DNA from: Alphaproteobacteria bacterium UBA2966
GTDB taxonomy: Bacteria; Pseudomonadota; Alphaproteobacteria; UBA2966
Assembly: GCA_002348365.1 (NCBI GenBank)
Contig: DEBC01000137.1
Coordinates: forward strand, 21,821 to 85,820
DNA: 64,000 nucleotides
Reading direction: 5' to 3'
Positions 1-64,000 of this stretch are shown here, one piece after another. A program made the position numbers and the translations under genes. Under the pieces are notes generated by a model, which was given only the letters and a program-made list of their open reading frames with translations, had not been told where the DNA came from and did not search any database. Within the stretch, counting starts at the first letter, position 1, and each line of letters begins with the position of its first letter.

Positions 1-89
1 CACCGACCGAGCCTCCCGCCCGGAGAATCGAACCCAGGGAAGATCCTGAATAATCTGGTCGCGCACGATGTCGGGGGTCGCACGGAAGC

Positions 90-683
90 GTGAACAAAAC
101 CGCAGAAAACACGCCTGTACCCGGTCCTGCCGCGGCATTGCTCATCGTCGATGTGCAGCGGGCGATTGACAATCCCAGCTGGGGCCCGCGCAACAACCCT
201 CAGGCCGAATCCAACATGTCCCGCTTACTGGCGGCGTGGCGGGCGCATGAAATGGCGGTGATTCATATCCGTCATGACTCGTTGGACCCACATTCAACTT
301 AACGGCCCGGGCAACCGGGCAATGCCTTCAAATCCGAGGTCCTGCCGATTGCGGGCGAAACCATAATCGCCAAGCGGACCAATTCCGCCTTTATCGGAAC
401 ACATCTCGAAGCTCACCTGAAGGAACACGGCCTAGGCCAGTTGGTGACAATAGGTGTAATTACAAATAACTCGGTGGAGGCGACTGTGCGAATGGCCGGA
501 AACCTCGGGTTTGAGACGTTCGTCGTCGCCGATGCGACCGCCACGGTCGACAAATCAGACCTGAGTGGGCACCTCTGGACAGCAGAAGAGGTTCATGCGC
601 TGTCGCTGGCCAACATGGCAGGCGAATATGCGACCGTGCTATCCACAGACGAGGCTCTGACAGCTGTATCCGCGACTGCATGA
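90..683 (+). pseudogene. Isochorismatase-family hydrolase interrupted by an in-frame TAA at 300-302. ORFs 90..302 and 441..683 are in the same frame and together give a full-length cysteine-hydrolase fold.
   Basis: Both ORFs share frame 0 (start positions 90 and 441 are both divisible by 3). Translation continues ...IHIRHDSLDPHST*RPGQPGNAFKSEV...VTIGVITNNSVEATV..., which is isochorismatase-like throughout. Confidence 0.55.
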
Positions 684-803
684 GCCTCACACCACGAATC
701 GAGTGAGAGCCTGCCATTCCGATTGCCTGTTTCAGACAGGACGCGATTCGCACATTTCGCAGCCTTTCAGCAGTTCGACGCCATCGAGTGACACATCGCT
801 TCG

Positions 804-1780
804 TCAGGAGTCGCCCATTACCTCTTTTACGGTCACAACCAGCTGATCGACGCTGGGGACTATCTTGTCCGCCAAGGGGGGCTGAAGGGCATGGGCACAT
901 CGAGAGCGGCCAACCGCCGGACCGGTGCAGACAGGTTCGAAAAGCAACGTTCCATCATCGCGCAAGCGATTTCCGCCGTGCACCCCGCCATCAAGGCATC
1001 CTCGGCGCATACCACCGCGCGCCCAGTCTTACGTGCTGATTCAGCTAAAATATCGACGTCGAGTGGCGAAAGGCTGCGTGGATCGACAACCTCGATATCG
1101 ATTCCCTCGTCCTCGAGCAAAATGCCCGCCTCTAAAGCCTTGTTGACCATCGGTCCGACGGCGACAACGATGACGTCCTCGCCCTCACGCTTGACTTCAC
1201 CCACACCGAGTGGGATGGGCTCGACGTCTTCAGGCACCGCGCCCTCCATACTGTACAGCCGCTTGTATTCCAGGAAGAGCACGGGGTCCGGTTCGCGGAC
1301 GGCCGTGCGGAACAACCCTTTCGCGTCGCGTGGCGTCGACGGCACGACAACATGCAAGCCCGGAACATGCATGAACCACGATTCGAGCGCCTAGCTGTGC
1401 TGCGCCGCCGTATACTGTGATAGACCGCAGGGAAGCCTGAGCACCATGGGAACGCTCGCCTGACCACCCGTCATGTAACGCATCTTCGCTGCCTGATTGA
1501 CCACCTCATCCATGGCACAGGTCACGAAATCGACGTACATGATCTCGGCAACCGGGCGCATGCCTGCCAGTGCAGCACCGACGGCAACACCCACAATGGC
1601 CGCTTCCGAATTGGGCGTCTCACGAATTCGATCAGGGAAGGCTTCGGCCATTCCTTTGGTCACCGCCAGGTTTCCGCCGTGGGTCGCGACGTCCTCGCCA
1701 ATTACAAATATGCTGCTATCGCGAGCCATCTCTTCGTGGAGTGCCTCGTTGAGTGCATCCCGGAAGGTCACGCTTCTCAT
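804..1780 (-). pseudogene. Pyruvate/acetoin/2-oxoacid dehydrogenase E1 component beta subunit (transketolase-like), disrupted.
   Basis: The N-terminal ORF 1391..1780 (MRSVTFRDALNEAL...) ends at an in-frame TAG (1391-1393) where homologues have Gln (…AAQHS*ALESWFMHVPGL…). A -1 frameshift at the G6 run 885-890 splits the C-terminus (…DVPMPFSPP | LADKIVPSVDQLVVTVKEV). Confidence 0.6.
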
Positions 1781-2608
1781 CGCGCCGCTCCGTCGGGTGC
1801 CGTGAACACGTCGGTCACGATCTCTGCGTCAGCCGGAAACGGGCTTGCCTCGGCGAACGCCACGGCAGCTCGAATCTCGGCCACGGCTGCGGACTGAATG
1901 GCCGCATCCTCATCCTCGCTGAGTTGCTTACGCTCCATAAGATAGGTCCCCAGAAGCTGGATCGGATCGAGTTCGTTGACCCAGTACGCCACCTCCTCTT
2001 TGTCGCGATACTCATGCAGATCGCCAAGGTTGTGACCATGGAAGCGGTATGTGACACATTCAATGAGCGTCGGCCCCTGGCCCGTGTGGGCGCGCTCGAT
2101 CGCGTCGCGGGCAACCTGGCTGACCGCCACTACATCCTGCCCATCAACCGACTCACCAGGAATGCCATAGGACGGGGCCATGTCCCTCACCGACGTAACC
2201 TTCGTCATGCGGGACTGGGGGATCCATTGCTGATACTGGTTGTTTTCACACACGTAAATGACCGGCAGCTTCCAGATGGCGCCCATGTTGATGGCTTCGT
2301 GGAACGTGCCGCGCTGCATGGCGCCGTCACCGAAAAAGCAGACGGTGACCCGATCCTCGCCCCTGAGCTGACTCGCTAGGGCCGCCCTTGGCAATGTAGT
2401 GACCGTGGCTGCGGTGGGTGCCCACCACATAGTCATCGGGCCGGAGGTGTGCACAGAAACCCACGGCCACCGCCTCTTCTCCGCAGTACATGTGGAATGC
2501 GCCCTGAACGTTGCCGAATGTGGCCTGCCGGTTCGCCTCTTCCTCGAACAGGCGGATACGCCACACCGTGCCGTACATCGCTTTGAGAGATTCCGGGCTC
2601 GGTTCCAA
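1777..2608 (-). pseudogene. ThDP-dependent 2-oxoacid dehydrogenase E1 alpha subunit (AcoA/PdhA-like), disrupted by an internal deletion and frameshift.
   Basis: The N-terminus has a TTG start at 2608 (…YGTVWRIRLFEE…THRSHGHYIAKGG). It then jumps frame directly to …ALASQLRGEDRVTVCFFGDGAMQRG…LPVIYVCENNQYQ… About 50 residues expected between IAKGG and the PLAxGAALA region are missing (junction ~2380-2400). The stop overlaps the E1β start as ATGA (1777-1780). Confidence 0.6.
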
Positions 2609-2704
2609 GGCTTGCCTCTGAGATTTTCGACCCCGCGCCAGGAGAACGTAAGGCGCGTGAGGTCGGTCCGTCCAGACCGGGCGCAGGCGTGGACGGGCGA
2701 GCCT

Positions 2705-3334
2705 CTACGCCTGGGCGCTGGGTCGGGCGCTGACGGACTCGTGCCAGCGCTGGACGTTGGGATGGCTGTCGAGGAGTCCCTCCACGACACGGGCGGCAAA
2801 GTCTACGGCTACCAATGCCGTGATATCGGCAACACTGAAATCCGCGCCCCCGACGTGCTCGCTTTCACCGAGACGCTCTTCGAGTAACTCCATGAAATAG
2901 GCGATACGTTTGCGTCCCCTTTCGGCCAAAGCGGGGATCTGCTCGTGGTCGACGGGTCCCGGCAAGGCACGCCCGGCAAAACGATGAATTGAGTTTCGAA
3001 GCACCTCGCCGACGGCGAGCATGGCGTCGACCTCAAGCTTGTGTTCCCACATCGAAATGGTTGCCTGTTCCACGGGTGTCGTTCCCAGGAGCGGCGGCTC
3101 CGGCTGAATGGCCTCGAGATACCGGATGATTGTCATGGCTTCACAGATGTGGGTCCCATCGTCGAGCTCGAGAACCGGCACCGTGCACCAGGGATTCACG
3201 GCACGGAACGCATCCTCGTGCTGCTCGCGCGCCATCAAATCGATCTCCTGTGTCGGCATGGAGATGCCCTTCTCCGCCATGTACATGCGCACACGCCGGG
3301 GATTGGGCGCGCCCTTGAAGTCATAGAGTTTCAT
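2705..3334 (-). CDS. Glutathione S-transferase.
   Basis: MKLYDFKGAPNPRRVRMYMAEKG…thioredoxin-like GST N-domain plus C-terminal helical domain. A strong RBS (AGGGAAGGAAAA) lies upstream of the ATG at 3332-3334. The longer ORF 2705..3445 only adds low-quality N-terminal read-through. Confidence 0.8.
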   Translation of the reverse strand: MKLYDFKGAPNPRRVRMYMAEKGISMPTQEIDLMAREQHEDAFRAVNPWCTVPVLELDDGTHICEAMTIIRYLEAIQPEPPLLGTTPVEQATISMWEHKLEVDAMLAVGEVLRNSIHRFAGRALPGPVDHEQIPALAERGRKRIAYFMELLEERLGESEHVGGADFSVADITALVAVDFAARVVEGLLDSHPNVQRWHESVSARPSAQA

Positions 3335-3364
3335 CTGGTTTTCCTTCCCTGTGTCACCGGCAAT

Positions 3365-3809
3365 TTCAGGCGGCATTCTGCCGGGCGCGTATCCAGTCGG
3401 CAAATGCGGACAGATGGGTCCCGATACGCTCCCGGGTAGGCTCATCCGTCAAATTGGTGTCGTCATCGAACAACCCCCCGGCACCTGAGATCATTACCTC
3501 CGGACGATTCATGATGAGGCCGTTGAGAAAAATGAACGGCTGCCGCAGCTGCTACTGACATCGCATTGTGCCGCTGCCGCCGGGACTGGCGCCCATGATG
3601 GCCATCGGTTTGGCATCGAACGGCTGATCCGGAGGGCGCGACGCCCAATCGATTGCGTTCTTGAGCACGCCGGGGATCGAGTAATTGTATTCCGGCGTCA
3701 CGATGAGCAGGCCGTCCGCCTCTCTGATTTGATCGCGGAGCCGGACCACCGCTTCGGGCATGCCATACTCAAGCCATTCGATGGCAGCGGTTTTACGCCG
3801 CAACTTCAA
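3365..3809 (-). pseudogene. NADPH-dependent FMN reductase (ChrR/YieF/ArsH-like) remnant. It is 5'-truncated, with an in-frame TAG and a +1 frameshift.
   Basis: …LIVTPEYNYSIPGVLKNAIDWASR…GSGTMRCQ* with TAG at 3552-3554 where homologues have Tyr. Translation then continues QLRQPFIFLNGLIMNRPEV…TRERIG and shifts at the C4/G4 run 3419-3422 into THLSAFADWIRARQNAA*. The N-terminal ~40 aa, including the GSxRxxSxN FMN loop, are absent, and only 89 nt separate this remnant from the next gene. Confidence 0.55.
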
Positions 3810-3898
3810 GGAGTTATCCCGACTTCTGCAAAATGATCTTCAGAAAATTACGCCTACAAACGCGAGAAGGCAAACGGCGTGCTGTTACGTTTCGCCGC

Positions 3899-4618
3899 CT
3901 AGCGCTTCTTCGAACGCTTTTTCGACTTTTCTCGTTGCTCGCGTGCCAGCGTATTGGCCAAGGCAGCCAGATTGGGCACGGTGTATGTCGGGGTGACACC
4001 AATGGGCAGCACCGGCTGGCGCGCACGATTTGTCCACGCCGTATCGAGGCCGGCGGTATCGGCACCAGTAATCTCCCAAAAATGCCCTGTCACCCAGAGG
4101 ATCTCACTCTTCTTGCAGCCTGCCTTCCGCGCCCCGAGGTTGAATACCTTTGGCGACGGCTTGAAGGCCTTGGCTTCCTCACCGCTTGAGATGATGTCAT
4201 CGAAATACTGCTGGATACCCGCATATTCCGTGTGATCCAGCAACATCTGCTTCGTCGGGTTTGCGACGATCTTGAGCTTAAGCCCGAGGCTCTTGAGTTT
4301 GCGCAGGGCACGCGGCACGTCCGGATAGGCGTGAAGCTTATGGTACTGGGACATCACGTCCTTGATGGCCTTCTCGGACAGCTTCACGTGATGGAGATCC
4401 AGGGCCCAGCGGAGCGCGGCTTCCGTCAATCCCGGATGCGGCACGAATCTGTCGCAAAGGGTCACGTAGAACATCGCCCACTTCTGCTGGAACCGCCAAT
4501 CGCGGGAGATCGCGTTCGACAGATTGCTTTCCCCGATGTAGGGCTCGAGCACTTCCGCGATGGAATAGTTGTCGACAAGCGTTCCCCAGCTGTCGAATAG
4601 CAGAACCTTATATTTCAT
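3899..4618 (-). CDS. HAD-superfamily hydrolase, type II 2-haloacid dehalogenase-like.
   Basis: MKYKVLLFDSWGTLVD… HAD motif I. It is intact and has a strong RBS (AAGGGAGGA) upstream. Confidence 0.8.
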   Translation of the reverse strand: MKYKVLLFDSWGTLVDNYSIAEVLEPYIGESNLSNAISRDWRFQQKWAMFYVTLCDRFVPHPGLTEAALRWALDLHHVKLSEKAIKDVMSQYHKLHAYPDVPRALRKLKSLGLKLKIVANPTKQMLLDHTEYAGIQQYFDDIISSGEEAKAFKPSPKVFNLGARKAGCKKSEILWVTGHFWEITGADTAGLDTAWTNRARQPVLPIGVTPTYTVPNLAALANTLAREQREKSKKRSKKR

Positions 4619-4984
4619 GCGGATCCTCCCTTAAGCCGCGATCCTGTCTCTGTGATTTGACCTGTTGCGCAAGGCCGGCTCCACCCGCGCGTGAATTCCC
4701 CGATGGCGGAGTCTGTACATTGGCAGGTCGCCTGTCTTCTCCGTTGCCTCGTGGCCGGGCTCAAAATCTTAGACCACGCCCAGTTAATCGAGGGACAGCG
4801 GCGCACAGACAGTTTGATTGCGCACGCCGCACTGCGCGCACATGTCGCCGAGTCCCACTTTGATTGATGGCTGTCCGGCCACAACCCACTCCCGTCGATT
4901 TTTCTGAACCTAACCTACGTTAAGGCTCACCGGCGAACAATCACCCAGATTTCCAGGCCAGGTAAAGCTTTCTACCAATCGAAA

Positions 4985-5365
4985 GTGATTGATGTGAGCC
5001 GTACAGCCCTCACCGTTCACGGATTTAGCCCAGACTCGCCGTTGTCGCCTTTCTTCGGGAAGGCACGTTATGTCCTGGTGGTCGATTCCGACGACAATCC
5101 GCTGTCCTTCACGCGAAACCGCACCTGGACCAGCAATTGGGTATGCAGCGCGATCGCGGAAGCTGATGTCGAGCGTTTGATCTGTGGCTTTATCGATGAC
5201 GAGTCACTGCATCAACTTCAGGAATCCAGTAACGATGTTCGCGTGGGACCCTGCTCGCGCCCTGCTATCAACCTGATCTGGGATTTTGTCGAGCTTCCAC
5301 GCGCATGCGGAACAAGATCTTCCGAAGTGCACCTCTATGTCGCGCAAGACAATACGGCCGAGTGA
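4985..5365 (+). CDS. Hypothetical small protein, possibly with a dinitrogenase FeMo-cofactor-binding-like (NifX/NafY-type) fold.
   Basis: The pattern …FFGKARYVLVVDSDDN…ICGFIDDESL… resembles the Nitro_FeMo-Co domain family. This is weak similarity judged by eye only. Confidence 0.35.
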   Translation: MIDVSRTALTVHGFSPDSPLSPFFGKARYVLVVDSDDNPLSFTRNRTWTSNWVCSAIAEADVERLICGFIDDESLHQLQESSNDVRVGPCSRPAINLIWDFVELPRACGTRSSEVHLYVAQDNTAE

Positions 5366-5450
5366 CCCCCACAAGAATCTGATCGCTGAACCCGAAAGCA
5401 TCGGGGCGCAACGCGAGTCTCCCACTGCAACAGCGGTCGTTCGACCTGGA

Positions 5451-5771
5451 TTAATGTCGCCAGGTCCAAGAACGTATCTTCTTGGTGCCATCGCCATCTA
5501 TCGCTTCGACGGCGAGAAGCGCTCCCATATCTTCTGAAACATAGATCTCCTTCGGGTGGCAAATGTTGTGCTCGTAGGACTCTGTGATCACTGCCAGCAC
5601 ATCATCCTGCGGGTCATAAGTCAGTCCGTTCAAGGGAATCCATTCAGCGGACACCTGTTGACCCAGATCGAGCGAACCAACTTCGATCTCAACTTCACGG
5701 GCTCCTAAACCCTTTGAAATGCTGTCGAAGTACCGTTGCCAGCTGCCCCGCTCAAGCTCTCTTGTCGACAT
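5451..5771 (-). CDS. Hypothetical protein, 106 aa.
   Basis: An internal ATG at 5769-5771 is preceded by a GAGGAG RBS. The longer ORF 5451..6287 runs antisense into the TauE gene and is rejected. Confidence 0.45.
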   Translation of the reverse strand: MSTRELERGSWQRYFDSISKGLGAREVEIEVGSLDLGQQVSAEWIPLNGLTYDPQDDVLAVITESYEHNICHPKEIYVSEDMGALLAVEAIDGDGTKKIRSWTWRH

Positions 5772-5979
5772 GAGATAACTCCTCAGAAAAATATATCTCT
5801 CTCGCCCGTCGTCCATGAGCGAGACTTTTAATTCCCTGCAAATTTCGACGACTCGTCGCCGGATTGCATTAATTGAGATTAGAGTCCGCCGGCTCTGGTT
5901 GAGGTGCAGCAAAGGACGCCACCATCCATTGACTTGACCTGGTAGAACGACGTCCTTAACGCTACCGGAACCATCAATC

Positions 5980-6738
5980 ATGCCAGATTCTCTCGCTCTT
6001 GTGATCATTGACGACCTACTGAATCTACGGCTTGTGACCGCTGCCATCATTGTCGCCGTGTCCGGAATCATGCGCGGGTTCACGGGCACTGGTTCCGCGC
6101 TGATCACGGCTCCACTCTTAACTCTGCTCTTCGGACCCCAGGCGGCCATCGGCACGGTTGCCCTCCTGGAGATCGGGATCGCCATCCAGCTCATGCCGGC
6201 TGCCGTCCGGCTGACACCGTGGCGGGTCGTCGCGCCGATGACGATTGCCGGCACGCTGCTCGTCCCTATCGGTGCTTGGGCACTCATCGTGGCCGACGCG
6301 GATGTGATGAAGCGAACAATCGCGCTGGTCGTCCTTGCGTCTTCCCTGGTCCTGCTGTCCGGCTGGCGCTATCCCGGACACCCGGCAGCAAAAGGTTCTG
6401 TGTCCATCGGCGCCCTCAGCGGTGTGCTGAACGGAGCAACGGCGATGGGGGGCCCACCGGTGACGCTTTATATCCTGGCCGCACCCTGGGCGATGGAAGT
6501 GGCACGCGCCGCACTGATCAGTCACGCCTGCCTGATCATGGTCCCCACCTTTGCGTCGCTGGCGATTGGAGGCGTTGTGACCTGGACGATCGTTGGACGG
6601 GCGCTTCTGCTGCTTCCCGTGTATGTCATCACGACCTGGATCGGCAGTCGGGCTTTTCGCAATGCCAATGAGGCCACATTTCGCCGAGCCGCCCTGTGGT
6701 TGCTGGTCGTGGTCGCAGTCGCTACGTTGGTGGCCTAA
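5980..6738 (+). CDS. TSUP-family anion exporter (TauE/SafE sulfite/sulfonate exporter, DUF81), copy 1.
   Basis: Polytopic membrane protein, …SGIMRGFTGTGSALITAPLL… with the internally duplicated 4-TM architecture typical of TauE/SafE. Confidence 0.8.
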   Translation: MPDSLALVIIDDLLNLRLVTAAIIVAVSGIMRGFTGTGSALITAPLLTLLFGPQAAIGTVALLEIGIAIQLMPAAVRLTPWRVVAPMTIAGTLLVPIGAWALIVADADVMKRTIALVVLASSLVLLSGWRYPGHPAAKGSVSIGALSGVLNGATAMGGPPVTLYILAAPWAMEVARAALISHACLIMVPTFASLAIGGVVTWTIVGRALLLLPVYVITTWIGSRAFRNANEATFRRAALWLLVVVAVATLVA

Positions 6739-6764
6739 CAGGATCACGAAAGAGTGTGGGTCGC

Positions 6765-7571
6765 GTGAAGGAAAATCCGCTAAGAGCTCTGTGGCGTGAA
6801 GATCGGACTGCCGTCAACGCGTGGTTGACCATCCCCAGTGGCCATTCGGCCGAGGTTATGGCCAACCAGGGATGGGACTCGGTTACCGTCGACACCCAGC
6901 ACGGGCTTATTCACTTCGATACTGCGCTCGAGTGCCTGCGGGCGATTTCAACCACAAATGCCGTCCCCATGGCGCGGGTACCCTGGAATGAACCGGGCAT
7001 CATCATGAAGCTGCTGGATTCCGGCGCCCTGGGGATCATCTGCCCCATGATCAACACCCCTGACGAGGCGGCCGAACTGGTTTCGTATTGCCGATTCGCG
7101 CACGATGGAGGGGCTCGCAGCTTCGGGCCAACACGCGCCCTGATGAGTGTCGGTCCGGACTACGTTAAGGACTCCAAGAATCTGGTTCTCGTGATCGGGA
7201 TGATCGAAACCCAGCAGGCCCTGGAAAATGTCGAGAGCATTGCGGCGACGCCTGGGCTCGACGGTCTCTATATCGGTCCTGGTGACCTCTCACTGTCTCT
7301 CGGCCTCACACCGCATCAGGATTCCCGGGAGCCGATCATGGTCGAGGCGCAGGAACGGATACTTGCGGCGGCGAAATCCAACGGTTTGATCGCCGGGATC
7401 CACAATGCCAGCGGACCATACGCACGTGAAATGGGCGAGAAGGGATTCGACCTTGTGACCGTCAGCAACGACACACGGCTGCTCGCTGCCGCCGCAAAAG
7501 CAGCAATTACGGCAGCACGCGGAGAAGATGGCTCCAACGCCGCCGATACCGGCTCCAGAGGTGGATACTGA
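6765..7571 (+). CDS. HpcH/HpaI-family class II 2-keto-3-deoxy-acid aldolase.
   Basis: …NAWLTIPSGHSAEVMANQGWDSVTVDTQHG… with the (βα)8 HpcH signature. A GTG start at 6765 is assumed; the ORF is open from 6696. Confidence 0.7.
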   Translation: MKENPLRALWREDRTAVNAWLTIPSGHSAEVMANQGWDSVTVDTQHGLIHFDTALECLRAISTTNAVPMARVPWNEPGIIMKLLDSGALGIICPMINTPDEAAELVSYCRFAHDGGARSFGPTRALMSVGPDYVKDSKNLVLVIGMIETQQALENVESIAATPGLDGLYIGPGDLSLSLGLTPHQDSREPIMVEAQERILAAAKSNGLIAGIHNASGPYAREMGEKGFDLVTVSNDTRLLAAAAKAAITAARGEDGSNAADTGSRGGY

Positions 7572-7585
7572 GGGAGATCACGGCG

Positions 7586-8569
7586 ATGAGCGGAAAGAAG
7601 GTGCTCGTCTGTGCCATGCAACTCCACAAGCGGCGTGGTCCCTGGCTGCAGAAATTGGAAGAGGCCGGATTTGAGGTCGAGTTCAATACATTGGGCCGAA
7701 AACTCACGCATGATGAGTTAATTGAACAATTGCCGGGTGCCTATGCCGCGATCGCCGGCAGCGAACCCTACGACGAGAGCTCCCTCTCGGTGGCCCCCGA
7801 ACTGCGAATTATCGCCCGCTGGGGCGTCGGCTATGATCAGGTCGACGTGGATGCGGCGACGCGTCACGGCGTCGCGGTTGCCATGGCGTTCGGCGCGAAC
7901 CACGAAGCTGTCGCCGATGCCGCCTTCGCGCTGACGTCAGCCCTGGCGAACGACGTCCTGCAATATCACAACCTGGTCGCCGGGGGCGGTTGGGGTGGTC
8001 GATATCACGTTGGACTTCATCGCAAGACCATCGGGATCGTGGGCCTGGGACGCATCGGGCGGGCCTTTGCCCGACGCTGCCGGGGGTTCGAGACGCGGAT
8101 CTTGGGCTACGACCCCCTCATTCCGCCTGACGCTGTGCAGGACCTCGGTGTCGAATTGGTAGCACTGGAAGAATTGCTCAAAGAATCCGACTTCATCTCC
8201 CTCCACGCGCCACGAGCACCGGAGACGGAAAATCTAATCAACCGGGAGACGCTCGCGCTGATGAAATCGAGCGCCTATCTCATCAATACATCCCGCGGCA
8301 ACGTCATCGACGAGGGTGCATTGGTCGAAGCGTTGACCAGCGGCGGGATCGCCGGCGCTGGGCTCGATGTGTTTGCGGCCGAACCTCCCGGCGACTCACC
8401 ACTGTTGAAGCTCGACAACGTTTTGTTGATGCCACACTCAGCCGGTGCGAGCGCCGATGCCGTAGAGGGCGTGTCGCAACGATGCGTCGATTCGATCATC
8501 GCCATCGATCGTGGTGAGAATCCGGGTGACGGCCTGGTTCTGAACCCCGAAGCACTGGCTGGTAGCTGA
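7586..8569 (+). CDS. D-isomer-specific 2-hydroxyacid dehydrogenase (NAD-binding).
   Basis: GxGxxG motif (IGIVGLGRIGRAF) and the catalytic R/E/H region (…LINTSRGNVIDEGAL…MPHSAGAS). The RBS is GAGGGAGA. Confidence 0.85.
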   Translation: MSGKKVLVCAMQLHKRRGPWLQKLEEAGFEVEFNTLGRKLTHDELIEQLPGAYAAIAGSEPYDESSLSVAPELRIIARWGVGYDQVDVDAATRHGVAVAMAFGANHEAVADAAFALTSALANDVLQYHNLVAGGGWGGRYHVGLHRKTIGIVGLGRIGRAFARRCRGFETRILGYDPLIPPDAVQDLGVELVALEELLKESDFISLHAPRAPETENLINRETLALMKSSAYLINTSRGNVIDEGALVEALTSGGIAGAGLDVFAAEPPGDSPLLKLDNVLLMPHSAGASADAVEGVSQRCVDSIIAIDRGENPGDGLVLNPEALAGS

Positions 8570-9601
8570 GTGGATCCCACATCAACCCGTGTGCTGGGCC
8601 GGTCGGGGTTGGAGCTGTCAACCCTGGGTCTCGGCAGCGCACCGCTCGGCGGATTTCGGGGCGCCATCCCTGAGGATGTTGCACTCGCCACCGTGCAATC
8701 AGCCTACGACGCGGGCATCACCTATTTCGATACCTCGCCATATTACGGCTACGGTCGTTCCGAACACCGGTTTGGCCAGATCCTTCGCCAGGTCGACCGA
8801 CAGAGCTTTGTCCTGTCGACCAAGATCGGTCGCGTGCTGAAGTCGATAGCGCCCAGCTCCGCTATTCCTGACGGTCATAGAGACGGCGGACTGCCATTCG
8901 CCGCGACGTATGATTACACCTACGACGGCACCATGCGCTCGATCGAGGATTCATACCAGCGCCTGGGTCTTCCCAGCATCGACATCGTCTTCATCCACGA
9001 CGTCGATCTCTATACGCACAAGGACCCGAGCCTGGTCGACCACTATTTCGGCCAAGCCATGGAGGGCGCCTATGTCGCCCTCGATGAACTTCGGCGTGCG
9101 GGAATAATTCGCGCCATTGGCGGGGGCCTGAACGATGCCGTGTCGTGTGCCCGGTTCCTACGCGCCGGAGATTTCGACTGCATGATGCTGGCAGGCCGCT
9201 ACACACTGCTCGACCAGCGTGCGCTCGATGACATGTTGCCACTCTGCGAAGAGCAAAGCGCTTCGGTCCTCATCGCCGGGCCCTTCAATTCGGGCATCCT
9301 GGCCACCGGCCCGGTCCCCGGTGCCAAGTACGACTATAGCGACGCTTCGGCCGATATCATGGCCAAGGCCGAGCGAATCAATGCGGTATGCCAGAAATTC
9401 GATGTGGCGCTGCAGGCAGCTGCCCTGCAATTTCCTCTGAGCCATCCGAGCGTCACTGCTGTAGTGCCCGGTGCCATGAAGCCTGAGGAGGTTCGCGCCA
9501 ACGTCGCCCACATGGAGGCATCCATCCCCTCGGAACTCTGGACTGAGCTCAAAGATGAGGGTTTGATCGCCGAAGCTTCGCCCCTTCCAGCGCCACAGTG
9601 A
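8570..9601 (+). CDS. Aldo/keto reductase (D-threo-aldose 1-dehydrogenase / pyridoxal reductase-like).
   Basis: …RVLGRSGLELSTLGLGSAPLGG…YFDTSPYYGYGRSEHRFG… AKR fold. The GTG start directly follows the upstream stop (tgaGTG). Confidence 0.8.
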   Translation: MDPTSTRVLGRSGLELSTLGLGSAPLGGFRGAIPEDVALATVQSAYDAGITYFDTSPYYGYGRSEHRFGQILRQVDRQSFVLSTKIGRVLKSIAPSSAIPDGHRDGGLPFAATYDYTYDGTMRSIEDSYQRLGLPSIDIVFIHDVDLYTHKDPSLVDHYFGQAMEGAYVALDELRRAGIIRAIGGGLNDAVSCARFLRAGDFDCMMLAGRYTLLDQRALDDMLPLCEEQSASVLIAGPFNSGILATGPVPGAKYDYSDASADIMAKAERINAVCQKFDVALQAAALQFPLSHPSVTAVVPGAMKPEEVRANVAHMEASIPSELWTELKDEGLIAEASPLPAPQ

Positions 9602-9613
9602 AGCCGGACCGTC

Positions 9614-10360
9614 GTGGGGTTCACTGTGCCGGCAGATGTTCTCGACGTGGATCTTGGTATCGCCGCATTGATTGCCACCACCTCGGGCTTGATCAGGGGG
9701 TTTGCGGGGTTTGGTTCCGCGCTGGTGAACGCCCCGCTGTTCGCCCTGCTGTTCGGCCCGCTGGCGGCCGTTCCCATGTCCGCGATATTCGAATTCGTTG
9801 CGACCGTACAGCTTCTGCCTTCGGTGATCCGCGATACAGACTGGCGATTGAATACCCTGATGGGCCTTGCGGGAATCTGTGGGATACCGGTTGGTGCCTA
9901 CATTCTCGTCAATGCCGACGAAGAAATCATGCGGCGCGTCATCGCCGTCATCGTACTGTTGTTGACCTTCATGGTCATGAAGGGTTGGCGGTTTCGAGGC
10001 CGGCCCAGCGACGTCACATCGCTAGGGGTGGGAGCCGTTACGGGATCCCTTCTGGGGTCCGTCGGCATTGGCGGCATGGTGCCCGGTCTTTATCTGCTGA
10101 CTGCAACGCCGACAGCCGTTATGGCACGCGCAACGGTTATCAGTCTCGGTGTGTTCCTGGCGCCGGTCGCGATCGCGGCCTTTGTCGCATTAGATGTCAT
10201 CGACGAGACCTTGATCTGGCGCATGGCGCTTCTGTTACCCGCGTTCATGATTGCGTCATGGATCGGTGCACGAAGCTTTCGCCTGGTCAGCGAACGCCGG
10301 TTCCGTCGCCTGGTTCTGACCTTCCTCACCGTTGTCGGTTTCGTCACGCTTATCGCGTGA
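9614..10360 (+). CDS. TSUP-family anion exporter (TauE/SafE), copy 2.
   Basis: Colinear paralogue of copy 1, with …SGLIRGFAGFGSALVNAPLF… and a matching C-terminus (…RRLVLTFLTVVGFVTLIA vs …RRAALWLLVVVAVATLVA). Confidence 0.8.
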   Translation: MGFTVPADVLDVDLGIAALIATTSGLIRGFAGFGSALVNAPLFALLFGPLAAVPMSAIFEFVATVQLLPSVIRDTDWRLNTLMGLAGICGIPVGAYILVNADEEIMRRVIAVIVLLLTFMVMKGWRFRGRPSDVTSLGVGAVTGSLLGSVGIGGMVPGLYLLTATPTAVMARATVISLGVFLAPVAIAAFVALDVIDETLIWRMALLLPAFMIASWIGARSFRLVSERRFRRLVLTFLTVVGFVTLIA

Positions 10361-10383
10361 GGATACCTGGCCTGTGCGGGCGG

Positions 10384-10572
10384 CTAGAAATCTTTGGCGA
10401 TCCCATTTCGCTCCCAATCGCCGTAACGAGTCGGCTCTGGCCCCACGGGGCCTCCCTCCTCATCGACCTGCTGCTTCGGTCTTTTCTTGGATGGCAGCGC
10501 TGCAGTTTCGTTCTTCTGATCGTCGTCGGCCTCGGGACTTTGCCCGGAAGGATTTTTCGGTGATGCCATCAT
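10384..10572 (-). CDS. DUF1674-family protein (SdhAF4-like).
   Basis: The C-terminal …GPVGPEPTRYGDWERNGIAKDF is the DUF1674 signature. The ATG-ATG start is at 10567-10572. Confidence 0.6.
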   Translation of the reverse strand: MMASPKNPSGQSPEADDDQKNETAALPSKKRPKQQVDEEGGPVGPEPTRYGDWERNGIAKDF

Positions 10573-10706
10573 TTGAATCTCTGTTGACCGATCGCGGCGT
10601 GGATCGTCGAAAACAAGTATCAGCAATATGCTCTGAAACAACAACAAACCAAGAATCACGAAGTGAGGAAATTGTGCTCAGCGTCGATCAACTCTAATGA
10701 AACACC

Positions 10707-12020
10707 ATGACGTCTGCCTCTGATCCGCGTGCCGCCGCGCTCAATGTCATTGCGGCCGTCTTAAACAAACATCGACAACTCGATGAGGCGCTCGAACACG
10801 CGCTGAACCGTCCCGACTCGCACACTGATCTCGACCGTCGTGATCGCGCGTTCGTTCGCCTGCTCGCCGCAACGGTGCTTCGCCGCCTGGGCCAGCTCGA
10901 TGATGTCCTCGATGCCCTCGTCGATCGCCCGCTACCTCCTCGTCTCACGAAAGTGAGAAACACGCTTCGCCTGGGCGCTGCTCAAATTTTGTTTCTCGAT
11001 ACGCCTCCGCACGCTGCCGTCAATCAGACGGTGGAATTGGCGGGCCGCAAGAGTCCATTCCGTGGTCTGGTGAATGCCGTGCTTCGCCGACTCACCAAGG
11101 AAGGTGAGGCATTGTTAAGGAGTCAGGACGCACCTCGCTTGAATACTCCGGGGTGGCTTTGGCAGTCCTGGTGTACTGCCTACGGAGACTCTCAGGCGCG
11201 GCTCATCGCCGAAGCCCACATGACCGAGCCCCCGCTGGACCTTTCGGTCAAATCGGATGGATCCCGTTGGGCGGCGCGATTGGATGCAGAGGTTCTACCA
11301 TCGGGAACCCTCAGACGAACCGGCGGAGGACTGGTCGAGCAGTTACCGGGTTACAGCGAAGGGGCGTGGTGGGTCCAAGACGTCGCATCGGCCCTGCCGG
11401 CCCCCCTGCTGCTCTCGTCAGTGGATGGAAATCCGAAGGATTTGAGAATTCTCGACGCCTGCGCCGCACCCGGGGGTAAAACCGCGCAGCTGGCCGTCTC
11501 CGGTGCTGCGGTCGATGCCCTGGATATCTCGTCAAAGCGGCTTGAGCGGCTTGAAAGCAATATGCGGCGCCTGAAACTGGATGTGAACCTCACCGAAGCC
11601 GACATGCGCTCGTGGCAGGCAGGGCGGCAATACGCTGCAATTCTCATCGATGCACCGTGCACCGCCACCGGGACAGTTCGACGGCATCCCGATATCCCCT
11701 ACCTGCGCGAACAGTCCGAAGTTGAGCGCCTGGCAACCCAGCAATCGCAAATGATCCATGCCGCGGCCGGAATGCTCCAGCCTGGTGGAGTCCTCGTCTA
11801 TTGCACGTGCTCACTACAGCCCGAAGAAGGGATCAATCAGATTCAGCGCACGCTTGCCACTGAAAAGCTGTTCGATCGATGGCCGATATCCAAGACCCTG
11901 GTGCCCGGATTTGAGGATGCCATCTTGCCCGACGGGGATGTCCAGGTCTTGCCCAGCCACATGCGCGACGCCGGCGGCACCGATGGATTCTTTATTGCGC
12001 GCCTGCGTCGCAGGACCTGA
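10707..12020 (+). CDS. rsmB: 16S rRNA (cytosine967-C5)-methyltransferase RsmB/Sun.
   Basis: NusB-like N-domain plus the SAM-MTase motifs …DACAAPGGKT… and …DAPCTATGTVRRHPDI… with catalytic Cys. Confidence 0.85.
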   Translation: MTSASDPRAAALNVIAAVLNKHRQLDEALEHALNRPDSHTDLDRRDRAFVRLLAATVLRRLGQLDDVLDALVDRPLPPRLTKVRNTLRLGAAQILFLDTPPHAAVNQTVELAGRKSPFRGLVNAVLRRLTKEGEALLRSQDAPRLNTPGWLWQSWCTAYGDSQARLIAEAHMTEPPLDLSVKSDGSRWAARLDAEVLPSGTLRRTGGGLVEQLPGYSEGAWWVQDVASALPAPLLLSSVDGNPKDLRILDACAAPGGKTAQLAVSGAAVDALDISSKRLERLESNMRRLKLDVNLTEADMRSWQAGRQYAAILIDAPCTATGTVRRHPDIPYLREQSEVERLATQQSQMIHAAAGMLQPGGVLVYCTCSLQPEEGINQIQRTLATEKLFDRWPISKTLVPGFEDAILPDGDVQVLPSHMRDAGGTDGFFIARLRRRT

Positions 12021-12069
12021 ACGATGGCTTGCTTGCAGGGGTCCGGGTAAGCTGGTAGGACACCATGAT

Positions 12070-12738
12070 ATGAAGAAAGATGTGCGCGTCGCCCCCTCGA
12101 TACTCGCCAGCGATTTCTCGCGCCTGGGGGAGGAAGTTCGAGCCATAACCAAGGCTGGCGCCGACTTCATTCATATCGATGTCATGGATGGCCATTTCGT
12201 CCCCAACATCACCGTTGGTCCGTCTATCGTGAGGGCCATCAGAGACCATAGTGATCTGCCTTTCGACGTTCATCTGATGATTTCTCCCGTCGATCTGTAC
12301 GTCGAGTCGTTTGCCGAGGCGGGTTCCGACATTCTCACGGCCCATCCCGAGGCCGGACCGCACCTCCACCGAACAATTCAGCTCATCAAGCGGTGCGACG
12401 CAAAGGCGGGTGTGTCGCTCAATCCATCCACACCAGCAGAAGCCATCGGTCCCGTAATCAATGACGTCGATCTGGTGTTGGTGATGAGCGTAAATCCGGG
12501 TTTTGGGGGCCAGATGTTCTTGCACAGTACCTTGGAGAAGATCGCTGCCATACGGCAGATGATCGACTCCTCTGAGCGCGACATCGACCTGGCGGTCGAT
12601 GGTGGAATCACGACCGAAACAGCGGCCCTCGCCGTGGAGGCGGGGGCGGACATGCTGGTGGCTGGCACGGCGATTTTCGAGGGTGGCCCCGAGCGCTATT
12701 CGGAGAACATTCGAGCGTTACGTGACAGCAGCCAATAG
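12070..12738 (+). CDS. rpe: Ribulose-phosphate 3-epimerase.
   Basis: MKKDVRVAPSILASDFSRLGEE…HIDVMDGHFVPN… The ATG at 12070 has a GGTAGGA RBS. The longer ORF from 11758 is read-through. Confidence 0.85.
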   Translation: MKKDVRVAPSILASDFSRLGEEVRAITKAGADFIHIDVMDGHFVPNITVGPSIVRAIRDHSDLPFDVHLMISPVDLYVESFAEAGSDILTAHPEAGPHLHRTIQLIKRCDAKAGVSLNPSTPAEAIGPVINDVDLVLVMSVNPGFGGQMFLHSTLEKIAAIRQMIDSSERDIDLAVDGGITTETAALAVEAGADMLVAGTAIFEGGPERYSENIRALRDSSQ

Positions 12739-12752
12739 ATGACGGGAGTGCC

Positions 12753-14447
12753 GTGTCGTGCGGTAACAGTGTTCGTACAAGCGTTGTTACTGAGGTATTG
12801 ATGGCTCTCAGCGGGTCATCGGCCGGCGTTGCACGCCGGCTCGCCAAACCGATCGCAGAACGGGCATTCACGACGCGGCTTTACGCCCGCAGTCTAAAGG
12901 GTGAGGCGCCGACATCCCTGAGGTGCGAACCCTTGGATCCGGCGCCCGGTGACCCCGACTTTGCCAATGCCCTGTTCCAAGGACGATATGTGTTTGGCGG
13001 CGAGCAGAAATCGGCTCTCAATGAACCTCCCTGGAATCTTCAGGACGCGAGCGAAGCTTGGCACGTTGAGGCCAACAGCTTTGAGTGGCTCGCCGACTTT
13101 CGTGCCACCGAGGCCGAGACGGCCCGGCTCCGCGCACGAGAACTGGTTCGGTCCTGGATTGACCTCAACGAGAAGTGGCAGCCGCTGTCGTGGCGTACCG
13201 ATGTCTTGGGACGCCGTCTGGTCTGGTGGGCTTGTCACGCTGGATTCCTTTGTGACGGGGCGGAACCTACGTTTCGGCGCAATTTCTTCGGCAGTTTCGC
13301 TGCACAGGCGCGACATCTGAACAGATCAGCGGGCTTCTTGATTGACGATGTTTGGAATCTGCCGGCGTTCGTCGGCAGGGTCGTTGCGGAGGGCGCGCTT
13401 TATGGCAAAACCAAGCGTTTTGTAACTGACATGCAGTCACTCCAGGAATTGATCTCACAGGAGGTCGCTCCTGACGGTACGCTGCCATCCCGGAACGCCG
13501 AGGTAGCTCTCAACTCGCTTCGCCTGCTCCTGGCGGCAAAATCGGTGATCGAGAGACTGAATATCGAACTGCCTTCTACGGTGGCGGACACCATCAAACG
13601 AATTGCGCTGGGCCTGAAGTGCTTTCGACATGGGGACGGTCGGTTCGGGGTCTTCAACGCCGGCAATGAAAGCGATCGCGGATATATCGACGCCATCCTT
13701 GCCGCCTCCAAAGCACGAGGTGCGACCCCTTCGGCGTTGCCGCAAGGAGGATTTCACCGCATGTCCGCGGGAAGGACCTTGCTTCTGCTGGATGTCGGCA
13801 AACCGGAGCAGATCCATCCAACAACGCACGCCGGATTGGCTAGCTTTGAGCTCAGCGTGAGTCGTGATCGTGTGATCGTCAATTGCGGTTCCAATGGCGG
13901 CGGTCAATGGCGTAAGGCAGGCCGGGCAACGGCAGCGCATTCGACGCTGGTCGTCTCTGACACCAATTCGATCGACCTCTCGGATCGGGGCACGAAGACC
14001 GAGACAAATCTCTCAATTCACTCAGAGCACCGTGAAGAGGCTGGAAATGCGCTCATCGAGTCCTGGCATGACGGGTATGTGACCCGATTTGGGCTGCGTC
14101 ACGGGCGCGCGATCTACTTGTCAGCCGACGGCAGCCAGATTCGCGGGGAGGACTCACTTACCGCCGTCGGCGAAAAGGGCCGGAACGCCCAGCCATTTGC
14201 CATTCGCTTCCACCTCCACCCTCAGGTAAACACGTCGATCGCCGCAGACGGTGTGTCGGCCCTCCTTCGGCTACCCCACGGCGGCGGCTTGCAATTGAGA
14301 TCGAGCACAAAGATTGCGCTGGAGGAAAGCATCTATCTGGGTTCGTCGGAGGGCGTTCGAGGGTCGCAGCAACTCGTCATTCACGGGCACACCGAGCCGG
14401 CTGGCCAGACCATCCTGAAGTGGGCATTTACGGTCTATTCCCGTTGA
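12753..14447 (+). CDS. Heparinase II/III-family protein, the conserved alphaproteobacterial neighbour of purH.
   Basis: The length and motifs (…GRYVFGGEQK…HAGLASFELSV…) fit heparinase II/III-like proteins. An alternative ATG start at 12801 has a TGAGGT RBS. Confidence 0.65.
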   Translation: MSCGNSVRTSVVTEVLMALSGSSAGVARRLAKPIAERAFTTRLYARSLKGEAPTSLRCEPLDPAPGDPDFANALFQGRYVFGGEQKSALNEPPWNLQDASEAWHVEANSFEWLADFRATEAETARLRARELVRSWIDLNEKWQPLSWRTDVLGRRLVWWACHAGFLCDGAEPTFRRNFFGSFAAQARHLNRSAGFLIDDVWNLPAFVGRVVAEGALYGKTKRFVTDMQSLQELISQEVAPDGTLPSRNAEVALNSLRLLLAAKSVIERLNIELPSTVADTIKRIALGLKCFRHGDGRFGVFNAGNESDRGYIDAILAASKARGATPSALPQGGFHRMSAGRTLLLLDVGKPEQIHPTTHAGLASFELSVSRDRVIVNCGSNGGGQWRKAGRATAAHSTLVVSDTNSIDLSDRGTKTETNLSIHSEHREEAGNALIESWHDGYVTRFGLRHGRAIYLSADGSQIRGEDSLTAVGEKGRNAQPFAIRFHLHPQVNTSIAADGVSALLRLPHGGGLQLRSSTKIALEESIYLGSSEGVRGSQQLVIHGHTEPAGQTILKWAFTVYSR

Positions 14448-14475
14448 ACCGTTCGGTCGAAATGCGGCGCGTTCG

Positions 14476-15741
14476 CTATAAGAGCCAATAGCGTAACGCC
14501 TCGGGCATCTCCACGTGCCGCCACATTCCCTTGATATCGGCGACGAGGCCTCCTCTTGCGACCAGTCGGCTGATCGCTACGGGGTCCAGTTGCGTGTATG
14601 CATCGTGCGCAACCGCACCCACCAGTGCGCCATACCCATCCCCAGAAAGATCCGGCAGTAGTTCCACCCCATAGCGCGCGACGGCTTCTTCTGGCGCGGC
14701 CATGATATCGTGGACGTCGACGGTGTGTCCGCGCGTCTCAAGTTGCCGAACAAGGTCGATAACCTTGGTGTTCCGAAGATCAGGTACGTTTTCCTTGAAC
14801 GTCAATCCCAAGACCAGGACCCGGCACGGCTCTGAAAGCAAATCGGCGATGCAATCGGCAATGAAGACGCCCATTCCGTCATTGATGCGACGCCCCGCAA
14901 GTATGACTTGAGGGTCGTACCCGATCTCCTGCGCGCGGTGGGCCAGGTAATAGGGATCGACGCCGATGCAATGCCCCCCCACCAATCCCGGCTTGAAAGG
15001 AAGGAAATTCCATTTGGTGCCCGCCGCCTCTAGTACGTCATGAGTGGAGATATCAAGCTTATGAAAGATCTCGGTAATCTCGTTGATGAACGCGATGTTT
15101 ATGTCGCGTTGAGCGTTTTCGATTACCTTGGCGGCTTCGGCAGTCCGTATGTCACGTGCGCGATGCAGATTACCGTTGGTGACGCGGCCGTATACCTCCA
15201 TCAGCCGGTCCGTGACCTCTTCGGTCTGCCCTGAAACCACTTTTGTGATCCGGTCGACGGTATGCTCACGGTCGCCGGGATTAATCCTTTCGGGGGAATA
15301 ACCAAGGAAGAAGTCCGCACCACACTTGAGACCAGCAGCCTCTTCCAGTGCGGGCCCACAGATCTCTTCCGTCGCACCTGGATAAACGGTGCTTTCCAGG
15401 ACAAATATGTCACCTGCTTTGAGCTGACTACCCACGAGATCACATGCCGCCCGCACGGCTGTGAGGTCGGGCACGTGGTCGGGCCCGACCGGAGTGGGCA
15501 CGGTTACGATGTGGATCGAACACGCAGCAATGTCCGACGGCTTCGATGTGAGCCGCAACTTCGCAGCGCGCAGAACTTCTGGAGTAATTTCACCCGTTCT
15601 GTCATAGCCATCGTCGAGCTCGGAAACACGGGTCTCATCGATGTCCAGTGCCACCACTGAAAAGTGTCTGGACAACCCGATCGCCAGTGGCAATCCGACA
15701 TATCCGAGGCCAATCACCGAAATCGCACTATCTGAGGTCAT
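14476..15741 (-). CDS. UDP-N-acetyl-D-glucosamine/galactosamine 6-dehydrogenase (TviB/WbpA/WbpO-like nucleotide-sugar dehydrogenase).
   Basis: N-terminal GxGxxG (ISVIGLGYVGLPLA), the catalytic Cys region (…GGHCIGVDPYYL…) and a UDPG-DH C-domain. Confidence 0.85.
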   Translation of the reverse strand: MTSDSAISVIGLGYVGLPLAIGLSRHFSVVALDIDETRVSELDDGYDRTGEITPEVLRAAKLRLTSKPSDIAACSIHIVTVPTPVGPDHVPDLTAVRAACDLVGSQLKAGDIFVLESTVYPGATEEICGPALEEAAGLKCGADFFLGYSPERINPGDREHTVDRITKVVSGQTEEVTDRLMEVYGRVTNGNLHRARDIRTAEAAKVIENAQRDINIAFINEITEIFHKLDISTHDVLEAAGTKWNFLPFKPGLVGGHCIGVDPYYLAHRAQEIGYDPQVILAGRRINDGMGVFIADCIADLLSEPCRVLVLGLTFKENVPDLRNTKVIDLVRQLETRGHTVDVHDIMAAPEEAVARYGVELLPDLSGDGYGALVGAVAHDAYTQLDPVAISRLVARGGLVADIKGMWRHVEMPEALRYWLL

Positions 15742-15873
15742 GACACCGCTTCGTCAGTGACAGGAAATGGCTCAACCCCAACTGATCGGAGCCGCCGCAT
15801 ACTGAGGCGCGCATTCCCAAGATGTCAACGACCAGAAAGGCCAGAAAAGTCGCAGATTCAAAGGAATAATGGC

Positions 15874-15919
15874 TTGACGTTCATCATATGAACAATATAG
15901 CGTTCGCGGCGTGAACGCT
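15874..15919 (+). promoter_or_regulatory. Promoter/operator-like motif TTGACG-N17-ATAGCGTTC-N5-GTGAACGCT, immediately upstream of the locus regulator gene.
   Basis: A -35-like TTGACG (15874-15879) is followed 17 nt later by ATAGCG. The AGCGTTC/GAACGCT inverted repeat (15899-15919) ends 8 nt before the ATG at 15927. A near-identical motif recurs at 37744-37791. Confidence 0.35.
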
Positions 15920-15926
15920 CGCCCAA

Positions 15927-16610
15927 ATGAATTGTGAGCAGAAGGATCAAGTCCTGAACGAAGAGACTTCAGCAGACGGACAACCGATCGACGCAGAGAG
16001 TCGTATCACTCTCGGCCTGCTAAATGCCGTCCATGAGAACAGTGGCGTCTCGCAGCGGTCCCTCTCGAACGAGCTGGGCATCGCGCTCGGACTCACAAAC
16101 GCCTACCTCAAAAGATGTGTTCGTAAAGGCTTGGTCAAAATGGCTCAAGCACCTGCGAACCGGTATGCCTATTACCTTACCCCACAAGGATTTGCGGAGA
16201 AGAGCCGGCTGACTGCCCGCTACCTGAGGCGATCATTCGATTTCTACAGAGAGGCTCGAAATGAATGTGAAGACCTTCTGCGTCATTGCGTGACCAGGGG
16301 CTGGCGGCGGATCGCGCTGGGCGGATTGGGAGAACTTGCAGAAATTGCAGTACTTTGCAGCCTGCAGCATGACGTTCAGCTGATCGCGGTAATTGATGCT
16401 CGCGTTGACCATGGTGAGTTCATGAAGGTGCCGATCAAGTCTTCGGTTGATGCTGCCAGTGAGTTGGATGCAATTGTCCTTACTGACGTGGCTAAACCAC
16501 AACAAACGTACGACACCTTGGCAAGCAAAGTCCCGCCAGGTCGCATTCTGACGCCTCCGCTTCTCAAGGTGTCGCGCACGCAGGGCGCCGAGGGTTCTTC
16601 AGAACAATGA
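15927..16610 (+). CDS. Winged helix-turn-helix (MarR-like) transcriptional regulator with a C-terminal Rossmann-like domain.
   Basis: …ITLGLLNAVHENSGVSQRSLSNELGIALGLTNAYLKRCVRKGLV… wHTH. It is the first gene of the plus-strand glycan operon. Confidence 0.6.
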   Translation: MNCEQKDQVLNEETSADGQPIDAESRITLGLLNAVHENSGVSQRSLSNELGIALGLTNAYLKRCVRKGLVKMAQAPANRYAYYLTPQGFAEKSRLTARYLRRSFDFYREARNECEDLLRHCVTRGWRRIALGGLGELAEIAVLCSLQHDVQLIAVIDARVDHGEFMKVPIKSSVDAASELDAIVLTDVAKPQQTYDTLASKVPPGRILTPPLLKVSRTQGAEGSSEQ

Positions 16611-17113
16611 ACTGCTGGTACGCCGTTTACACCAAAATGCAGCTCGAGGTCTGGGCGAAGAACAACCTCGAGGAGCGCGGATTTGAAGTGTACCTCCCGC
16701 GTTATCTCAAGCAACGCCGGCATGCACGGCGTACCGAAATTGTTCCACATCCCCTGTTTTCGAGATACCTCTTCGTGAACGTCGATATCGACGCAGGACA
16801 CCGGCCACGTGTGAATACGGCGCCCGGCGTCGCATATCTTGTGAGTTTTGGTGACCGTCCGGCGGCCGTCGCGGATGCGATCATTGAAGAAATCAAAAGC
16901 CGCGAGAATGAGGATGGATACGTTCGGTTAGGCCGTGGTCAAAAATTCGCCAAAGGCGACCGGGTGAAAATCAGTGATGGCGCGCTTTGTGATCACGTCG
17001 GTCTCTTTCAAACCGGCACCGATAATGAGCGCGTTGTCATATTGCTCGATCTCCTGGGCCGTTTGACGCGGGTTAAAGTGCCGCTCGATTCGCTCGTTCC
17101 GGGCGATTTTTGA
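16607..17113 (+). CDS. NusG-family transcription antiterminator paralogue (RfaH/UpxY/LoaP-like), locus-specific.
   Basis: NGN domain (WYAVYTKMQLEVWAKNNLEERGFEVYLP) plus a C-terminal KOW-like region (…KGDRVKISDGALCDHVGLF…). The ATGA overlap with the regulator gene is at 16607-16610. Confidence 0.7.
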   Translation: MNCWYAVYTKMQLEVWAKNNLEERGFEVYLPRYLKQRRHARRTEIVPHPLFSRYLFVNVDIDAGHRPRVNTAPGVAYLVSFGDRPAAVADAIIEEIKSRENEDGYVRLGRGQKFAKGDRVKISDGALCDHVGLFQTGTDNERVVILLDLLGRLTRVKVPLDSLVPGDF

Positions 17114-17180
17114 GTGGCATGTCGAATGAAGGCCAGGCCGGGATTCAACCGAATGCACCCGGCGTGCGGCAGCATGAGGA

Positions 17181-18146
17181 ATGATACTCTGCCGCCCAAT
17201 GAAACAGAATGATTTCGTGAATTCGCACTTCGACACCAAACTCGAAACTTTTGGCGCCTGTGAAATCTGCGGCTCAGATGACTGGACGATCGTGTACAAT
17301 GGGCCGGTCCGAGACGGTGAGTTTGGCTCACTAACCGAATCATCGACAATTGCTAGATGCGGAAACTGCACTGCCGACCGGCTTTCGGAAGACGATTGCA
17401 AAGATGAGGCTTTCTATGTCGGAGCGGACTATCGCAAGTCGCTCGGCCAGGAAGCTGACGCGGCGGCATTTCTGCAGAAGCACGAATCCATGCAATTAGA
17501 GAGATTGGAGGTACTGGATCCAAGTCTTCTGCGGAATAAGAAAATTGCCGACATCGGATGCGCGGCGGGAAGCTACCTCAATTATGCAAAGGGATTTGCC
17601 AGGGAAATCATAGCGATTGAGCCGGGAACCGCGTATCACGCATCCCTGCAAGATCGGGGATTCAAGACTTATGGCTTCACGTCAGATGCATTAGAAGAAC
17701 ATAAAGGGACCGTCGACTGGGCGATTAATTTTGAGACCATCGAACACATCGACAACCCTCGCACTTTCTTGACGGAAATTGTGGACCTGTTGAGGCCTGA
17801 AGGTCGCATAGCGATTAGTACCCCCAATAGAGATGATGCCATGCTCGAACTTGCGGGGGAATCGTATCGTCAGTTTTTCTATCGAGTTCACCACAGGTGG
17901 TATTTCGATAAGAATTCGCTGACGGAATGTGCTCGGCTCTGCGGCCTGGAATTGGAGTCTTATAGGTTCATCCAACGCTACAGCATTTCCAACGCGATGG
18001 TTTGGATCAGGGATGGCAGGCCCGGCGGCAACGTGAATATTCCTTGCGTCGATCATCCAATTCTCGATGCAGCGTGGCGACGCCACTTCGAGTCCAACGA
18101 AACTTCGGATTGGCTGTATGCAATATTCAAGCGCGCAGGATCTTGA
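17181..18146 (+). CDS. Class I SAM-dependent methyltransferase with an N-terminal Cys4 zinc ribbon.
   Basis: CEICGSDDW…CGNC ribbon, then …IADIGCAAGSYL… (motif I) and …LLRPEGRIAISTPN… An alternative ATG start is at 17199. Confidence 0.7.
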   Translation: MILCRPMKQNDFVNSHFDTKLETFGACEICGSDDWTIVYNGPVRDGEFGSLTESSTIARCGNCTADRLSEDDCKDEAFYVGADYRKSLGQEADAAAFLQKHESMQLERLEVLDPSLLRNKKIADIGCAAGSYLNYAKGFAREIIAIEPGTAYHASLQDRGFKTYGFTSDALEEHKGTVDWAINFETIEHIDNPRTFLTEIVDLLRPEGRIAISTPNRDDAMLELAGESYRQFFYRVHHRWYFDKNSLTECARLCGLELESYRFIQRYSISNAMVWIRDGRPGGNVNIPCVDHPILDAAWRRHFESNETSDWLYAIFKRAGS

Positions 18147-19090
18147 CCACCAACCTCATAATTTACGTTGGTGCCCCGGAAGGATATGAAGCCGTGCAAG
18201 ACGTGATGCATTGCTTTGGAAAGACGGAGCACGTGCCCGCACTTCAGAAGACAATTGAATCCCATCTGGAGCAAGCGACGGCGCTATTGGATGCTTCGAT
18301 GAAAGTTCGAATATCAGACGGGATGGTACGGAGCGCTCCTGAGCTTCGTGTGATCAGCTGCGCCACGACCGGCTCGGATCATATCGAACGGGCAGAGCTG
18401 AACAGGCGCAAGATTCCTGTGCACACCCTTCGCGAGGATCCCGAGCTGCTGCAGAACATCACACCGGCTGCCGAACTCTCTTGGGCGCTCGTGCTGGCCT
18501 CGGCTCGACGACTCGCGCCGGCGCTCATGCACACCGCAGGGGGCCAATGGAATCGGGAGGAGTTTCCCGGTCTCATGCTCAACGGCAGACAACTCGGTCT
18601 CATCGGATGCGGACGTATCGGGGGCTGGATGTCACGATACGGTCACGCATTCGGCATGAATGTAGTCGGTTATGATCCCCATATCGATCCGTGGCCAGCG
18701 GGTATTGAGCGGCTGACCATCGAGCAAGTGTTTGAGACCTCGGACGTGATCAGCATCCACGTTCATTTATCGGAGGAGACCCGGGGTCTGGTTTCGCCTG
18801 ATTTGATCCAACGCGTTAAGCGGGGCGCAATCCTTATCAACACTTCGCGCGGCGGCATTGCCGACGAAACATCCATTCTTCGGGCACTTGAATCCGGCCA
18901 GCTGGGAGCGGCCGGTCTCGATGTACTCGAAGGCGAGCCCGATATCGGTGATCATCCGCTCGTGGCCTACGCACGCAAGCATGACAATCTGCTCATCACG
19001 CCACATTGCGGTGGATTCAGCCCGGACGCCGTCCGCAGGGTCTGCCATCGCGCCGCCGAGAAAATTCTTCCCTATCTGGACAACGATTGA
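18143..19090 (+). CDS. D-isomer-specific 2-hydroxyacid dehydrogenase family protein.
   Basis: …LGLIGCGRIGGWMS… NAD motif, …LINTSRGGIADE…, …ITPHCGG… The start is uncertain (TTG 18143, overlapping the upstream stop). The first ~45 codons of ORF 18002 are read-through. Confidence 0.65.
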   Translation: MTTNLIIYVGAPEGYEAVQDVMHCFGKTEHVPALQKTIESHLEQATALLDASMKVRISDGMVRSAPELRVISCATTGSDHIERAELNRRKIPVHTLREDPELLQNITPAAELSWALVLASARRLAPALMHTAGGQWNREEFPGLMLNGRQLGLIGCGRIGGWMSRYGHAFGMNVVGYDPHIDPWPAGIERLTIEQVFETSDVISIHVHLSEETRGLVSPDLIQRVKRGAILINTSRGGIADETSILRALESGQLGAAGLDVLEGEPDIGDHPLVAYARKHDNLLITPHCGGFSPDAVRRVCHRAAEKILPYLDND

Positions 19091-20628
19091 CCCGGCCCGT
19101 CATTCCTTCGATTGAATCGCTCGCAGACGAGCTCACGGACAAGGCTGTGGGGCCCGTGTTCGGGATTCCCGGCGGGGGACCGAGCCTTGAGCTTCTTGAC
19201 GCTCTGGAGCGACGAGGGGTCGCATATGTCCGTACGCATTTCGAAGGGTGTGCGGCCCTCATGGCGGGGACGATGGGGAGGTTGAGTGGGGAACCGGGGA
19301 TGTGCCTCTCGATCAAGGGCCCCGGCTTGGCCAACATGGTTTCGGGTTTGGCCGCGAGCGCGCTGGAGGGGTTTCCATTGCTGGCCGTCTGCGAGGCCTT
19401 TCCGCGCGATACCGACTGGACAGTTCGACACAAAGGCATGGATCATCCGGGTCTGACGTCGGCTGTGAGCAAGGGTTGTTTCGGAATCGCAGGGAAAAGA
19501 GTCGTCGAAAACGCCGTCGCACTTGCGAAGGCAGAAGTTCCCGGGCCCGTCGTTCTCAATCTGAATGACGAACAGGCCCCACCAACGCCGGTCACTCCTG
19601 AAACGAGTGTCCTCGGCCCGGTGATCAAACAAATCGAAATAGCTAAGAGGCCCGTTGTCATTGTCGGTTCACTGGCTGCCCGTTCCGTGTGGGCTAGCCG
19701 ACTGGAGAGTTTGGCGGTGCCGGTCTTTGTCACCGCCGCGGCTAAAGGTGCACTCGATGAAGGCCTGCGATATTCCGCTGGTGTCTTCACGGGAGTCGGG
19801 CTGGAGCACACCCCGGAGGCCAAAATCGTTCCACAGTCTGACCTGGTAATTGGCCTAGGGTTGCGCGCAGGAGAAGTGTTGGCAGCCAAGCCATTCGAAT
19901 GCTCCGCTGTGAACGTCGATACCATTGGATCCGATCAAGGTTTCGAGTTCCTGGCATCGGCTCAGTGCCAAATTCTGGATTCCGTGTTCGACGCGCTGGA
20001 CGCGTTCGATTGGGGGTCGGATCTTGTCGCTGACGTCGTCACGAGCCTGGACAACAGACTTCGATCGAGCGGCTTTCTCCCCGCACACGCGCTTGCCGCG
20101 ATCCAGCGCCGCTTTGCGGGACAGGTCCGAGGCGTGTTCGATACGGGAAACTTCTGCACAATTGCCGAGCATATTTGGCGCCCCGCGCACCCGAACCACT
20201 GTTTGATGTCGGGAAAGGGCCGCTATATGGGTACCGCGCTACCGATGGCAATCGCGGCCGCCGAATATGACCCCTCGGTTCCAACGGTCGCGGTGCTTGG
20301 CGACGGGGGCATCGGCATGTTTCTGGCTGAAGCCAGACTAGCCGTGGAGCGAACCCTCCCGCTCCTGATCGTTCTCATGTCCGATGGTGGTTTTGGATCC
20401 GTCCGCGGCCGCGCGCTGAAGGATGGCCTCACCCAAGCCCCCTTGATCATCAACGATCCATCCTGGCTGATCGTGCTGGAGGGCATGGGCATACCGGGTG
20501 TCGCCGTCAACAAGGAAGAAGACCTGAGCACCGCGCTTGAGGCCTGGGTCCCGGATTCCGGTCCCAGTTACGTGGAGATTTCTTTCGATCCGGACGCCTA
20601 TCAGGAAATGATCATCGGCATTCGATAG
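19087..20628 (+). CDS. Thiamine-diphosphate-dependent enzyme (acetolactate-synthase/benzoylformate-decarboxylase-like fold).
   Basis: N-terminal …VGPVFGIPGG… Pyr domain and C-terminal ThDP-binding …LGDGGIGMFLAEARLAVE…LMSDGGFGSV… (GDG-X24-NN-like). The TTG start at 19087 overlaps the upstream stop. Confidence 0.7.
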   Translation: MTRPVIPSIESLADELTDKAVGPVFGIPGGGPSLELLDALERRGVAYVRTHFEGCAALMAGTMGRLSGEPGMCLSIKGPGLANMVSGLAASALEGFPLLAVCEAFPRDTDWTVRHKGMDHPGLTSAVSKGCFGIAGKRVVENAVALAKAEVPGPVVLNLNDEQAPPTPVTPETSVLGPVIKQIEIAKRPVVIVGSLAARSVWASRLESLAVPVFVTAAAKGALDEGLRYSAGVFTGVGLEHTPEAKIVPQSDLVIGLGLRAGEVLAAKPFECSAVNVDTIGSDQGFEFLASAQCQILDSVFDALDAFDWGSDLVADVVTSLDNRLRSSGFLPAHALAAIQRRFAGQVRGVFDTGNFCTIAEHIWRPAHPNHCLMSGKGRYMGTALPMAIAAAEYDPSVPTVAVLGDGGIGMFLAEARLAVERTLPLLIVLMSDGGFGSVRGRALKDGLTQAPLIINDPSWLIVLEGMGIPGVAVNKEEDLSTALEAWVPDSGPSYVEISFDPDAYQEMIIGIR

Positions 20629-20639
20629 ATTCGACCGTC

Positions 20640-22178
20640 GTGCTTTTCAACTCATTCCATTTCATTCTCGGCTTCTTGCCAGTCGTGATTCTGTTGACAT
20701 GGTTTGCTACCTCGCGAATTGGGCGAACCACGGCTATTGGAAGTTTGATCTTGGCTTCACTGTTCTTCTACGGATGGTGGAACCCGTCTTTCCTGGCCTT
20801 GTTGGTCGCCTCTGTATCCGGGAACTACGCTCTTGGCGTTGTGCTCAGAACCTTGGCACGGCAGAAGCGACATCTGGTGGCGCGCATCGTCCTGATCACG
20901 GGTATCAGCGCCAATCTGGGTACGATCGGATACTTCAAGTATGCCGGGTTCCTTACCGAAATTATTTCGTCGCTGATTGCCATCGACTGGACTCTGGGTG
21001 CCATCGTCCTGCCGCTCGGAATTTCATTTTTTACGTTTCAACAGATCGCCTACATCGTCGACTGCGCGCACGAAAACGTCGATTCACACGGCTTCTTTGA
21101 CTATGCCCTGTTCGTCACATTCTTCCCTCAGCTGATTGCGGGACCGATCGTCTATCACCGTGACATACTGCCCCAAATTCGCAGTGGTGAGGCCGCATTC
21201 ATGTTCCGCACCTCGGACTTGGGAATAGGCGCCAAGATCTTCGCCTTCGGCCTGATCAAGAAAGTCGTCCTTGCGGACGGCATGGCCGTCTACGCCACGC
21301 CCGTGTTCGAAGCGGCTGACGCCGGCGCTACGCTGACCTTCATTGAGGCATGGGGCGGCGCGCTGGCTTACACACTCCAGCTATACTTCGATTTCAGCGG
21401 TTATTCGGACATGGCAATCGGACTCGGCCGGATGTTCGGACTGCGCCTGCCGATTAACTTTCGGGCACCCTACAAGGCGACGAGCATCATCGACTTCTGG
21501 CGCCGGTGGCACATCACGCTTTCGATGTTCCTGCGCAACTACCTCTACATCCCTCTCGGCGGAAACCGGCACGGCAAGTCGCGACGTTGGATCAATCTCA
21601 TGATCACAATGCTGCTGGGGGGACTGTGGCACGGAGCCGGATGGACCTTCGTCGTCTGGGGTGGGCTGCACGGTGCTTATCTCTGCCTCAACCATTTGTG
21701 GCGTCACGTCGCAAGGCGCGCCGGAATCAATCTGAAGGCATCGGCTGCCGGGCGGGTCGTCAGTTGGGGGGTGACGTTTCTCGCCGTCGTCATTGCATGG
21801 GTCTTTTTTCGAGCTGAGACATTCCACGGAGCGATCGGCGTGCTCTACGGTATGGCTGGGCTCAACGGCATTATTCTACCGGAGGCCTGGGCGGGTCGCC
21901 TCGCCTCTCTCCCCGCAGCACTGACGGTTTTCGGTCTCGGACCGACACCATATTTCACTGGTGCCGTGCAGGTGCTGATGACCGGATTGATCCTGATGAT
22001 CGCACTCTTTGCCCCAACGACCCAGCAATGGGTGAGGTGGCAATTTGATGGCGGCAGCACAGTCGGGCGATGGCGGTTGGGGACTGTCGTCGCAACAGGT
22101 TTCGGACTAATCGGCGGTTACACCATGATCAGGCTCTTTGTGGGTGGATACAGTGAATTCCTCTACTTCCAGTTCTAA
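20640..22178 (+). CDS. MBOAT-family membrane-bound O-acyltransferase (AlgI/DltB/PatA-like).
   Basis: ~10 TM helices plus the conserved His region …WRRWHITLSMFLRNYLYIPLGGNR…. Confidence 0.85.
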   Translation: MLFNSFHFILGFLPVVILLTWFATSRIGRTTAIGSLILASLFFYGWWNPSFLALLVASVSGNYALGVVLRTLARQKRHLVARIVLITGISANLGTIGYFKYAGFLTEIISSLIAIDWTLGAIVLPLGISFFTFQQIAYIVDCAHENVDSHGFFDYALFVTFFPQLIAGPIVYHRDILPQIRSGEAAFMFRTSDLGIGAKIFAFGLIKKVVLADGMAVYATPVFEAADAGATLTFIEAWGGALAYTLQLYFDFSGYSDMAIGLGRMFGLRLPINFRAPYKATSIIDFWRRWHITLSMFLRNYLYIPLGGNRHGKSRRWINLMITMLLGGLWHGAGWTFVVWGGLHGAYLCLNHLWRHVARRAGINLKASAAGRVVSWGVTFLAVVIAWVFFRAETFHGAIGVLYGMAGLNGIILPEAWAGRLASLPAALTVFGLGPTPYFTGAVQVLMTGLILMIALFAPTTQQWVRWQFDGGSTVGRWRLGTVVATGFGLIGGYTMIRLFVGGYSEFLYFQF

Positions 22179-23124
22179 TACTGAACTCGAAACCGATACC
22201 GGAGCTGAGCCGACCGCTCACTCACCGCGCTACACGCTCTTATGGCTGGCAACCCTAGCGGCAACTTTCGCCATCTTCCTCGGCACCAGCGAAGCGTTGA
22301 TCCGCCTTCATGTGGAGCCAAACGATCTCCTGCTGAAACATGCATCCCTCATGTCATCGTCTACCTCCGCGAATGCCGTTTTTGGCGATTCACATGCCTC
22401 TCTCGGCTTCACAGGTCAGCCGGAATTCGTCAATCTAGCGTTTCCCGGGGAAAACCTTCGCACAATCGCCAGCAAGGTTGAACACTACTTTTCCGAAAGA
22501 TCGCCCGGCAAAGTGATATTCCAATTGGGCCCGCATCAATTCTCGGAACGGCGTAATAGCGAGTTCGGCCTCGACTACCGAAACGCCGACTGGAAACCGG
22601 GGGCATCTCGGGCGCTGTCGGCCTGGTACCGCCCAAAAGTGCTGAATTTCTGGAAGGTGTACCTCACAGGGGACGAGTTTCGCGTAAACCGCGCGTTGCA
22701 GACGGACGGGGCCCAGACTGTCGACACAAGTCTCGCCGAAATGCCGCCCAGTGACAGACGTACGCAGGCGGAACGTACCGTGACAGACCAGCTTCCAGCG
22801 GCAGAACCGGCGACCAGCACGGCCGCGCAAACCGCAAAGTCCATACTGTCTGCTTTGATCAGTCGCGGTGCGGAAGTATGCCTGGTGACATTTCCGGTCG
22901 CTCCGGATCAGGTCGCCTACGCAAAGCGTCATCCGGAAATCGCAGCGACTCGGCGTTACATCGACGAACTCGCACATAGCCTGACGCTCAAGCGGGTGGA
23001 CTACTGGAGCGCCATCCAAGATTACGCACTGTTCACGAACTCCGATCATTTGAACGCCCTTGGCGCGAGCCAGCTAGCCTCAATGGCTGTCGCTGATTGC
23101 GGCTTTGGCCAGACGGAGGGGTGA
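22138..23124 (+). CDS. SGNH/GDSL-type hydrolase-fold protein, the likely MBOAT partner (AlgJ/AlgX/PatB-like polysaccharide O-acetyltransferase).
   Basis: N-terminal TM anchor, then …NAVFGDSHASLGF… (GDS(H) block I). It overlaps the 3' end of the MBOAT gene. The start could be TTG 22138, GTG 22144 or GTG 22153. Confidence 0.5.
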   Translation: MWVDTVNSSTSSSNTELETDTGAEPTAHSPRYTLLWLATLAATFAIFLGTSEALIRLHVEPNDLLLKHASLMSSSTSANAVFGDSHASLGFTGQPEFVNLAFPGENLRTIASKVEHYFSERSPGKVIFQLGPHQFSERRNSEFGLDYRNADWKPGASRALSAWYRPKVLNFWKVYLTGDEFRVNRALQTDGAQTVDTSLAEMPPSDRRTQAERTVTDQLPAAEPATSTAAQTAKSILSALISRGAEVCLVTFPVAPDQVAYAKRHPEIAATRRYIDELAHSLTLKRVDYWSAIQDYALFTNSDHLNALGASQLASMAVADCGFGQTEG

Positions 23125-23164
23125 ACAAGTTCATGCCTCTCTCATGTAATCGCCGCGGGGCACT

Positions 23165-23899
23165 GTGACCTACCAAGGTCTCGCAGTGCTGGCGGTTGTC
23201 CCTGCGCGCGGCGGATCAAAATCGATTCCCCGGAAGAATCTGCGCGTGGTTCACGGCAACTCCCTGATCGGCCATGCGGCGAGTATTTGCCGACAACTGG
23301 ATTGGATCGATGTCGCGGTTATCTCAACCGATGATGAGGAGATCGCAGAGGAGGCCGCACGCCATGGCCTGGAAAAACCATTCCTGAGACCTCCAGAACT
23401 GGCGGATGACACTGCACTGTCCATTGACGCCTGGCGCCATGCTCTGCTGACGTCCGAAGATCACTACAACCAACAATTCGATCTGACCGTCCTGCTCGAA
23501 CCGACGAGCCCGCTTCGTGTTCCCGAAGATGTTGAGCGGGCCGTCGCAGAAATTGCCAGTGGCAAGTTTCAAGCAGCCGCAACCGTGAGCAAAACCTCGC
23601 CGTCCTACACGCCCCACAAGACCCTCGTGCGGTCGAATCACGGCCGCCTGAAGTTTTACCTTGAGGATGGAGGCCAGTATTCCATCCGCCAGCGCATCCC
23701 GGACTACTATCATCGCAATGGCATCTGCTATGCGCTGCGTCGTGAGGCGCTGCTCGATCCTGACAATCGCTATATTGTGGATTACGACTGCTGCGCGGTC
23801 GTCATCGACCGGCCGTTGGTGAATATTGACGAGCCCTTTGATTTGGAACTCGCGGAATGGCTGATGGCGCGCGAAGCCAGGGAAGGCAGTTTCGAATGA
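23165..23899 (+). CDS. Acylneuraminate (nonulosonic acid) cytidylyltransferase, CMP-sugar synthetase copy 1.
   Basis: …AVVPARGGSKSIPRKN… CTP_transf_3 signature. Confidence 0.8.
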   Translation: MTYQGLAVLAVVPARGGSKSIPRKNLRVVHGNSLIGHAASICRQLDWIDVAVISTDDEEIAEEAARHGLEKPFLRPPELADDTALSIDAWRHALLTSEDHYNQQFDLTVLLEPTSPLRVPEDVERAVAEIASGKFQAAATVSKTSPSYTPHKTLVRSNHGRLKFYLEDGGQYSIRQRIPDYYHRNGICYALRREALLDPDNRYIVDYDCCAVVIDRPLVNIDEPFDLELAEWLMAREAREGSFE

Positions 23900-24726
23900 C
23901 GACCACACCGATCTTCATCGGCGGCCTTTTCAAGTCTGGAACCAGCCTGCTCAGGGCGATGTTGGGCCAACATTCCCACATCGCGGCCGGCCTCGAGACA
24001 TATTGGTTTGAGGTCGATTGGGACGCCCGATTGGGTCGTGACGGGGAGCCACTCGCCGACTATGTCGAGCGCATGGCGGGGTTTTTCGACATCGAGATCG
24101 AGTGGGCGCATTCAGCGGCGGAAAAGGCGGAAAGCGCTTCTGCATTCGTAACATCTATTCTGAACGAGTTCGCAATCCGGCAAGGCAAACCTCGCTGGGC
24201 CGAAAAAACGCCCGGCAACATTCTTCATGTGTCACGCATCAAGGAGAACTGGCCGGGGGCGAAAATCATTCACATCATTCGCGATCCCCGGGACGTTTAT
24301 GCCTCGCTCCGACAGGCCAAAAAATGGGATTCAGTCGAAATGTTCGGAAACCTCTGGTGTGACTTCATGGGTGCGGGAACCAGAGCAGCCAGTGTCGTTC
24401 ATGAAATGCGCTACGAAGATTTGACCCTGACCCCCGAGGAGTGCATGCGGAAGGCCATACAGTTCGTCGGCGAGCCCTGGGAACCAGGCGTCGCGGAGTT
24501 CTCGGGAAGATCAGAGGACTACGACAAAGTTATGACTTTATCCGGGCATGCGAGTTCAACACTGGACCGCCTGCGCCATCCCCTCACCAACAACCGGATT
24601 GGTATCTGGCGTGATCTGATTGCTGCAGACGAACTCAAGTCGCTCCGCGACTTCGTCGCGGATTGTGGCCTGGGTGATGCCTATGACCATATCACAGAAG
24701 CCGCGGTCACTTCGACTTCACGATGA
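23896..24726 (+). CDS. PAPS-dependent sulfotransferase, copy 1.
   Basis: 5'-PSB loop …GGLFKSGTSLL… and 3'-PB motif …IIHIIRDPRDVYASL… The ATGA start/stop overlap is at 23896-23899. Confidence 0.75.
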   Translation: MTTTPIFIGGLFKSGTSLLRAMLGQHSHIAAGLETYWFEVDWDARLGRDGEPLADYVERMAGFFDIEIEWAHSAAEKAESASAFVTSILNEFAIRQGKPRWAEKTPGNILHVSRIKENWPGAKIIHIIRDPRDVYASLRQAKKWDSVEMFGNLWCDFMGAGTRAASVVHEMRYEDLTLTPEECMRKAIQFVGEPWEPGVAEFSGRSEDYDKVMTLSGHASSTLDRLRHPLTNNRIGIWRDLIAADELKSLRDFVADCGLGDAYDHITEAAVTSTSR

Positions 24727-24750
24727 TCGCGCTGGAAAAACAGGCCTGCC

Positions 24751-25752
24751 TTGGCAAATAATTTCTCTGATACAGCCAGTCCCGCCCTTCTGTTCGTCAA
24801 CTACCATTACATTCGGGACCCGGCGCAGTACATCTATCCGGGGATCCACCCTATAGCGCCGGATGACTTCACGGCACAGGTCGATTGGCTGTCCGATCGT
24901 TTTCATATGGCATCACCGGAAGAGGCGCAGGCTTACATCTCGGGGCAGGCGAGCTTGCCATCCGACAGCGTGGTTCTGACTTTCGATGACGGCCTGATGG
25001 ATCAGTACCGGATTGCGGTCGACGTCTTGGACCCACGTGGCATCAAGGGCATCTTTTTCGTGACATCGCAGCCCTTGACCGAAGGGCACGCCAACACCCT
25101 CCAGAAGACGCACTGGCTCCGCGCGATGACGGAGCCTGGAGAGTTTCAAGTTCAGCTCCTCGACATGCTTCAGGCGGAGTGGCGAATGGCGATGGATGAA
25201 CCGGCGTCGCAAGCTGCTGCGGAGGGAATCTATATCTACGACGACCCTGACGTCGGTCGCGTCAAGTACCTCATCAATTTCCTTCTACCCGAATCGCTGA
25301 TGGATGAACTGTCCAGCGGGATGCTCGCCGATCGGGGTGTCGCTGAAGCTGACTTCTGCACCGACATGTACATGTCCGAGAGAAACGTTCAGGAACTTCA
25401 CCGCAGCGGACACATAATCGGCGCTCACGGGCACAGACACATACCATTCACGCGCATTCCCGACGGTGATACGACGGAAATCGAGACGAACACAGCATTT
25501 CTCTCCTCTCTCGTCGGCAAACAGCCGGAATGGGTGTCCTATCCCTTCGGACGGGACTGGGCGATTCCTGACGATCCGGAGTCGTTCTGTAGACATCATG
25601 GATTCAGGTTTGGTCTCACCCTCACCCAAGGGTGGAATGTCGGAACGGAGTCGCCTTACCTGCTCAAGCGCGTCAACACCAATGAAGTCGAGATGACGGC
25701 CCAGGAACGCCTTCAAATTCATTCACAAGAAAACGCTGCTGGAGTCGGTTGA
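24751..25752 (+). CDS. Polysaccharide deacetylase (NodB-homology, CE4).
   Basis: …VVLTFDDGLMDQY… (TFDDG motif) and later His motifs (…IIGAHGHRH…). The TTG start is at 24751. Confidence 0.7.
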   Translation: MANNFSDTASPALLFVNYHYIRDPAQYIYPGIHPIAPDDFTAQVDWLSDRFHMASPEEAQAYISGQASLPSDSVVLTFDDGLMDQYRIAVDVLDPRGIKGIFFVTSQPLTEGHANTLQKTHWLRAMTEPGEFQVQLLDMLQAEWRMAMDEPASQAAAEGIYIYDDPDVGRVKYLINFLLPESLMDELSSGMLADRGVAEADFCTDMYMSERNVQELHRSGHIIGAHGHRHIPFTRIPDGDTTEIETNTAFLSSLVGKQPEWVSYPFGRDWAIPDDPESFCRHHGFRFGLTLTQGWNVGTESPYLLKRVNTNEVEMTAQERLQIHSQENAAGVG

Positions 25753-25770
25753 TCGTCGAAAAGGCTTGCC

Positions 25771-26700
25771 ATGACCACACAAGATTCGATTGATCTCCTC
25801 GACATTGCACTGGTTGGTTTTGCCAAGCGGATGGGAGCACCCAATAAGCTCGCCCATGGCCTGGTGAAAGCCCGGCGATCGGTGGTGCACGTGGGCGACG
25901 TAATGCGTCGCCGCCGCCAAGGTGCGGCCCTCTTGGAAAACTCCAACTGGGGAACCTTTATTGATCAGGCTTCGGGATATCGAACGTTCAACCCCAACAC
26001 GTTCCCCATGGCGAGTGCTGCGGTGGCCGCCAGTCTGCGCATATTCGAGTCTAAGGGCGGGATTGAAGGGCTGACCCGAGGCAAGAAACCGTTCTTTACG
26101 AACATTCTCGACGCCCACGACGTTGAAGAACATCCCGAATTACTGGACCTGATCCTGAGTCCTGAAATCGTCGAATCCGTGACCGGTTATTTCGGAACGC
26201 TACCCCGACTCAAATGTATGGGCGTTTTCGTTTCGGCCGCCAATGATTCGACGGAGTCGAGCCAACTATTTCATGTCGACAACGACGACTTCCGACAGAT
26301 CAAATGCTTCATCAATCTGGTGGAAACGGGGCCGGGCCAGGGGCCCTTCACGTTCCTCCCCGCGCAGTCAACGGCTACGGCGCTTAGTGCGCTTGGTCAT
26401 TCCTGGGGTTTTGGCAGGTTCTCCGACGAAGAAGTGGCCAGCGTCACCAACATGTCGGAGTCAATTGCGCTAACGGGCGGCATGGGAAGCGGAGCTTTTG
26501 TCGACACGTCACGGTGTCTGCACTACGGGAGCCGGGCGCGGCAGGGATACCGGCTGGTTCTGATGTTCAATTTTATGCCCTTCCCTGATCTCAAGATGAA
26601 CAAGGGCATGTTCGACATGCCCGGCATGCCGCTGTTTCGGATTCCGGCGTCCCGGTACGAATGCGATCCGCTGCGTCGAACCTTGCTCGGGGTATCGTAA
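25771..26700 (+). CDS. Hypothetical protein, possibly a PhyH-like Fe(II)/2-oxoglutarate-dependent oxygenase.
   Basis: H-x-D (…LFHVDND…) followed ~80 aa later by …RCLHYGSRARQGYR… (His + Arg), which is consistent with a 2OG-oxygenase facial triad. This is weak evidence. Confidence 0.45.
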   Translation: MTTQDSIDLLDIALVGFAKRMGAPNKLAHGLVKARRSVVHVGDVMRRRRQGAALLENSNWGTFIDQASGYRTFNPNTFPMASAAVAASLRIFESKGGIEGLTRGKKPFFTNILDAHDVEEHPELLDLILSPEIVESVTGYFGTLPRLKCMGVFVSAANDSTESSQLFHVDNDDFRQIKCFINLVETGPGQGPFTFLPAQSTATALSALGHSWGFGRFSDEEVASVTNMSESIALTGGMGSGAFVDTSRCLHYGSRARQGYRLVLMFNFMPFPDLKMNKGMFDMPGMPLFRIPASRYECDPLRRTLLGVS

Positions 26701-26710
26701 AGACCAGGAA

Positions 26711-27661
26711 TCAAACGGTCTCGGACGCCACGATGGCGACACCCATGGCAATCTTGGCTGGAATATCCTTGCGCACATAGGTCGGCTTCAACCCGAACCG
26801 TGGCAGGTCATCGACGGCAGCGTCAAAATAGGCATGCGCTCGAATACGATGCTGGCGCATACTTTCCGCATTGCAATCCGCAAATGGCTCCGTCATCACG
26901 ATCGCTCTTCGGGCCACCCGGCGAATCTCCCGCAAAGCTGAATGCTGTACTGCCTTCATCTGCTCAAGAGCGAGGCATGTGAAGACAAGATCGACCTGGC
27001 CGTCCTGGAAAGGCAACTCTGCGGCGCTCGCCTGTTGAACGTGCACACGCTTGAACGCAGACGTGTCTCGCGGTGGCAGGGGTGAGTACGAACTCAACAC
27101 TTCTGGAAGCGTGCTTTCCTCCTGAAATGTTTGCACCGCGGCAGCGCCTTGGGCCGTGAGTTCGATCCCCGAGAACTCGATGTCGGGAAATCTCGACGCC
27201 AACACGAAAAGGTTCACGCCGGTTCCGCAACCTGCCTCCAATACGGATACCGGCTTTAGGGCTTCGATCAGACGCATGAGAAAGAGGAGATAGATTCGCT
27301 TGAGGCCATTCGCGTCCATCAAGAATCCATGATTGCGCCAAATAACTGCGCTGGAGCCGTCCTTGGGCGATAAAATGTCTAGAGCAGTTCGGCCGCCCCA
27401 TTGGCGACCATACTCCTTCTTTACATGCCCCTGGCCGCGGGCTGGCAACCCGACAAAGGTTCGCAACCGGCTCTTGCGGTATGCACGTCGCCACTTCCTC
27501 TCTTGATCGTCAACAAGCTTGCGCCATTCGGGATCGTCAGCATAGAAACGTCGGCGAATATATGGTGCGATGAGTGCCTCGATCTCATCGTCTCCAACCT
27601 CGATCGCCAGTTCCAATGCGTTCGCCTCGTCGACTCGATCAGTGGCGGCCTTGACAGACAT
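26711..27661 (-). CDS. Class I SAM-dependent methyltransferase.
   Basis: …VLEAGCGTGVNL… motif I and …VDLVFTCLALEQM…. Confidence 0.75.
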   Translation of the reverse strand: MSVKAATDRVDEANALELAIEVGDDEIEALIAPYIRRRFYADDPEWRKLVDDQERKWRRAYRKSRLRTFVGLPARGQGHVKKEYGRQWGGRTALDILSPKDGSSAVIWRNHGFLMDANGLKRIYLLFLMRLIEALKPVSVLEAGCGTGVNLFVLASRFPDIEFSGIELTAQGAAAVQTFQEESTLPEVLSSYSPLPPRDTSAFKRVHVQQASAAELPFQDGQVDLVFTCLALEQMKAVQHSALREIRRVARRAIVMTEPFADCNAESMRQHRIRAHAYFDAAVDDLPRFGLKPTYVRKDIPAKIAMGVAIVASETV

Positions 27662-28220
27662 AATAAATTTTTTGGTACCCCCGGCCCTTTCTGAGAACGG
27701 GGAAAAGGTACATCAGGCCGGCAATGATCGGGGAAAAAACCGTGCTGGGTGCCGAGAGCGCGCCGTACCTCTCGATCTTGATCGTATCGAATGAACGCTT
27801 CAGCAGAGCGAATATGTCCTCTTCGAACGAAAAGGCTCGCTTGCTGATGTTGAAAATGAGAACTCCTCCCGGGCGAACCATACGTATCAGGGCCTCAGTT
27901 CCCGCAATGGTGTCGGCAACGTCGAAATAGCGATTGTTCATGACCTGTACACAGAGAACAAAGTCACCGGTTACATCCGACGTCTCTTCGAGCTTCGCGC
28001 ATATCGTCTCGGCGTCGGGATGCTTCGCTTGTGCAGCGGCAAGCCGTTCACGATCAACATCGATACCGATATATCGTTTCGTCCGAAACCAGCGCTTGTT
28101 TTCCATGTGGCCGCAGCCGGCATCAATCCCGATCTCCCGGTCCTCGCTGAGACCCATGTCCCGCATCAAGAAGTACCAGAGCAGTTGCTTTGCGGGTTTT
28201 TCAGAGTATCGAAAACTCAA
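27639..28220 (-). CDS. Class I SAM-dependent methyltransferase (Methyltransf_11/25-like).
   Basis: …IGIDAGCGHMEN… motif I and …VRPGGVLIF… The TTG start is at 28220. The 3' end overlaps the next methyltransferase gene start by 23 nt. Confidence 0.65.
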   Translation of the reverse strand: MSFRYSEKPAKQLLWYFLMRDMGLSEDREIGIDAGCGHMENKRWFRTKRYIGIDVDRERLAAAQAKHPDAETICAKLEETSDVTGDFVLCVQVMNNRYFDVADTIAGTEALIRMVRPGGVLIFNISKRAFSFEEDIFALLKRSFDTIKIERYGALSAPSTVFSPIIAGLMYLFPVLRKGRGYQKIYYVCQGRH

Positions 28221-28292
28221 TGAACGGCCCTCGAGTGAAAAGTTGCTGTTATCATAGGATCAACGGAACCACCACATGAAGCGGAATTCGAT

Positions 28293-29687
28293 TTGAGTAC
28301 CCCAACATATGCCCAACGCATCAAGCGTAAGGTCGGCACCACTATCCTGGGTCCTATCCTGACCCGGCTGGCGGCGGAGGGCAGGGCGCCGCTCGTAGGC
28401 AAGCTCATCCGCAGCCAGCTTGTTACGCTGAAGCAGCCACAAGTCCACGAGTCGCAGGCGATTAGCACGCTCATTCTTCCCAAGCCTGGATTCTCTGAAG
28501 ATATCCAAGCCAGCCTCGGTCGCGACGGTCGCTTTCGCATCGTCTCACTCGATCGTACCTATACCAAGTTCGTCTATAGAGCGTTCCTCCCGAAAACGGT
28601 CGATGACAACAACTATCGCTCCGCTCCACCGGAAACCGCCGACAAGAAGCTCCAATTGCGAGATTTCTGGCAAGCCGCTTGGCCCCACGTCAGCCGTGGA
28701 CAGATTGATGTCCTGTTGACCGGGAATTTCAGTTATCACGCCGAACAGGAACTCACGGCGGCGCTTGAGGTGCATGGCACACCGGTCGTCGCGTTGCACA
28801 AGGAATGCCTGAAAAGCCCAGCGCTCGAGACGTTCTACGAACACGTCTACCGTGAACGGAAGATCCCATTCCAGGGCAGTTTCATCTCGACCTACAATGA
28901 GATCGAGCGTGACATTCAGGTTCGTGCCGGGACCGTTTCCCCCGACAGGGTGGTCGTGTCCGGCATGGCGCGTCTCGATAAAATACATCACTGGCGGGAG
29001 AAGTTTGGAGGTACGATCCGTCGAACCGGTGAGCGGCCTACCGTATTGTTCATGTCGTTCAATGCGCGCACCGGCGCCCCTTTGATTTCGCGGAAGCTTC
29101 CGGGACGGAGGGAGATTCTCGACGAGGCTCAGGAAGCGGTCGGTTGGGACAGGCTGGTCGTTGAATGTCATGCGGCGATGGTCGACCTCGCCCGGCAAGA
29201 GCCGGATATCGACGTTGTCATCAAAGCCAAGGATCACGCCCGGGCTTTGGCGGTGATCGAGGAAAGCTTTGGACATGATTTCAAGACACCTGCGAATCTG
29301 AAGATCATCTGCGGCGGCGATCCGTTCTCGCTCATAACGCAGGCAGACGTTCTTTGCGGATTTAACAGCACCAGCCTGTTCGAGGCATTGGCGGCCAACG
29401 TCCCGATCGTCTCACCGCATTTTGTGGAAGCGGCGGCGGAGGATACGAAGGGCTATGTCATTGACCTCGGCGACGCGGCAGAACGGGCGCACAGCCGACA
29501 GGAGTTGATTGCTCGCCTCGCCGCGCGCGCCCGATCCACGCACGCATCGGGCCATGCAACGACCCTGGCTGACGCACAACTTCGGGCGCTCGATCACTGG
29601 CTCGGCAATGCCGATGGAAAAGCGGGTGAGCGCGTTGCATCGCTTGTCAGCGAAATCGTCCGGTCTGAGCAGCGAGCGGCTGCCTGA
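28293..29687 (+). CDS. Putative GT-B-like glycosyltransferase, tandem paralogue 1 of 3.
   Basis: Colinear with paralogues 2 and 3 (…VLLTGNFSYHAEQELTAALEVHGTPVVALHKECLK… and …QADVLCGFNSTSLFEALAANVPIVSPHF…). The TTG start is at 28293. Confidence 0.55.
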   Translation: MSTPTYAQRIKRKVGTTILGPILTRLAAEGRAPLVGKLIRSQLVTLKQPQVHESQAISTLILPKPGFSEDIQASLGRDGRFRIVSLDRTYTKFVYRAFLPKTVDDNNYRSAPPETADKKLQLRDFWQAAWPHVSRGQIDVLLTGNFSYHAEQELTAALEVHGTPVVALHKECLKSPALETFYEHVYRERKIPFQGSFISTYNEIERDIQVRAGTVSPDRVVVSGMARLDKIHHWREKFGGTIRRTGERPTVLFMSFNARTGAPLISRKLPGRREILDEAQEAVGWDRLVVECHAAMVDLARQEPDIDVVIKAKDHARALAVIEESFGHDFKTPANLKIICGGDPFSLITQADVLCGFNSTSLFEALAANVPIVSPHFVEAAAEDTKGYVIDLGDAAERAHSRQELIARLAARARSTHASGHATTLADAQLRALDHWLGNADGKAGERVASLVSEIVRSEQRAAA

Positions 29688-29703
29688 TTCCCAGCACTCA
29701 CCC

Positions 29704-31098
29704 ATGAACGACAAGATCCGCCGCCACGTTTGGTGGTTCGCGTTTCGCACTGTCGCGCGTCTCAACTTGGCGCGTGCTGCTGCCTGGCTCATGGTTCGCG
29801 CCTTGGGGGGTGCTCAAACTGGATCTTCAGGTCAGGATGCAAAGAAGCTTCTGCTGTTGTCCAAACGAGGCCTGTTCGAGGATGCCGCGTCGGCTTTTGA
29901 AGGCGATCAGAGATTCGAGCCCTGGTATCTCGACATGGTCGAGATCAAACCTTTCAAGGCAATGGTCTCAGCCTTCCTGCCCCCCGAAATAGATGATTTC
30001 AACTATCTCTCAGATGACTCAGAAGTGGAGGCGGGCAAACGCGCGTACCGTGATTTCGCGGTTCAGGTGCTGAAGCACTTCCTCGCCCAAATGCCCTTTG
30101 ATGCAGTTCTGACAGCGAGCTTTTCCTACTATGCGGAACGAGAAGTGGCGGCTGCTTTCGAGCAATTGGGTGTGCCGTTCATCGCGTTACATAAGGAAAA
30201 CCTGAAAACCCCCGGCATCTTCAAATTCTACGAAGAGGTCTATCGCACGCGTCGCGGTCCGTTCCATGGCAGACGAATTCTCGTCTACAACGGAATTGAG
30301 AAGAATCTGCAGGTTGCGGCCGGCGTCGCGCCGGAAGGGAACATCACCGTGACCGGAATGCCCCGGCTCGACCGAATACATGAATGGCGTCAAGCGCAGG
30401 CCGGGCTGCGACCTGACACGAGTGGTCAAGCGACTACCGCTCATCAGGCGCTCTTCTTCGCGTTCGGACCGAAGACAGGGCTGCCACGCATGGCTCGCAA
30501 GCTCGGGTTCGGGATGCCGGAAGGCCTCGAGCAATTCGGTGACGAGCGGGATCAATTTTCCTGGGATGAGCTTGCCCGTTCGTATCACCGGGCAGCCGTC
30601 GAAGTCGCTCGACAAATGCCCGACATTCGAGTGATCGTGAAGGCCAAGCCGGTTCCCTTCGAAGTCGCAGCGATTCGAGAACTTCTTGGTGATGGCGATG
30701 ACCTTCCCGAGAACCTCACTCTGATCTCAAGTGGCGACCCGATGGAATTGATCCTTAAGAGCAATGTCGTATGCGGATTTCGGACGACCGCGCTCCTTGA
30801 GGTCATCGCGGCGGGTAAACCCCTCATCGTTCCTCATTTTGCCGAAGCCGCGACACCACAGCTGTCTGAATTCATTTTCGATGTTGAGTCGGCCGCAGAG
30901 TATGCCGACTCCGAAGAGGACATTGTCCGCAGAGTCTGCCATCACCTGACAAACAGCGAAGGGACAAGGGTCGCGCTTGAGTCGAGTGAGATGACCGTTC
31001 TCGAGAAGTGGACGGGAAATGTAGACGGCAAGTCGGGTGCGCGGGTGGCCAATGCGGTTCACGCAGAGATTTTGGGCGCACCGGTGGAGCACGACTGA
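29704..31098 (+). CDS. Putative GT-B-like glycosyltransferase, tandem paralogue 2 of 3.
   Basis: …AVLTASFSYYAEREVAAAFEQLGVPFIALHKENLK… and …KSNVVCGFRTTALLEVIAAGKPLIVPHF… The ATG at 29704 follows the paralogue-1 stop by 16 nt. Confidence 0.55.
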   Translation: MNDKIRRHVWWFAFRTVARLNLARAAAWLMVRALGGAQTGSSGQDAKKLLLLSKRGLFEDAASAFEGDQRFEPWYLDMVEIKPFKAMVSAFLPPEIDDFNYLSDDSEVEAGKRAYRDFAVQVLKHFLAQMPFDAVLTASFSYYAEREVAAAFEQLGVPFIALHKENLKTPGIFKFYEEVYRTRRGPFHGRRILVYNGIEKNLQVAAGVAPEGNITVTGMPRLDRIHEWRQAQAGLRPDTSGQATTAHQALFFAFGPKTGLPRMARKLGFGMPEGLEQFGDERDQFSWDELARSYHRAAVEVARQMPDIRVIVKAKPVPFEVAAIRELLGDGDDLPENLTLISSGDPMELILKSNVVCGFRTTALLEVIAAGKPLIVPHFAEAATPQLSEFIFDVESAAEYADSEEDIVRRVCHHLTNSEGTRVALESSEMTVLEKWTGNVDGKSGARVANAVHAEILGAPVEHD

Positions 31099-31102
31099 AC
31101 CT

Positions 31103-32467
31103 ATGTCATCACGACCGTGGCTTCTTCTCCCCATCGAAACCAAGCACCGGGAATTTTATGGCAAGATATTGTTGTCACTCGCCGCAGCCGAACGGGGTTT
31201 CGAAGTACTGCTCGGCGAACAGAACGCCATGCTTTCCCAACTCGATAACCTCCCCCAAGGCATATATCTCGACAAGAGCGTCGGCCGCACGAAGACCAAG
31301 TATTTCAAGAGACTTGATGCGCGAGGTTGCCGGATCGTGGCGTGGTGCGAAGAGGGCCTCGTCTATCGCGACCGCGACGCCTATCTGCACGAGCGTGTTT
31401 CCAACGCATCTCTGGCGCTAGCCAACAGGTTCTTCGCCTGGGGCGATGTGCAGGCCAATGATATTCACAAGCAAGCCCCAGAGGCGGATGCCAAGGTGCG
31501 GATCACCGGCAACCCACGCTTCGACATGTTGCGACCCGAATTCCGCAGTGTCTTCACGCCCGCGGCCGACAAGATTCGACAGTGCTACGGTCCATACATC
31601 CTCATCAATTCGAACTTCAGCCGGTACAACCACTTCATGGGCTACGACTTCTGGATCGAGGCCCTAAAACAGCGCGGCACGATCACGAACGATGAACAGC
31701 TCGCCTTCTACCATCGCTGGCGCGACTTCCTGGGAAAGGTCTTTCACGGCTTCATCCGTGTCATGCCGGCTCTCTCATCTGCATTCCCCGATCGGACGTT
31801 ACTGGTACGGCCACATCCGTCTGAAGATCACGCTACCTGGCTCCGCGAAACGGCTGCACTCAACAATGTCACCGTTGTGCATGAGGACAGCGCAATCCCC
31901 TGGATCGCAGGTGCCGATGCCGTCATACACAACAGCTGCACCACCGGTCTTGAGGCGTACCTTCTGGGTATTCCTGTTGCTGCATTCCGGCCTGCTGTCG
32001 ATGAGACATTTGATTCCCACCTCCCGAATGCGGTCAGTCACGAAGCGGTGGACGGCGAGGGCCTTATTGAAACCCTGCGCGAGCTCCTGGCGGGCACCGC
32101 GACCCCGCCGCCTTCCGCACAATCGGAGGTGAATAGATATGTAGCCGCGCTCGATGGCTCACTCGCGGGAGACCGTGTCGCGGATGCGTTGATCGAAATC
32201 TCTTTACGCTGTGAACCCCAGAAAATGGGACCGATACGACGCGCGAGAATTGCCCGGGAAAACACTGTCTCGGCGCTTAAGCCTATGCTCAGACGGATAC
32301 GCCGCAGCCATAAAGCGACGTCCTACGCGAAGCAAAAGTTTCCCGGAATTGAGCTCTCAGAGGTCGAACACGCCATAAACCAATTGAGAGACGTCTCGGG
32401 TCGCTTCGCCGGCATCACTTCGACGCGTTCACCGTTCCGTCACTGTTTTCGGATTTGCAAGACCTAA
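31103..32467 (+). CDS. Putative sialyltransferase-like glycosyltransferase, tandem paralogue 3 of 3.
   Basis: Contains …IVAWCEEGLVYRD… (D/E-D/E-G-type motif) and …LLVRPHPSEDH… (HP motif) ~160 aa apart. This matches the spacing of the two bacterial sialyltransferase motifs. The C-terminus …GADAVIHNSCTTGLEAYLLGIPV… parallels paralogues 1 and 2. Confidence 0.5.
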   Translation: MSSRPWLLLPIETKHREFYGKILLSLAAAERGFEVLLGEQNAMLSQLDNLPQGIYLDKSVGRTKTKYFKRLDARGCRIVAWCEEGLVYRDRDAYLHERVSNASLALANRFFAWGDVQANDIHKQAPEADAKVRITGNPRFDMLRPEFRSVFTPAADKIRQCYGPYILINSNFSRYNHFMGYDFWIEALKQRGTITNDEQLAFYHRWRDFLGKVFHGFIRVMPALSSAFPDRTLLVRPHPSEDHATWLRETAALNNVTVVHEDSAIPWIAGADAVIHNSCTTGLEAYLLGIPVAAFRPAVDETFDSHLPNAVSHEAVDGEGLIETLRELLAGTATPPPSAQSEVNRYVAALDGSLAGDRVADALIEISLRCEPQKMGPIRRARIARENTVSALKPMLRRIRRSHKATSYAKQKFPGIELSEVEHAINQLRDVSGRFAGITSTRSPFRHCFRICKT

Positions 32468-32486
32468 CTGGGAACAGGTACCCCAA

Positions 32487-33656
32487 TCAGCCTGCCTCTA
32501 CACCACCGCCCACCCATTTGATACGCGGCTCCATCGTGTCGAGATTCACGTTGTCCCGGTACCGTTCGACACGATCCATCATCGATCCCACGACCTCGCT
32601 GGTCAGAAGATGGGGTTGCAGCCCCAGGTCTGTCAGCTTGGAATGTTTGGCATTGTAGTAGTGCGACTCCTGCTCCACCCGCGGGTTCGCCACGTTCTCG
32701 ATTACGACATCCAGGCCACGCGTCCTGCCGGTCTCTTGCACGAGGTTGGCGAGATTGAGGATTGAATACTCCTCGGTGAACTGGTTGAAGACACGGAACT
32801 CTCCGGGCTTAGCCGGATTCCGCGCCGCCAACTCGACGCATTGAAGGGTATCGCGAATATTCAGAATTCCCCGGGTTTGACCGCCCTTCCCATACACGGA
32901 CAGCGGTTGCCCCATCACGGCCTGAACGACGAAACGGTTCAGCACTGTCCCGAACACATGGTCGTAGTGAAAGGATGTCGCCAACTCATCGTCGAGAAGC
33001 GTTTCCGTCGTGTCGATGCCGTAGACCACGCCCTGGTTCAGATCGGTCGCACGGACACCCCAGATTCGACAGGTAAACGCGATGTTGTTCGAATCATGAA
33101 CCTTTGACAGGTGATAAAAGCTGTGCGGCTTCTTCGGGTAGAGCACGGTGTCGGTCCGCCCGTTGTGGGTGACCGTCAGATAACCTTCCTCTATGTCGAT
33201 GTTAGGGGTGCCGTACTCACCCATGCTCCCGAGCTTGACCAGGTGGGCGTCCGGGCAATGACGTCGAAGCGCGAACAGAACGTTCAACGTGCCGGTCACA
33301 TTGCCCATTTGGGTCAGGACAGCTGTAGTCCGGCCCTGCATGGAATAGGGGGCCGAAGGCTGTTCGGCGTAATGGATGATGACTTCGGGCTGCGCGGCCT
33401 GAAACAGGTTGTAAACGAACCGGTGATTGGTCAGATCGCCGACGCGCAACTCAATGGTTTTACCCGTTAGTTCTTTCCATCGACGGACTCGGCGATGCAA
33501 CGTGGGCACGGGCGCGATCGGCTCGACACCTTCTTCCAGCTCCCACTGGCGCTTGGCGAAATTGTCCGCCACCCAAACTTCGTCCCCCGCAGAAGAGAAA
33601 TGCATGGCGGTGGGCCAACCGAGATAGCCGTCACCACCCAAGACCAATACGCGCAT
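32487..33656 (-). CDS. sqdB: UDP-sulfoquinovose synthase (SqdB/SQD1/Agl3 family).
   Basis: MRVLVLGGDGYLGWPTAMHFS… and …HYAEQPSAPYSM…, …HLVKLGSMGEYGTPNIDIEEGY…, …FYHLSKVHDSNNIAFTCRIWGVRATDLNQGVVYG…, …LNRFVVQAVMGQPLSVYGKGGQTRG…IRDTLQCVELA… These blocks match SQD1/SqdB closely. Confidence 0.8.
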   Translation of the reverse strand: MRVLVLGGDGYLGWPTAMHFSSAGDEVWVADNFAKRQWELEEGVEPIAPVPTLHRRVRRWKELTGKTIELRVGDLTNHRFVYNLFQAAQPEVIIHYAEQPSAPYSMQGRTTAVLTQMGNVTGTLNVLFALRRHCPDAHLVKLGSMGEYGTPNIDIEEGYLTVTHNGRTDTVLYPKKPHSFYHLSKVHDSNNIAFTCRIWGVRATDLNQGVVYGIDTTETLLDDELATSFHYDHVFGTVLNRFVVQAVMGQPLSVYGKGGQTRGILNIRDTLQCVELAARNPAKPGEFRVFNQFTEEYSILNLANLVQETGRTRGLDVVIENVANPRVEQESHYYNAKHSKLTDLGLQPHLLTSEVVGSMMDRVERYRDNVNLDTMEPRIKWVGGGVEAG

Positions 33657-33748
33657 GAGAATTCCGAGCTAGTAGTTTGCTGTCGTAGGTGACAGGAATG
33701 CCGTCTGCAACGGCGGCGGCGTCCTTGTCTCATGAATGGAGCCTGGCA

Positions 33749-34489
33749 TCAAGCAGACTGCTCGATGTGTGGAAGCGAGACAAAACCGGCCCGAAGCAAC
33801 AAGTCACCCAGCCTGAAATCGTCAGGACCGTCGCAATCGAATCCATAAACGGCGGGCACTTCGACGGCTATGGAGGGGTCAGCGAAAACCGCCCCGGATT
33901 GAAGAATACTCTCCGATCGAAAAACAACCAGATTTCCGAACAGGTGATGCTTTGGCTTTGACTGTTTGTTGTAAGCCTGGAGTCGCTCTTCCGCGAAACG
34001 CCAACTCACGTAACCATCCGAGACCAAGCGTTGATTGTAGGCATGATGATTATGCGGACAGTCGATGACCGTCTGCGCCGATCCCGCCGAGGGATCGGCC
34101 AGAAGCTCTTTCACGCAGGTATCGATCTGCTCCGGCAAGATGAATGGCGAAGTTGGCTGCAACAACGCGATACATTCGGGCACGCCTCCCGAATCGGTCC
34201 CGCTGGTACGAAGAAAGTCCACTATGACATCAGCAACCGCAACCGAGTCGCCCGAAAGCGCAGCCGGCCGGGCACTCACTTCAACCTGCAATTCGCGGCA
34301 TCGCGCTTCAATTGGCTGAGAATCCGTGCTGCAGATGATTCGCGCCACCGAGGCACTCTGTTGCGCTGCGAGAGCGCAGTAATCGAGAAGCGGCCGCCCG
34401 CCCAGATCTGCGATGTTCTTGAGCGGTACGCTTCTTGAGCCGCCGCGCGCGGGGATCAGTCCCCAGCACACTCCAGGCAGAACGTTCAT
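33749..34489 (-). CDS. Acylneuraminate (nonulosonic acid) cytidylyltransferase, CMP-sugar synthetase copy 2.
   Basis: …GLIPARGGSRSVPLKN… CTP_transf_3. The ATGA overlap with the upstream 2-HADH gene is at 34486-34489. Confidence 0.8.
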   Translation of the reverse strand: MNVLPGVCWGLIPARGGSRSVPLKNIADLGGRPLLDYCALAAQQSASVARIICSTDSQPIEARCRELQVEVSARPAALSGDSVAVADVIVDFLRTSGTDSGGVPECIALLQPTSPFILPEQIDTCVKELLADPSAGSAQTVIDCPHNHHAYNQRLVSDGYVSWRFAEERLQAYNKQSKPKHHLFGNLVVFRSESILQSGAVFADPSIAVEVPAVYGFDCDGPDDFRLGDLLLRAGFVSLPHIEQSA

Positions 34490-35466
34490 GTTTCACCACC
34501 GCCCTTGCCTGAAAAGTACTCGACCGCCATGTCAACGACCCGCCTCTGGGTATCTCGCCAAGCATCAACCGTCGACCCACCGATGTGCGGTGTGATCAAC
34601 AGGTTGGAATGCGATCGGGCGTAATCCACAAGAGGATGCGCCGAAGCTTGAAATCCGGGATCGTATTCTCCGTCCAGCACATCGGTGGCGGCACCCGCAA
34701 TGGCGTTGCTCTTGAGCGCGTTCAAAAGGGCACTTTCATCAACAATTTCGCCGCGTGCTGTGTTTATCAAAACCGCTGATTTCTTCATGTGACCCAGTGA
34801 CTCGCGGTCAATCAGATGATGAGTCGAGTCATTGGCGGGCACATGAATCGATACGACGTCCGATTGCGCCAAGAGGTCTTTGAGGTTGTCGACCCGAAGG
34901 TACTCTGGGGACGGCGCCTCGACGTTGGGGTCAAAGTAACAAACCTGCATGCCGAACGCGCGGCCGTAACTTGCCAGTTTCTTCCCGAGCCGCCCCAGTC
35001 CGACAATGCCCAGTGAAAGCCGAGACAGCATGGCCGGTGCGCCGAAGTCGAATCGATTCCACGACCCATCCAGCACTGCGCCGTAGCTCCATGGAGTCCG
35101 CCGCAGCAGCGCCAACATCAGACCGAATGCGTGCTCCGCCGTAGGTGTGATCGTGTCGAGGAACGCCTGCTCGTCCTTCAGCGAAAACACCCGAATGCCA
35201 CGAGACGCCGCAGCTTCCATATCGATGTGGGGAACGCCGGTCGTGTTGCTTATGATGGCGCGCAGGTGAGAACACCGGACCATTTTTTTGGCGTCGAACA
35301 GATAGCCAAGGGGCGCGAAGCAGGCATCTACCTGCGAGAGGATCTCATCCGAATCCTCTGCAGGCGTGGGCAGCGCAATGACTTCGAACTCTTTCTCCAG
35401 CAAGGCCAAGTTCTCGGGCTGGTAGGAAAGCAGGTCGTAGTAGAGAACGCGAGGCTTGTCCGGCAA
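34486..35466 (-). CDS. D-isomer-specific 2-hydroxyacid dehydrogenase family protein (third copy in the window).
   Basis: …LGIVGLGRLGKKLA…, …LINTARGEIVDE…, …ITPHIGGST… It sits between the neuC-like and CMP-transferase genes. Confidence 0.8.
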   Translation of the reverse strand: MPDKPRVLYYDLLSYQPENLALLEKEFEVIALPTPAEDSDEILSQVDACFAPLGYLFDAKKMVRCSHLRAIISNTTGVPHIDMEAAASRGIRVFSLKDEQAFLDTITPTAEHAFGLMLALLRRTPWSYGAVLDGSWNRFDFGAPAMLSRLSLGIVGLGRLGKKLASYGRAFGMQVCYFDPNVEAPSPEYLRVDNLKDLLAQSDVVSIHVPANDSTHHLIDRESLGHMKKSAVLINTARGEIVDESALLNALKSNAIAGAATDVLDGEYDPGFQASAHPLVDYARSHSNLLITPHIGGSTVDAWRDTQRRVVDMAVEYFSGKGGGET

Positions 35467-35467
35467 T

Positions 35468-36613
35468 TCAGTAGGTCATTTGCTTGTTGAGAAGATTCTG
35501 GTCCACAACAACCGTTGCCAGCACATCCGTTATGCGGCGGTATGCAGTGCCGTCCCCGAACGGGGGCTGGACGTCGCGAAGGCGTTGGCGGAACTCCTCG
35601 TCGGAGACACAACGTTCGATGGCCGTTCGTATGGCATCTCGATCGTAATCGACGTCCATAACGTTTGCCGCGCGTTCTCGGCCTTTCTGTCGCTCCCCGA
35701 TATTCACGGAGGGGAGCCCAAAGTAAGGCGCTTCTATCAGGGCTGCCGATGAGTTCCCCACAATACACGCCGCCAACTTTTCCAGGCCGATGAAGTCAGC
35801 CGCCGGAATGTTGCGATGTACTGAAAGACCGGGTGAGTCGGCGACTCGTTCGATCTCTGAAATGATGCCTTCGAAACCTTGATCAGAGCAGGGGTAAACC
35901 AGCATGGCGCGATGACCCGTGGCAACCACGGCGGCGACGGTTTCGGCCATCTGGTCAGCCGCTCTGTGAGACACAGTCGAATCCGAATGCTGGAGGACAA
36001 GCATGAACGGCGCTTCCTCACTCAGATCATACTTCGCGCGGAGTTCGTCCGCGGGCGTTATGTCGCCGAGAAACACCTGATCAATATGGGTATCGCCTAC
36101 GACATGCACACGCCATGGCTCCTCCCCCATCGCGACAATTCGATCTGCGGAGGCCTGCGTTGAAGGAAAATGAATATGGGCAAGCTTGGTGATCGCATGC
36201 CGAACGGGTTCGTCCAGGCTTCCGGAAATATCGCCGCCCTGCACGTGCGCGATTGCCACCCGCATGTTGTGCGCGGCAATACAGGCGGCAAACACTTCGC
36301 CTCTGTCTCCAATGACCAGAAGAATATCGGGCTGCAGGTCCCCGAGAACCTGAGCGGCTTTTGTCAGGCAGCGCCCTATCGCTCCCGCCCGGTCCCGATT
36401 GGAATCGCCTTCCTGTTCCATGTCGATTGTCGCCGACACCGGGAATCGGGCTTGAACTTCGGTCACCGTCTTACCGAACCGGTCATACAGGTGTTGATCG
36501 GTGACCACGAGTTGAAGCGACAAGTCTGGGCTTTGTTGGATGGCATCCATGGTAGGCGCCAAGGCGCCAAATCCCCCGCGCTTGCCGTTCCACACACAGA
36601 CACGACGCATCAC
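35468..36613 (-). CDS. neuC: UDP-N-acetylglucosamine 2-epimerase (hydrolysing), NeuC/LegG-type, copy 1.
   Basis: Epimerase_2 fold: …DLLLVIGDRGEVFAACIAAHNMRVAIAHVQGGD…VRHAITKLAHIHFPST…. Confidence 0.85.
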   Translation of the reverse strand: MMRRVCVWNGKRGGFGALAPTMDAIQQSPDLSLQLVVTDQHLYDRFGKTVTEVQARFPVSATIDMEQEGDSNRDRAGAIGRCLTKAAQVLGDLQPDILLVIGDRGEVFAACIAAHNMRVAIAHVQGGDISGSLDEPVRHAITKLAHIHFPSTQASADRIVAMGEEPWRVHVVGDTHIDQVFLGDITPADELRAKYDLSEEAPFMLVLQHSDSTVSHRAADQMAETVAAVVATGHRAMLVYPCSDQGFEGIISEIERVADSPGLSVHRNIPAADFIGLEKLAACIVGNSSAALIEAPYFGLPSVNIGERQKGRERAANVMDVDYDRDAIRTAIERCVSDEEFRQRLRDVQPPFGDGTAYRRITDVLATVVVDQNLLNKQMTY

Positions 36614-37641
36614 ACGAGGTCCTCGAACGACAAAGCTTCATCGGCGACGACATCTCTGGCCAGCGTCCGACCGATGAATTCGGGCAGACGGTTGGACAGA
36701 ACTCCAGTGCCGGGCCGCTTCGTCGCCAGATCTTCTCTGGAAATGATGAGCCCTTCGGCAAGGTCCCGTGACGCGACCACCGACTTCAAAGCCCATGCCT
36801 GAGCGTCCACTTCCGAGGGCGCGGGTTCCTTTCTGCCGTGTCCGAGCAACGTCTCGATCCGCCGGATGTCTCGAACGAGACCCGGAAAGTCGTCCGGACC
36901 TGCGGATACCCTCCAGTCCTGGGCATCTGGAATGTCACGCAGGATCGTAATGTGTTTCTCAACGATCGATGCGCCGCGCGCCACGGCAGACAAAATGGCC
37001 AGATGATCTTCGGTATGGTCGGAATATCCGACAGGTCCCGGAAAAATTGATTGGAGCGCATCCATGGCCGAGAGATTCACATCAGATTCAGGTGTCGGAT
37101 AACTCGTCACGCAGTGCAGCAGCGCGACTTCGTCCATTCCGGCGTTGGAGAGGGCATCGAGCGCTTCCGTTACATCGGATTCCCGGTACATGCCCGTCGA
37201 GACGATCATTGGCTTTCCGAGCTGGGCCAACTGGGAGAGAAACTCGGGATTGTTCCGTTCACCCGAACCCACTTTAACCGCCGGAACATCAAGCTCCCGC
37301 AACCAATCAATTCGCGAGGCATCATGCGCCGTCGCCATGAACAGAAGGCCCGCTGCATCGCAGCGTTCCTTCAGTTCCTGAAACTGGGGCAACGACAAGT
37401 TTCTCGGCCGGAGGCGGTCGCGCCAGTCGGGCGCCGACTCCGCGATGAGCTCATCCACGTCGAACACCTGTGTTTTAAAGATATCGGCACCCGCTTCCGC
37501 GGCGAGATCCACGAGTTGGCGGGCGAGATCCATATCGCCAAAGTGTGCAACGCCGGCCTCCGCAATCACGAAGACAGGCGCGTCCGCCCCGACTTCTCGA
37601 TCGCCGATTCGAAAGCGCGATTTGAATTTCGAGGCGGGCAT
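36610..37641 (-). CDS. neuB: N-acylneuraminate (nonulosonic acid) synthase, NeuB/LegI/PseI family, copy 1.
   Basis: …PVFVIAEAGVAHFGDMDLARQLVD…DIFKTQ… NeuB TIM barrel plus a C-terminal SAF/antifreeze-like domain (…ATKRPGTGVL…). The ATGA overlap with neuC is at 36610-36613. Confidence 0.85.
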   Translation of the reverse strand: MPASKFKSRFRIGDREVGADAPVFVIAEAGVAHFGDMDLARQLVDLAAEAGADIFKTQVFDVDELIAESAPDWRDRLRPRNLSLPQFQELKERCDAAGLLFMATAHDASRIDWLRELDVPAVKVGSGERNNPEFLSQLAQLGKPMIVSTGMYRESDVTEALDALSNAGMDEVALLHCVTSYPTPESDVNLSAMDALQSIFPGPVGYSDHTEDHLAILSAVARGASIVEKHITILRDIPDAQDWRVSAGPDDFPGLVRDIRRIETLLGHGRKEPAPSEVDAQAWALKSVVASRDLAEGLIISREDLATKRPGTGVLSNRLPEFIGRTLARDVVADEALSFEDLV

Positions 37642-37743
37642 TCGGCTAGAAACCTTGCAATTTGGTGCGCATCTGCACGTTCGGATGCAGGCCCTTCACG
37701 CCTTCGAGGGGTTCGAATTCTGACATGATTCAAGCCTAAACCC

Positions 37744-37798
37744 TTGACGAACCTTCGATTAACAGCATAGCGTTCACACGATGAACACGCTGGCGGTA
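37744..37798 (+). promoter_or_regulatory. Second copy of the TTGACG-N17-ATAGCGTTC…TGAACACGCT motif, plus a sigma70-like TTCACA-N18-TATGAT promoter facing the ABC exporter gene.
   Basis: TTGACG is at 37744-37749, ATAGCGTTC at 37767-37775 and TGAACACGCT at 37782-37791. TATGAT (37794-37799) lies 18 nt downstream of TTCACA (37770-37775). The motif sits in the divergent neuB1 / ABC-exporter intergenic region. Confidence 0.35.
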
Positions 37799-37945
37799 TG
37801 ATGCGTCACTTGGCCCAGGCTGTAAAGCGTCGATGAGTGGTGCGGCGGGTGGTCGAGAGCACCATCGAGTTTGCTCCCAGCGCCCGCGGTATCGCCTCCA
37901 TAGGACCTATGTACCGCACCCGGAACACCAAGAGAGAGAGAATTC

Positions 37946-39691
37946 TTGAACCGACGGTTCGAAACACTTGGAAAAATCCGCCACCTCATCGCTAGGCGCG
38001 AATGGATCATTCTCGGACTCTGTTGCCTGATGCTCCTTGCCTCAGTCGCTGAGAGCATGGGACTGGCTCTTGTTCTCCCGCTGATCTCCAGTCTCACCGG
38101 TGTATCCGAGGGTTCCGGCACGGTTGCTGAGATTAGTGTAAGACTGCGGGAACTGATCCCTGATGGGGTTGAGCTTGAAGGCCTGGTGTTATTGGTGGCC
38201 CTGGCGTTTCTGCTCAAAGGCGTTCTTCTGGTGATGTCTCGTGGCGCCGCCGACTATTTCTCCTTCCGTCTGCGTGAAGACTGGGCCGCAAAGATTTTTG
38301 ATCACTACCTGCGCGCCCGCTATGCCTACGCGACGTCGCAGCGGCAGGGCGAGATGGTGAACAACATCACGATCGAGCCTTATCGGGCCGCCCGGGCGAT
38401 CACCGTCCTTCTCGATTTCTTGAATCGGATAATTCTGGCGACCGTGCTGCTTACAGTCCTGCTCTTCACCAACTGGCAGGCGACACTGACTATTTCGCTG
38501 GTTGGCGCGCTTCTGTTCTTTGCCGTTCGCAAGTCCACATTCAACTACTCCCTTCACTTCGGCAAGCTGCGCCAGAAGCTCTACCAGCAAATTTCATCCA
38601 TAGGAGCCGAAGCCACCGGGGCGGCCCTTCAGGTGAAGCTGTTCGGAATCTACGACCAGGTGACGGGAGAATTGACCGCCAGGCTCAAACGACACACGCG
38701 TGCTGAGACACTCTTTCGAATTCTCAATGAGATCCCTCTCCAGTCGACCGAATTCCTCATCGTCCTTTTCCTGAGCGTTGCGCTGATCACCCTCAAACAG
38801 GTGGGCGACGTCGCACCGGAAAGCATTGCGGCAATGTTGGGCTTTTATGTTGTGCTCGGTCAGCGGCTTCTCACCAACGTCAATTTCATCATTTCGCGAC
38901 GGATGAAGATTGCCTCACAGATCCCGTCACTGATGCTGATGCATGAGCTGATTGAGAACATTCCCGACCGCGAAGACATCGAAACAGGTCAGGAACTCGC
39001 AACCCTTGACGACGACATTGTCTTCGAGAATGTGACCTTCAGCCATGAGAACGGCAAGCGCGTTTTCCGCGATCTCAACCTGCGTATACCCAAAGGGAAA
39101 ATCACCGGAATCGTTGGCCCATCCGGCACCGGCAAGTCAACGTTCGCCGACCTCATCCTGGGTCTATATGCTCCCGATCACGGGAGTGTCAGCGTCGGGG
39201 GTCATGTGCTCTCGACATATAATCTCCGATCGGTCCGCCAGCGAATTGGGTACGTGAGCCAAGCCCCCGAAATCTTCAATACTTCGATCCGAGAGAACAT
39301 ACGGATTGGCAATCCCAGCGCATCTGAGGATGAAGTGGTTGCAGCTGCCCGCGATGCCCATGCCTTCGATTTTGTTGCCGAACTGCCCGACGGTTTCGAT
39401 ACCGTTGTCGGAGATCGTGGCGTGAAGTTGTCGGGCGGACAGAGGCAGCGGATCGCGATCGCGCGGGTCATTCTGCGCGCACCCGATCTTTACATTTTCG
39501 ACGAGGCGACAAGCGCCCTCGACACTGAATCGGAACGCCTCATTCAAGACTCGATCCAACGTCTTGCGCACAACGCGACAATTGTCATCATCGCGCACCG
39601 CCTCTCCACGGTGCAATCAGCCGACGTGATTTACGAACTCGATGACACCGGAAAAGCGACAGCGCGCGAATTTTCCGAGATTGCTGTATAG
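37946..39691 (+). CDS. ABC transporter, fused permease/ATPase (MsbA/PglK/NdvA-like type I exporter).
   Basis: Six N-terminal TM helices, Walker A GPSGTGKST, the signature LSGGQRQRIAIAR and Walker B IFDEATSALD. The TTG start at 37946 has an AGAGAGAGA RBS. Confidence 0.85.
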   Translation: MNRRFETLGKIRHLIARREWIILGLCCLMLLASVAESMGLALVLPLISSLTGVSEGSGTVAEISVRLRELIPDGVELEGLVLLVALAFLLKGVLLVMSRGAADYFSFRLREDWAAKIFDHYLRARYAYATSQRQGEMVNNITIEPYRAARAITVLLDFLNRIILATVLLTVLLFTNWQATLTISLVGALLFFAVRKSTFNYSLHFGKLRQKLYQQISSIGAEATGAALQVKLFGIYDQVTGELTARLKRHTRAETLFRILNEIPLQSTEFLIVLFLSVALITLKQVGDVAPESIAAMLGFYVVLGQRLLTNVNFIISRRMKIASQIPSLMLMHELIENIPDREDIETGQELATLDDDIVFENVTFSHENGKRVFRDLNLRIPKGKITGIVGPSGTGKSTFADLILGLYAPDHGSVSVGGHVLSTYNLRSVRQRIGYVSQAPEIFNTSIRENIRIGNPSASEDEVVAAARDAHAFDFVAELPDGFDTVVGDRGVKLSGGQRQRIAIARVILRAPDLYIFDEATSALDTESERLIQDSIQRLAHNATIVIIAHRLSTVQSADVIYELDDTGKATAREFSEIAV

Positions 39692-39721
39692 CTGGATAAC
39701 AGCCCCCCTACGAACACCCGC

Positions 39722-40777
39722 ATGACACACCCCACCATTGAAATCGCAGGCAAGACCATCGGCATTGGCCAGCCGGCGTTCCTGATCGCCGAAGTCGCCC
39801 AAACTCATGACGGATCGCTTGGCCTCGCTCATGCGTTCATCGATGCAGCGGCTGATACCGGGGCAGATGCCATCAAGTTTCAGACCCACATCGCCGATGC
39901 CGAATCCACGCTCGATGAAGAGTTCCGGGTTGCATTCAGCAAACAGGACAAGACGCGGTACGACTACTGGAAGCGCATGGAATTTACGCCTGAGCAGTGG
40001 TCGGGTCTGGCCGAACATGCCAGCGCGCGAGGCGTGGTGTTTCTCAGTTCGGCCTTTTCGGTGGCAGCCATCAATCTTCTGGAAGCGATTGGCATCCCGG
40101 CGTGGAAGGTAGGTTCCGGAGAATTCAGGTCGGACGACCTTCTGGCACGCCTGTGCGAGACCGGATTTCCGGTCATTTTCTCTACGGGGATGAGCACGTG
40201 GCAGGAAATTGAAACCGCTGTCGCAGCGTTTCAGGAGCAGAAGTCGCCGCTTGCGCTCCTTCAGTGCACGAGCCGTTACCCAACGCCTCTTGAGGAAGTC
40301 GGGCTGAATGTCATCGACGACCTTCGAAACCGCTTTGACGTCCCAGCCGGACTGTCGGATCACTCAGGGAGTATTTATCCATCGCTTGCCGCACTCGCGC
40401 GCGGTGCCAATCTCATCGAGGTCCACCTGACACTCGACAGGCGATTGTTTGGTCCCGATGTCCCGGTATCGCTGACACCTGACGAGATGCGAACGGTGTG
40501 CGAGGCGCGTGACGCCTTTGCGGTCATGGACGCCAATCCTGTCGACAAGGAGACCATGGCCAAGAACCTCAGCACCATGCGTGATCTCTTCACCAAGAGC
40601 CTGGCGGTGACGCGTCCTCTCGCAGCGGGTACCAGGCTGACACCAGATATGTTGACCTCGAAAAAGCCCGGCACCGGCATACCCGCTGGGGATCTGGGGG
40701 GCTTTGTGGGTCGAACCCTCGCGCGTGACGTATCACCTGACCGTTTGCTTTCTCTCGAGGATATTGATGGCGGATAA
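39722..40777 (+). CDS. neuB: N-acylneuraminate (nonulosonic acid) synthase, NeuB/LegI/PseI family, copy 2.
   Basis: …PAFLIAEVAQTHDGSLGLAHAFIDAAADTGADAIKFQTH… and a C-terminal SAF domain (…SKKPGTGIP…). Confidence 0.85.
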   Translation: MTHPTIEIAGKTIGIGQPAFLIAEVAQTHDGSLGLAHAFIDAAADTGADAIKFQTHIADAESTLDEEFRVAFSKQDKTRYDYWKRMEFTPEQWSGLAEHASARGVVFLSSAFSVAAINLLEAIGIPAWKVGSGEFRSDDLLARLCETGFPVIFSTGMSTWQEIETAVAAFQEQKSPLALLQCTSRYPTPLEEVGLNVIDDLRNRFDVPAGLSDHSGSIYPSLAALARGANLIEVHLTLDRRLFGPDVPVSLTPDEMRTVCEARDAFAVMDANPVDKETMAKNLSTMRDLFTKSLAVTRPLAAGTRLTPDMLTSKKPGTGIPAGDLGGFVGRTLARDVSPDRLLSLEDIDGG

Positions 40778-42002
40778 ACGCAAGATTTGCATCGTGGTGA
40801 ACAGCCGGGCCAATTACGCCCGAATCAAATCCGTCATGCGCGCCATCGAAGAGCACGAGGCTTTGGACCTCAAGCTTATCGTCGGTGCTTCGGCGCTGCT
40901 CCACCGGTTTGGCGCGGTTCGCGACATCATCGAAGCTGATGGCTTTACTCCGGTATCGACCGTTTACTCCATCGTCGAAGGTGAAACACCAACGACAATG
41001 GCAAAGTCGACAGGTATGGGCATCATCGAGCTCGCGACTCAATTCGAAAACATTCAGCCCGATATCGTCCTGACTGTCGCCGACAGGTTCGAGACGATCG
41101 CGACCGCCATCGCCGCCAGCTATATGAATATTCCCGTTGCGCACACACAAGGCGGGGAAGTCACAGGTTCCATCGACGAAAGCGTGCGCCATGCCGTAAC
41201 CAAGCTCGCGCATATTCATTTTCCTGCGACGGGTCGGGCTCGGGACAACGTCGTGCGTATGGGTGAGGACCCGGAAATGGTGTTTCTCACCGGATGTCCA
41301 TCAATCGACCTTATTGCGGATCTCGATCTACGAATGCCGCCCGATATGTTTGAGCGGTATCGCGGTGTCGGCGCACAAATTGACCCGTCGCAGCCTTACC
41401 TGGTCGTCCTCCAGCATCCCGTGACAACAGAGTACGGCTCAGGGTTAGATCAGATCTGGGAGACGCTGACCGCGGTCGAAAAAGTTGGTTTGCAGGCCGC
41501 ATGGCTATGGCCAAACGTGGATGCAGGGTCCGACGACATTTCAAAGGGACTGCGTGTTTACCGGGAGCGCAACAATCCCGACTGGCTCCACTTTTATCGT
41601 CACTTTGGCGCGGAGGATTACGCGCGCCTGATAAACAACGCGGCCTGCCTGGTCGGCAACTCAAGCTCTGGGCTGAGGGAGGGCGCATACCTCGGTGTTC
41701 CCGCAGTCAATATCGGGACCCGCCAACAAGGTCGGGAACATGGGGAGAACGTCATCCACGTCGACTATGACGCGGCGCAGATTGAAGCGACGGTCAACCA
41801 GCAAATATCTCACGGCCGGCACCAGAGCGCGCATTTATTCGGTGATGGAAATGCGGGCAGGAAAATTGCAGACGTTCTCGCCTCTGTCGAACCCAACGTT
41901 CAAAAGCGACTCACGTATGACCAGTCGCATGACCAGGGAATCCAACAGCTGGCAGAACGCGCGCGCCTGAGACGACATCTCACCGGGAACGGCACTCGAT
42001 GA
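40767..42002 (+). CDS. neuC: UDP-N-acetylglucosamine 2-epimerase (hydrolysing), NeuC-type, copy 2, with a C-terminal extension.
   Basis: …DIVLTVADRFETIATAIAASYMNIPVAHTQGGE…VRHAVTKLAHIHFPAT… The ATG at 40767 overlaps the neuB2 3' end by 11 nt. Confidence 0.8.
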   Translation: MADKRKICIVVNSRANYARIKSVMRAIEEHEALDLKLIVGASALLHRFGAVRDIIEADGFTPVSTVYSIVEGETPTTMAKSTGMGIIELATQFENIQPDIVLTVADRFETIATAIAASYMNIPVAHTQGGEVTGSIDESVRHAVTKLAHIHFPATGRARDNVVRMGEDPEMVFLTGCPSIDLIADLDLRMPPDMFERYRGVGAQIDPSQPYLVVLQHPVTTEYGSGLDQIWETLTAVEKVGLQAAWLWPNVDAGSDDISKGLRVYRERNNPDWLHFYRHFGAEDYARLINNAACLVGNSSSGLREGAYLGVPAVNIGTRQQGREHGENVIHVDYDAAQIEATVNQQISHGRHQSAHLFGDGNAGRKIADVLASVEPNVQKRLTYDQSHDQGIQQLAERARLRRHLTGNGTR

Positions 42003-43003
42003 CTTCGGTTAACAAGCACATCCTCGTCGTTGGAAGCGGCAGCGCTGGCAAGCGGCATGCTCGCAACCTCGCGTCCCGGGGCTGCACCATCTCGAGCATG
42101 GATCCGCGTCAGGACCGCCTCGCGGAGCTGGCCGAAGAGACTCCGGTGGAGCGGGGGTTCGACTCCATCGAAGCGGCTCTCGAAAACTCGGAGCGTCTAG
42201 ACGGCGTGGTCATCACATCGCCCCCCTTCTTTCACGTGGATCAAGCAATTGCGGCGATCGAGGCGAGGTTGCCGGTCCTGCTGGAGAAACCGGTCTCGCC
42301 CGATGCGACAAGCGCCCGCAAGCTAGCCCGGACTTGCGAGTCCCATGAGGTGGCACTCCTGCTGGGATACACTTGGCGCTGGTGGCCGCCCCTTCGAGAC
42401 GTCAAAACCAAGCTCGAATCGGGCGCTGTCGGGCGCCTGCGGCATGTTCGCTTCACCATGTCCGCACATCTAGCCGACTGGCATCCCTGGGAGCGCTATC
42501 AAGACTTCTTCATGTCCAGTCGAGAATTGGGTGGTGGCGCAATCCTCGACGAAAGCCATTGGATCGATCTGGCACTGTGGTTCTTCGGCATGCCGCGTTC
42601 CGTCTCGGCCCGAATCGAGAAGATCAGTGATCTCGAGATCGATGCGGACGACAATGTCGACATGATCCTGGAGTTCGATGACGGCCTGCGTGCCACCTTG
42701 CACCTCGATCTCTTCGGCAGACCTCACGAAAAGAGCATCCGATTCGTTGGCGAAGAGGGCAGTTGCTTGTGGACGGAATCACCCAATCGCGTCGCGTTTT
42801 CCGGCAGTGCCTCCGAGGACTGGGACGAGACCACATACACCTGCGAACGGAATGACATGTTTATGGGTGTGACCGAGGAATTCCTCGATGTGCTCGATGG
42901 GCAGAGCGTCACCACCTGCTCCATCGAGGATGGCGTCCGCGTACTCGACGTGATCGAGGCCGCCCGGCGCAGTCACGAAGAAGAGCGCCGCATCCCGCTA
43001 TAG
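41999..43003 (+). CDS. Gfo/Idh/MocA-family NAD(P)-dependent oxidoreductase.
   Basis: N-terminal Rossmann (…ILVVGSGSAGKRHARNL…) and a GFO_IDH_MocA C-domain. The ATGA overlap with neuC2 is at 41999-42002. Confidence 0.8.
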   Translation: MTSVNKHILVVGSGSAGKRHARNLASRGCTISSMDPRQDRLAELAEETPVERGFDSIEAALENSERLDGVVITSPPFFHVDQAIAAIEARLPVLLEKPVSPDATSARKLARTCESHEVALLLGYTWRWWPPLRDVKTKLESGAVGRLRHVRFTMSAHLADWHPWERYQDFFMSSRELGGGAILDESHWIDLALWFFGMPRSVSARIEKISDLEIDADDNVDMILEFDDGLRATLHLDLFGRPHEKSIRFVGEEGSCLWTESPNRVAFSGSASEDWDETTYTCERNDMFMGVTEEFLDVLDGQSVTTCSIEDGVRVLDVIEAARRSHEEERRIPL

Positions 43004-43819
43004 CTCAACGGCCGACTGGTCGGCATCCGCCCCGGCTTTACGCGAGTGGATGCTTGTCCGAGGGCGCCGCATGTTTGCCCAGCCTTGCCCCAGCAGCGCC
43101 GCCCCCACGATGACGGCACCGATCACCTGGACTGGTAACAGAACCCAAAGAAAATAAGACAGGCCGTCATGCAACAGCAGCAGCAACGGGGACAAAAAGG
43201 TAACGTTGTAGACCAACGCGGTCGTGCGCTGCTCGACGCGCAGCCAGCCCGACTGCCGTTCGGTTTCATCACCGGTCAATGGACCGGTTTCGCGAATCAT
43301 CCATTCGCGATGGTGGCTCACCCGTGATTTCGTCAGCTCTGCGTACACGGCGAGAAGGGTCACGGCGAAACCGGCAATCACAATCCGCACGTCGCCAGCG
43401 AGATGCCAGTATGCGAATCCCGCGGCGGCCGGGGTGAGTAGAGACAAGAACCTGTCCGCGAAGCCATCAAAGAATTTGCCCCAGTAGGTCACAGATTCCG
43501 ACATGCGGGCGATGTTGCCATCCAGGCAGTCGAGCACGAGATTGAGATATACGTGCACCATGAAGGCGAGAATCAGGTGCCGACTTCCACTGGCCAATGC
43601 CGCCAGGGCAAGCACGTTCAACAGGCACCGGACGACAGTCACCGTATTGGCCGATACACCCGCGTTGTAGACTGCCGGGGTGAGGTAGATGGCGAGTGGC
43701 CGGGCAAACAGCCTTACGAAAATTTGCGGTCGAACGTGGCTATTGAAGGAAGCTTTGACATCGTCGACAGTGATACGATCCGCCGGACGAGTTTCATGAT
43801 TGGGTGCTTCAGAGGTCAT
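42998..43819 (-). CDS. CDP-alcohol phosphatidyltransferase-family membrane protein.
   Basis: Signature …LDCLDGNIARMSESVTYWGKFFDGFADR… (D-G-x2-A-R…G-x3-D-x3-D) and multiple TM helices. Confidence 0.75.
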   Translation of the reverse strand: MTSEAPNHETRPADRITVDDVKASFNSHVRPQIFVRLFARPLAIYLTPAVYNAGVSANTVTVVRCLLNVLALAALASGSRHLILAFMVHVYLNLVLDCLDGNIARMSESVTYWGKFFDGFADRFLSLLTPAAAGFAYWHLAGDVRIVIAGFAVTLLAVYAELTKSRVSHHREWMIRETGPLTGDETERQSGWLRVEQRTTALVYNVTFLSPLLLLLHDGLSYFLWVLLPVQVIGAVIVGAALLGQGWANMRRPRTSIHSRKAGADADQSAVEL

Positions 43820-43952
43820 CAGGTGCCCGGCACTCTTATGAGGTAACGATCTTGTCGTCTAGGAACGGATCGCAAGCATACTCCCCCAGCGACGGGTGTC
43901 ACGGTTCCAACTCACGTCGTCGCGCGGTATAGCGGTACGGACACGGCGGCGT

Positions 43953-44786
43953 ATGGCAAGCTTCACACAACGGCTCGATCGCGGACTGAAGACCACGGCA
44001 TTGCGTTCGTTGCGATTCAATTTGCGCGCCAAACGCTTGTTCACCAAGCGGCGGAACTGCCTGTTCGTCACCTGTTTTCCAAAATCTGGTTCGACGTTTC
44101 TCGTTTCGGTGCTTGCCGAGTCATCGGGATACATTCGGCAGTTTCTCGGATACGACCATCTCAACGAGCAGGATCTGTACCTGCCCAACCTCATCGACGC
44201 CTACAACATGAACATCGTCTGCCATCAGCATACCAGGGCAACCTCGCCCAACCTCGAACTCATCAAGGAGTTCGGCATACGCCCGGTGGTGCTGGTGCGC
44301 GATGTTTTCGATTGCCTCGTTTCTCTACGCGATCATCTGGACAGGGAATCGCGACGCACACCGGTGTTCACCGCGACCGACGACTTTTTCTCCAAGTCCC
44401 AGACGGAGCAATTCGATGAACTGATCGATTTCGCGCTTCCTTGGTATGTAAATTTCGTGGTGTCGTGGAAGTCTGCTCAAAGTGAAGGCGTGCAAACACT
44501 GTGGCTCTCCTACGAAGACATGATGGCGGACAAGGCCGAAGCAGTGAGACAGGTTCTCAGGTTCTATGGTCTCGATCAATTTGGCAGTCGTGTCGACGCC
44601 GCCATAGCAAAGGTCGATGCGGGTGACGGCACGCGCTTCAATCGCGGCGTCAGGGGCCGGGGCCGGTCACTGCTTTCTGCCGAGCAGCAGCAGCGCGTCA
44701 TGGATCGTTTCGGACATTTCCCTGACGTGGACTTCTCTATGATCGGAATCGCGCCGAGCGCCGACCCCGTGGCATCACAGGCGTGA
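43953..44786 (+). CDS. PAPS-dependent sulfotransferase, copy 2.
   Basis: 5'-PSB …LFVTCFPKSGSTFLVSVL… and 3'-PB-like …VVLVRDVFDCLVSLRDH… An alternative GTG start is at 43896. Confidence 0.6.
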   Translation: MASFTQRLDRGLKTTALRSLRFNLRAKRLFTKRRNCLFVTCFPKSGSTFLVSVLAESSGYIRQFLGYDHLNEQDLYLPNLIDAYNMNIVCHQHTRATSPNLELIKEFGIRPVVLVRDVFDCLVSLRDHLDRESRRTPVFTATDDFFSKSQTEQFDELIDFALPWYVNFVVSWKSAQSEGVQTLWLSYEDMMADKAEAVRQVLRFYGLDQFGSRVDAAIAKVDAGDGTRFNRGVRGRGRSLLSAEQQQRVMDRFGHFPDVDFSMIGIAPSADPVASQA

Positions 44787-45652
44787 TGTCCGGGGCACCG
44801 CCTTACCCTGCGCAGCCTACACCTGGCTTGGGCTCTTCCTTTCTGACCGCCACGGACATAGCGGAATTTCTGGACCTTTGGCTCAGCAATGAGTTGCTCG
44901 ACGGTGAGGCCGCGCGAACTTTCGCCGCATACTACGGCAGCTACGCAAAATCCTTCTCACCCCGGATGCGTCGACTCTATGCCGGACAGATCCGCGAAGC
45001 TGAAAAAGTCCTCGAGAACAACCCGTCTGCATCAGTTCTTGAGGTGGGTTGCGGCCTCGGAACGGAGTCACTCTGGCTCGCCTTGAAAGGTGGAGATGTT
45101 CGCGCCGTCGATGTGCGGCAGGATCGTGTTAACACCGCAGTCGCGCGTCAAAGAGTCCTCGAAACCGAGATTGGGCGACCCGTCGATTGTGCGTTCTTCT
45201 GCGGCTCGTTCCTCGAATTGAACGACGATGAGGCGTTCGATCTGATCTGGATGGAACAGGCCTTTCATCACCTGGAACCGCGCCGAGACGTCGTGCAAAA
45301 AACGGCCACGTTGCTGAAACCGGGGGGACACCTGGTCATTTCCGAGGCGAATGCCCTTAACCCTCTACTTCAGTTGGAGCTGTTCATCCGCCGCGGCGTT
45401 CCCCGTGTGGCGATGCAACAAGGGCCGGATGGAACGGATCATCCGTATGGCGTCGAACGCGTCACGTCGGCAATGAATCTTGTTAAGATGTTTGAGAGGG
45501 TCGGCATACGCCGCGTCGGTGTCCGGCATTACCGAATGTTTCCCAACAGTCCCCTGTTCGACCGGCTGGCAGGCGTCGAAGATGTTTTGGCTCGGAATGC
45601 TCTGGCCCCATTGCTCACACACTTCAACTACGTGGGCGAAAAAGCGGTATGA
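44783..45652 (+). CDS. Class I SAM-dependent methyltransferase.
   Basis: …VLEVGCGLGTESLWLA… motif I and …LLKPGGHLVISE… The GTGATG start overlaps the upstream stop. Confidence 0.75.
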   Translation: MMSGAPPYPAQPTPGLGSSFLTATDIAEFLDLWLSNELLDGEAARTFAAYYGSYAKSFSPRMRRLYAGQIREAEKVLENNPSASVLEVGCGLGTESLWLALKGGDVRAVDVRQDRVNTAVARQRVLETEIGRPVDCAFFCGSFLELNDDEAFDLIWMEQAFHHLEPRRDVVQKTATLLKPGGHLVISEANALNPLLQLELFIRRGVPRVAMQQGPDGTDHPYGVERVTSAMNLVKMFERVGIRRVGVRHYRMFPNSPLFDRLAGVEDVLARNALAPLLTHFNYVGEKAV

Positions 45653-46833
45653 GCGAAGAGTTCTCAGCCAAGCGTCGACTGCTGTTCATCCTGAATGACG
45701 CACCGTTCTTCGTCTCCCATCGCCTCTCTCTCGCCGCAGCAGCGAGACGTGCGGGATTCGACGTCCATGTCGCTGTCGCGCATGACGCCGATGCCGTCGC
45801 AATCATTGAGTCTGCGGGCATTCATCATCACGACATTCCATTGAAGCGGGGCGCACGCGGCCCATTGGGTGAATTGCGGCTGATCTTCAGGCTCGCAAAC
45901 ATCATCCGCTCGCTGCGCCCCGATCTGATTCACACCGTGACGATGAAGCCAGTGCTCTACGGAGGAAGTCTGGCGCGACTGATGAAGGTGCCCGCAGTCG
46001 TGAACGCGGTTACGGGACTGGGCTACCTGTTTCTGATCGAGGGCACCCTCGCGAGACTGCAACGAGGAATCATCAAGCGGATTTACCGGTTCGCTCTCGG
46101 TCAACCGAACGGCCGTGCCATTTTTCAGAACCCTGACGATTTGCGGCTGTTCCTCGACGAAGGGCTGGTGGCACCGGATGACAGCATCATCATCAAAGGT
46201 ACCGGCGTAGACATGAACCTGTTCCAGTTCCTTCCCGAGCCCGCCGATGAGCCCATCGTCATGTTTCCGGCTCGGGTGATCGGCGACAAGGGTATTCACC
46301 AGTTTGTCTCTGCCGCCAGGACCCTCAAGGGTGAGGGTCTTTCGGCTCGCTTTGTCATTGTTGGTCGGACCGACCCGGATAACCCAACTGATGTTGGTGA
46401 GTCGAAAATCCGGGAGTGGGAACGGGATGGCCTGGTGGAGTGGTGGGGTTTCTCGAATGATATGGCGAGCACCTTGCCCAAGGCACACATCGTCTGCATG
46501 CCCTCTTACCGGGAAGGTCTGCCGCGGGTCTTGATTGAAGCCGCGGCCTCCGGTCGCCCTATCGTTACGGCCGATGTTCCCGGGTGCCGAGAGATCGTCA
46601 AGCACGGCGAGAATGGCTTCCTCGTGCCGGTCAGAGATGGCGCCGCCACGGCGGAAGCGATCGCCAGGCTGCTTGCGGATGATGAACTCAGGCACCAGAT
46701 GGCGCAGCGTTCACGGGAGATGGCGGAACGGGATTACGCGATGGATAAGTTCATCGCAAAGACCTTCGCAGTCTACGAAAAACTGATCCCAAATTCCCTG
46801 CAAGCGGCGGCAGCGAACAGCGTCACGGCATGA
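45649..46833 (+). CDS. Glycosyltransferase family 4 (GT-B, retaining).
   Basis: C-terminal …CMPSYREGLPRVLIEAAASGRPIVTADVPGCREIV…GENGFLV… EX7E-type region. The ATGA overlap is at 45649-45652. Confidence 0.85.
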   Translation: MSEEFSAKRRLLFILNDAPFFVSHRLSLAAAARRAGFDVHVAVAHDADAVAIIESAGIHHHDIPLKRGARGPLGELRLIFRLANIIRSLRPDLIHTVTMKPVLYGGSLARLMKVPAVVNAVTGLGYLFLIEGTLARLQRGIIKRIYRFALGQPNGRAIFQNPDDLRLFLDEGLVAPDDSIIIKGTGVDMNLFQFLPEPADEPIVMFPARVIGDKGIHQFVSAARTLKGEGLSARFVIVGRTDPDNPTDVGESKIREWERDGLVEWWGFSNDMASTLPKAHIVCMPSYREGLPRVLIEAAASGRPIVTADVPGCREIVKHGENGFLVPVRDGAATAEAIARLLADDELRHQMAQRSREMAERDYAMDKFIAKTFAVYEKLIPNSLQAAAANSVTA

Positions 46834-48023
46834 GACATCTTCACGCAGGCCACTGGCTGGGATTTGCCGTATTTCTTACCGTGCCCCTTGCAGTCATCGC
46901 ACCCAAGGGCGGGGTGATTCTTGTCGCCCTGATGGCGCTGCCTTTGCTGGCGCGCACCGTCTCTCGAGGGTTTCATCGTCAGGTGCTGAAATCACCGACT
47001 GCAGCCACTCTGGCGTTGATGTTGATATGGGGCTGTACCAGCGCCCTATGGGCGTTGGAACCGGAAACAGCGCTGCGGCGCTCGGGCTCTCTCGCGTTGC
47101 TCGCGGCGGCTGCGGTGTCCCTGTTTCTGGCGTGCGACGCTCTGGTCGCGGAGGAACGCTGGGTGGCACGGCGGGCAACCGTCGTTGGATTGACCACCGG
47201 CTGCCTCCTGTTGATCGTAGAGTTGTCAGCCGGCCTTCCCGTCAACACACTCGTTCGTGGTGCGGAGAATGTAACCAAACCAACGATTCTCAACGGCGCG
47301 TTGAGCATTGTGGCAATCATGGCGTGGCCCGCGGCGCTGATCCTGAGGCAGCAAAAGAGGCTTTGGCTCGCCATCGGTGTTTTGTTTCTCGCGGTCATTG
47401 TTCTGCTTCTGGGAGATGGGAACTCCGCGCGCGTTGCCTTCGGCCTCGCGGCTCTGGTCGCCGCCGCGGCGCTGCACTGGCCAGACATGTCGAGACGGGC
47501 AATGGTCATCGTCTCGACATTGGGAATTTTGACGGCGCCCCTCGTGCCCGGGACGTTTCTGTCGCCTGACCGCTGGACGGATGCGCTGTCGGGAACCACC
47601 GACTCAGCAATTCATCGGCTGCATATCTGGAACTTCTCGGCCGAGCGCATCGCAGAAAAACCTCTGGCCGGCTGGGGATTGGACGCCTCCAGGACCATTC
47701 CGGGCGGTGACGTTGAGGTCATTCAGGATGGCGCCAGCATGCAACTCCATCCTCACAATGCCCCTTTGCAAATCTGGCTGGAGCTTGGAGTCCCCGGCGC
47801 CGCAGGACTGGCCGCAATCGTGATAATCGCCCTGATGAGCGCCCGACATCTGCCGCGCGAAGCACAGGCTGCCTCACTGGCGACGACCACGGCTGCCCTT
47901 GCCGTCGCTTCCCTGTCGTTTGGAATCTGGCAGCATTGGTGGCTTGCCACCCTCGCGCTCGCAACCGTCGCGGTGAAAATCGCGGTGGCAGACTCCGAAC
48001 CGTCAAACGCCCAGTCGGTGTAG
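46830..48023 (+). CDS. O-antigen ligase/Wzy_C-family protein (WaaL-like ligase, O-antigen polymerase, or PglL/PilO-type O-oligosaccharyltransferase).
   Basis: ~10-12 TM helices plus the Wzy_C signature …MQLHPHNAPLQIWLELGVPG… The ATGA overlap is at 46830-46833. Confidence 0.7.
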   Translation: MRHLHAGHWLGFAVFLTVPLAVIAPKGGVILVALMALPLLARTVSRGFHRQVLKSPTAATLALMLIWGCTSALWALEPETALRRSGSLALLAAAAVSLFLACDALVAEERWVARRATVVGLTTGCLLLIVELSAGLPVNTLVRGAENVTKPTILNGALSIVAIMAWPAALILRQQKRLWLAIGVLFLAVIVLLLGDGNSARVAFGLAALVAAAALHWPDMSRRAMVIVSTLGILTAPLVPGTFLSPDRWTDALSGTTDSAIHRLHIWNFSAERIAEKPLAGWGLDASRTIPGGDVEVIQDGASMQLHPHNAPLQIWLELGVPGAAGLAAIVIIALMSARHLPREAQAASLATTTAALAVASLSFGIWQHWWLATLALATVAVKIAVADSEPSNAQSV

Positions 48024-48061
48024 CGGCGCGGCCCAAGGGCGCCGCGCCGCCTGCAACCTTT

Positions 48062-48604
48062 CTACGGATTGATGAGCGGATAGGACCGCTTCACCACCAT
48101 GGCAACGGCGGCAGCCACGATAGCCTTGATCACGTCGCCCGGAATGAAAATCGTGGAGCCCGCGAGCGCCTTCCCGAATTCCATGTTGGCGACCACGGCA
48201 AGCCAGGGAATGCCGATTACGTAAACGACGATGACGCCGCCGATGACGTTAAACAGCAAGAGATTCCAGAAGTTCAAGCGGTTCCAGTACCTCTCAACGA
48301 ACCAGCCGACGACGAAGGCCGCGGGTATCCATGAGAGGATGAATCCGCCGGTCGGGCCCAGAATTACGCCAAAGCCACCCTTCCAACCTGTCAACAGCGG
48401 CAATCCGACGGCGACCAGTATGACGAACAACAGGAGCGACAGACCGCCGCGTCTGGCGCCAAGGATTGAACCGGCCAACATCACGCCGATGTTTTGCACG
48501 ATGATGGGGGCCGGAACGAACGGCGCTTGAAATGGCGGGAAAACAGCGCACGCTGCGGTCAGTGCTGCAAACAGCGCGACAAATACCATGTCTCGTGTAG
48601 TCAT
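48062..48604 (-). CDS. bioY: Biotin ECF transporter S component BioY.
   Basis: Six-TM BioY pattern (…APIIVQNIGVMLAGSILGARRGG…). The ATG at 48604 follows a G-rich RBS. Confidence 0.8.
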   Translation of the reverse strand: MTTRDMVFVALFAALTAACAVFPPFQAPFVPAPIIVQNIGVMLAGSILGARRGGLSLLLFVILVAVGLPLLTGWKGGFGVILGPTGGFILSWIPAAFVVGWFVERYWNRLNFWNLLLFNVIGGVIVVYVIGIPWLAVVANMEFGKALAGSTIFIPGDVIKAIVAAAVAMVVKRSYPLINP

Positions 48605-48729
48605 GATGCCCCCCAAAGGCGTATTGCGAACCGATTTCGGGAATTGCCGGACGCGAGGCCAGCTGAAATGGAACTCTCTTATAGTCCGTCGGGACCCGTC
48701 GCATCAACGCCGCGACGTCGCTGCAATTC

Positions 48730-49359
48730 CTACCCTCTGCGTTTCCAAACTGGGACCACCGGCTCGGGATCATAGCCCCGGGCCTCAATGGACTCAGACA
48801 AATCATCCGCCATTTTCAACGTCTTGATCAGAAGCGGCATCAACAAGGCGATCGCGTTGCGATCAAGCCCTCGTGCCCGCTGGGCTTCGAGTATCTCCTG
48901 AGCCTCACGCATCATCATGGGAATGAATCGTATGACCATGGACAGCATCATGCTCACCTTGGACGGATTGACCCCCAGATGTTTAAGCGGGCGCACGACG
49001 CGCTCCAGGACATCCATCATGTCCGAGACTTTTGTTGTGAGCGTGACCAGAACGGCGAGCAGCAGCAGAACCAGGATGCGAAGGACAGTTTCGAGACCCA
49101 GCATCCAGTCCGTCAGAAACACATGGAACAGAAAGATCGGAACCATGAAGATCAGCGCCGTCCGTAGTTGTCGCAAGGTGTCTTTCCAGGGAAGACGCGC
49201 AACTTGGAACAGGGCCGCGATGATCAGGAGCTCGGCAACGTGTACCGGAATGTTGGAAATGACGAACAGCGCCATGCTTCCGATCACCAAGATCAGAAGT
49301 TTGATCCCCGCCGGTATGCGGTGAACAATCGTGTCACCCGGTACATACAGCGACAGCAT
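48730..49359 (-). CDS. bioN: ECF transporter transmembrane T component (BioN/EcfT/CbiQ family).
   Basis: CbiQ-like TM protein with a conserved C-terminal …ARGYD… motif. It has a 1-nt TAATG overlap with bioM. Confidence 0.8.
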   Translation of the reverse strand: MLSLYVPGDTIVHRIPAGIKLLILVIGSMALFVISNIPVHVAELLIIAALFQVARLPWKDTLRQLRTALIFMVPIFLFHVFLTDWMLGLETVLRILVLLLLAVLVTLTTKVSDMMDVLERVVRPLKHLGVNPSKVSMMLSMVIRFIPMMMREAQEILEAQRARGLDRNAIALLMPLLIKTLKMADDLSESIEARGYDPEPVVPVWKRRG

Positions 49360-50033
49360 TAGGCCATCGCCTGAGTGTAGTAGCGGATCGCGTCGTCGGG
49401 AGCACCGTCTGCCACGACCTGCCCGTCTTCGAACACGATCACACGCTCGAACTCCTCAAGGTGTTCCAGATCATGGGTGACCAGAATGATCGGCTGCTCG
49501 ATGGCGTGTATCGTGTCGAGAACGAGCTTCTTGTTACGCAGGTCCAAGAGTGTCATCGGCTCATCGAACACGACATAACTCGGCTCCATCACCAGCACTG
49601 CCGAGATCGCCAGCATCTGTTTTTCGCCCCCGGACAAAAGATGAGCCGCGCACTGTCTGAGATGTTCCAGCTTGTACTTCCCGAGAATCGAATCAATCCG
49701 GGAAGCGATCTCTTGCTTGGACAACTTGAGATTCTTGAGGCCGAACTCGAGGTCCTCTTCGACCACAGGAAAGACGATCTGGTTGTCCGGATTCTGAAAG
49801 ACGAATCCGACCTTGCGTCTCACCGCCTTGACATCGGTTCTCGTGTCAATCCCATCGACGGTGACAGTCCCCTCGTCCGGAATCAGGAGGCCGTTCAACA
49901 GGCGCACAAATGTGCTCTTCCCCGACCCGTTGGCGCCGATGACACCGACTCGGCGCTCGCCGATTCGCAAGCTGATGTCTTTGAGGACGTGGCGTTCACC
50001 GAAACGCTGGCTGACGTTGGAAATTTCGAACAT
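49359..50033 (-). CDS. bioM: ECF transporter ATPase component (BioM/EcfA/CbiO family).
   Basis: Walker A GANGSGKST, signature LSGGEKQMLAI and Walker B VVFDEP. The internal ATG at 50031-50033 is taken as the start. Confidence 0.8.
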   Translation of the reverse strand: MFEISNVSQRFGERHVLKDISLRIGERRVGVIGANGSGKSTFVRLLNGLLIPDEGTVTVDGIDTRTDVKAVRRKVGFVFQNPDNQIVFPVVEEDLEFGLKNLKLSKQEIASRIDSILGKYKLEHLRQCAAHLLSGGEKQMLAISAVLVMEPSYVVFDEPMTLLDLRNKKLVLDTIHAIEQPIILVTHDLEHLEEFERVIVFEDGQVVADGAPDDAIRYYTQAMA

Positions 50034-50102
50034 GATTCGCTGGATTCTCGCCGCCGGACGCGACCACGCGTATGCTAGCGGCAGGGACATGCAGATGCGA
50101 CC

Positions 50103-51176
50103 TTGGGATCGCGATTACCAGTTAACCCATTGATAGACGGATATCTAATCAACTACCTGTTGCTGGCCTTCCTGGTCACCTATCCGCTGTCGCGGTTCGC
50201 CACCGGCAAACTGGTCAAAGTCCTAAACCGGCACGCGGTGCTCGACCAGCCCAACCACCGGTCCAGCCATGCTCGTCCGGTGCCCCGAGGCGGGGGCATT
50301 GTCGTGATCGGCTTGTTGGTTCTGGCCTGGGGCCACTTCGGAGTCCTGGTGCCTCACGTCGCGCCCGCACTGTTCACTATTCTTGGGCTTGCGCTGGCTC
50401 TCGCCGCGGTCTCCTGGATCGACGACCTCCGAGGGCTCAATCCATTCGCCCGTCTGTTCTGCCATGCCATCGCTGTTGCCATTGGGCTGTGGACGCTTCC
50501 GGACGCCCCCGTGTTTCAGGGACTCGTCGCTCCGTGGATCGACGACCTGATGGCCGCGCTGCTCTGGCTCTGGTTTGTCAACTTGTTCAACTTCATGGAT
50601 GGCATCGACGGCATTACCGGTGCCGAGACCGTCGCCATCGGTCTCGGCGTCACGGTGATCGCGGCACTGGCAAATCTCGGTCCCGATATCGCCCTCTATG
50701 GCCTGACTCTGGTGACGATAACGTTCGGGTTCCTGCGCTGGAACTGGCAGCCCGCCAAGATATTCCTCGGAGATGTGGGAAGTGTCCCCCTCGGCTACCT
50801 TGTCGGTTGGCTCTTGCTGACGTTGGCCGCCGAGGGTCATTGGGCCCCGGCCATCATCCTGCCGCTGTATTATCTGGCCGATGCGACGATTACTTTGTTG
50901 CAGCGCCTGGTGCGCGGCGAAAAGATTTGGTTGGCACACCGCAGTCACTTCTATCAGAGGGCAACCCAAAGCCCGGGAACCCATGCCGGCGCCGTCCGTC
51001 GAGTCAATGCGGCCAATATCGCTCTCGTTATTCTGGCAGTCGTCGCAGCCATGTATCCCGAAATTGCACCACTCCTACTATTATTCGCCGGGCTGATCGT
51101 CGCCGTGTTGCTGTGGACGTTCGCCAATCGCCCGATCAAGGTACCCACGTCCCTCAGCACGCCAGACAAGGATTGA
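50103..51176 (+). CDS. Polyprenyl-phosphate HexNAc-1-phosphate transferase (WecA/WbpL/MraY-family, GT4 of the PNPT superfamily).
   Basis: …NLFNFMDGIDGI… (DDxxD-like Mg site), …IFLGDVGSVPLGY… and ~10 TM helices. The start is uncertain (TTG 50103 or TTG 50130). Confidence 0.75.
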   Translation: MGSRLPVNPLIDGYLINYLLLAFLVTYPLSRFATGKLVKVLNRHAVLDQPNHRSSHARPVPRGGGIVVIGLLVLAWGHFGVLVPHVAPALFTILGLALALAAVSWIDDLRGLNPFARLFCHAIAVAIGLWTLPDAPVFQGLVAPWIDDLMAALLWLWFVNLFNFMDGIDGITGAETVAIGLGVTVIAALANLGPDIALYGLTLVTITFGFLRWNWQPAKIFLGDVGSVPLGYLVGWLLLTLAAEGHWAPAIILPLYYLADATITLLQRLVRGEKIWLAHRSHFYQRATQSPGTHAGAVRRVNAANIALVILAVVAAMYPEIAPLLLLFAGLIVAVLLWTFANRPIKVPTSLSTPDKD

Positions 51177-51180
51177 TCGT

Positions 51181-53148
51181 TTGAGTTTTAACTCACGCAT
51201 TCTCATCGTCGCTGTCCACGACGTCATCATGGCGGCGTTGAGTTTCGAGGCCGCAGTAGCCCTGCGCTATTTCACGTACGGCGCGCCGCAGGAGTTCCTG
51301 TTCCTCTGGGAAGGCACTCTGATCTTTTCCGTGGTTTGCGCCATTACGTTCTGGCGCATCGGTCTCTATCGCGGCATCTGGTACTACGCGTCGCTCAACG
51401 ATCTGATCGCGATATTCAAAGCTGCAACCCTGGCGATCCTTATTTTTCTTCCTGTGCTGTTCGTTCTGACCCGCCTCGAGGACTTCCCACGCACATCGCT
51501 GATCATCAATTGGCCGCTTCTGATCGTCATGCTGGCGGGTCCGAGATTTCTGTACAGGGCCCTCAAGGATGGGAACCTCCAGGCCGCTTTCCAGCGTTTT
51601 GAGATGGACCAGAGCCGAGTCCCGGTACTGCTGGCCGGCGCCGGTGATCAGGCCGATTCTTTCATCCGCGAAATGGCTCGCTCAGGCCTTGGAACCTACC
51701 GCGTGGTGGGAATCGTCGATGACAAGATGGGACGTATTGGCCGTGACATCCGCGGTGTGCGAATTCTCGGCTCCCTCAGCGCCATCAACGATGTCGTCGC
51801 CCGCCTCGAACGCGAGGGCATGCGCCCCCAAAGGCTGATCATCGCTGGCGGCAGCTTTGGCGGAGAGAAGATCCAGGATCTTCTTCAACGTTGTGAGAAC
51901 CTCGGGATGAGTCTTGCCCGGCTTCCCCGCCTCACCGACTTCGATAGCGGACGAGACGTCAATGCGGATGCCACGACCAGCACGGTCCGAAGTTTCGAAC
52001 CACGACCCGTCGATGTTGAAGATCTTCTGGGACGACCTCAGAAGGTCCTCGACCGCGACGCCATGCGGGAATTGGTCTCAGACCGGCGCGTTCTCGTTAC
52101 CGGCGCCGGCGGTACCATCGGGGCAGAACTAACCCGTCAAATCGCCGACTTTCAACCAGCCTGTCTGACGCTCGTCGACAATGCTGAATACAACCTCTAT
52201 CGCATCGATCTTGAGATCAGTGAGCGCCATCCGGACCTGCCACGACGGGCTGCACTTGCCGATGTCAGGGACCCGGAACGACTTGAGGACATATTCAGTT
52301 CCGAGACTCCCGATCTGGTATTTCACGCAGCTGCCTTCAAGCACGTCCCGCTCGTTGAAGCCAATGCCGAAGAAGGCGTACTGACCAATGTGATCGGGAC
52401 TCGCAACGTCGCGGAAGCATGCCGTCGCAATGGCGTTGGTGCGATGGTCCTGATCTCGACTGACAAGGCCGTGTCGCCATCAAATATCATGGGCGCCACG
52501 AAGCGCATTGCCGAACGCTACTGCCAGGCGCTGAGTGCTCAGCCCGGGGGACCGCCCAGCGAAACCCGTTTTGTTACCGTCCGCTTCGGAAACGTTCTGG
52601 GTTCAACCGGGTCCGTCGTACCGTTGTTCAGCCGACAGATTGCCTCAGGGGGCCCGGTGACCGTGACAGATGAGGCGGTCACCCGATTTTTCATGACAAC
52701 CCGCGAGGCCGTCGAACTCGTGCTTCAGGCTTGTGCGTTGAATGGCTCAGACTCGGATGCACGCGGCAAGATTTACGTCCTCGACATGGGAGAGCCTGTA
52801 TGCATCGCTGATCTTGCACATCAAATGATCCGATTGGCCGGGTTGCGGCCGGGCAAGGACATCGACATTCAATTCACTGGCCTTCGGACGGGTGAAAAAC
52901 TGCACGAAGAGCTTTTCGATTCCGACGAAGTCATTTCAGCGACGGCACACCCGTCCATCCGACTCGCGTCGTCGCCAGCGATGGACATTGAACTCCTCCG
53001 GGCTCAAATTGAGAAACTCGGTGAGGTCGCAAAGCATCATAAAACTGCGGACATTCTCGATCTCATCGCGACTCTTGTTCCAGAATTTCGAGCGCCCGAC
53101 GCGACAACTCGAAGCGCTGACTCGATCGCGGTCGCCGGTTCCGAGTAG
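51181..53148 (+). CDS. Membrane-anchored UDP-N-acetylglucosamine 4,6-dehydratase (WbpM/CapD/PglF family).
   Basis: Four N-terminal TM helices, a Rossmann …VLVTGAGGTIGAEL… and the catalytic region …LISTDKAVSPSNIMGATKRIAE…. Confidence 0.85.
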   Translation: MSFNSRILIVAVHDVIMAALSFEAAVALRYFTYGAPQEFLFLWEGTLIFSVVCAITFWRIGLYRGIWYYASLNDLIAIFKAATLAILIFLPVLFVLTRLEDFPRTSLIINWPLLIVMLAGPRFLYRALKDGNLQAAFQRFEMDQSRVPVLLAGAGDQADSFIREMARSGLGTYRVVGIVDDKMGRIGRDIRGVRILGSLSAINDVVARLEREGMRPQRLIIAGGSFGGEKIQDLLQRCENLGMSLARLPRLTDFDSGRDVNADATTSTVRSFEPRPVDVEDLLGRPQKVLDRDAMRELVSDRRVLVTGAGGTIGAELTRQIADFQPACLTLVDNAEYNLYRIDLEISERHPDLPRRAALADVRDPERLEDIFSSETPDLVFHAAAFKHVPLVEANAEEGVLTNVIGTRNVAEACRRNGVGAMVLISTDKAVSPSNIMGATKRIAERYCQALSAQPGGPPSETRFVTVRFGNVLGSTGSVVPLFSRQIASGGPVTVTDEAVTRFFMTTREAVELVLQACALNGSDSDARGKIYVLDMGEPVCIADLAHQMIRLAGLRPGKDIDIQFTGLRTGEKLHEELFDSDEVISATAHPSIRLASSPAMDIELLRAQIEKLGEVAKHHKTADILDLIATLVPEFRAPDATTRSADSIAVAGSE

Positions 53149-53249
53149 GAATCTGCGACAGTCCTGACGAAACGCCGCAGATCATGGTATAGCCGCAGGG
53201 CAACAACTTCCTCTCACGTCGAACCCATCTGAACCAGTCGAGCAACACC

Positions 53250-54824
53250 ATGATCCGCCGCGCCATTCTGTCCGTTTCCAATAAATCGGGTCTGGAGGAA
53301 TTGGGAGCCTTCCTCGCCGGCCGAGGGATCGAAATGCTATCGACTGGCGGGTCGGCCCGGACCCTCCAAGCGGCGGGATTGGATGTGAAGGAGGTCGCCG
53401 ACTACACCGGTTTCCCGGAAATGATGGACGGCCGGGTCAAGACCCTTCATCCCAAGGTGCACGGCGGTATCCTCGCTCTCCGCGACGTCGCTGCCCACCG
53501 CGACGCCATGGAGACACACGGCATCGCGGACATCGATCTCGTGGTGGTGAATTTGTACCCCTTTGAGGAAACCGTTGCGAAGGGCGCACCGTTCACCGAT
53601 TGCATCGAGAACATCGACATCGGCGGCCCGGCCATGATCCGTTCGGCCGCCAAGAACCATGCCCATGTCACGGTTGTGGTGGACCCCGAGGATTATCAAG
53701 CCGTGATGAAGGATATCGAGGCGAATGACGGCGCCGTCGGTGACGATCTCCGGCGACAATTAGCCGCCAAGGCCTATGCCCACACGGGCGCGTATGATGC
53801 CGCGATATCAAACTGGTTTGCCCGAGAGCTGGGGGCATCGTTTCCCGAGCGTCTCGTGCTGTCGGGTCAGCGCCGGGAGGTCTTGCGATATGGAGAGAAT
53901 CCGCACCAGGAAGCCGCCTTTTACGTCGGCGGAGAGCCGCGGCCGGGCATCGCCACGGCACAGCAGGTTCAGGGAAAGGCGCTCTCATTCAACAATCTGA
54001 ACGACACGGATGCAGCGTACGAACTTGTGGCCGAATTCGACCCGCAAAAGCACGGGCCTGCCGTCGCAATCATAAAGCACGCCAATCCATGCGGTGTTGC
54101 GGTCGGTGAAACTCTCGCCGAAGCCTACCGAAAAGCCTTCGCCTGCGATCCGGTGAGCGCATTTGGCGGCATCATTGCGCTGAACAGCTCGCTGGACAGT
54201 GAAACCGCCGAAGAAATCTCCGGAATCTTCACGGAGGTCATTGTCGCGCCGGACGCGGATGAAACGGCCAAAGAGGTGCTCGCCCGGAAGGAGAATTTGA
54301 GACTCCTGTTGACCGGATCGCTCCCGGATCCGTCTTCACGTGGGTCAACGGTACGTTCGCTGGCCGGGGGCTATCTTGTCCAGACCCGGGATGATCAGCT
54401 TACCCGCGGAGACGTCAGGGTCGTTACGAAGAAGTCGCCGAGCGAATCGGAGATGGCCGATCTCACGTTCGCTTTCACCGTCGCAAAACACGTCAAGTCA
54501 AACACGATCGTCTATGCGAAGGACGGCGCGACGGTTGGCGTTGGCGCCGGACAGATGAGCCGTGTGGATTCCGCTCGACTCGCGGTCCGCAAGGCAGTGG
54601 ACGTGGCTGACGCCGCCGGACACTCGGAGCCCGCCACGATTGGCTCCGTCGCCGCCTCGGATGCATTCTTCCCCTTCGCCGACGGTCTGCTCGCCGCCGT
54701 TGAAGCAGGGGTCACCGCCGTCATTCAACCGGGCGGATCGATGCGTGATGACGAAGTGATCGCTGCTGCGGACGACGCCGGTGTCGCCATGGTCTTCACA
54801 GGCATGCGCCATTTCCGTCACTAA
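53250..54824 (+). CDS. purH: Bifunctional AICAR transformylase / IMP cyclohydrolase.
   Basis: [17 protein letters not shown]… MGS-like N-domain and AICARFT C-domain, full length. Confidence 0.9.
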
Positions 54825-54848
54825 CCACCTGACACAGGAAGTAGCACC

Positions 54849-55169
54849 ATGATCGTTTCCACAACCCCAACTCTCCAAGACAAACGCATCCTGGCCTACA
54901 AGGGCCTGGTGTCAGGAGAGGCCATCATGGGTGCCAACATCTTCCGCGACCTGTTTGCGGCGGTTCGCGATATCGTGGGTGGTCAGGCCGGTGCTTACGA
55001 GAAAGTTCTCAAGGACGCCCGTGATGTCGCCATTCAGGAGATGACCGACGAAGCCGCGGCTCGGGGTGCCAATGCCGTCGTGGGAGTGGATCTCGACTAT
55101 GAAGCCATCGGCGACAAGTCCAGTATGCTCATGGTAACCGCGAGTGGGACGGCTGTTGTCGTAGAGTAA
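54849..55169 (+). CDS. ybjQ: YbjQ/UPF0145-family protein.
   Basis: 106-aa heavy-metal-binding-like domain protein. The RBS is CAGGAAG. Confidence 0.8.
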
Positions 55170-55192
55170 ACACCGAATACGCCCTGTTCGCT

Positions 55193-55222
55193 CGGCCGGG
55201 CATCGCCCGGCCGTTTTTTATT
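55193..55222 (+). terminator. Rho-independent terminator downstream of ybjQ.
   Basis: Perfect 8-bp GC stem CGGCCGGG / CCCGGCCG with loop CATCG, followed by TTTTTTATT. Confidence 0.55.
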
Positions 55223-55225
55223 GGA

Positions 55226-56506
55226 TCATGGATTTGTTCGAACGGTGAACAATACGCAGAGACCGATCACGAAGAACGCCACGGCCGTACCCAGTCCCAT
55301 GCTTTGACTACCGCTCCACGCCGTGACCGTCGCCGCTACGATCGGACCCAGAAACGCGGTCGCCTTCCCCGACAAGGCGAACAGTCCGAAAAACTCCGTG
55401 CGGAGTTCAGGCGGTGCAAGGCGCGCCATGAATGAGCGGCTGGCCGCCTGGGTCGGTCCGACAAAGATCCCAAGCGCAGCACCCCAGACCCAGAACCAGG
55501 TGACGTCGTCGACGATGACGGCTCCGAGACTGGCACCTGAAAGTCCGATTAAGGCGGCGATAATGGCGAATTTCGAGCCCTGCCAATCGTCTATCCAGGC
55601 GAACACGATGGCGCCCAGTCCAGCCGTCACGTTCAGTACGATCCCGAACTGAATCAGTTCCGCCTGCTCCATATTGAACTTGCCCGCCGCATACACGCCA
55701 CCAAGAGCAAATACGATTACAAGGCCGTCGTTGTAGAACATGCGCGCGATGAGGAATCGCAATGCGTTGGCGTGCTCGCCGGTCAATCCCTTTATCGTTG
55801 TCTCTAATGCCGAGAGACCCCGCTGAACCCGAACACCGATCGGGAGACTGGCAGCCGGCCGGTCCGGCGTGAACAGGAAGAGCGGAATCACGAATATCGC
55901 AAACCAGACGGCAACCAGCGGCCCCACAATCCGAATATTGGCGGCATTTTCGGTACTTACGCCGAACAGCGGCGTTTCCGTCTGAATGAATCCGAACAGC
56001 ATGACGAACAGCGCGGCCAGGCCGCCCGCATATCCGACACCCCAGGCCCATCCAGACCACCGGCCCAGACGTTTCGGTGAAACAATGTCTCCCAGCATCG
56101 CATTGTTGAAAACGATCCCGAACTCGAACCCGATGTTTCCTAGAATGACCAGCACCATTGCCAGGATGACGGCGCTTGGAGTCGGCTCGGCGAACCAGAG
56201 AAGGGCAGAACAGACGATACACAACCCACTGAACGCCAGTATCCAAGGCTTACGCCGGCCGCCCGCGTCGGCGATCGCGCCCAACACAGGGCTCAATACG
56301 GCAATCACCACGGCGCTGATGCCAGCCACATAGCCCCACAGCGCCTGGCCCTGGACTTCATCGCCGACAATGCCGCGGCTGAAGTAAGCTGCAAACACAA
56401 AGGTGATAATCAAAGTGGTGAACGGAGAGTTCGCCCAGTCATAGAGCGCCCAACCGACCATACCGCGTCGCGTCGTGGGGACTTTTGGGTCGGAGACGTC
56501 GCTCAT
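55226..56506 (-). CDS. MFS transporter (UMF1/Atg22-like family).
   Basis: Twelve TM helices and an N-terminal …GWALYDWANSPF… motif. The ATG at 56504-56506 is taken as the start. Confidence 0.8.
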   Translation of the reverse strand: MSDVSDPKVPTTRRGMVGWALYDWANSPFTTLIITFVFAAYFSRGIVGDEVQGQALWGYVAGISAVVIAVLSPVLGAIADAGGRRKPWILAFSGLCIVCSALLWFAEPTPSAVILAMVLVILGNIGFEFGIVFNNAMLGDIVSPKRLGRWSGWAWGVGYAGGLAALFVMLFGFIQTETPLFGVSTENAANIRIVGPLVAVWFAIFVIPLFLFTPDRPAASLPIGVRVQRGLSALETTIKGLTGEHANALRFLIARMFYNDGLVIVFALGGVYAAGKFNMEQAELIQFGIVLNVTAGLGAIVFAWIDDWQGSKFAIIAALIGLSGASLGAVIVDDVTWFWVWGAALGIFVGPTQAASRSFMARLAPPELRTEFFGLFALSGKATAFLGPIVAATVTAWSGSQSMGLGTAVAFFVIGLCVLFTVRTNP

Positions 56507-56555
56507 CACTTCAGAACCTGGCAATTCTTTGCCTAACAGCGACCGTCTCAGGCCT

Positions 56556-59500
56556 TCAGGTGATCAACATACTGCGCATGTGGCGGTTAACGATCGCGAG
56601 TTGCGCGATGTCGACAGCACCACTGAGACGAAATTCACTGATCAGGCCTGATGTCCGGGAGACCGTCGAATGATTCGCTTCCGCCCATTCCGTGATCGCC
56701 TGCTCATCGAGAGAGCCGTTCGCCCTGTCCATGACTCGCGTCACCAACGTCCGCTGCTGACCGTAGAGATCTTCGATGATCGCGCCCACGGCCAGTCGCT
56801 CCCAATGGTTTTGAATCTCGATCCCTTCGGCTGCTGAGCGCAGCCAATCGAGACCAAGACGCGCGCCGATGGCGAAGTACGTCGGACCAATTTCGTCGAT
56901 GGGACGGCCTGAACTATTTGCGACGTGGACGATGTGACAGACCGACCGCATGGCCTCGAGACCTGCCACACGTTTGGCCAGACCGGCCGGAACGCCCTGC
57001 TCGACATAGTTCGCCTGCTTGGCCTTTAACTCCGCGGCCTCGAGATCCGCGAGCTGTCCATCCAAATTCTTGGCCATGGTCGCGATTCCTGGCGCATACG
57101 ACGCAACAACTTTGGAGATGTCCATTGGCTGCGGCACGTTCTTGAGAAACCACATCGCCGCATGGCGGATTAGATCCTCGACCGCAATCATCATGTCTGT
57201 CTGCAAACCAGCATCGACTTTGTTGTCGAGATCAGCAATGTCTTGCCAGAGAGCACGCAAATCGAAGGCATCACGCGTCGCGACATAAGCCCGCGCGATA
57301 TCCGCCACGGAAATCTCCGTGTCCTCGATGACGTCGTTGACAAATGTCAGGCCGGCCCGGTTGACGATGGAGTTTGCGATCTGCGTGGCAACAATTTCCC
57401 GACGGAGACTGTGGCGCTCGATAGATTTGACGAACTTCTTGCGCAACGCCGTCGGGAAATACGAGACCAGATCGGCCGCAAAGTAAGAGTCTTCCGGCAA
57501 ATCGGTTCCGAGAAGCTCCTCGTAAAGGGTCATCTTGCTGTAGGCCAGGAGAACCGAAATCTCAGGCCTCGAGAATCCCAGGCCCTTCGCCTCGCGTTCC
57601 GCGATCATCTCCTCGTCAGGCAGAAACTCGACGGCACGATCAAGATCACCAGCGCGCTCCAGCGCCCGCATGAAGCGGACTTCCGGTTCCATGAAGGCTG
57701 TGCCGCGGCTCTGCACTGTCGTGATCGCCTGAGTTTGCAGGTAGTTGTTTCGCAGGACGAGATCCGCGACTTCGTCCGTCATGTCGACAAGCAATTTTGA
57801 TCGTTGCTTCGTCGTCATGTCCCCCGCACCAACCACGGAGTCAACCAGCACCTTGATGTTGACCTCATGATCCGAACAGTCGACACCAGCGGAGTTGTCG
57901 ATGGCATCCGTATTGATGCGACCACTCGCGAAGGCGTACTCCACGCGACCCCGTTGCGTCACCCCGAGGTTTGCACCTTCTCCAACAACGCGCGCGCGCA
58001 ACTCTTTGCCGTTGATACGCAGTGAATCGTTGGCCCGATCACCAACATCAAGGTTTGTTTCGTCTTCCGACTTCACGTAGGTCCCGATTCCACCGAACCA
58101 TAACAAGTCGATTTCCGACGTGAGCATGGCGCGAATCAGTTCGGTGGGAGTCAGCGAATCGGCCTTGATGCCGAACGCCTGCTTGATCTGGGGTGTCAGG
58201 GATATTGATTTTGCCGCGCGATCGAAGATGCCCCCGCCCTTGGATATGAGCTTCTTGTCGAAATCCGTCCACATCGAACGCGGCATATCGAACATGCGCT
58301 TGCGCTCGTCCCACGTCTTGGCGGGGTCCGGGTCCGGATCGATAAAGATGTGCATATGATTGAACGCACCGATCAGCTTGATGTGTTTGGACAGCAGCAT
58401 GCCGTTCCCGAATACATCGCCGGACATGTCGCCAACACCAACGACCGTAAAGTCGCTCGTTTGCGCATCATGACCAATCTCGCGGAAATGGCGCTTGACG
58501 GACTCCCATCCTCCGCGCGCCGTGATTCCCATGCCTTTATGGTCGTAACCCTCTGAACCACCTGAGGCGAAAGCATCACCGAGCCAGAACCCGTAATCGA
58601 TGGCGACACCGTTGGCGATGTCCGAGAAGGTCGCCGTGCCCTTATCGGCGGCAACCACCAGGTAGGGATCATCATCGTCGAAGCGGACGACATCCTTCGG
58701 CGGGACCACTTTGCCTTCGACATTGTTGTCGACCAAATCGAGAAGGCCGCGGATCAGGGTTTTGTAGCACTCGACGACCTCGGCCTGCACGGCCTTGCGC
58801 CCACCCGTTGAAGGTAACCGCTTGGCCACGAAACCACCTTTCGCTCCAACCGGCACGATCACGGCGTTCTTCACCATCTGGGCTTTCATCAATCCCAGAA
58901 TCTCCGTCCGGAAATCCTCGGGCCGGTCGGACCATCGCAGCCCGCCCCGCGCGACCTTACCGCCCCTGAGATGAATGGCTTCGGCCCGAGGCGAATAGAC
59001 GAAAGTCTCTACGAACGGACGCGGCAGGGGGAGTTCGGAGATATTCTGGCTGTCAATCTTGAACGACACATAGGATTTGACGCTGCCGTCCTCGGCTGGC
59101 TGATAGAAGTTCGTGCGCAGAATGCTCTGAACCAGATTCAGGAAGCGTCGAAGAATCCGGTCCTCGTCGAGGTTCGCCACGGCATCGAGTGCCGTCTCGA
59201 TACCCTGAACCAGCGTGACTTCGTTGCGGGCTGCGCGCTTGCGGTCGTGAGGATCGAACCTGGTGTGAAATAGGTTGACGATATCGCGCGCGATACCGGG
59301 ATTTGCCGCAAGCGTGTTCTCCATGTACGCCTGACTGAACGTGATTCCCGTTTGGCGAAGGTATTTGCAAAACGCCCGGAGAATCACGACCTGGCGCCAC
59401 TCGAGTCCGGCTTGTATCACGAGCCGATTGAAACCGTCGTTCTCCAGTTCGCCGTACCAGACGCGACCGAAAGCCTCTTGCAGATTCTCTTTGACTTCGT

Positions 59501-61406
59501 GCAGATCGAAAGCGACGCCGGCGGAGACTTCGAGACCGTAATCGTGGATCCAAATCGATGATTCCTCTCCATAGAGCCGGATATCAAAGGGGTGCTCTTC
59601 AATGACCCGGAACCCCATGTTCTCCAGCATCGGCAGGGTATCCGAGAGCGGCAACGGCGCGCCGTGATGAAATAGTTTGAAGCGCAGGGCATTTTCCGGC
59701 GCTTCGATCGCTTGATAGAGATTCATGCCGACCCGTCCGGTCGCCATGACCTCTTCCATCTTCTCGACATCGAACGTGGCTTCCTGGGCCGAGAACGCCT
59801 CGGCGTAGCCGGCAGGAAACGCGTTTCCATACCTGTGCCATAGCTGATTACCGCGCCCCTCACCACATTGCTCGAGGAGTTCGTCGTGAAGGTTCTCTCC
59901 CCACGTACGCGCGACGACATGGAGCAATTCCTCCAGCTCTTCGCGCGGCGGCTCCGGTTTTTCTTTTTCCTTGGTCGCGATGATGTACTGAATTCGTGCC
60001 AGCGGAGAGTCACCGACATGAATGAAGGATACTGACACGTACCCGTTGAATGCCTGGGAGACGGCTTTCCCGATCAGTTCAGTAAGTTCCGTGCTGTGCC
60101 GGTAGGTCGGAACGTAAACCAGGCACGATACATAGCGACTGAACGGGTCGCGTCGATAGAAGACACTGATCCTGGGGCGCTCAAGCACTTCGAGGATGCC
60201 GATCGCCGTATCGTGAAGCTGTTGCTCCGAAATCTGGAACAACTCATCGCGGGGGAAGGTGTCGAGAATATTGGCAAGTGCCTTGCCATCGTGGCTCGCC
60301 TCTCCGAGTCCCGACATTTCAATGGTGCGTCGAACCTTGCGCCGGAGAAACGGGATTTGTTCGGGAGTCTGGTTGTAGGCCACGGACGTGAAGAGACCGA
60401 CAAATCTTCGCTCACCGTTGACCTTGCCTTTGGAATCAAATGTCTTGATGCCGATGTAGTCCATGTGCACCGCGCGGTGCACGGTCGAGCGAACATTAGC
60501 TTTGGTGACGATGACGGGCTCGGACATACCCAGGAAGTATTTTACTTCGTCCGACAGTTCCGTCAGGCCGCCTTTGGTGTTCGCGAGAACGTGAAAGTCC
60601 GGATTGCGCAATACCCCCAGCCCGGAACCTTCGACGGCTTTGTGGGTTGCGCGTTTGGCCGTCGCTTTGTGTGTGTGCTCGCGATAACCCAAGAACGTGA
60701 AATGATTGTCCGCCAGCCATTCGAGAAATGAGATGGTTTCCTGGGCCTCCTCCTCTGCCACGGGTGGCGGGTTGTCCCGCAATTCTGCGACCGCCTCGTC
60801 CACCTTGGTCAGCATGGTGCGCCAGTCCTGGACGGCATATTGCACGTCGATGAGAACGGCCTGGATCGTCTCCTGGATCTCTTGCAGCACGTCAGGCGAT
60901 GACTGCGCACCGACCTCCACATGCATATGGGATTCAGTGACGATGTCGCTCTTCTTGGCACGCGACTTGCCGCTGATCACTTCCAGAAGATGACCCTTGT
61001 CGTCACGTTTCACGCGGACGATGGGATGGATGACGAGATGGACCGTGTAGCCCTTGCGGTTGAGGTTGGAAGTCACGGAGTCCACGAGGAACGGCATATC
61101 GTCGTGGACTATCTCGATGACGGTGTGGGAGGACCTCCACCCCTGCTCGTCCACCCGGGGATTGATGACCCTGACTTTCGGGGTTCCCGGCTCGCGTTGT
61201 TCGGCAAATTTCCACAGACTCAGAGCGGAGCCATAGAGATTTTCCGCCGTGCTCTCCGCCAGGTCTTCCGCTGTTGCACGCTGGTAAAAGAGGCGCACAA
61301 ACTGTTCAACTGATGCGGCCCGCTTCTTGTCCATTCGCGCGCGGAGGTGGTCAACAATTTGCTCGATGCGCTCCGACTTCAGATCACCCACTTTCTCCAA
61401 CATCAA
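56556..61406 (-). CDS. gdhB: NAD-specific glutamate dehydrogenase, large (~180 kDa) bacterial type.
   Basis: 1616 aa with a central ELFV-dehydrogenase catalytic core (…GGKVARGGLRWSDR…) flanked by the long N- and C-terminal regions characteristic of Bac_GDH. Confidence 0.9.
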   Translation of the reverse strand: MMLEKVGDLKSERIEQIVDHLRARMDKKRAASVEQFVRLFYQRATAEDLAESTAENLYGSALSLWKFAEQREPGTPKVRVINPRVDEQGWRSSHTVIEIVHDDMPFLVDSVTSNLNRKGYTVHLVIHPIVRVKRDDKGHLLEVISGKSRAKKSDIVTESHMHVEVGAQSSPDVLQEIQETIQAVLIDVQYAVQDWRTMLTKVDEAVAELRDNPPPVAEEEAQETISFLEWLADNHFTFLGYREHTHKATAKRATHKAVEGSGLGVLRNPDFHVLANTKGGLTELSDEVKYFLGMSEPVIVTKANVRSTVHRAVHMDYIGIKTFDSKGKVNGERRFVGLFTSVAYNQTPEQIPFLRRKVRRTIEMSGLGEASHDGKALANILDTFPRDELFQISEQQLHDTAIGILEVLERPRISVFYRRDPFSRYVSCLVYVPTYRHSTELTELIGKAVSQAFNGYVSVSFIHVGDSPLARIQYIIATKEKEKPEPPREELEELLHVVARTWGENLHDELLEQCGEGRGNQLWHRYGNAFPAGYAEAFSAQEATFDVEKMEEVMATGRVGMNLYQAIEAPENALRFKLFHHGAPLPLSDTLPMLENMGFRVIEEHPFDIRLYGEESSIWIHDYGLEVSAGVAFDLHEVKENLQEAFGRVWYGELENDGFNRLVIQAGLEWRQVVILRAFCKYLRQTGITFSQAYMENTLAANPGIARDIVNLFHTRFDPHDRKRAARNEVTLVQGIETALDAVANLDEDRILRRFLNLVQSILRTNFYQPAEDGSVKSYVSFKIDSQNISELPLPRPFVETFVYSPRAEAIHLRGGKVARGGLRWSDRPEDFRTEILGLMKAQMVKNAVIVPVGAKGGFVAKRLPSTGGRKAVQAEVVECYKTLIRGLLDLVDNNVEGKVVPPKDVVRFDDDDPYLVVAADKGTATFSDIANGVAIDYGFWLGDAFASGGSEGYDHKGMGITARGGWESVKRHFREIGHDAQTSDFTVVGVGDMSGDVFGNGMLLSKHIKLIGAFNHMHIFIDPDPDPAKTWDERKRMFDMPRSMWTDFDKKLISKGGGIFDRAAKSISLTPQIKQAFGIKADSLTPTELIRAMLTSEIDLLWFGGIGTYVKSEDETNLDVGDRANDSLRINGKELRARVVGEGANLGVTQRGRVEYAFASGRINTDAIDNSAGVDCSDHEVNIKVLVDSVVGAGDMTTKQRSKLLVDMTDEVADLVLRNNYLQTQAITTVQSRGTAFMEPEVRFMRALERAGDLDRAVEFLPDEEMIAEREAKGLGFSRPEISVLLAYSKMTLYEELLGTDLPEDSYFAADLVSYFPTALRKKFVKSIERHSLRREIVATQIANSIVNRAGLTFVNDVIEDTEISVADIARAYVATRDAFDLRALWQDIADLDNKVDAGLQTDMMIAVEDLIRHAAMWFLKNVPQPMDISKVVASYAPGIATMAKNLDGQLADLEAAELKAKQANYVEQGVPAGLAKRVAGLEAMRSVCHIVHVANSSGRPIDEIGPTYFAIGARLGLDWLRSAAEGIEIQNHWERLAVGAIIEDLYGQQRTLVTRVMDRANGSLDEQAITEWAEANHSTVSRTSGLISEFRLSGAVDIAQLAIVNRHMRSMLIT

Positions 61407-61764
61407 AACCTCTGCCCCTTGGGTGCAAAAAACCCCGCAATTACAAGGAGTAGCTTGCCCCTATTGAGGAATCATGACAAGAGATTGCGAACCCCGGGAT
61501 ACGCGTGATTTGGCTTACCTCCCACATGAAATCCTGGTTTGTTCGCCGGCAGCCTCCGAAAGTCGGCGTGTCGACACGGTCTTGAGACCCATGCAAACGA
61601 CATCCAGACGGCTGGTGCGGGCCGTCCAGCCGTTGACGCGGAGCGCATTAAGGACCAAGCTCCGGCAACCACCACCGCGATTGACGACGGCCTGAACACG
61701 CATTGGCACTGCTCCGTCGGGGCCGTTACGGCCTCGCCAATTCCGCAGAGAGAGAATGGTAATC

Positions 61765-63138
61765 ATGTCGAAGAAGCACGCCAACGACGCAAAATCCAAG
61801 GAGTATCTCGACCGCTACATGGCGGGCGTGGAAAAGCGGAATCCGGGCGAACCGGAGTTCCAGCAGGCGGTCTTCGAAGTAGCGTCCACGATATTTCCCT
61901 ACATTGCCGATAAGCCCGAGTATCACGAGAATCAGATTCTTGAGCGGATGGCCGAGCCCGATCGGGTCGTGTACTTCCGTGTTCCCTGGACGGACGATGC
62001 CGGCAATGTGCGCACCAATCGGGGTTTCCGCGTTCAATTCAACAACGCGATCGGACCTTACAAGGGTGGTCTGCGATTCCACCCGAGCGTCAATCTGAGC
62101 ATTCTGAAATTCCTCGGCTATGAGCAGACCTTCAAGAACAGCCTGACCGGATTGCCCATTGGCGGTGGCAAGGGAGGCGCCAATTTCAATCCAAAAGGCA
62201 AGTCCGACAACGAGGTCATGCGATTCTGCCAGTCCTTCGTGACCGAGCTTTATCGTCACATCGGTGAAGACACGGACGTGCCGGCCGGAGACATCGGCGT
62301 CGGCGCCCGAGAGATCGGTTACATGTTCGGTCAATACAAACGCATCACCAATCGCTTCGTCGGGGTCCTGACCGGCAAAGGCCTCGAATTTGGCGGGTCG
62401 AAGATGCGTACGGAAGCGACCGGCTACGGCGCCATGTTCTTCCTGCGCAACATGCTCGAGCACGCCGGAGGAGGAATGGAGGGCATGCGAATTTCCATAT
62501 CTGGTTCGGGGAACGTCGCGACCCATGCGGCGGAGAAGGCCCTTCAGCTTGGTGCAAAACCCCTGACGCTGTCTGATTCGGGTGGCTTCGTGTATTGCGC
62601 CGACGGCTTCAATCAGGAGCAGATCGACTGGGTCAAGGAACTCAAGAACGTGCGTCGGGGCCGCATTTCGGAGACCGCCGACGAATTCAGCAACGTGGAG
62701 TATCACGACGGCAAACGGCCCTGGGGCGTTGAGGTTGACTGTGCGGTGCCATCGGCGACACAGAACGAGGTGAACGGTGAAGAGGCCGCAATGATGGTCA
62801 AGAATGGCGTCAAGGCCGTCGCAGAGGCCGCCAACATGCCATGCGAGCAGGCCGCTGTAGATGCATTCATCGAGGCCGGCGTGATGTTTGGCCCCGCGAA
62901 GGCCGTCAACGCCGGGGGCGTCGGCGTATCCGGCTTAGAAATGAGCCAGAACAGCGCCCGAATTGCCTGGGATGAGGATCATCTTCGCGGTTTGCTTGAG
63001 AACATGATGGGCGATATCCACGAAAGCTGCGTCCGGTACGGGACCGAGAAAATCGGACCGGTAAATTATCTGCGCGGTGCCAACATCGCGGGCTTCGTGA
63101 AGGTCGCCGACGCCATGATATCCTACGGCCATGTGTAG
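61765..63138 (+). CDS. gdhA: NADP-specific glutamate dehydrogenase.
   Basis: …LPIGGGKGGANFNPKGKSDNEV… GDH signature and an NAD(P) Rossmann. The alternative ATG at 61756 adds three codons. Confidence 0.85.
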   Translation: MSKKHANDAKSKEYLDRYMAGVEKRNPGEPEFQQAVFEVASTIFPYIADKPEYHENQILERMAEPDRVVYFRVPWTDDAGNVRTNRGFRVQFNNAIGPYKGGLRFHPSVNLSILKFLGYEQTFKNSLTGLPIGGGKGGANFNPKGKSDNEVMRFCQSFVTELYRHIGEDTDVPAGDIGVGAREIGYMFGQYKRITNRFVGVLTGKGLEFGGSKMRTEATGYGAMFFLRNMLEHAGGGMEGMRISISGSGNVATHAAEKALQLGAKPLTLSDSGGFVYCADGFNQEQIDWVKELKNVRRGRISETADEFSNVEYHDGKRPWGVEVDCAVPSATQNEVNGEEAAMMVKNGVKAVAEAANMPCEQAAVDAFIEAGVMFGPAKAVNAGGVGVSGLEMSQNSARIAWDEDHLRGLLENMMGDIHESCVRYGTEKIGPVNYLRGANIAGFVKVADAMISYGHV

Positions 63139-63175
63139 AGATCTTTGATTGCGCCGAGTACTGCGCACTCCGAAC

Positions 63176-64000
63176 ATGTCCGGCTTTCTCTCCCGAAGAT
63201 TGCGAACAGTCGCCCTCATGGCCACGTGCCTGGCGGTCTGCCTTGGACCCGCCGTTGCGAGAGAGGGGCGACCCCTGTTCGAGCTGGGTGTCATGGCGGG
63301 TGGCGGATACATTCCCGATTATCCAGCTGCAGACGAGAGCCGCTTTCGCGGATTGGCGCTGCCCCATATCGCCTACCGGGGCGAGATACTGCGGTCGGAT
63401 GAAAAGGGCTTGCTGCGGAGTCGGCTGATTCACACCGAAGATCTCGAGTTCGATATCAGTCTCAACGGGTCATTTCCCGTGGATTCAGATGACAACGACG
63501 ACAGAAACGGTCTGCCCGATCTGGACTGGCTTGGCGAAATCGGCCCACGCGTGCAGCTCACCGTAGCGCGCGCACCCGCCGGCGGAGCGAAAGTCGATCT
63601 GGAATTGCCGGTGCGGGCCGTGTTCTCGACTGATCTTTCGGATTGGAATTATCAGGGAATCGTCGTGGCACCCGAGATCGCCTATCAGCACGAGAATTTC
63701 CTGGGCGAGAAAATCCAAGTCAAGTTTGGGCTGGGAGCCAGTTTCGCCACCGTTCAACTGACCGAATACTTCTACGAAGTCGCGCCGCAATTCGCGACCG
63801 CAACACGTCCGGCATTCTCCGCGGAGTCTGGTTATCTTGGGACGAAGGTCCAGCTCGCGGCCTTCAAGTCGTTCAGTTCCCGCTGGCGAGGCTTTGCCGG
63901 ACTCAAGGTGGATTTGCACCACGGCGCCGCCAACGAAGACAGCCCTCTGTTCAAGGATAAGACGACGTTCTCCGCAGGCCTCGGGATTATCTGGTCCTTC
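63176..64000 (+). CDS. MipA/OmpV-family outer-membrane protein (3'-partial, runs off the window).
   Basis: Not in the ORF track because there is no stop within the window. The ATG at 63176 has a signal peptide MSGFLSRRLRTVALMATCLAVCLGPAVA, then a β-barrel-like alternating pattern ending …TTFSAGLGIIWSF. Confidence 0.55.
   Translation, partial: MSGFLSRRLRTVALMATCLAVCLGPAVAREGRPLFELGVMAGGGYIPDYPAADESRFRGLALPHIAYRGEILRSDEKGLLRSRLIHTEDLEFDISLNGSFPVDSDDNDDRNGLPDLDWLGEIGPRVQLTVARAPAGGAKVDLELPVRAVFSTDLSDWNYQGIVVAPEIAYQHENFLGEKIQVKFGLGASFATVQLTEYFYEVAPQFATATRPAFSAESGYLGTKVQLAAFKSFSSRWRGFAGLKVDLHHGAANEDSPLFKDKTTFSAGLGIIWSF

Follow-up and report, generated by a model that had tools for sequence, protein, structure and literature searches.

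The Neu5Ac pathway of Escherichia coli K1 and Neisseria meningitidis (SiaA/SiaC/SiaB) employs NeuC, NeuB and NeuA, and a genome may hold more than one pathway to a nonulosonic acid (NulO). Campylobacter jejuni, for instance, carries several deeply diverged NeuB paralogues (NeuB1, LegI and PseI), each serving a different NulO, and the 2009 phylogenomic survey of Lewis et al. reportedly included genomes with several NulO pathways. Transfer of Pse/Leg derivatives has been proven genetically for orthologues of the Tannerella forsythia protein BFO_1060 (PMC5420450). Here, we set these systems against a hypervariable surface-glycan island, flanked by rsmB-rpe and wecA-pglF-purH, that would house two NulO pathways in an uncultured marine alphaproteobacterium (Rhodospirillaceae-like). 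The window, that is the whole stretch of DNA analysed, is 64 kb long. Our data suggest that both pathways are probably functional and anciently separated, and that each supplies a different CMP-NulO donor to a sulfated glycan, in which sulfoquinovose would be a companion sugar.

Results

As an earlier note on this DNA had claimed, NeuB and the hydrolysing NeuC each occur twice; open reading frames, Pfam domains (NeuB/SAF/Epimerase_2) and the NeuC_NnaA model agree. NeuB1, a PEP-condensing NulO synthase of the NeuB family, opens the module 1 operon (36610..37641, minus strand; Pfam NeuB 214.9 bits, plus SAF), and the NeuB-family synthase NeuB2 lies in module 2 (39722..40777, plus strand; 227.5 bits, plus SAF). 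The predicted hydrolysing NDP-HexNAc 2-epimerase NeuC1 (35468..36613, minus strand; Epimerase_2 262 bits) overlaps NeuB1 by 4 nt, and NeuC2, a GNE-like hydrolysing UDP-GlcNAc 2-epimerase (40767..42002, plus strand; 231.5 bits), overlaps NeuB2 by 11 nt, the coordinates indicating translational coupling inside each operon. In the Epimerase_2 scan the NeuC2 start is listed as 40704/40767. Both NeuCs passed the hydrolysing NCBIfam model NeuC_NnaA (TIGR03568; 356.5 bits for NeuC1, 385.1 for NeuC2, cut-off 235.9) and reached only 120 and 78 bits, respectively, with the non-hydrolysing WecB model. The C-terminal extension of NeuC2, put at about 40 residues in the note, measures about 27 past the NeuC1 end (411 vs 381 aa).

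The two expected CMP-sugar synthetases both carry CTP_transf_3 (PF02348). Synthetase 2 (33749..34489, minus strand; 75.7 bits) is syntenic with NeuB1 orthologues and makes module 1 contiguous with a synthetase of its own; synthetase 1 (23165..23899, plus strand; 52.6 bits) lies about 16 kb from NeuB2. Both fell under the PseF cut-off (83 bits for synthetase 2, 108.7 for synthetase 1). The claim of two complete modules in divergent operons thus holds for module 1 only, since module 2 has no adjacent synthetase and synthetase 1 sits in another operon, 5' of a sulfotransferase and polysaccharide deacetylase pair (23857..25752, plus strand; Sulfotransfer_3 110 bits, Polysacc_deac_1 57.7 bits) that recurs in three NulO cassettes and at three further loci. 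Because relatives of synthetase 1 (29-39% identity) partner NeuB1-type genes in other genomes, it is assigned to module 2 by elimination only.

The accessory genes named earlier were also recovered by Pfam. A D-2-hydroxyacid dehydrogenase resembling PGDH/glycerate dehydrogenases (34486..35466, minus strand; PF02826 172.6 bits; top PDB matches phosphoglycerate/glycerate dehydrogenases, ~140 bits) is an optional cassette member: 26 of ~47 related loci have it in the interval from NeuC to the CMP-synthetase. The Gfo/Idh/MocA oxidoreductase of module 2 (41999..43003, plus strand; PF01408/PF22725; top PDB match only 67 bits) is lineage-specific and was not beside the NeuB2 orthologues at two related loci. 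The module 2 operon opens with a predicted ABC exporter (37946..39691, plus strand; ABC_membrane and ABC_tran) of MsbA/PglK/HepA type, all family scores being under their cut-offs (HepA-family 328 bits, PglK 259 bits), a homologue of which adjoins NeuB1-type genes in 17 loci. Between the modules, the 304-bp divergent intergenic region (37642..37945) holds one promoter-like site per strand (+37773-37802, -37826-37798), a count not above shuffled expectation.

The copies are old paralogues that fall into separate clades, in line with the note's view that they are no recent duplication: pairwise identity is 34% for NeuB, 36% for NeuC and 26% for the synthetases, and a DNA-level search found no direct or inverted repeat between the modules. 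An assembly artefact is excluded by the identical layout in four independent metagenome assemblies and by a relative with the same gene order at 73-88% protein identity across the module genes. Neither set is degenerate, as the mappable catalytic and metal residues of N. meningitidis NeuB (NmNeuB) are intact in both NeuBs (E25, K53, Q55, K129, S132, E134, S154, Y186, S213, H215, E234, H236 and D247) and the motifs DR[FG]E, GG[ED] and D[ED]..RH are present in both NeuCs. NeuB1 (>100 orthologues, 64-72% identity) and NeuB2 (62-70%) define separate large clades across Alpha- and Gammaproteobacteria (about 60-70%), the NeuB1 clade extending to Nitrospira, and elsewhere NeuC2 is always partnered with NeuB2-type genes (60-70% identity). 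Contigs of relatives of 147446, 155688, 408120 and 501816 bp carry both NeuB clades at matching identity levels, which argues for long co-retention and non-redundancy and makes the proposal of two different NulO sugars a reasonable one.

Could both modules nevertheless make the same sugar, Neu5Ac, kept for two glycoconjugates or regulatory regimes such as capsule vs LPS? NeuB_NnaB is the best model for both NeuBs, whose scores against N. meningitidis NeuB are alike (~175 bits); both NeuCs score above the NeuC_NnaA cut-off; and the two operons are separate, divergently transcribed and differ in accessory genes. However, the active sites are not equivalent, given the 34-36% identity and the clade-specific substrate loops and R314 position. 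In NeuB1 the beta2-alpha2 loop is shortened, W73/R74/R78 are invariant, 'NAQDW' replaces 'GPD' and R314 is retained, whereas NeuB2, with loops of canonical length, has Lys in place of R314 (K315, found in 120/120 members of its clade). In NmNeuB, substitutions at R314 abolish activity; module 2, too, may therefore not use plain ManNAc. The obligatory partners also differ (NeuC2 for NeuB2, a SqdB-like gene for NeuB1), and both NeuBs miss the N-acetylneuraminate synthase equivalog cut-off (TIGR03569; NeuB1 308 bits, NeuB2 295.6, cut-off 399.65). We consider a shared product quite unlikely. The same scores make 'Neu5Ac' an unsafe label for either NeuB, and product names are inferred.

The earlier note had favoured Neu5Ac/KDN-like over Leg/Pse-type chemistry. 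KDN synthesis can dispense with a hydrolysing UDP-HexNAc 2-epimerase, and KDN is thus unlikely since both modules keep NeuC. The case against Leg/Pse stood: six-frame tblastn with a bona fide DegT query found no DegT aminotransferase in the window (best E=1.7), no acetyltransferase domain occurred in any ORF scanned, and DegT lay within 10 kb in only ~5/47 related loci. Without DegT, classical legionaminic/pseudaminic chemistry is not encoded in the window, and as no 4,6-dehydratase/aminotransferase/N-acetyltransferase triad is encoded, the likeliest products of both modules are 5-acylamino sugars of Neu type and not 5,7-diamino ones of Leg/Pse type. The genome may carry Leg/Pse precursor genes beyond the window. 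That module 1 is of the 5,7-diamino legionaminic type, with LegB/LegC/LegH equivalents outside the window and possibly the PglF-like dehydratase (51181-53148), seems highly improbable to us. NeuC1 is nearer to LegG (A. baumannii, its closest PDB match, 190 bits) than to the human GNE epimerase domain (163 bits), the reverse of NeuC2 (GNE 242 bits, LegG 206 bits), many NeuB1-clade members bear the JGI label 'N,N'-diacetyllegionaminate synthase', and a PglF/WbpM-like 4,6-dehydratase lies inside the island. Besides the missing DegT and acetyltransferase, though, NeuB1 matches the Leg-pathway synthase SpsE of B. subtilis (PMC7439481) less well, at 158 bits, than Neu5Ac synthase, at 176 bits, and the PglF-like gene is grouped with wecA at the edge of the island, where genes for making the initiating sugar usually lie.

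Module 1 had been taken to end at 35468, but its operon continues to a gene for an SQD1/SqdB-like SDR (UDP-sulfoquinovose-synthase-like; 32487..33656, minus strand), and the adjoining homologues of NulO transferases had been missed as well. The product matches Arabidopsis SQD1 (1qrr) over its full length (520 bits, ~60% identity) and keeps Y182/H183/K186/Q209, with T145->S; it scores 440 bits on NF041015 (cut-off 575). Convergent on this gene lies a candidate NulO transferase (31103..32467, plus strand; TIGR04396 389.7 bits, cut-off 125; BFO_1060-family model 81.5 bits, cut-off 200) whose 'EEG' and 'HP' motifs lie at residues 83 and 238. It is preceded by two putative glycosyltransferases of ~464 aa, paralogues of each other (28293-29687 and 29704-31098, plus strand; 39% identity), with weak BFO_1060/TIGR04396 matches (26-33 bits) and a homologue 5' of NeuB1-type genes at another locus.

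No other partner of module 1 is as conserved or as unusual as the SqdB-like gene. The cassette NeuB1-NeuC-(2-hydroxyacid dehydrogenase)-CMP-synthetase-SqdB-like is kept in ~35 unrelated loci, including cultured Thalassospira. The NulO-linked SqdB subclade has 36 members, every one with NulO genes within 8 kb, and contains no unlinked member; of 34 non-redundant loci, 24 place the SqdB-like gene <300 bp away from a NulO gene and 20 have it immediately 3' of the CMP-synthetase. Split cassettes, as on a 7.33-Mb chromosome with an MBOAT-NeuC-SqdB-SIS_2 operon 1.1 Mb from NeuB1-HADH-CMP-synthetase and likewise at one further locus, keep NeuC together with the SqdB-like gene. This operon and the SqdB-CMP-synthetase microsynteny are explained better by a link within one pathway than by a companion sugar alone.

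Such a link would make the SQD1-like enzyme the first step of module 1, converting UDP-hexose or UDP-HexNAc to a 6-deoxy-6-sulfo nucleotide sugar (without sulfite, a 6-deoxy/5,6-ene one), from which NeuC1, NeuB1 and CMP-synthetase 2 would form a CMP 9-deoxy-9-sulfo (or 9-deoxy) NulO. Further points agree with it: the whole NeuB1 superclade, down to SqdB-linked members of only 35-48% identity, shares the remodelled pocket with invariant Arg/Trp; LegG, the closest match of NeuC1, handles 6-deoxy sugars; SDR 5,6-/4,6-dehydratases feeding NulO pathways have precedent in Pen/Pal (PMC8987622); and R101, whose Ala mutant is inactive in Agl3, is Pro in the window protein and all 36 NulO-linked homologues. 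Yet Pro101 is common to sister clades in non-NulO contexts, and SqdB-linked NeuCs share a single private residue, G13. Known NeuC-family substrates are 2-acetamido sugars only, while SQD1/Agl3 use UDP-glucose, a substrate switch being putative at ~60% identity to SQD1. To our knowledge, no C-sulfonated NulO has been described, and a literature search found no paper tying sulfoquinovose to nonulosonic acids. The identity to plant SQD1 and the completeness of the catalytic set point instead to a supplier of a separate sugar, as do the pairing with a TviB-like UDP-sugar dehydrogenase at five loci, the MAG GCA_964344935.1, in which the SqdB-like gene and the NeuB1-NeuC1 cassette are on different contigs, and the link to a second, unrelated NeuB type at two loci. 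We therefore regard this first-step role as unlikely, if the least so of the alternatives. Against a separate companion sugar, no dedicated sulfoquinovosyl transferase was identified.

Discussion

We favour two NulO pathways with sulfoquinovose as a companion sugar. From family chemistry, each NeuC-type enzyme would eliminate the nucleotide from a UDP-2-acetamido sugar to give the free 2-epimerised sugar, which NeuB would join to PEP, yielding a nine-carbon 2-keto-3-deoxy acid; a CTP-dependent synthetase would turn this into CMP-NulO for attachment to the glycan by TIGR04396/BFO_1060-type transferases. Module 2 (NeuB2/NeuC2), the more canonical, would most likely make Neu5Ac or a close derivative, and module 1 (NeuB1/NeuC1/2-hydroxyacid dehydrogenase/CMP-synthetase 2), with its remodelled sugar pocket, a different NulO. 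The most likely role of the SQD1-like gene is to provide UDP-sulfoquinovose, or a near analogue, for the same glycan, which would also be sulfated, methylated and O-acylated and be exported via the adjacent ABC transporter/Wzy machinery. One of two sialic-acid-type sets is consistently tied to a sulfoquinovose-synthase-like gene in many bacteria, of which we found no prior report.

Compared with the Neu5Ac pathway of E. coli K1 and N. meningitidis, the window has the same three enzyme families and order of chemistry, with both NeuCs passing NeuC_NnaA and both NeuBs keeping the residues with which NmNeuB binds metal, PEP and sugar. It differs in NeuBs ~90-100 bits under the curated Neu5Ac-synthase cut-off, in the Lys for R314 of NeuB2 and the loop and 'NAQDW' of NeuB1, and in CMP-synthetases that match the generic CTP_transf_3 domain only. 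In multi-NulO genomes such as C. jejuni, the extra Leg/Pse pathways bring dehydratase, DegT and N-acetyltransferase, whereas both window modules go without these and use a NeuC-type epimerase. The legionaminic pathway (LegB/C/H/G/I/F of C. jejuni; A. baumannii LegG, PDB 5xvs) includes LegG, the closest match of NeuC1, and its logic of C4/C6 SDR, NeuC-type, NeuB-type and CMP-synthetase has a parallel in module 1 taken together with the SqdB-like gene; however, the window has no aminotransferase or acetyltransferase, and its SDR is SQD1-like, with only 21.5 bits on the LegB model TIGR04180. With the Tannerella forsythia transferases (Tanf_01245/TFUB4_00887/BFO_1060), the 31103-32467 product shares family models, D/E-D/E-G-like and HP motifs and a place adjoining CMP-NulO genes, though its BFO_1060 score is far under the cut-off. 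Finally, the SqdB-like protein shares with SQD1/SqdB/Agl3 the full-length match and catalytic residues and, with Agl3 of Sulfolobus N-glycans (PMC4388408), a glycan rather than sulfolipid context. It departs from them in Pro for the R101 essential in Agl3, in Ser for T145 and in its NF041015 score, and its subclade always lies within NulO cassettes, whereas the R101-bearing SqdB clade adjoins GT21-type lipid glycosyltransferases.

Two intact and diverged NeuB/NeuC gene sets

The ORFs that the earlier note had called in this region were all found where it had placed them. NeuB is encoded twice, at 36610-37641 (minus strand; NeuB1) and 39722-40777 (plus strand; NeuB2), each copy with a NeuB and a SAF domain, and so is a NeuC-type epimerase, at 35468-36613 (minus strand; NeuC1) and 40767-42002 (plus strand; NeuC2), each with an Epimerase_2 domain and a score above the NeuC/NnaA cut-off. 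Cytidylyltransferase domains are present in the two predicted CMP-sugar synthetases at 23165-23899 (plus strand; CMP-synthetase 1) and 33749-34489 (minus strand; CMP-synthetase 2). The copies are indeed diverged, as that note had proposed, with pairwise identities of 34% for NeuB, 36% for NeuC and 26% for the synthetases. Degeneration of one set was ruled out, since the mapped catalytic residues of Neisseria meningitidis NeuB (NmNeuB, our numbering reference) and the conserved NeuC motifs are intact in both. The NeuC2 C-terminal extension also exists, at about 27 rather than the suggested 40 or so amino acids.

Module 1 is a minus-strand operon of overlapping or abutting genes, NeuB1, NeuC1, a D-2-hydroxyacid dehydrogenase and CMP-synthetase 2, followed after a gap of 92 nt by an SQD1/SqdB-like gene (32487-33656) that the earlier note had omitted. 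Module 2, on the plus strand, comprises an ABC exporter, NeuB2, NeuC2 and a Gfo/Idh/MocA oxidoreductase. The notion of two complete modules thus applies to module 1, which has its own synthetase, and fails for module 2, which has none; CMP-synthetase 1 lies some 16 kb away with a sulfotransferase and then a polysaccharide deacetylase downstream. PDB and family searches returned only generic matches for the 2-hydroxyacid dehydrogenase and the Gfo/Idh/MocA enzyme. In the 304-bp spacer between the modules one promoter was predicted per strand, a count at chance level.

A recent duplication or an assembly artefact was considered and rejected: the NeuB and NeuC copies share only 34-36% identity, no DNA repeat was found between modules 1 and 2, and the same arrangement occurs in four independent metagenome assemblies, Tara Oceans data among them. 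It is also present in a relative (locus L046), the proteins of which are 73-88% identical.

Both synthases belong to the NeuB family outside the curated equivalogs

NeuB1 and NeuB2 matched the NeuB TIM-barrel (PF03102; 214.9 and 227.5 bits) and the C-terminal SAF/antifreeze-like domain (PF08666; 38.5 and 36.9 bits), and so have the domain pair of the NeuB family. The metal ligands H215 and H236 are kept in both and in about 99% of each 120-member clade. Likewise, the PEP and sugar residues E25, K53, Q55, K129, S132, E134, S154, Y186, S213, E234 and D247 are kept in both and in 120/120 members of either clade, the K53 and Q55 columns of the NeuB1 clade being taken from the HMMER alignment, as the MAFFT alignment is shifted there. 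Neither protein reached the N-acetylneuraminate synthase equivalog TIGR03569 (cut-off 399.65; 308.2 bits for NeuB1, 295.6 for NeuB2) or the PseI-type model TIGR03586 (cut-off 340.25; 201 and 220 bits), the latter scores also lying below the NeuB_NnaB score of each protein.

The two synthases differ at NmNeuB position 314, which is Arg in NeuB1 and 120/120 members of its clade and Lys in NeuB2 and 120/120 members of its own; we take R314 of NmNeuB to contact the N-acetyl group of the substrate. The Lys is residue 315 of NeuB2, and the top PDB match, 4ipj, is an engineered variant carrying the same KKPG sequence. Loop lengths are canonical in NeuB2. In NeuB1 the beta2-alpha2 loop is about 12 residues shorter and holds invariant W73, R74 and R78, with H106 and R110 nearby and 'NAQDW' in place of 'GPD'. 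The two are equally distant from NmNeuB (about 175 bits each) in a comparison with NmNeuB, SpsE, PseI, LegG and GNE that used bit scores against PDB sequences and gives a rough, non-decisive placement.

Judged from sequence, each NeuB copy is a member of an old clade of wide distribution. For NeuB1, over 100 homologues at 64-72% identity were found in Alphaproteobacteria, Gammaproteobacteria and Nitrospiraceae, and for NeuB2, homologues at 62-70%. The two match lists share contigs of 147446, 155688, 408120 and 501816 bp, at matching identity levels, so the paralogues were inherited together in this lineage. A tblastn search of 72,556 plasmids found no member of the NeuB1 clade, the best match being 42% identical, from Azospirillum.

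Both epimerases exceeded the cut-off of the hydrolysing NeuC/NnaA model TIGR03568 (235.9), with 356.5 bits for NeuC1 and 385.1 for NeuC2, as against 119.9 and 78 bits for the non-hydrolysing WecB model. NeuC2 scored higher with the human GNE epimerase domain than with LegG (242 and 206 bits), and NeuC1 the reverse (LegG 190, GNE 163 bits). Elsewhere, NeuB2-type genes always have a NeuC2-type gene directly after them, at 60-70% identity. CMP-synthetases 1 and 2 matched CTP_transf_3 with 52.6 and 75.7 bits, and the best equivalog for both was PseF (cut-off 205.7), at 108.7 and 83 bits. The differences in NeuB sequence and loops, together with the co-retention of both paralogues, argue that the two modules would yield different products.

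As to the kind of nonulosonic acid (NulO), the absence of a DegT aminotransferase and of an acetyltransferase asserted in the earlier note was borne out: a six-frame search of the 64 kb with a bona fide DegT query from a related locus gave a best E-value of 1.7, and none of the ORFs scanned carries an acetyltransferase domain. Accordingly, the legionaminic LegB, LegC (DegT) and LegH set upstream of LegG/LegI was not found in the 64-kb window, where the sole 4,6-dehydratase-type candidate of that kind is PglF-like (51181-53148). Nor does the window hold the pseudaminic PseB/PseC/PseH/PseG and PseI set, as it lacks DegT and has NeuC-type instead of PseG-type enzymes. A KDN pathway, with a synthase that takes mannose or Man-6-P (and a phosphatase) and with no need for a 2-epimerase, seems unlikely given that both modules have kept NeuC. 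For both modules, we infer the identity of the product.

The modules lie in a variable glycan island

Three proteins of about 460 amino acids without a Pfam match are encoded convergently to the SqdB-like gene. The product of 31103-32467, the closest of the three to that gene, scored 389.7 bits with TIGR04396, a model of NulO-transferase-like proteins (cut-off 125), and also matched the BFO_1060-family model; it has the D/E-D/E-G-type motif EEG (residue 83) and an HP motif (residue 238). The other two (28293-31098), a pair of paralogues, scored 26-33 bits with these models and lack both motifs. In Tannerella forsythia, genetic work has proven that the BFO_1060 orthologues transfer derivatives of pseudaminic or legionaminic acid, and these proteins carry D/E-D/E-G and HP motifs (PMC5420450).

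Elsewhere in the island, which spans about 12.7-53 kb, are genes for a second sulfotransferase and several methyltransferases, for an MBOAT O-acyltransferase, a TPP enzyme and a GT4 glycosyltransferase, and for Wzy-like, TviB-like (UDP-sugar dehydrogenase) and heparinase II/III-like proteins; those for WecA-like and PglF-like proteins lie at the edge. Its borders are rsmB-rpe-heparinase II/III (10707-14447) and wecA-pglF-purH (50103-54824); the same borders enclose other content in relatives (L131, L129), which makes it a hypervariable replacement island. At the island start, an HTH_24 regulator and a NusG-like paralogue, a probable operon-specific antiterminator (15927-17113, plus strand), form a pair that adjoins NeuB cassettes of both types elsewhere (L044, 7315-8513; L128, 2672-3843). 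The operon at 17181-23124 (plus strand) encodes a methyltransferase, a 2-hydroxyacid dehydrogenase, the acetolactate-synthase-like TPP enzyme, the MBOAT protein and a weakly SGNH-like protein, and may produce an unusual acyl or hydroxy-acid substituent and transfer it; TPP-enzyme homologues lie close to NeuB1 cassettes at eight loci.

The sulfotransferase directly followed by the polysaccharide deacetylase (23857-25752, plus strand) recurs beside NulO genes at unrelated loci (among them L005, 15528-17314; L041, 6297-8172). The pair resembles N-deacetylase/N-sulfotransferase logic and might serve N-sulfation of an amino sugar or a NulO. The 309-aa product of 25771-26700 (plus strand) matched no family, contains the H-x-D-like sequence 'FHVDND' and is a possible tailoring enzyme of the dioxygenase type; Nitrospira loci (L031, L035, L036) have homologues of it between NeuC and the SqdB-like gene. 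Between the Wzy-like gene and wecA, the island also contains an ECF/cobalt-type transporter pair, CbiQ and an ABC ATPase (48730-50090, minus strand). Just outside the island, an operon at 6696-9601 (plus strand) encodes an HpcH/HpaI aldolase, a 2-hydroxyacid dehydrogenase (the third in the window) and an aldo-keto reductase. A 1616-aa NAD-specific glutamate dehydrogenase (56556-61406, minus strand) adjoins a conventional 460-aa Glu/Leu/Phe/Val dehydrogenase (61756-63138, plus strand).

An SQD1-like gene travels with module 1

The SqdB-like protein (32487-33656, minus strand) gave a full-length match of 520 bits to Arabidopsis SQD1 and keeps the Y182/H183/K186 motif. The SDR triad T145/Y182/K186 and H183 are represented, with 'SFYHLSKVHDS' kept and Ser at T145, and these residues are conserved in 36/36 NulO-linked homologues. 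The protein scored 440.4 bits with the UDP-sulfoquinovose synthase model NF041015, short of its cut-off of 575. Arg101 of 'AEQRSAP' is replaced, the window protein reading 'AEQPSAPY'; 36/36 NulO-linked homologues have Pro here, as against Arg for SQD1 itself and for 21/23 homologues that are unlinked. In archaeal Agl3, the R101A mutant is inactive (PMC4388408). As proof of a new function the replacement is weakened, because Pro101 is shared by sister groups in GT2/flippase contexts devoid of NulO genes; it marks a larger clade and not necessarily a new reaction.

Scanning GTDB species-representative genomes with NeuB1 gave 31 loci, among them some in Thalassospira lucentensis DSM 14000, T. lohafexi, a Tagaea genome, Hyphomicrobiaceae, a gammaproteobacterium and Nitrospira, and synteny mapping placed an SqdB-like gene within 10 kb at 21 of the 31. 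Seventeen of these SqdB-like proteins are 63-73% identical to that of the window and four, from Nitrospira, 45%. In the reverse search of metagenome contigs, homologues of at least 63% identity led to NulO cassettes; those at 58-62% lay mostly outside such cassettes and had GT21-type glycosyltransferases as neighbours, the setting expected of a lipid-synthesis gene. A neighbour-joining tree placed all 36 NulO-linked sequences in one subclade with no unlinked member inside. Among 34 non-redundant loci, fewer than 300 bp separate the SqdB-like gene from a NulO gene in 24, and in 20 it lies immediately 3' of a CMP-synthetase of any type, on the same strand. No fusion with a NulO enzyme was seen among the best 120 homologues. 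Seven SqdB-linked NulO cassettes (among them L033, 5808-7877; L049, 2189-4321; L127, 2500-4680) contain a B12-binding radical SAM protein that the window lacks, and asparagine-synthase-like and amidase genes also recur in such cassettes.

What the linkage means can be read in two ways. It is possible, though we think it unlikely, that the product of the SqdB-like enzyme is the substrate of NeuC and NeuB1. The fixed SqdB/CMP-synthetase microsynteny favours such a link, as does a 7.33-Mb chromosome in which NeuB1, the dehydrogenase and the synthetase stand alone (L010) and, at a distance of 1.1 Mb, a NeuC1-type gene and the SqdB-like gene share an operon next to sulfate-activation genes (L126); L130 shows the same. 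So does the Arg-rich, remodelled NeuB1 pocket, common even to SqdB-linked NeuBs of only 35-48% identity. There is also a precedent: SQD1 and Agl3 act as 5,6-dehydratases when sulfite is absent, and 5,6-dehydratases of the Pen/Pal type feed a NulO pathway (PMC8987622).

We give more weight to the alternative that the SqdB-like gene serves a separate sugar made beside the NulO. The protein shares about 60% identity with plant SQD1, its catalytic set being complete, and to our knowledge NeuC enzymes act solely on 2-acetamido sugars. A private signature is nearly absent from SqdB-linked NeuCs, G13 being the one such position. The SqdB-like gene is often paired with a TviB-like dehydrogenase (L016, L052, L128, L129, L131), is linked to a second, unrelated NeuB type at two loci (L048, L127), and in one MAG lies on a different contig from NeuB1-NeuC1.

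Should the SqdB-like product instead enter the NulO pathway, the NeuB1-NeuC-(2-hydroxyacid dehydrogenase)-CMP-synthetase-SQD1-like cassette could conceivably, if improbably, lead to a C-sulfonated (9-deoxy-9-sulfo) sialic-acid-like sugar. The SQD1-type enzyme would then put the sulfonate on the nucleotide-sugar precursor, a step that would take the place of the 4,6-dehydratase in legionaminic acid pathways. In the papers searched we found no link between sulfoquinovose and nonulosonic acids, and none names both; sqdB and neuB were named together in an unrelated review and in the Haloquadratum walsbyi genome paper, and the string 'sulf' does not occur in the text of a NulO mass-spectrometry survey (PMC8157484).

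Significance and comparison with known systems

NulOs shape the recognition of bacterial surfaces by phages, grazers and immune systems, and how diverse they are among environmental bacteria is still poorly charted. Here, abundant marine and soil lineages have retained two NeuB/NeuC pairs that are non-canonical and that the present curated models cannot name, and module 1 is a fixed travelling cassette with a sulfoquinovose-synthase-like gene and sulfotransferases. Whether the glycan combines NulO with sulfoquinovose or the NulO itself is sulfonated, either case would broaden what is known of bacterial glycan chemistry and connect the biology of NulOs with the marine organosulfur cycle. A C-sulfonated sugar, if real, would be a new NulO class with a broad distribution across Alpha- and Gammaproteobacteria of sea and soil and across Nitrospira. 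Among cultured Thalassospira strains, T. lucentensis DSM 14000, T. lohafexi 139Z-12 and Thalassospira sp. MCCC 1A01148 (L033, L034 and L029) carry the cassette, so direct testing is possible.

Several NulO pathways in one genome is already a known situation, Campylobacter jejuni having three NeuB paralogues. Unlike in such genomes, both modules described here depend on NeuC and lack an amination branch, neither synthase fits a curated equivalog, and one module lies within a conserved SQD1-like cassette.
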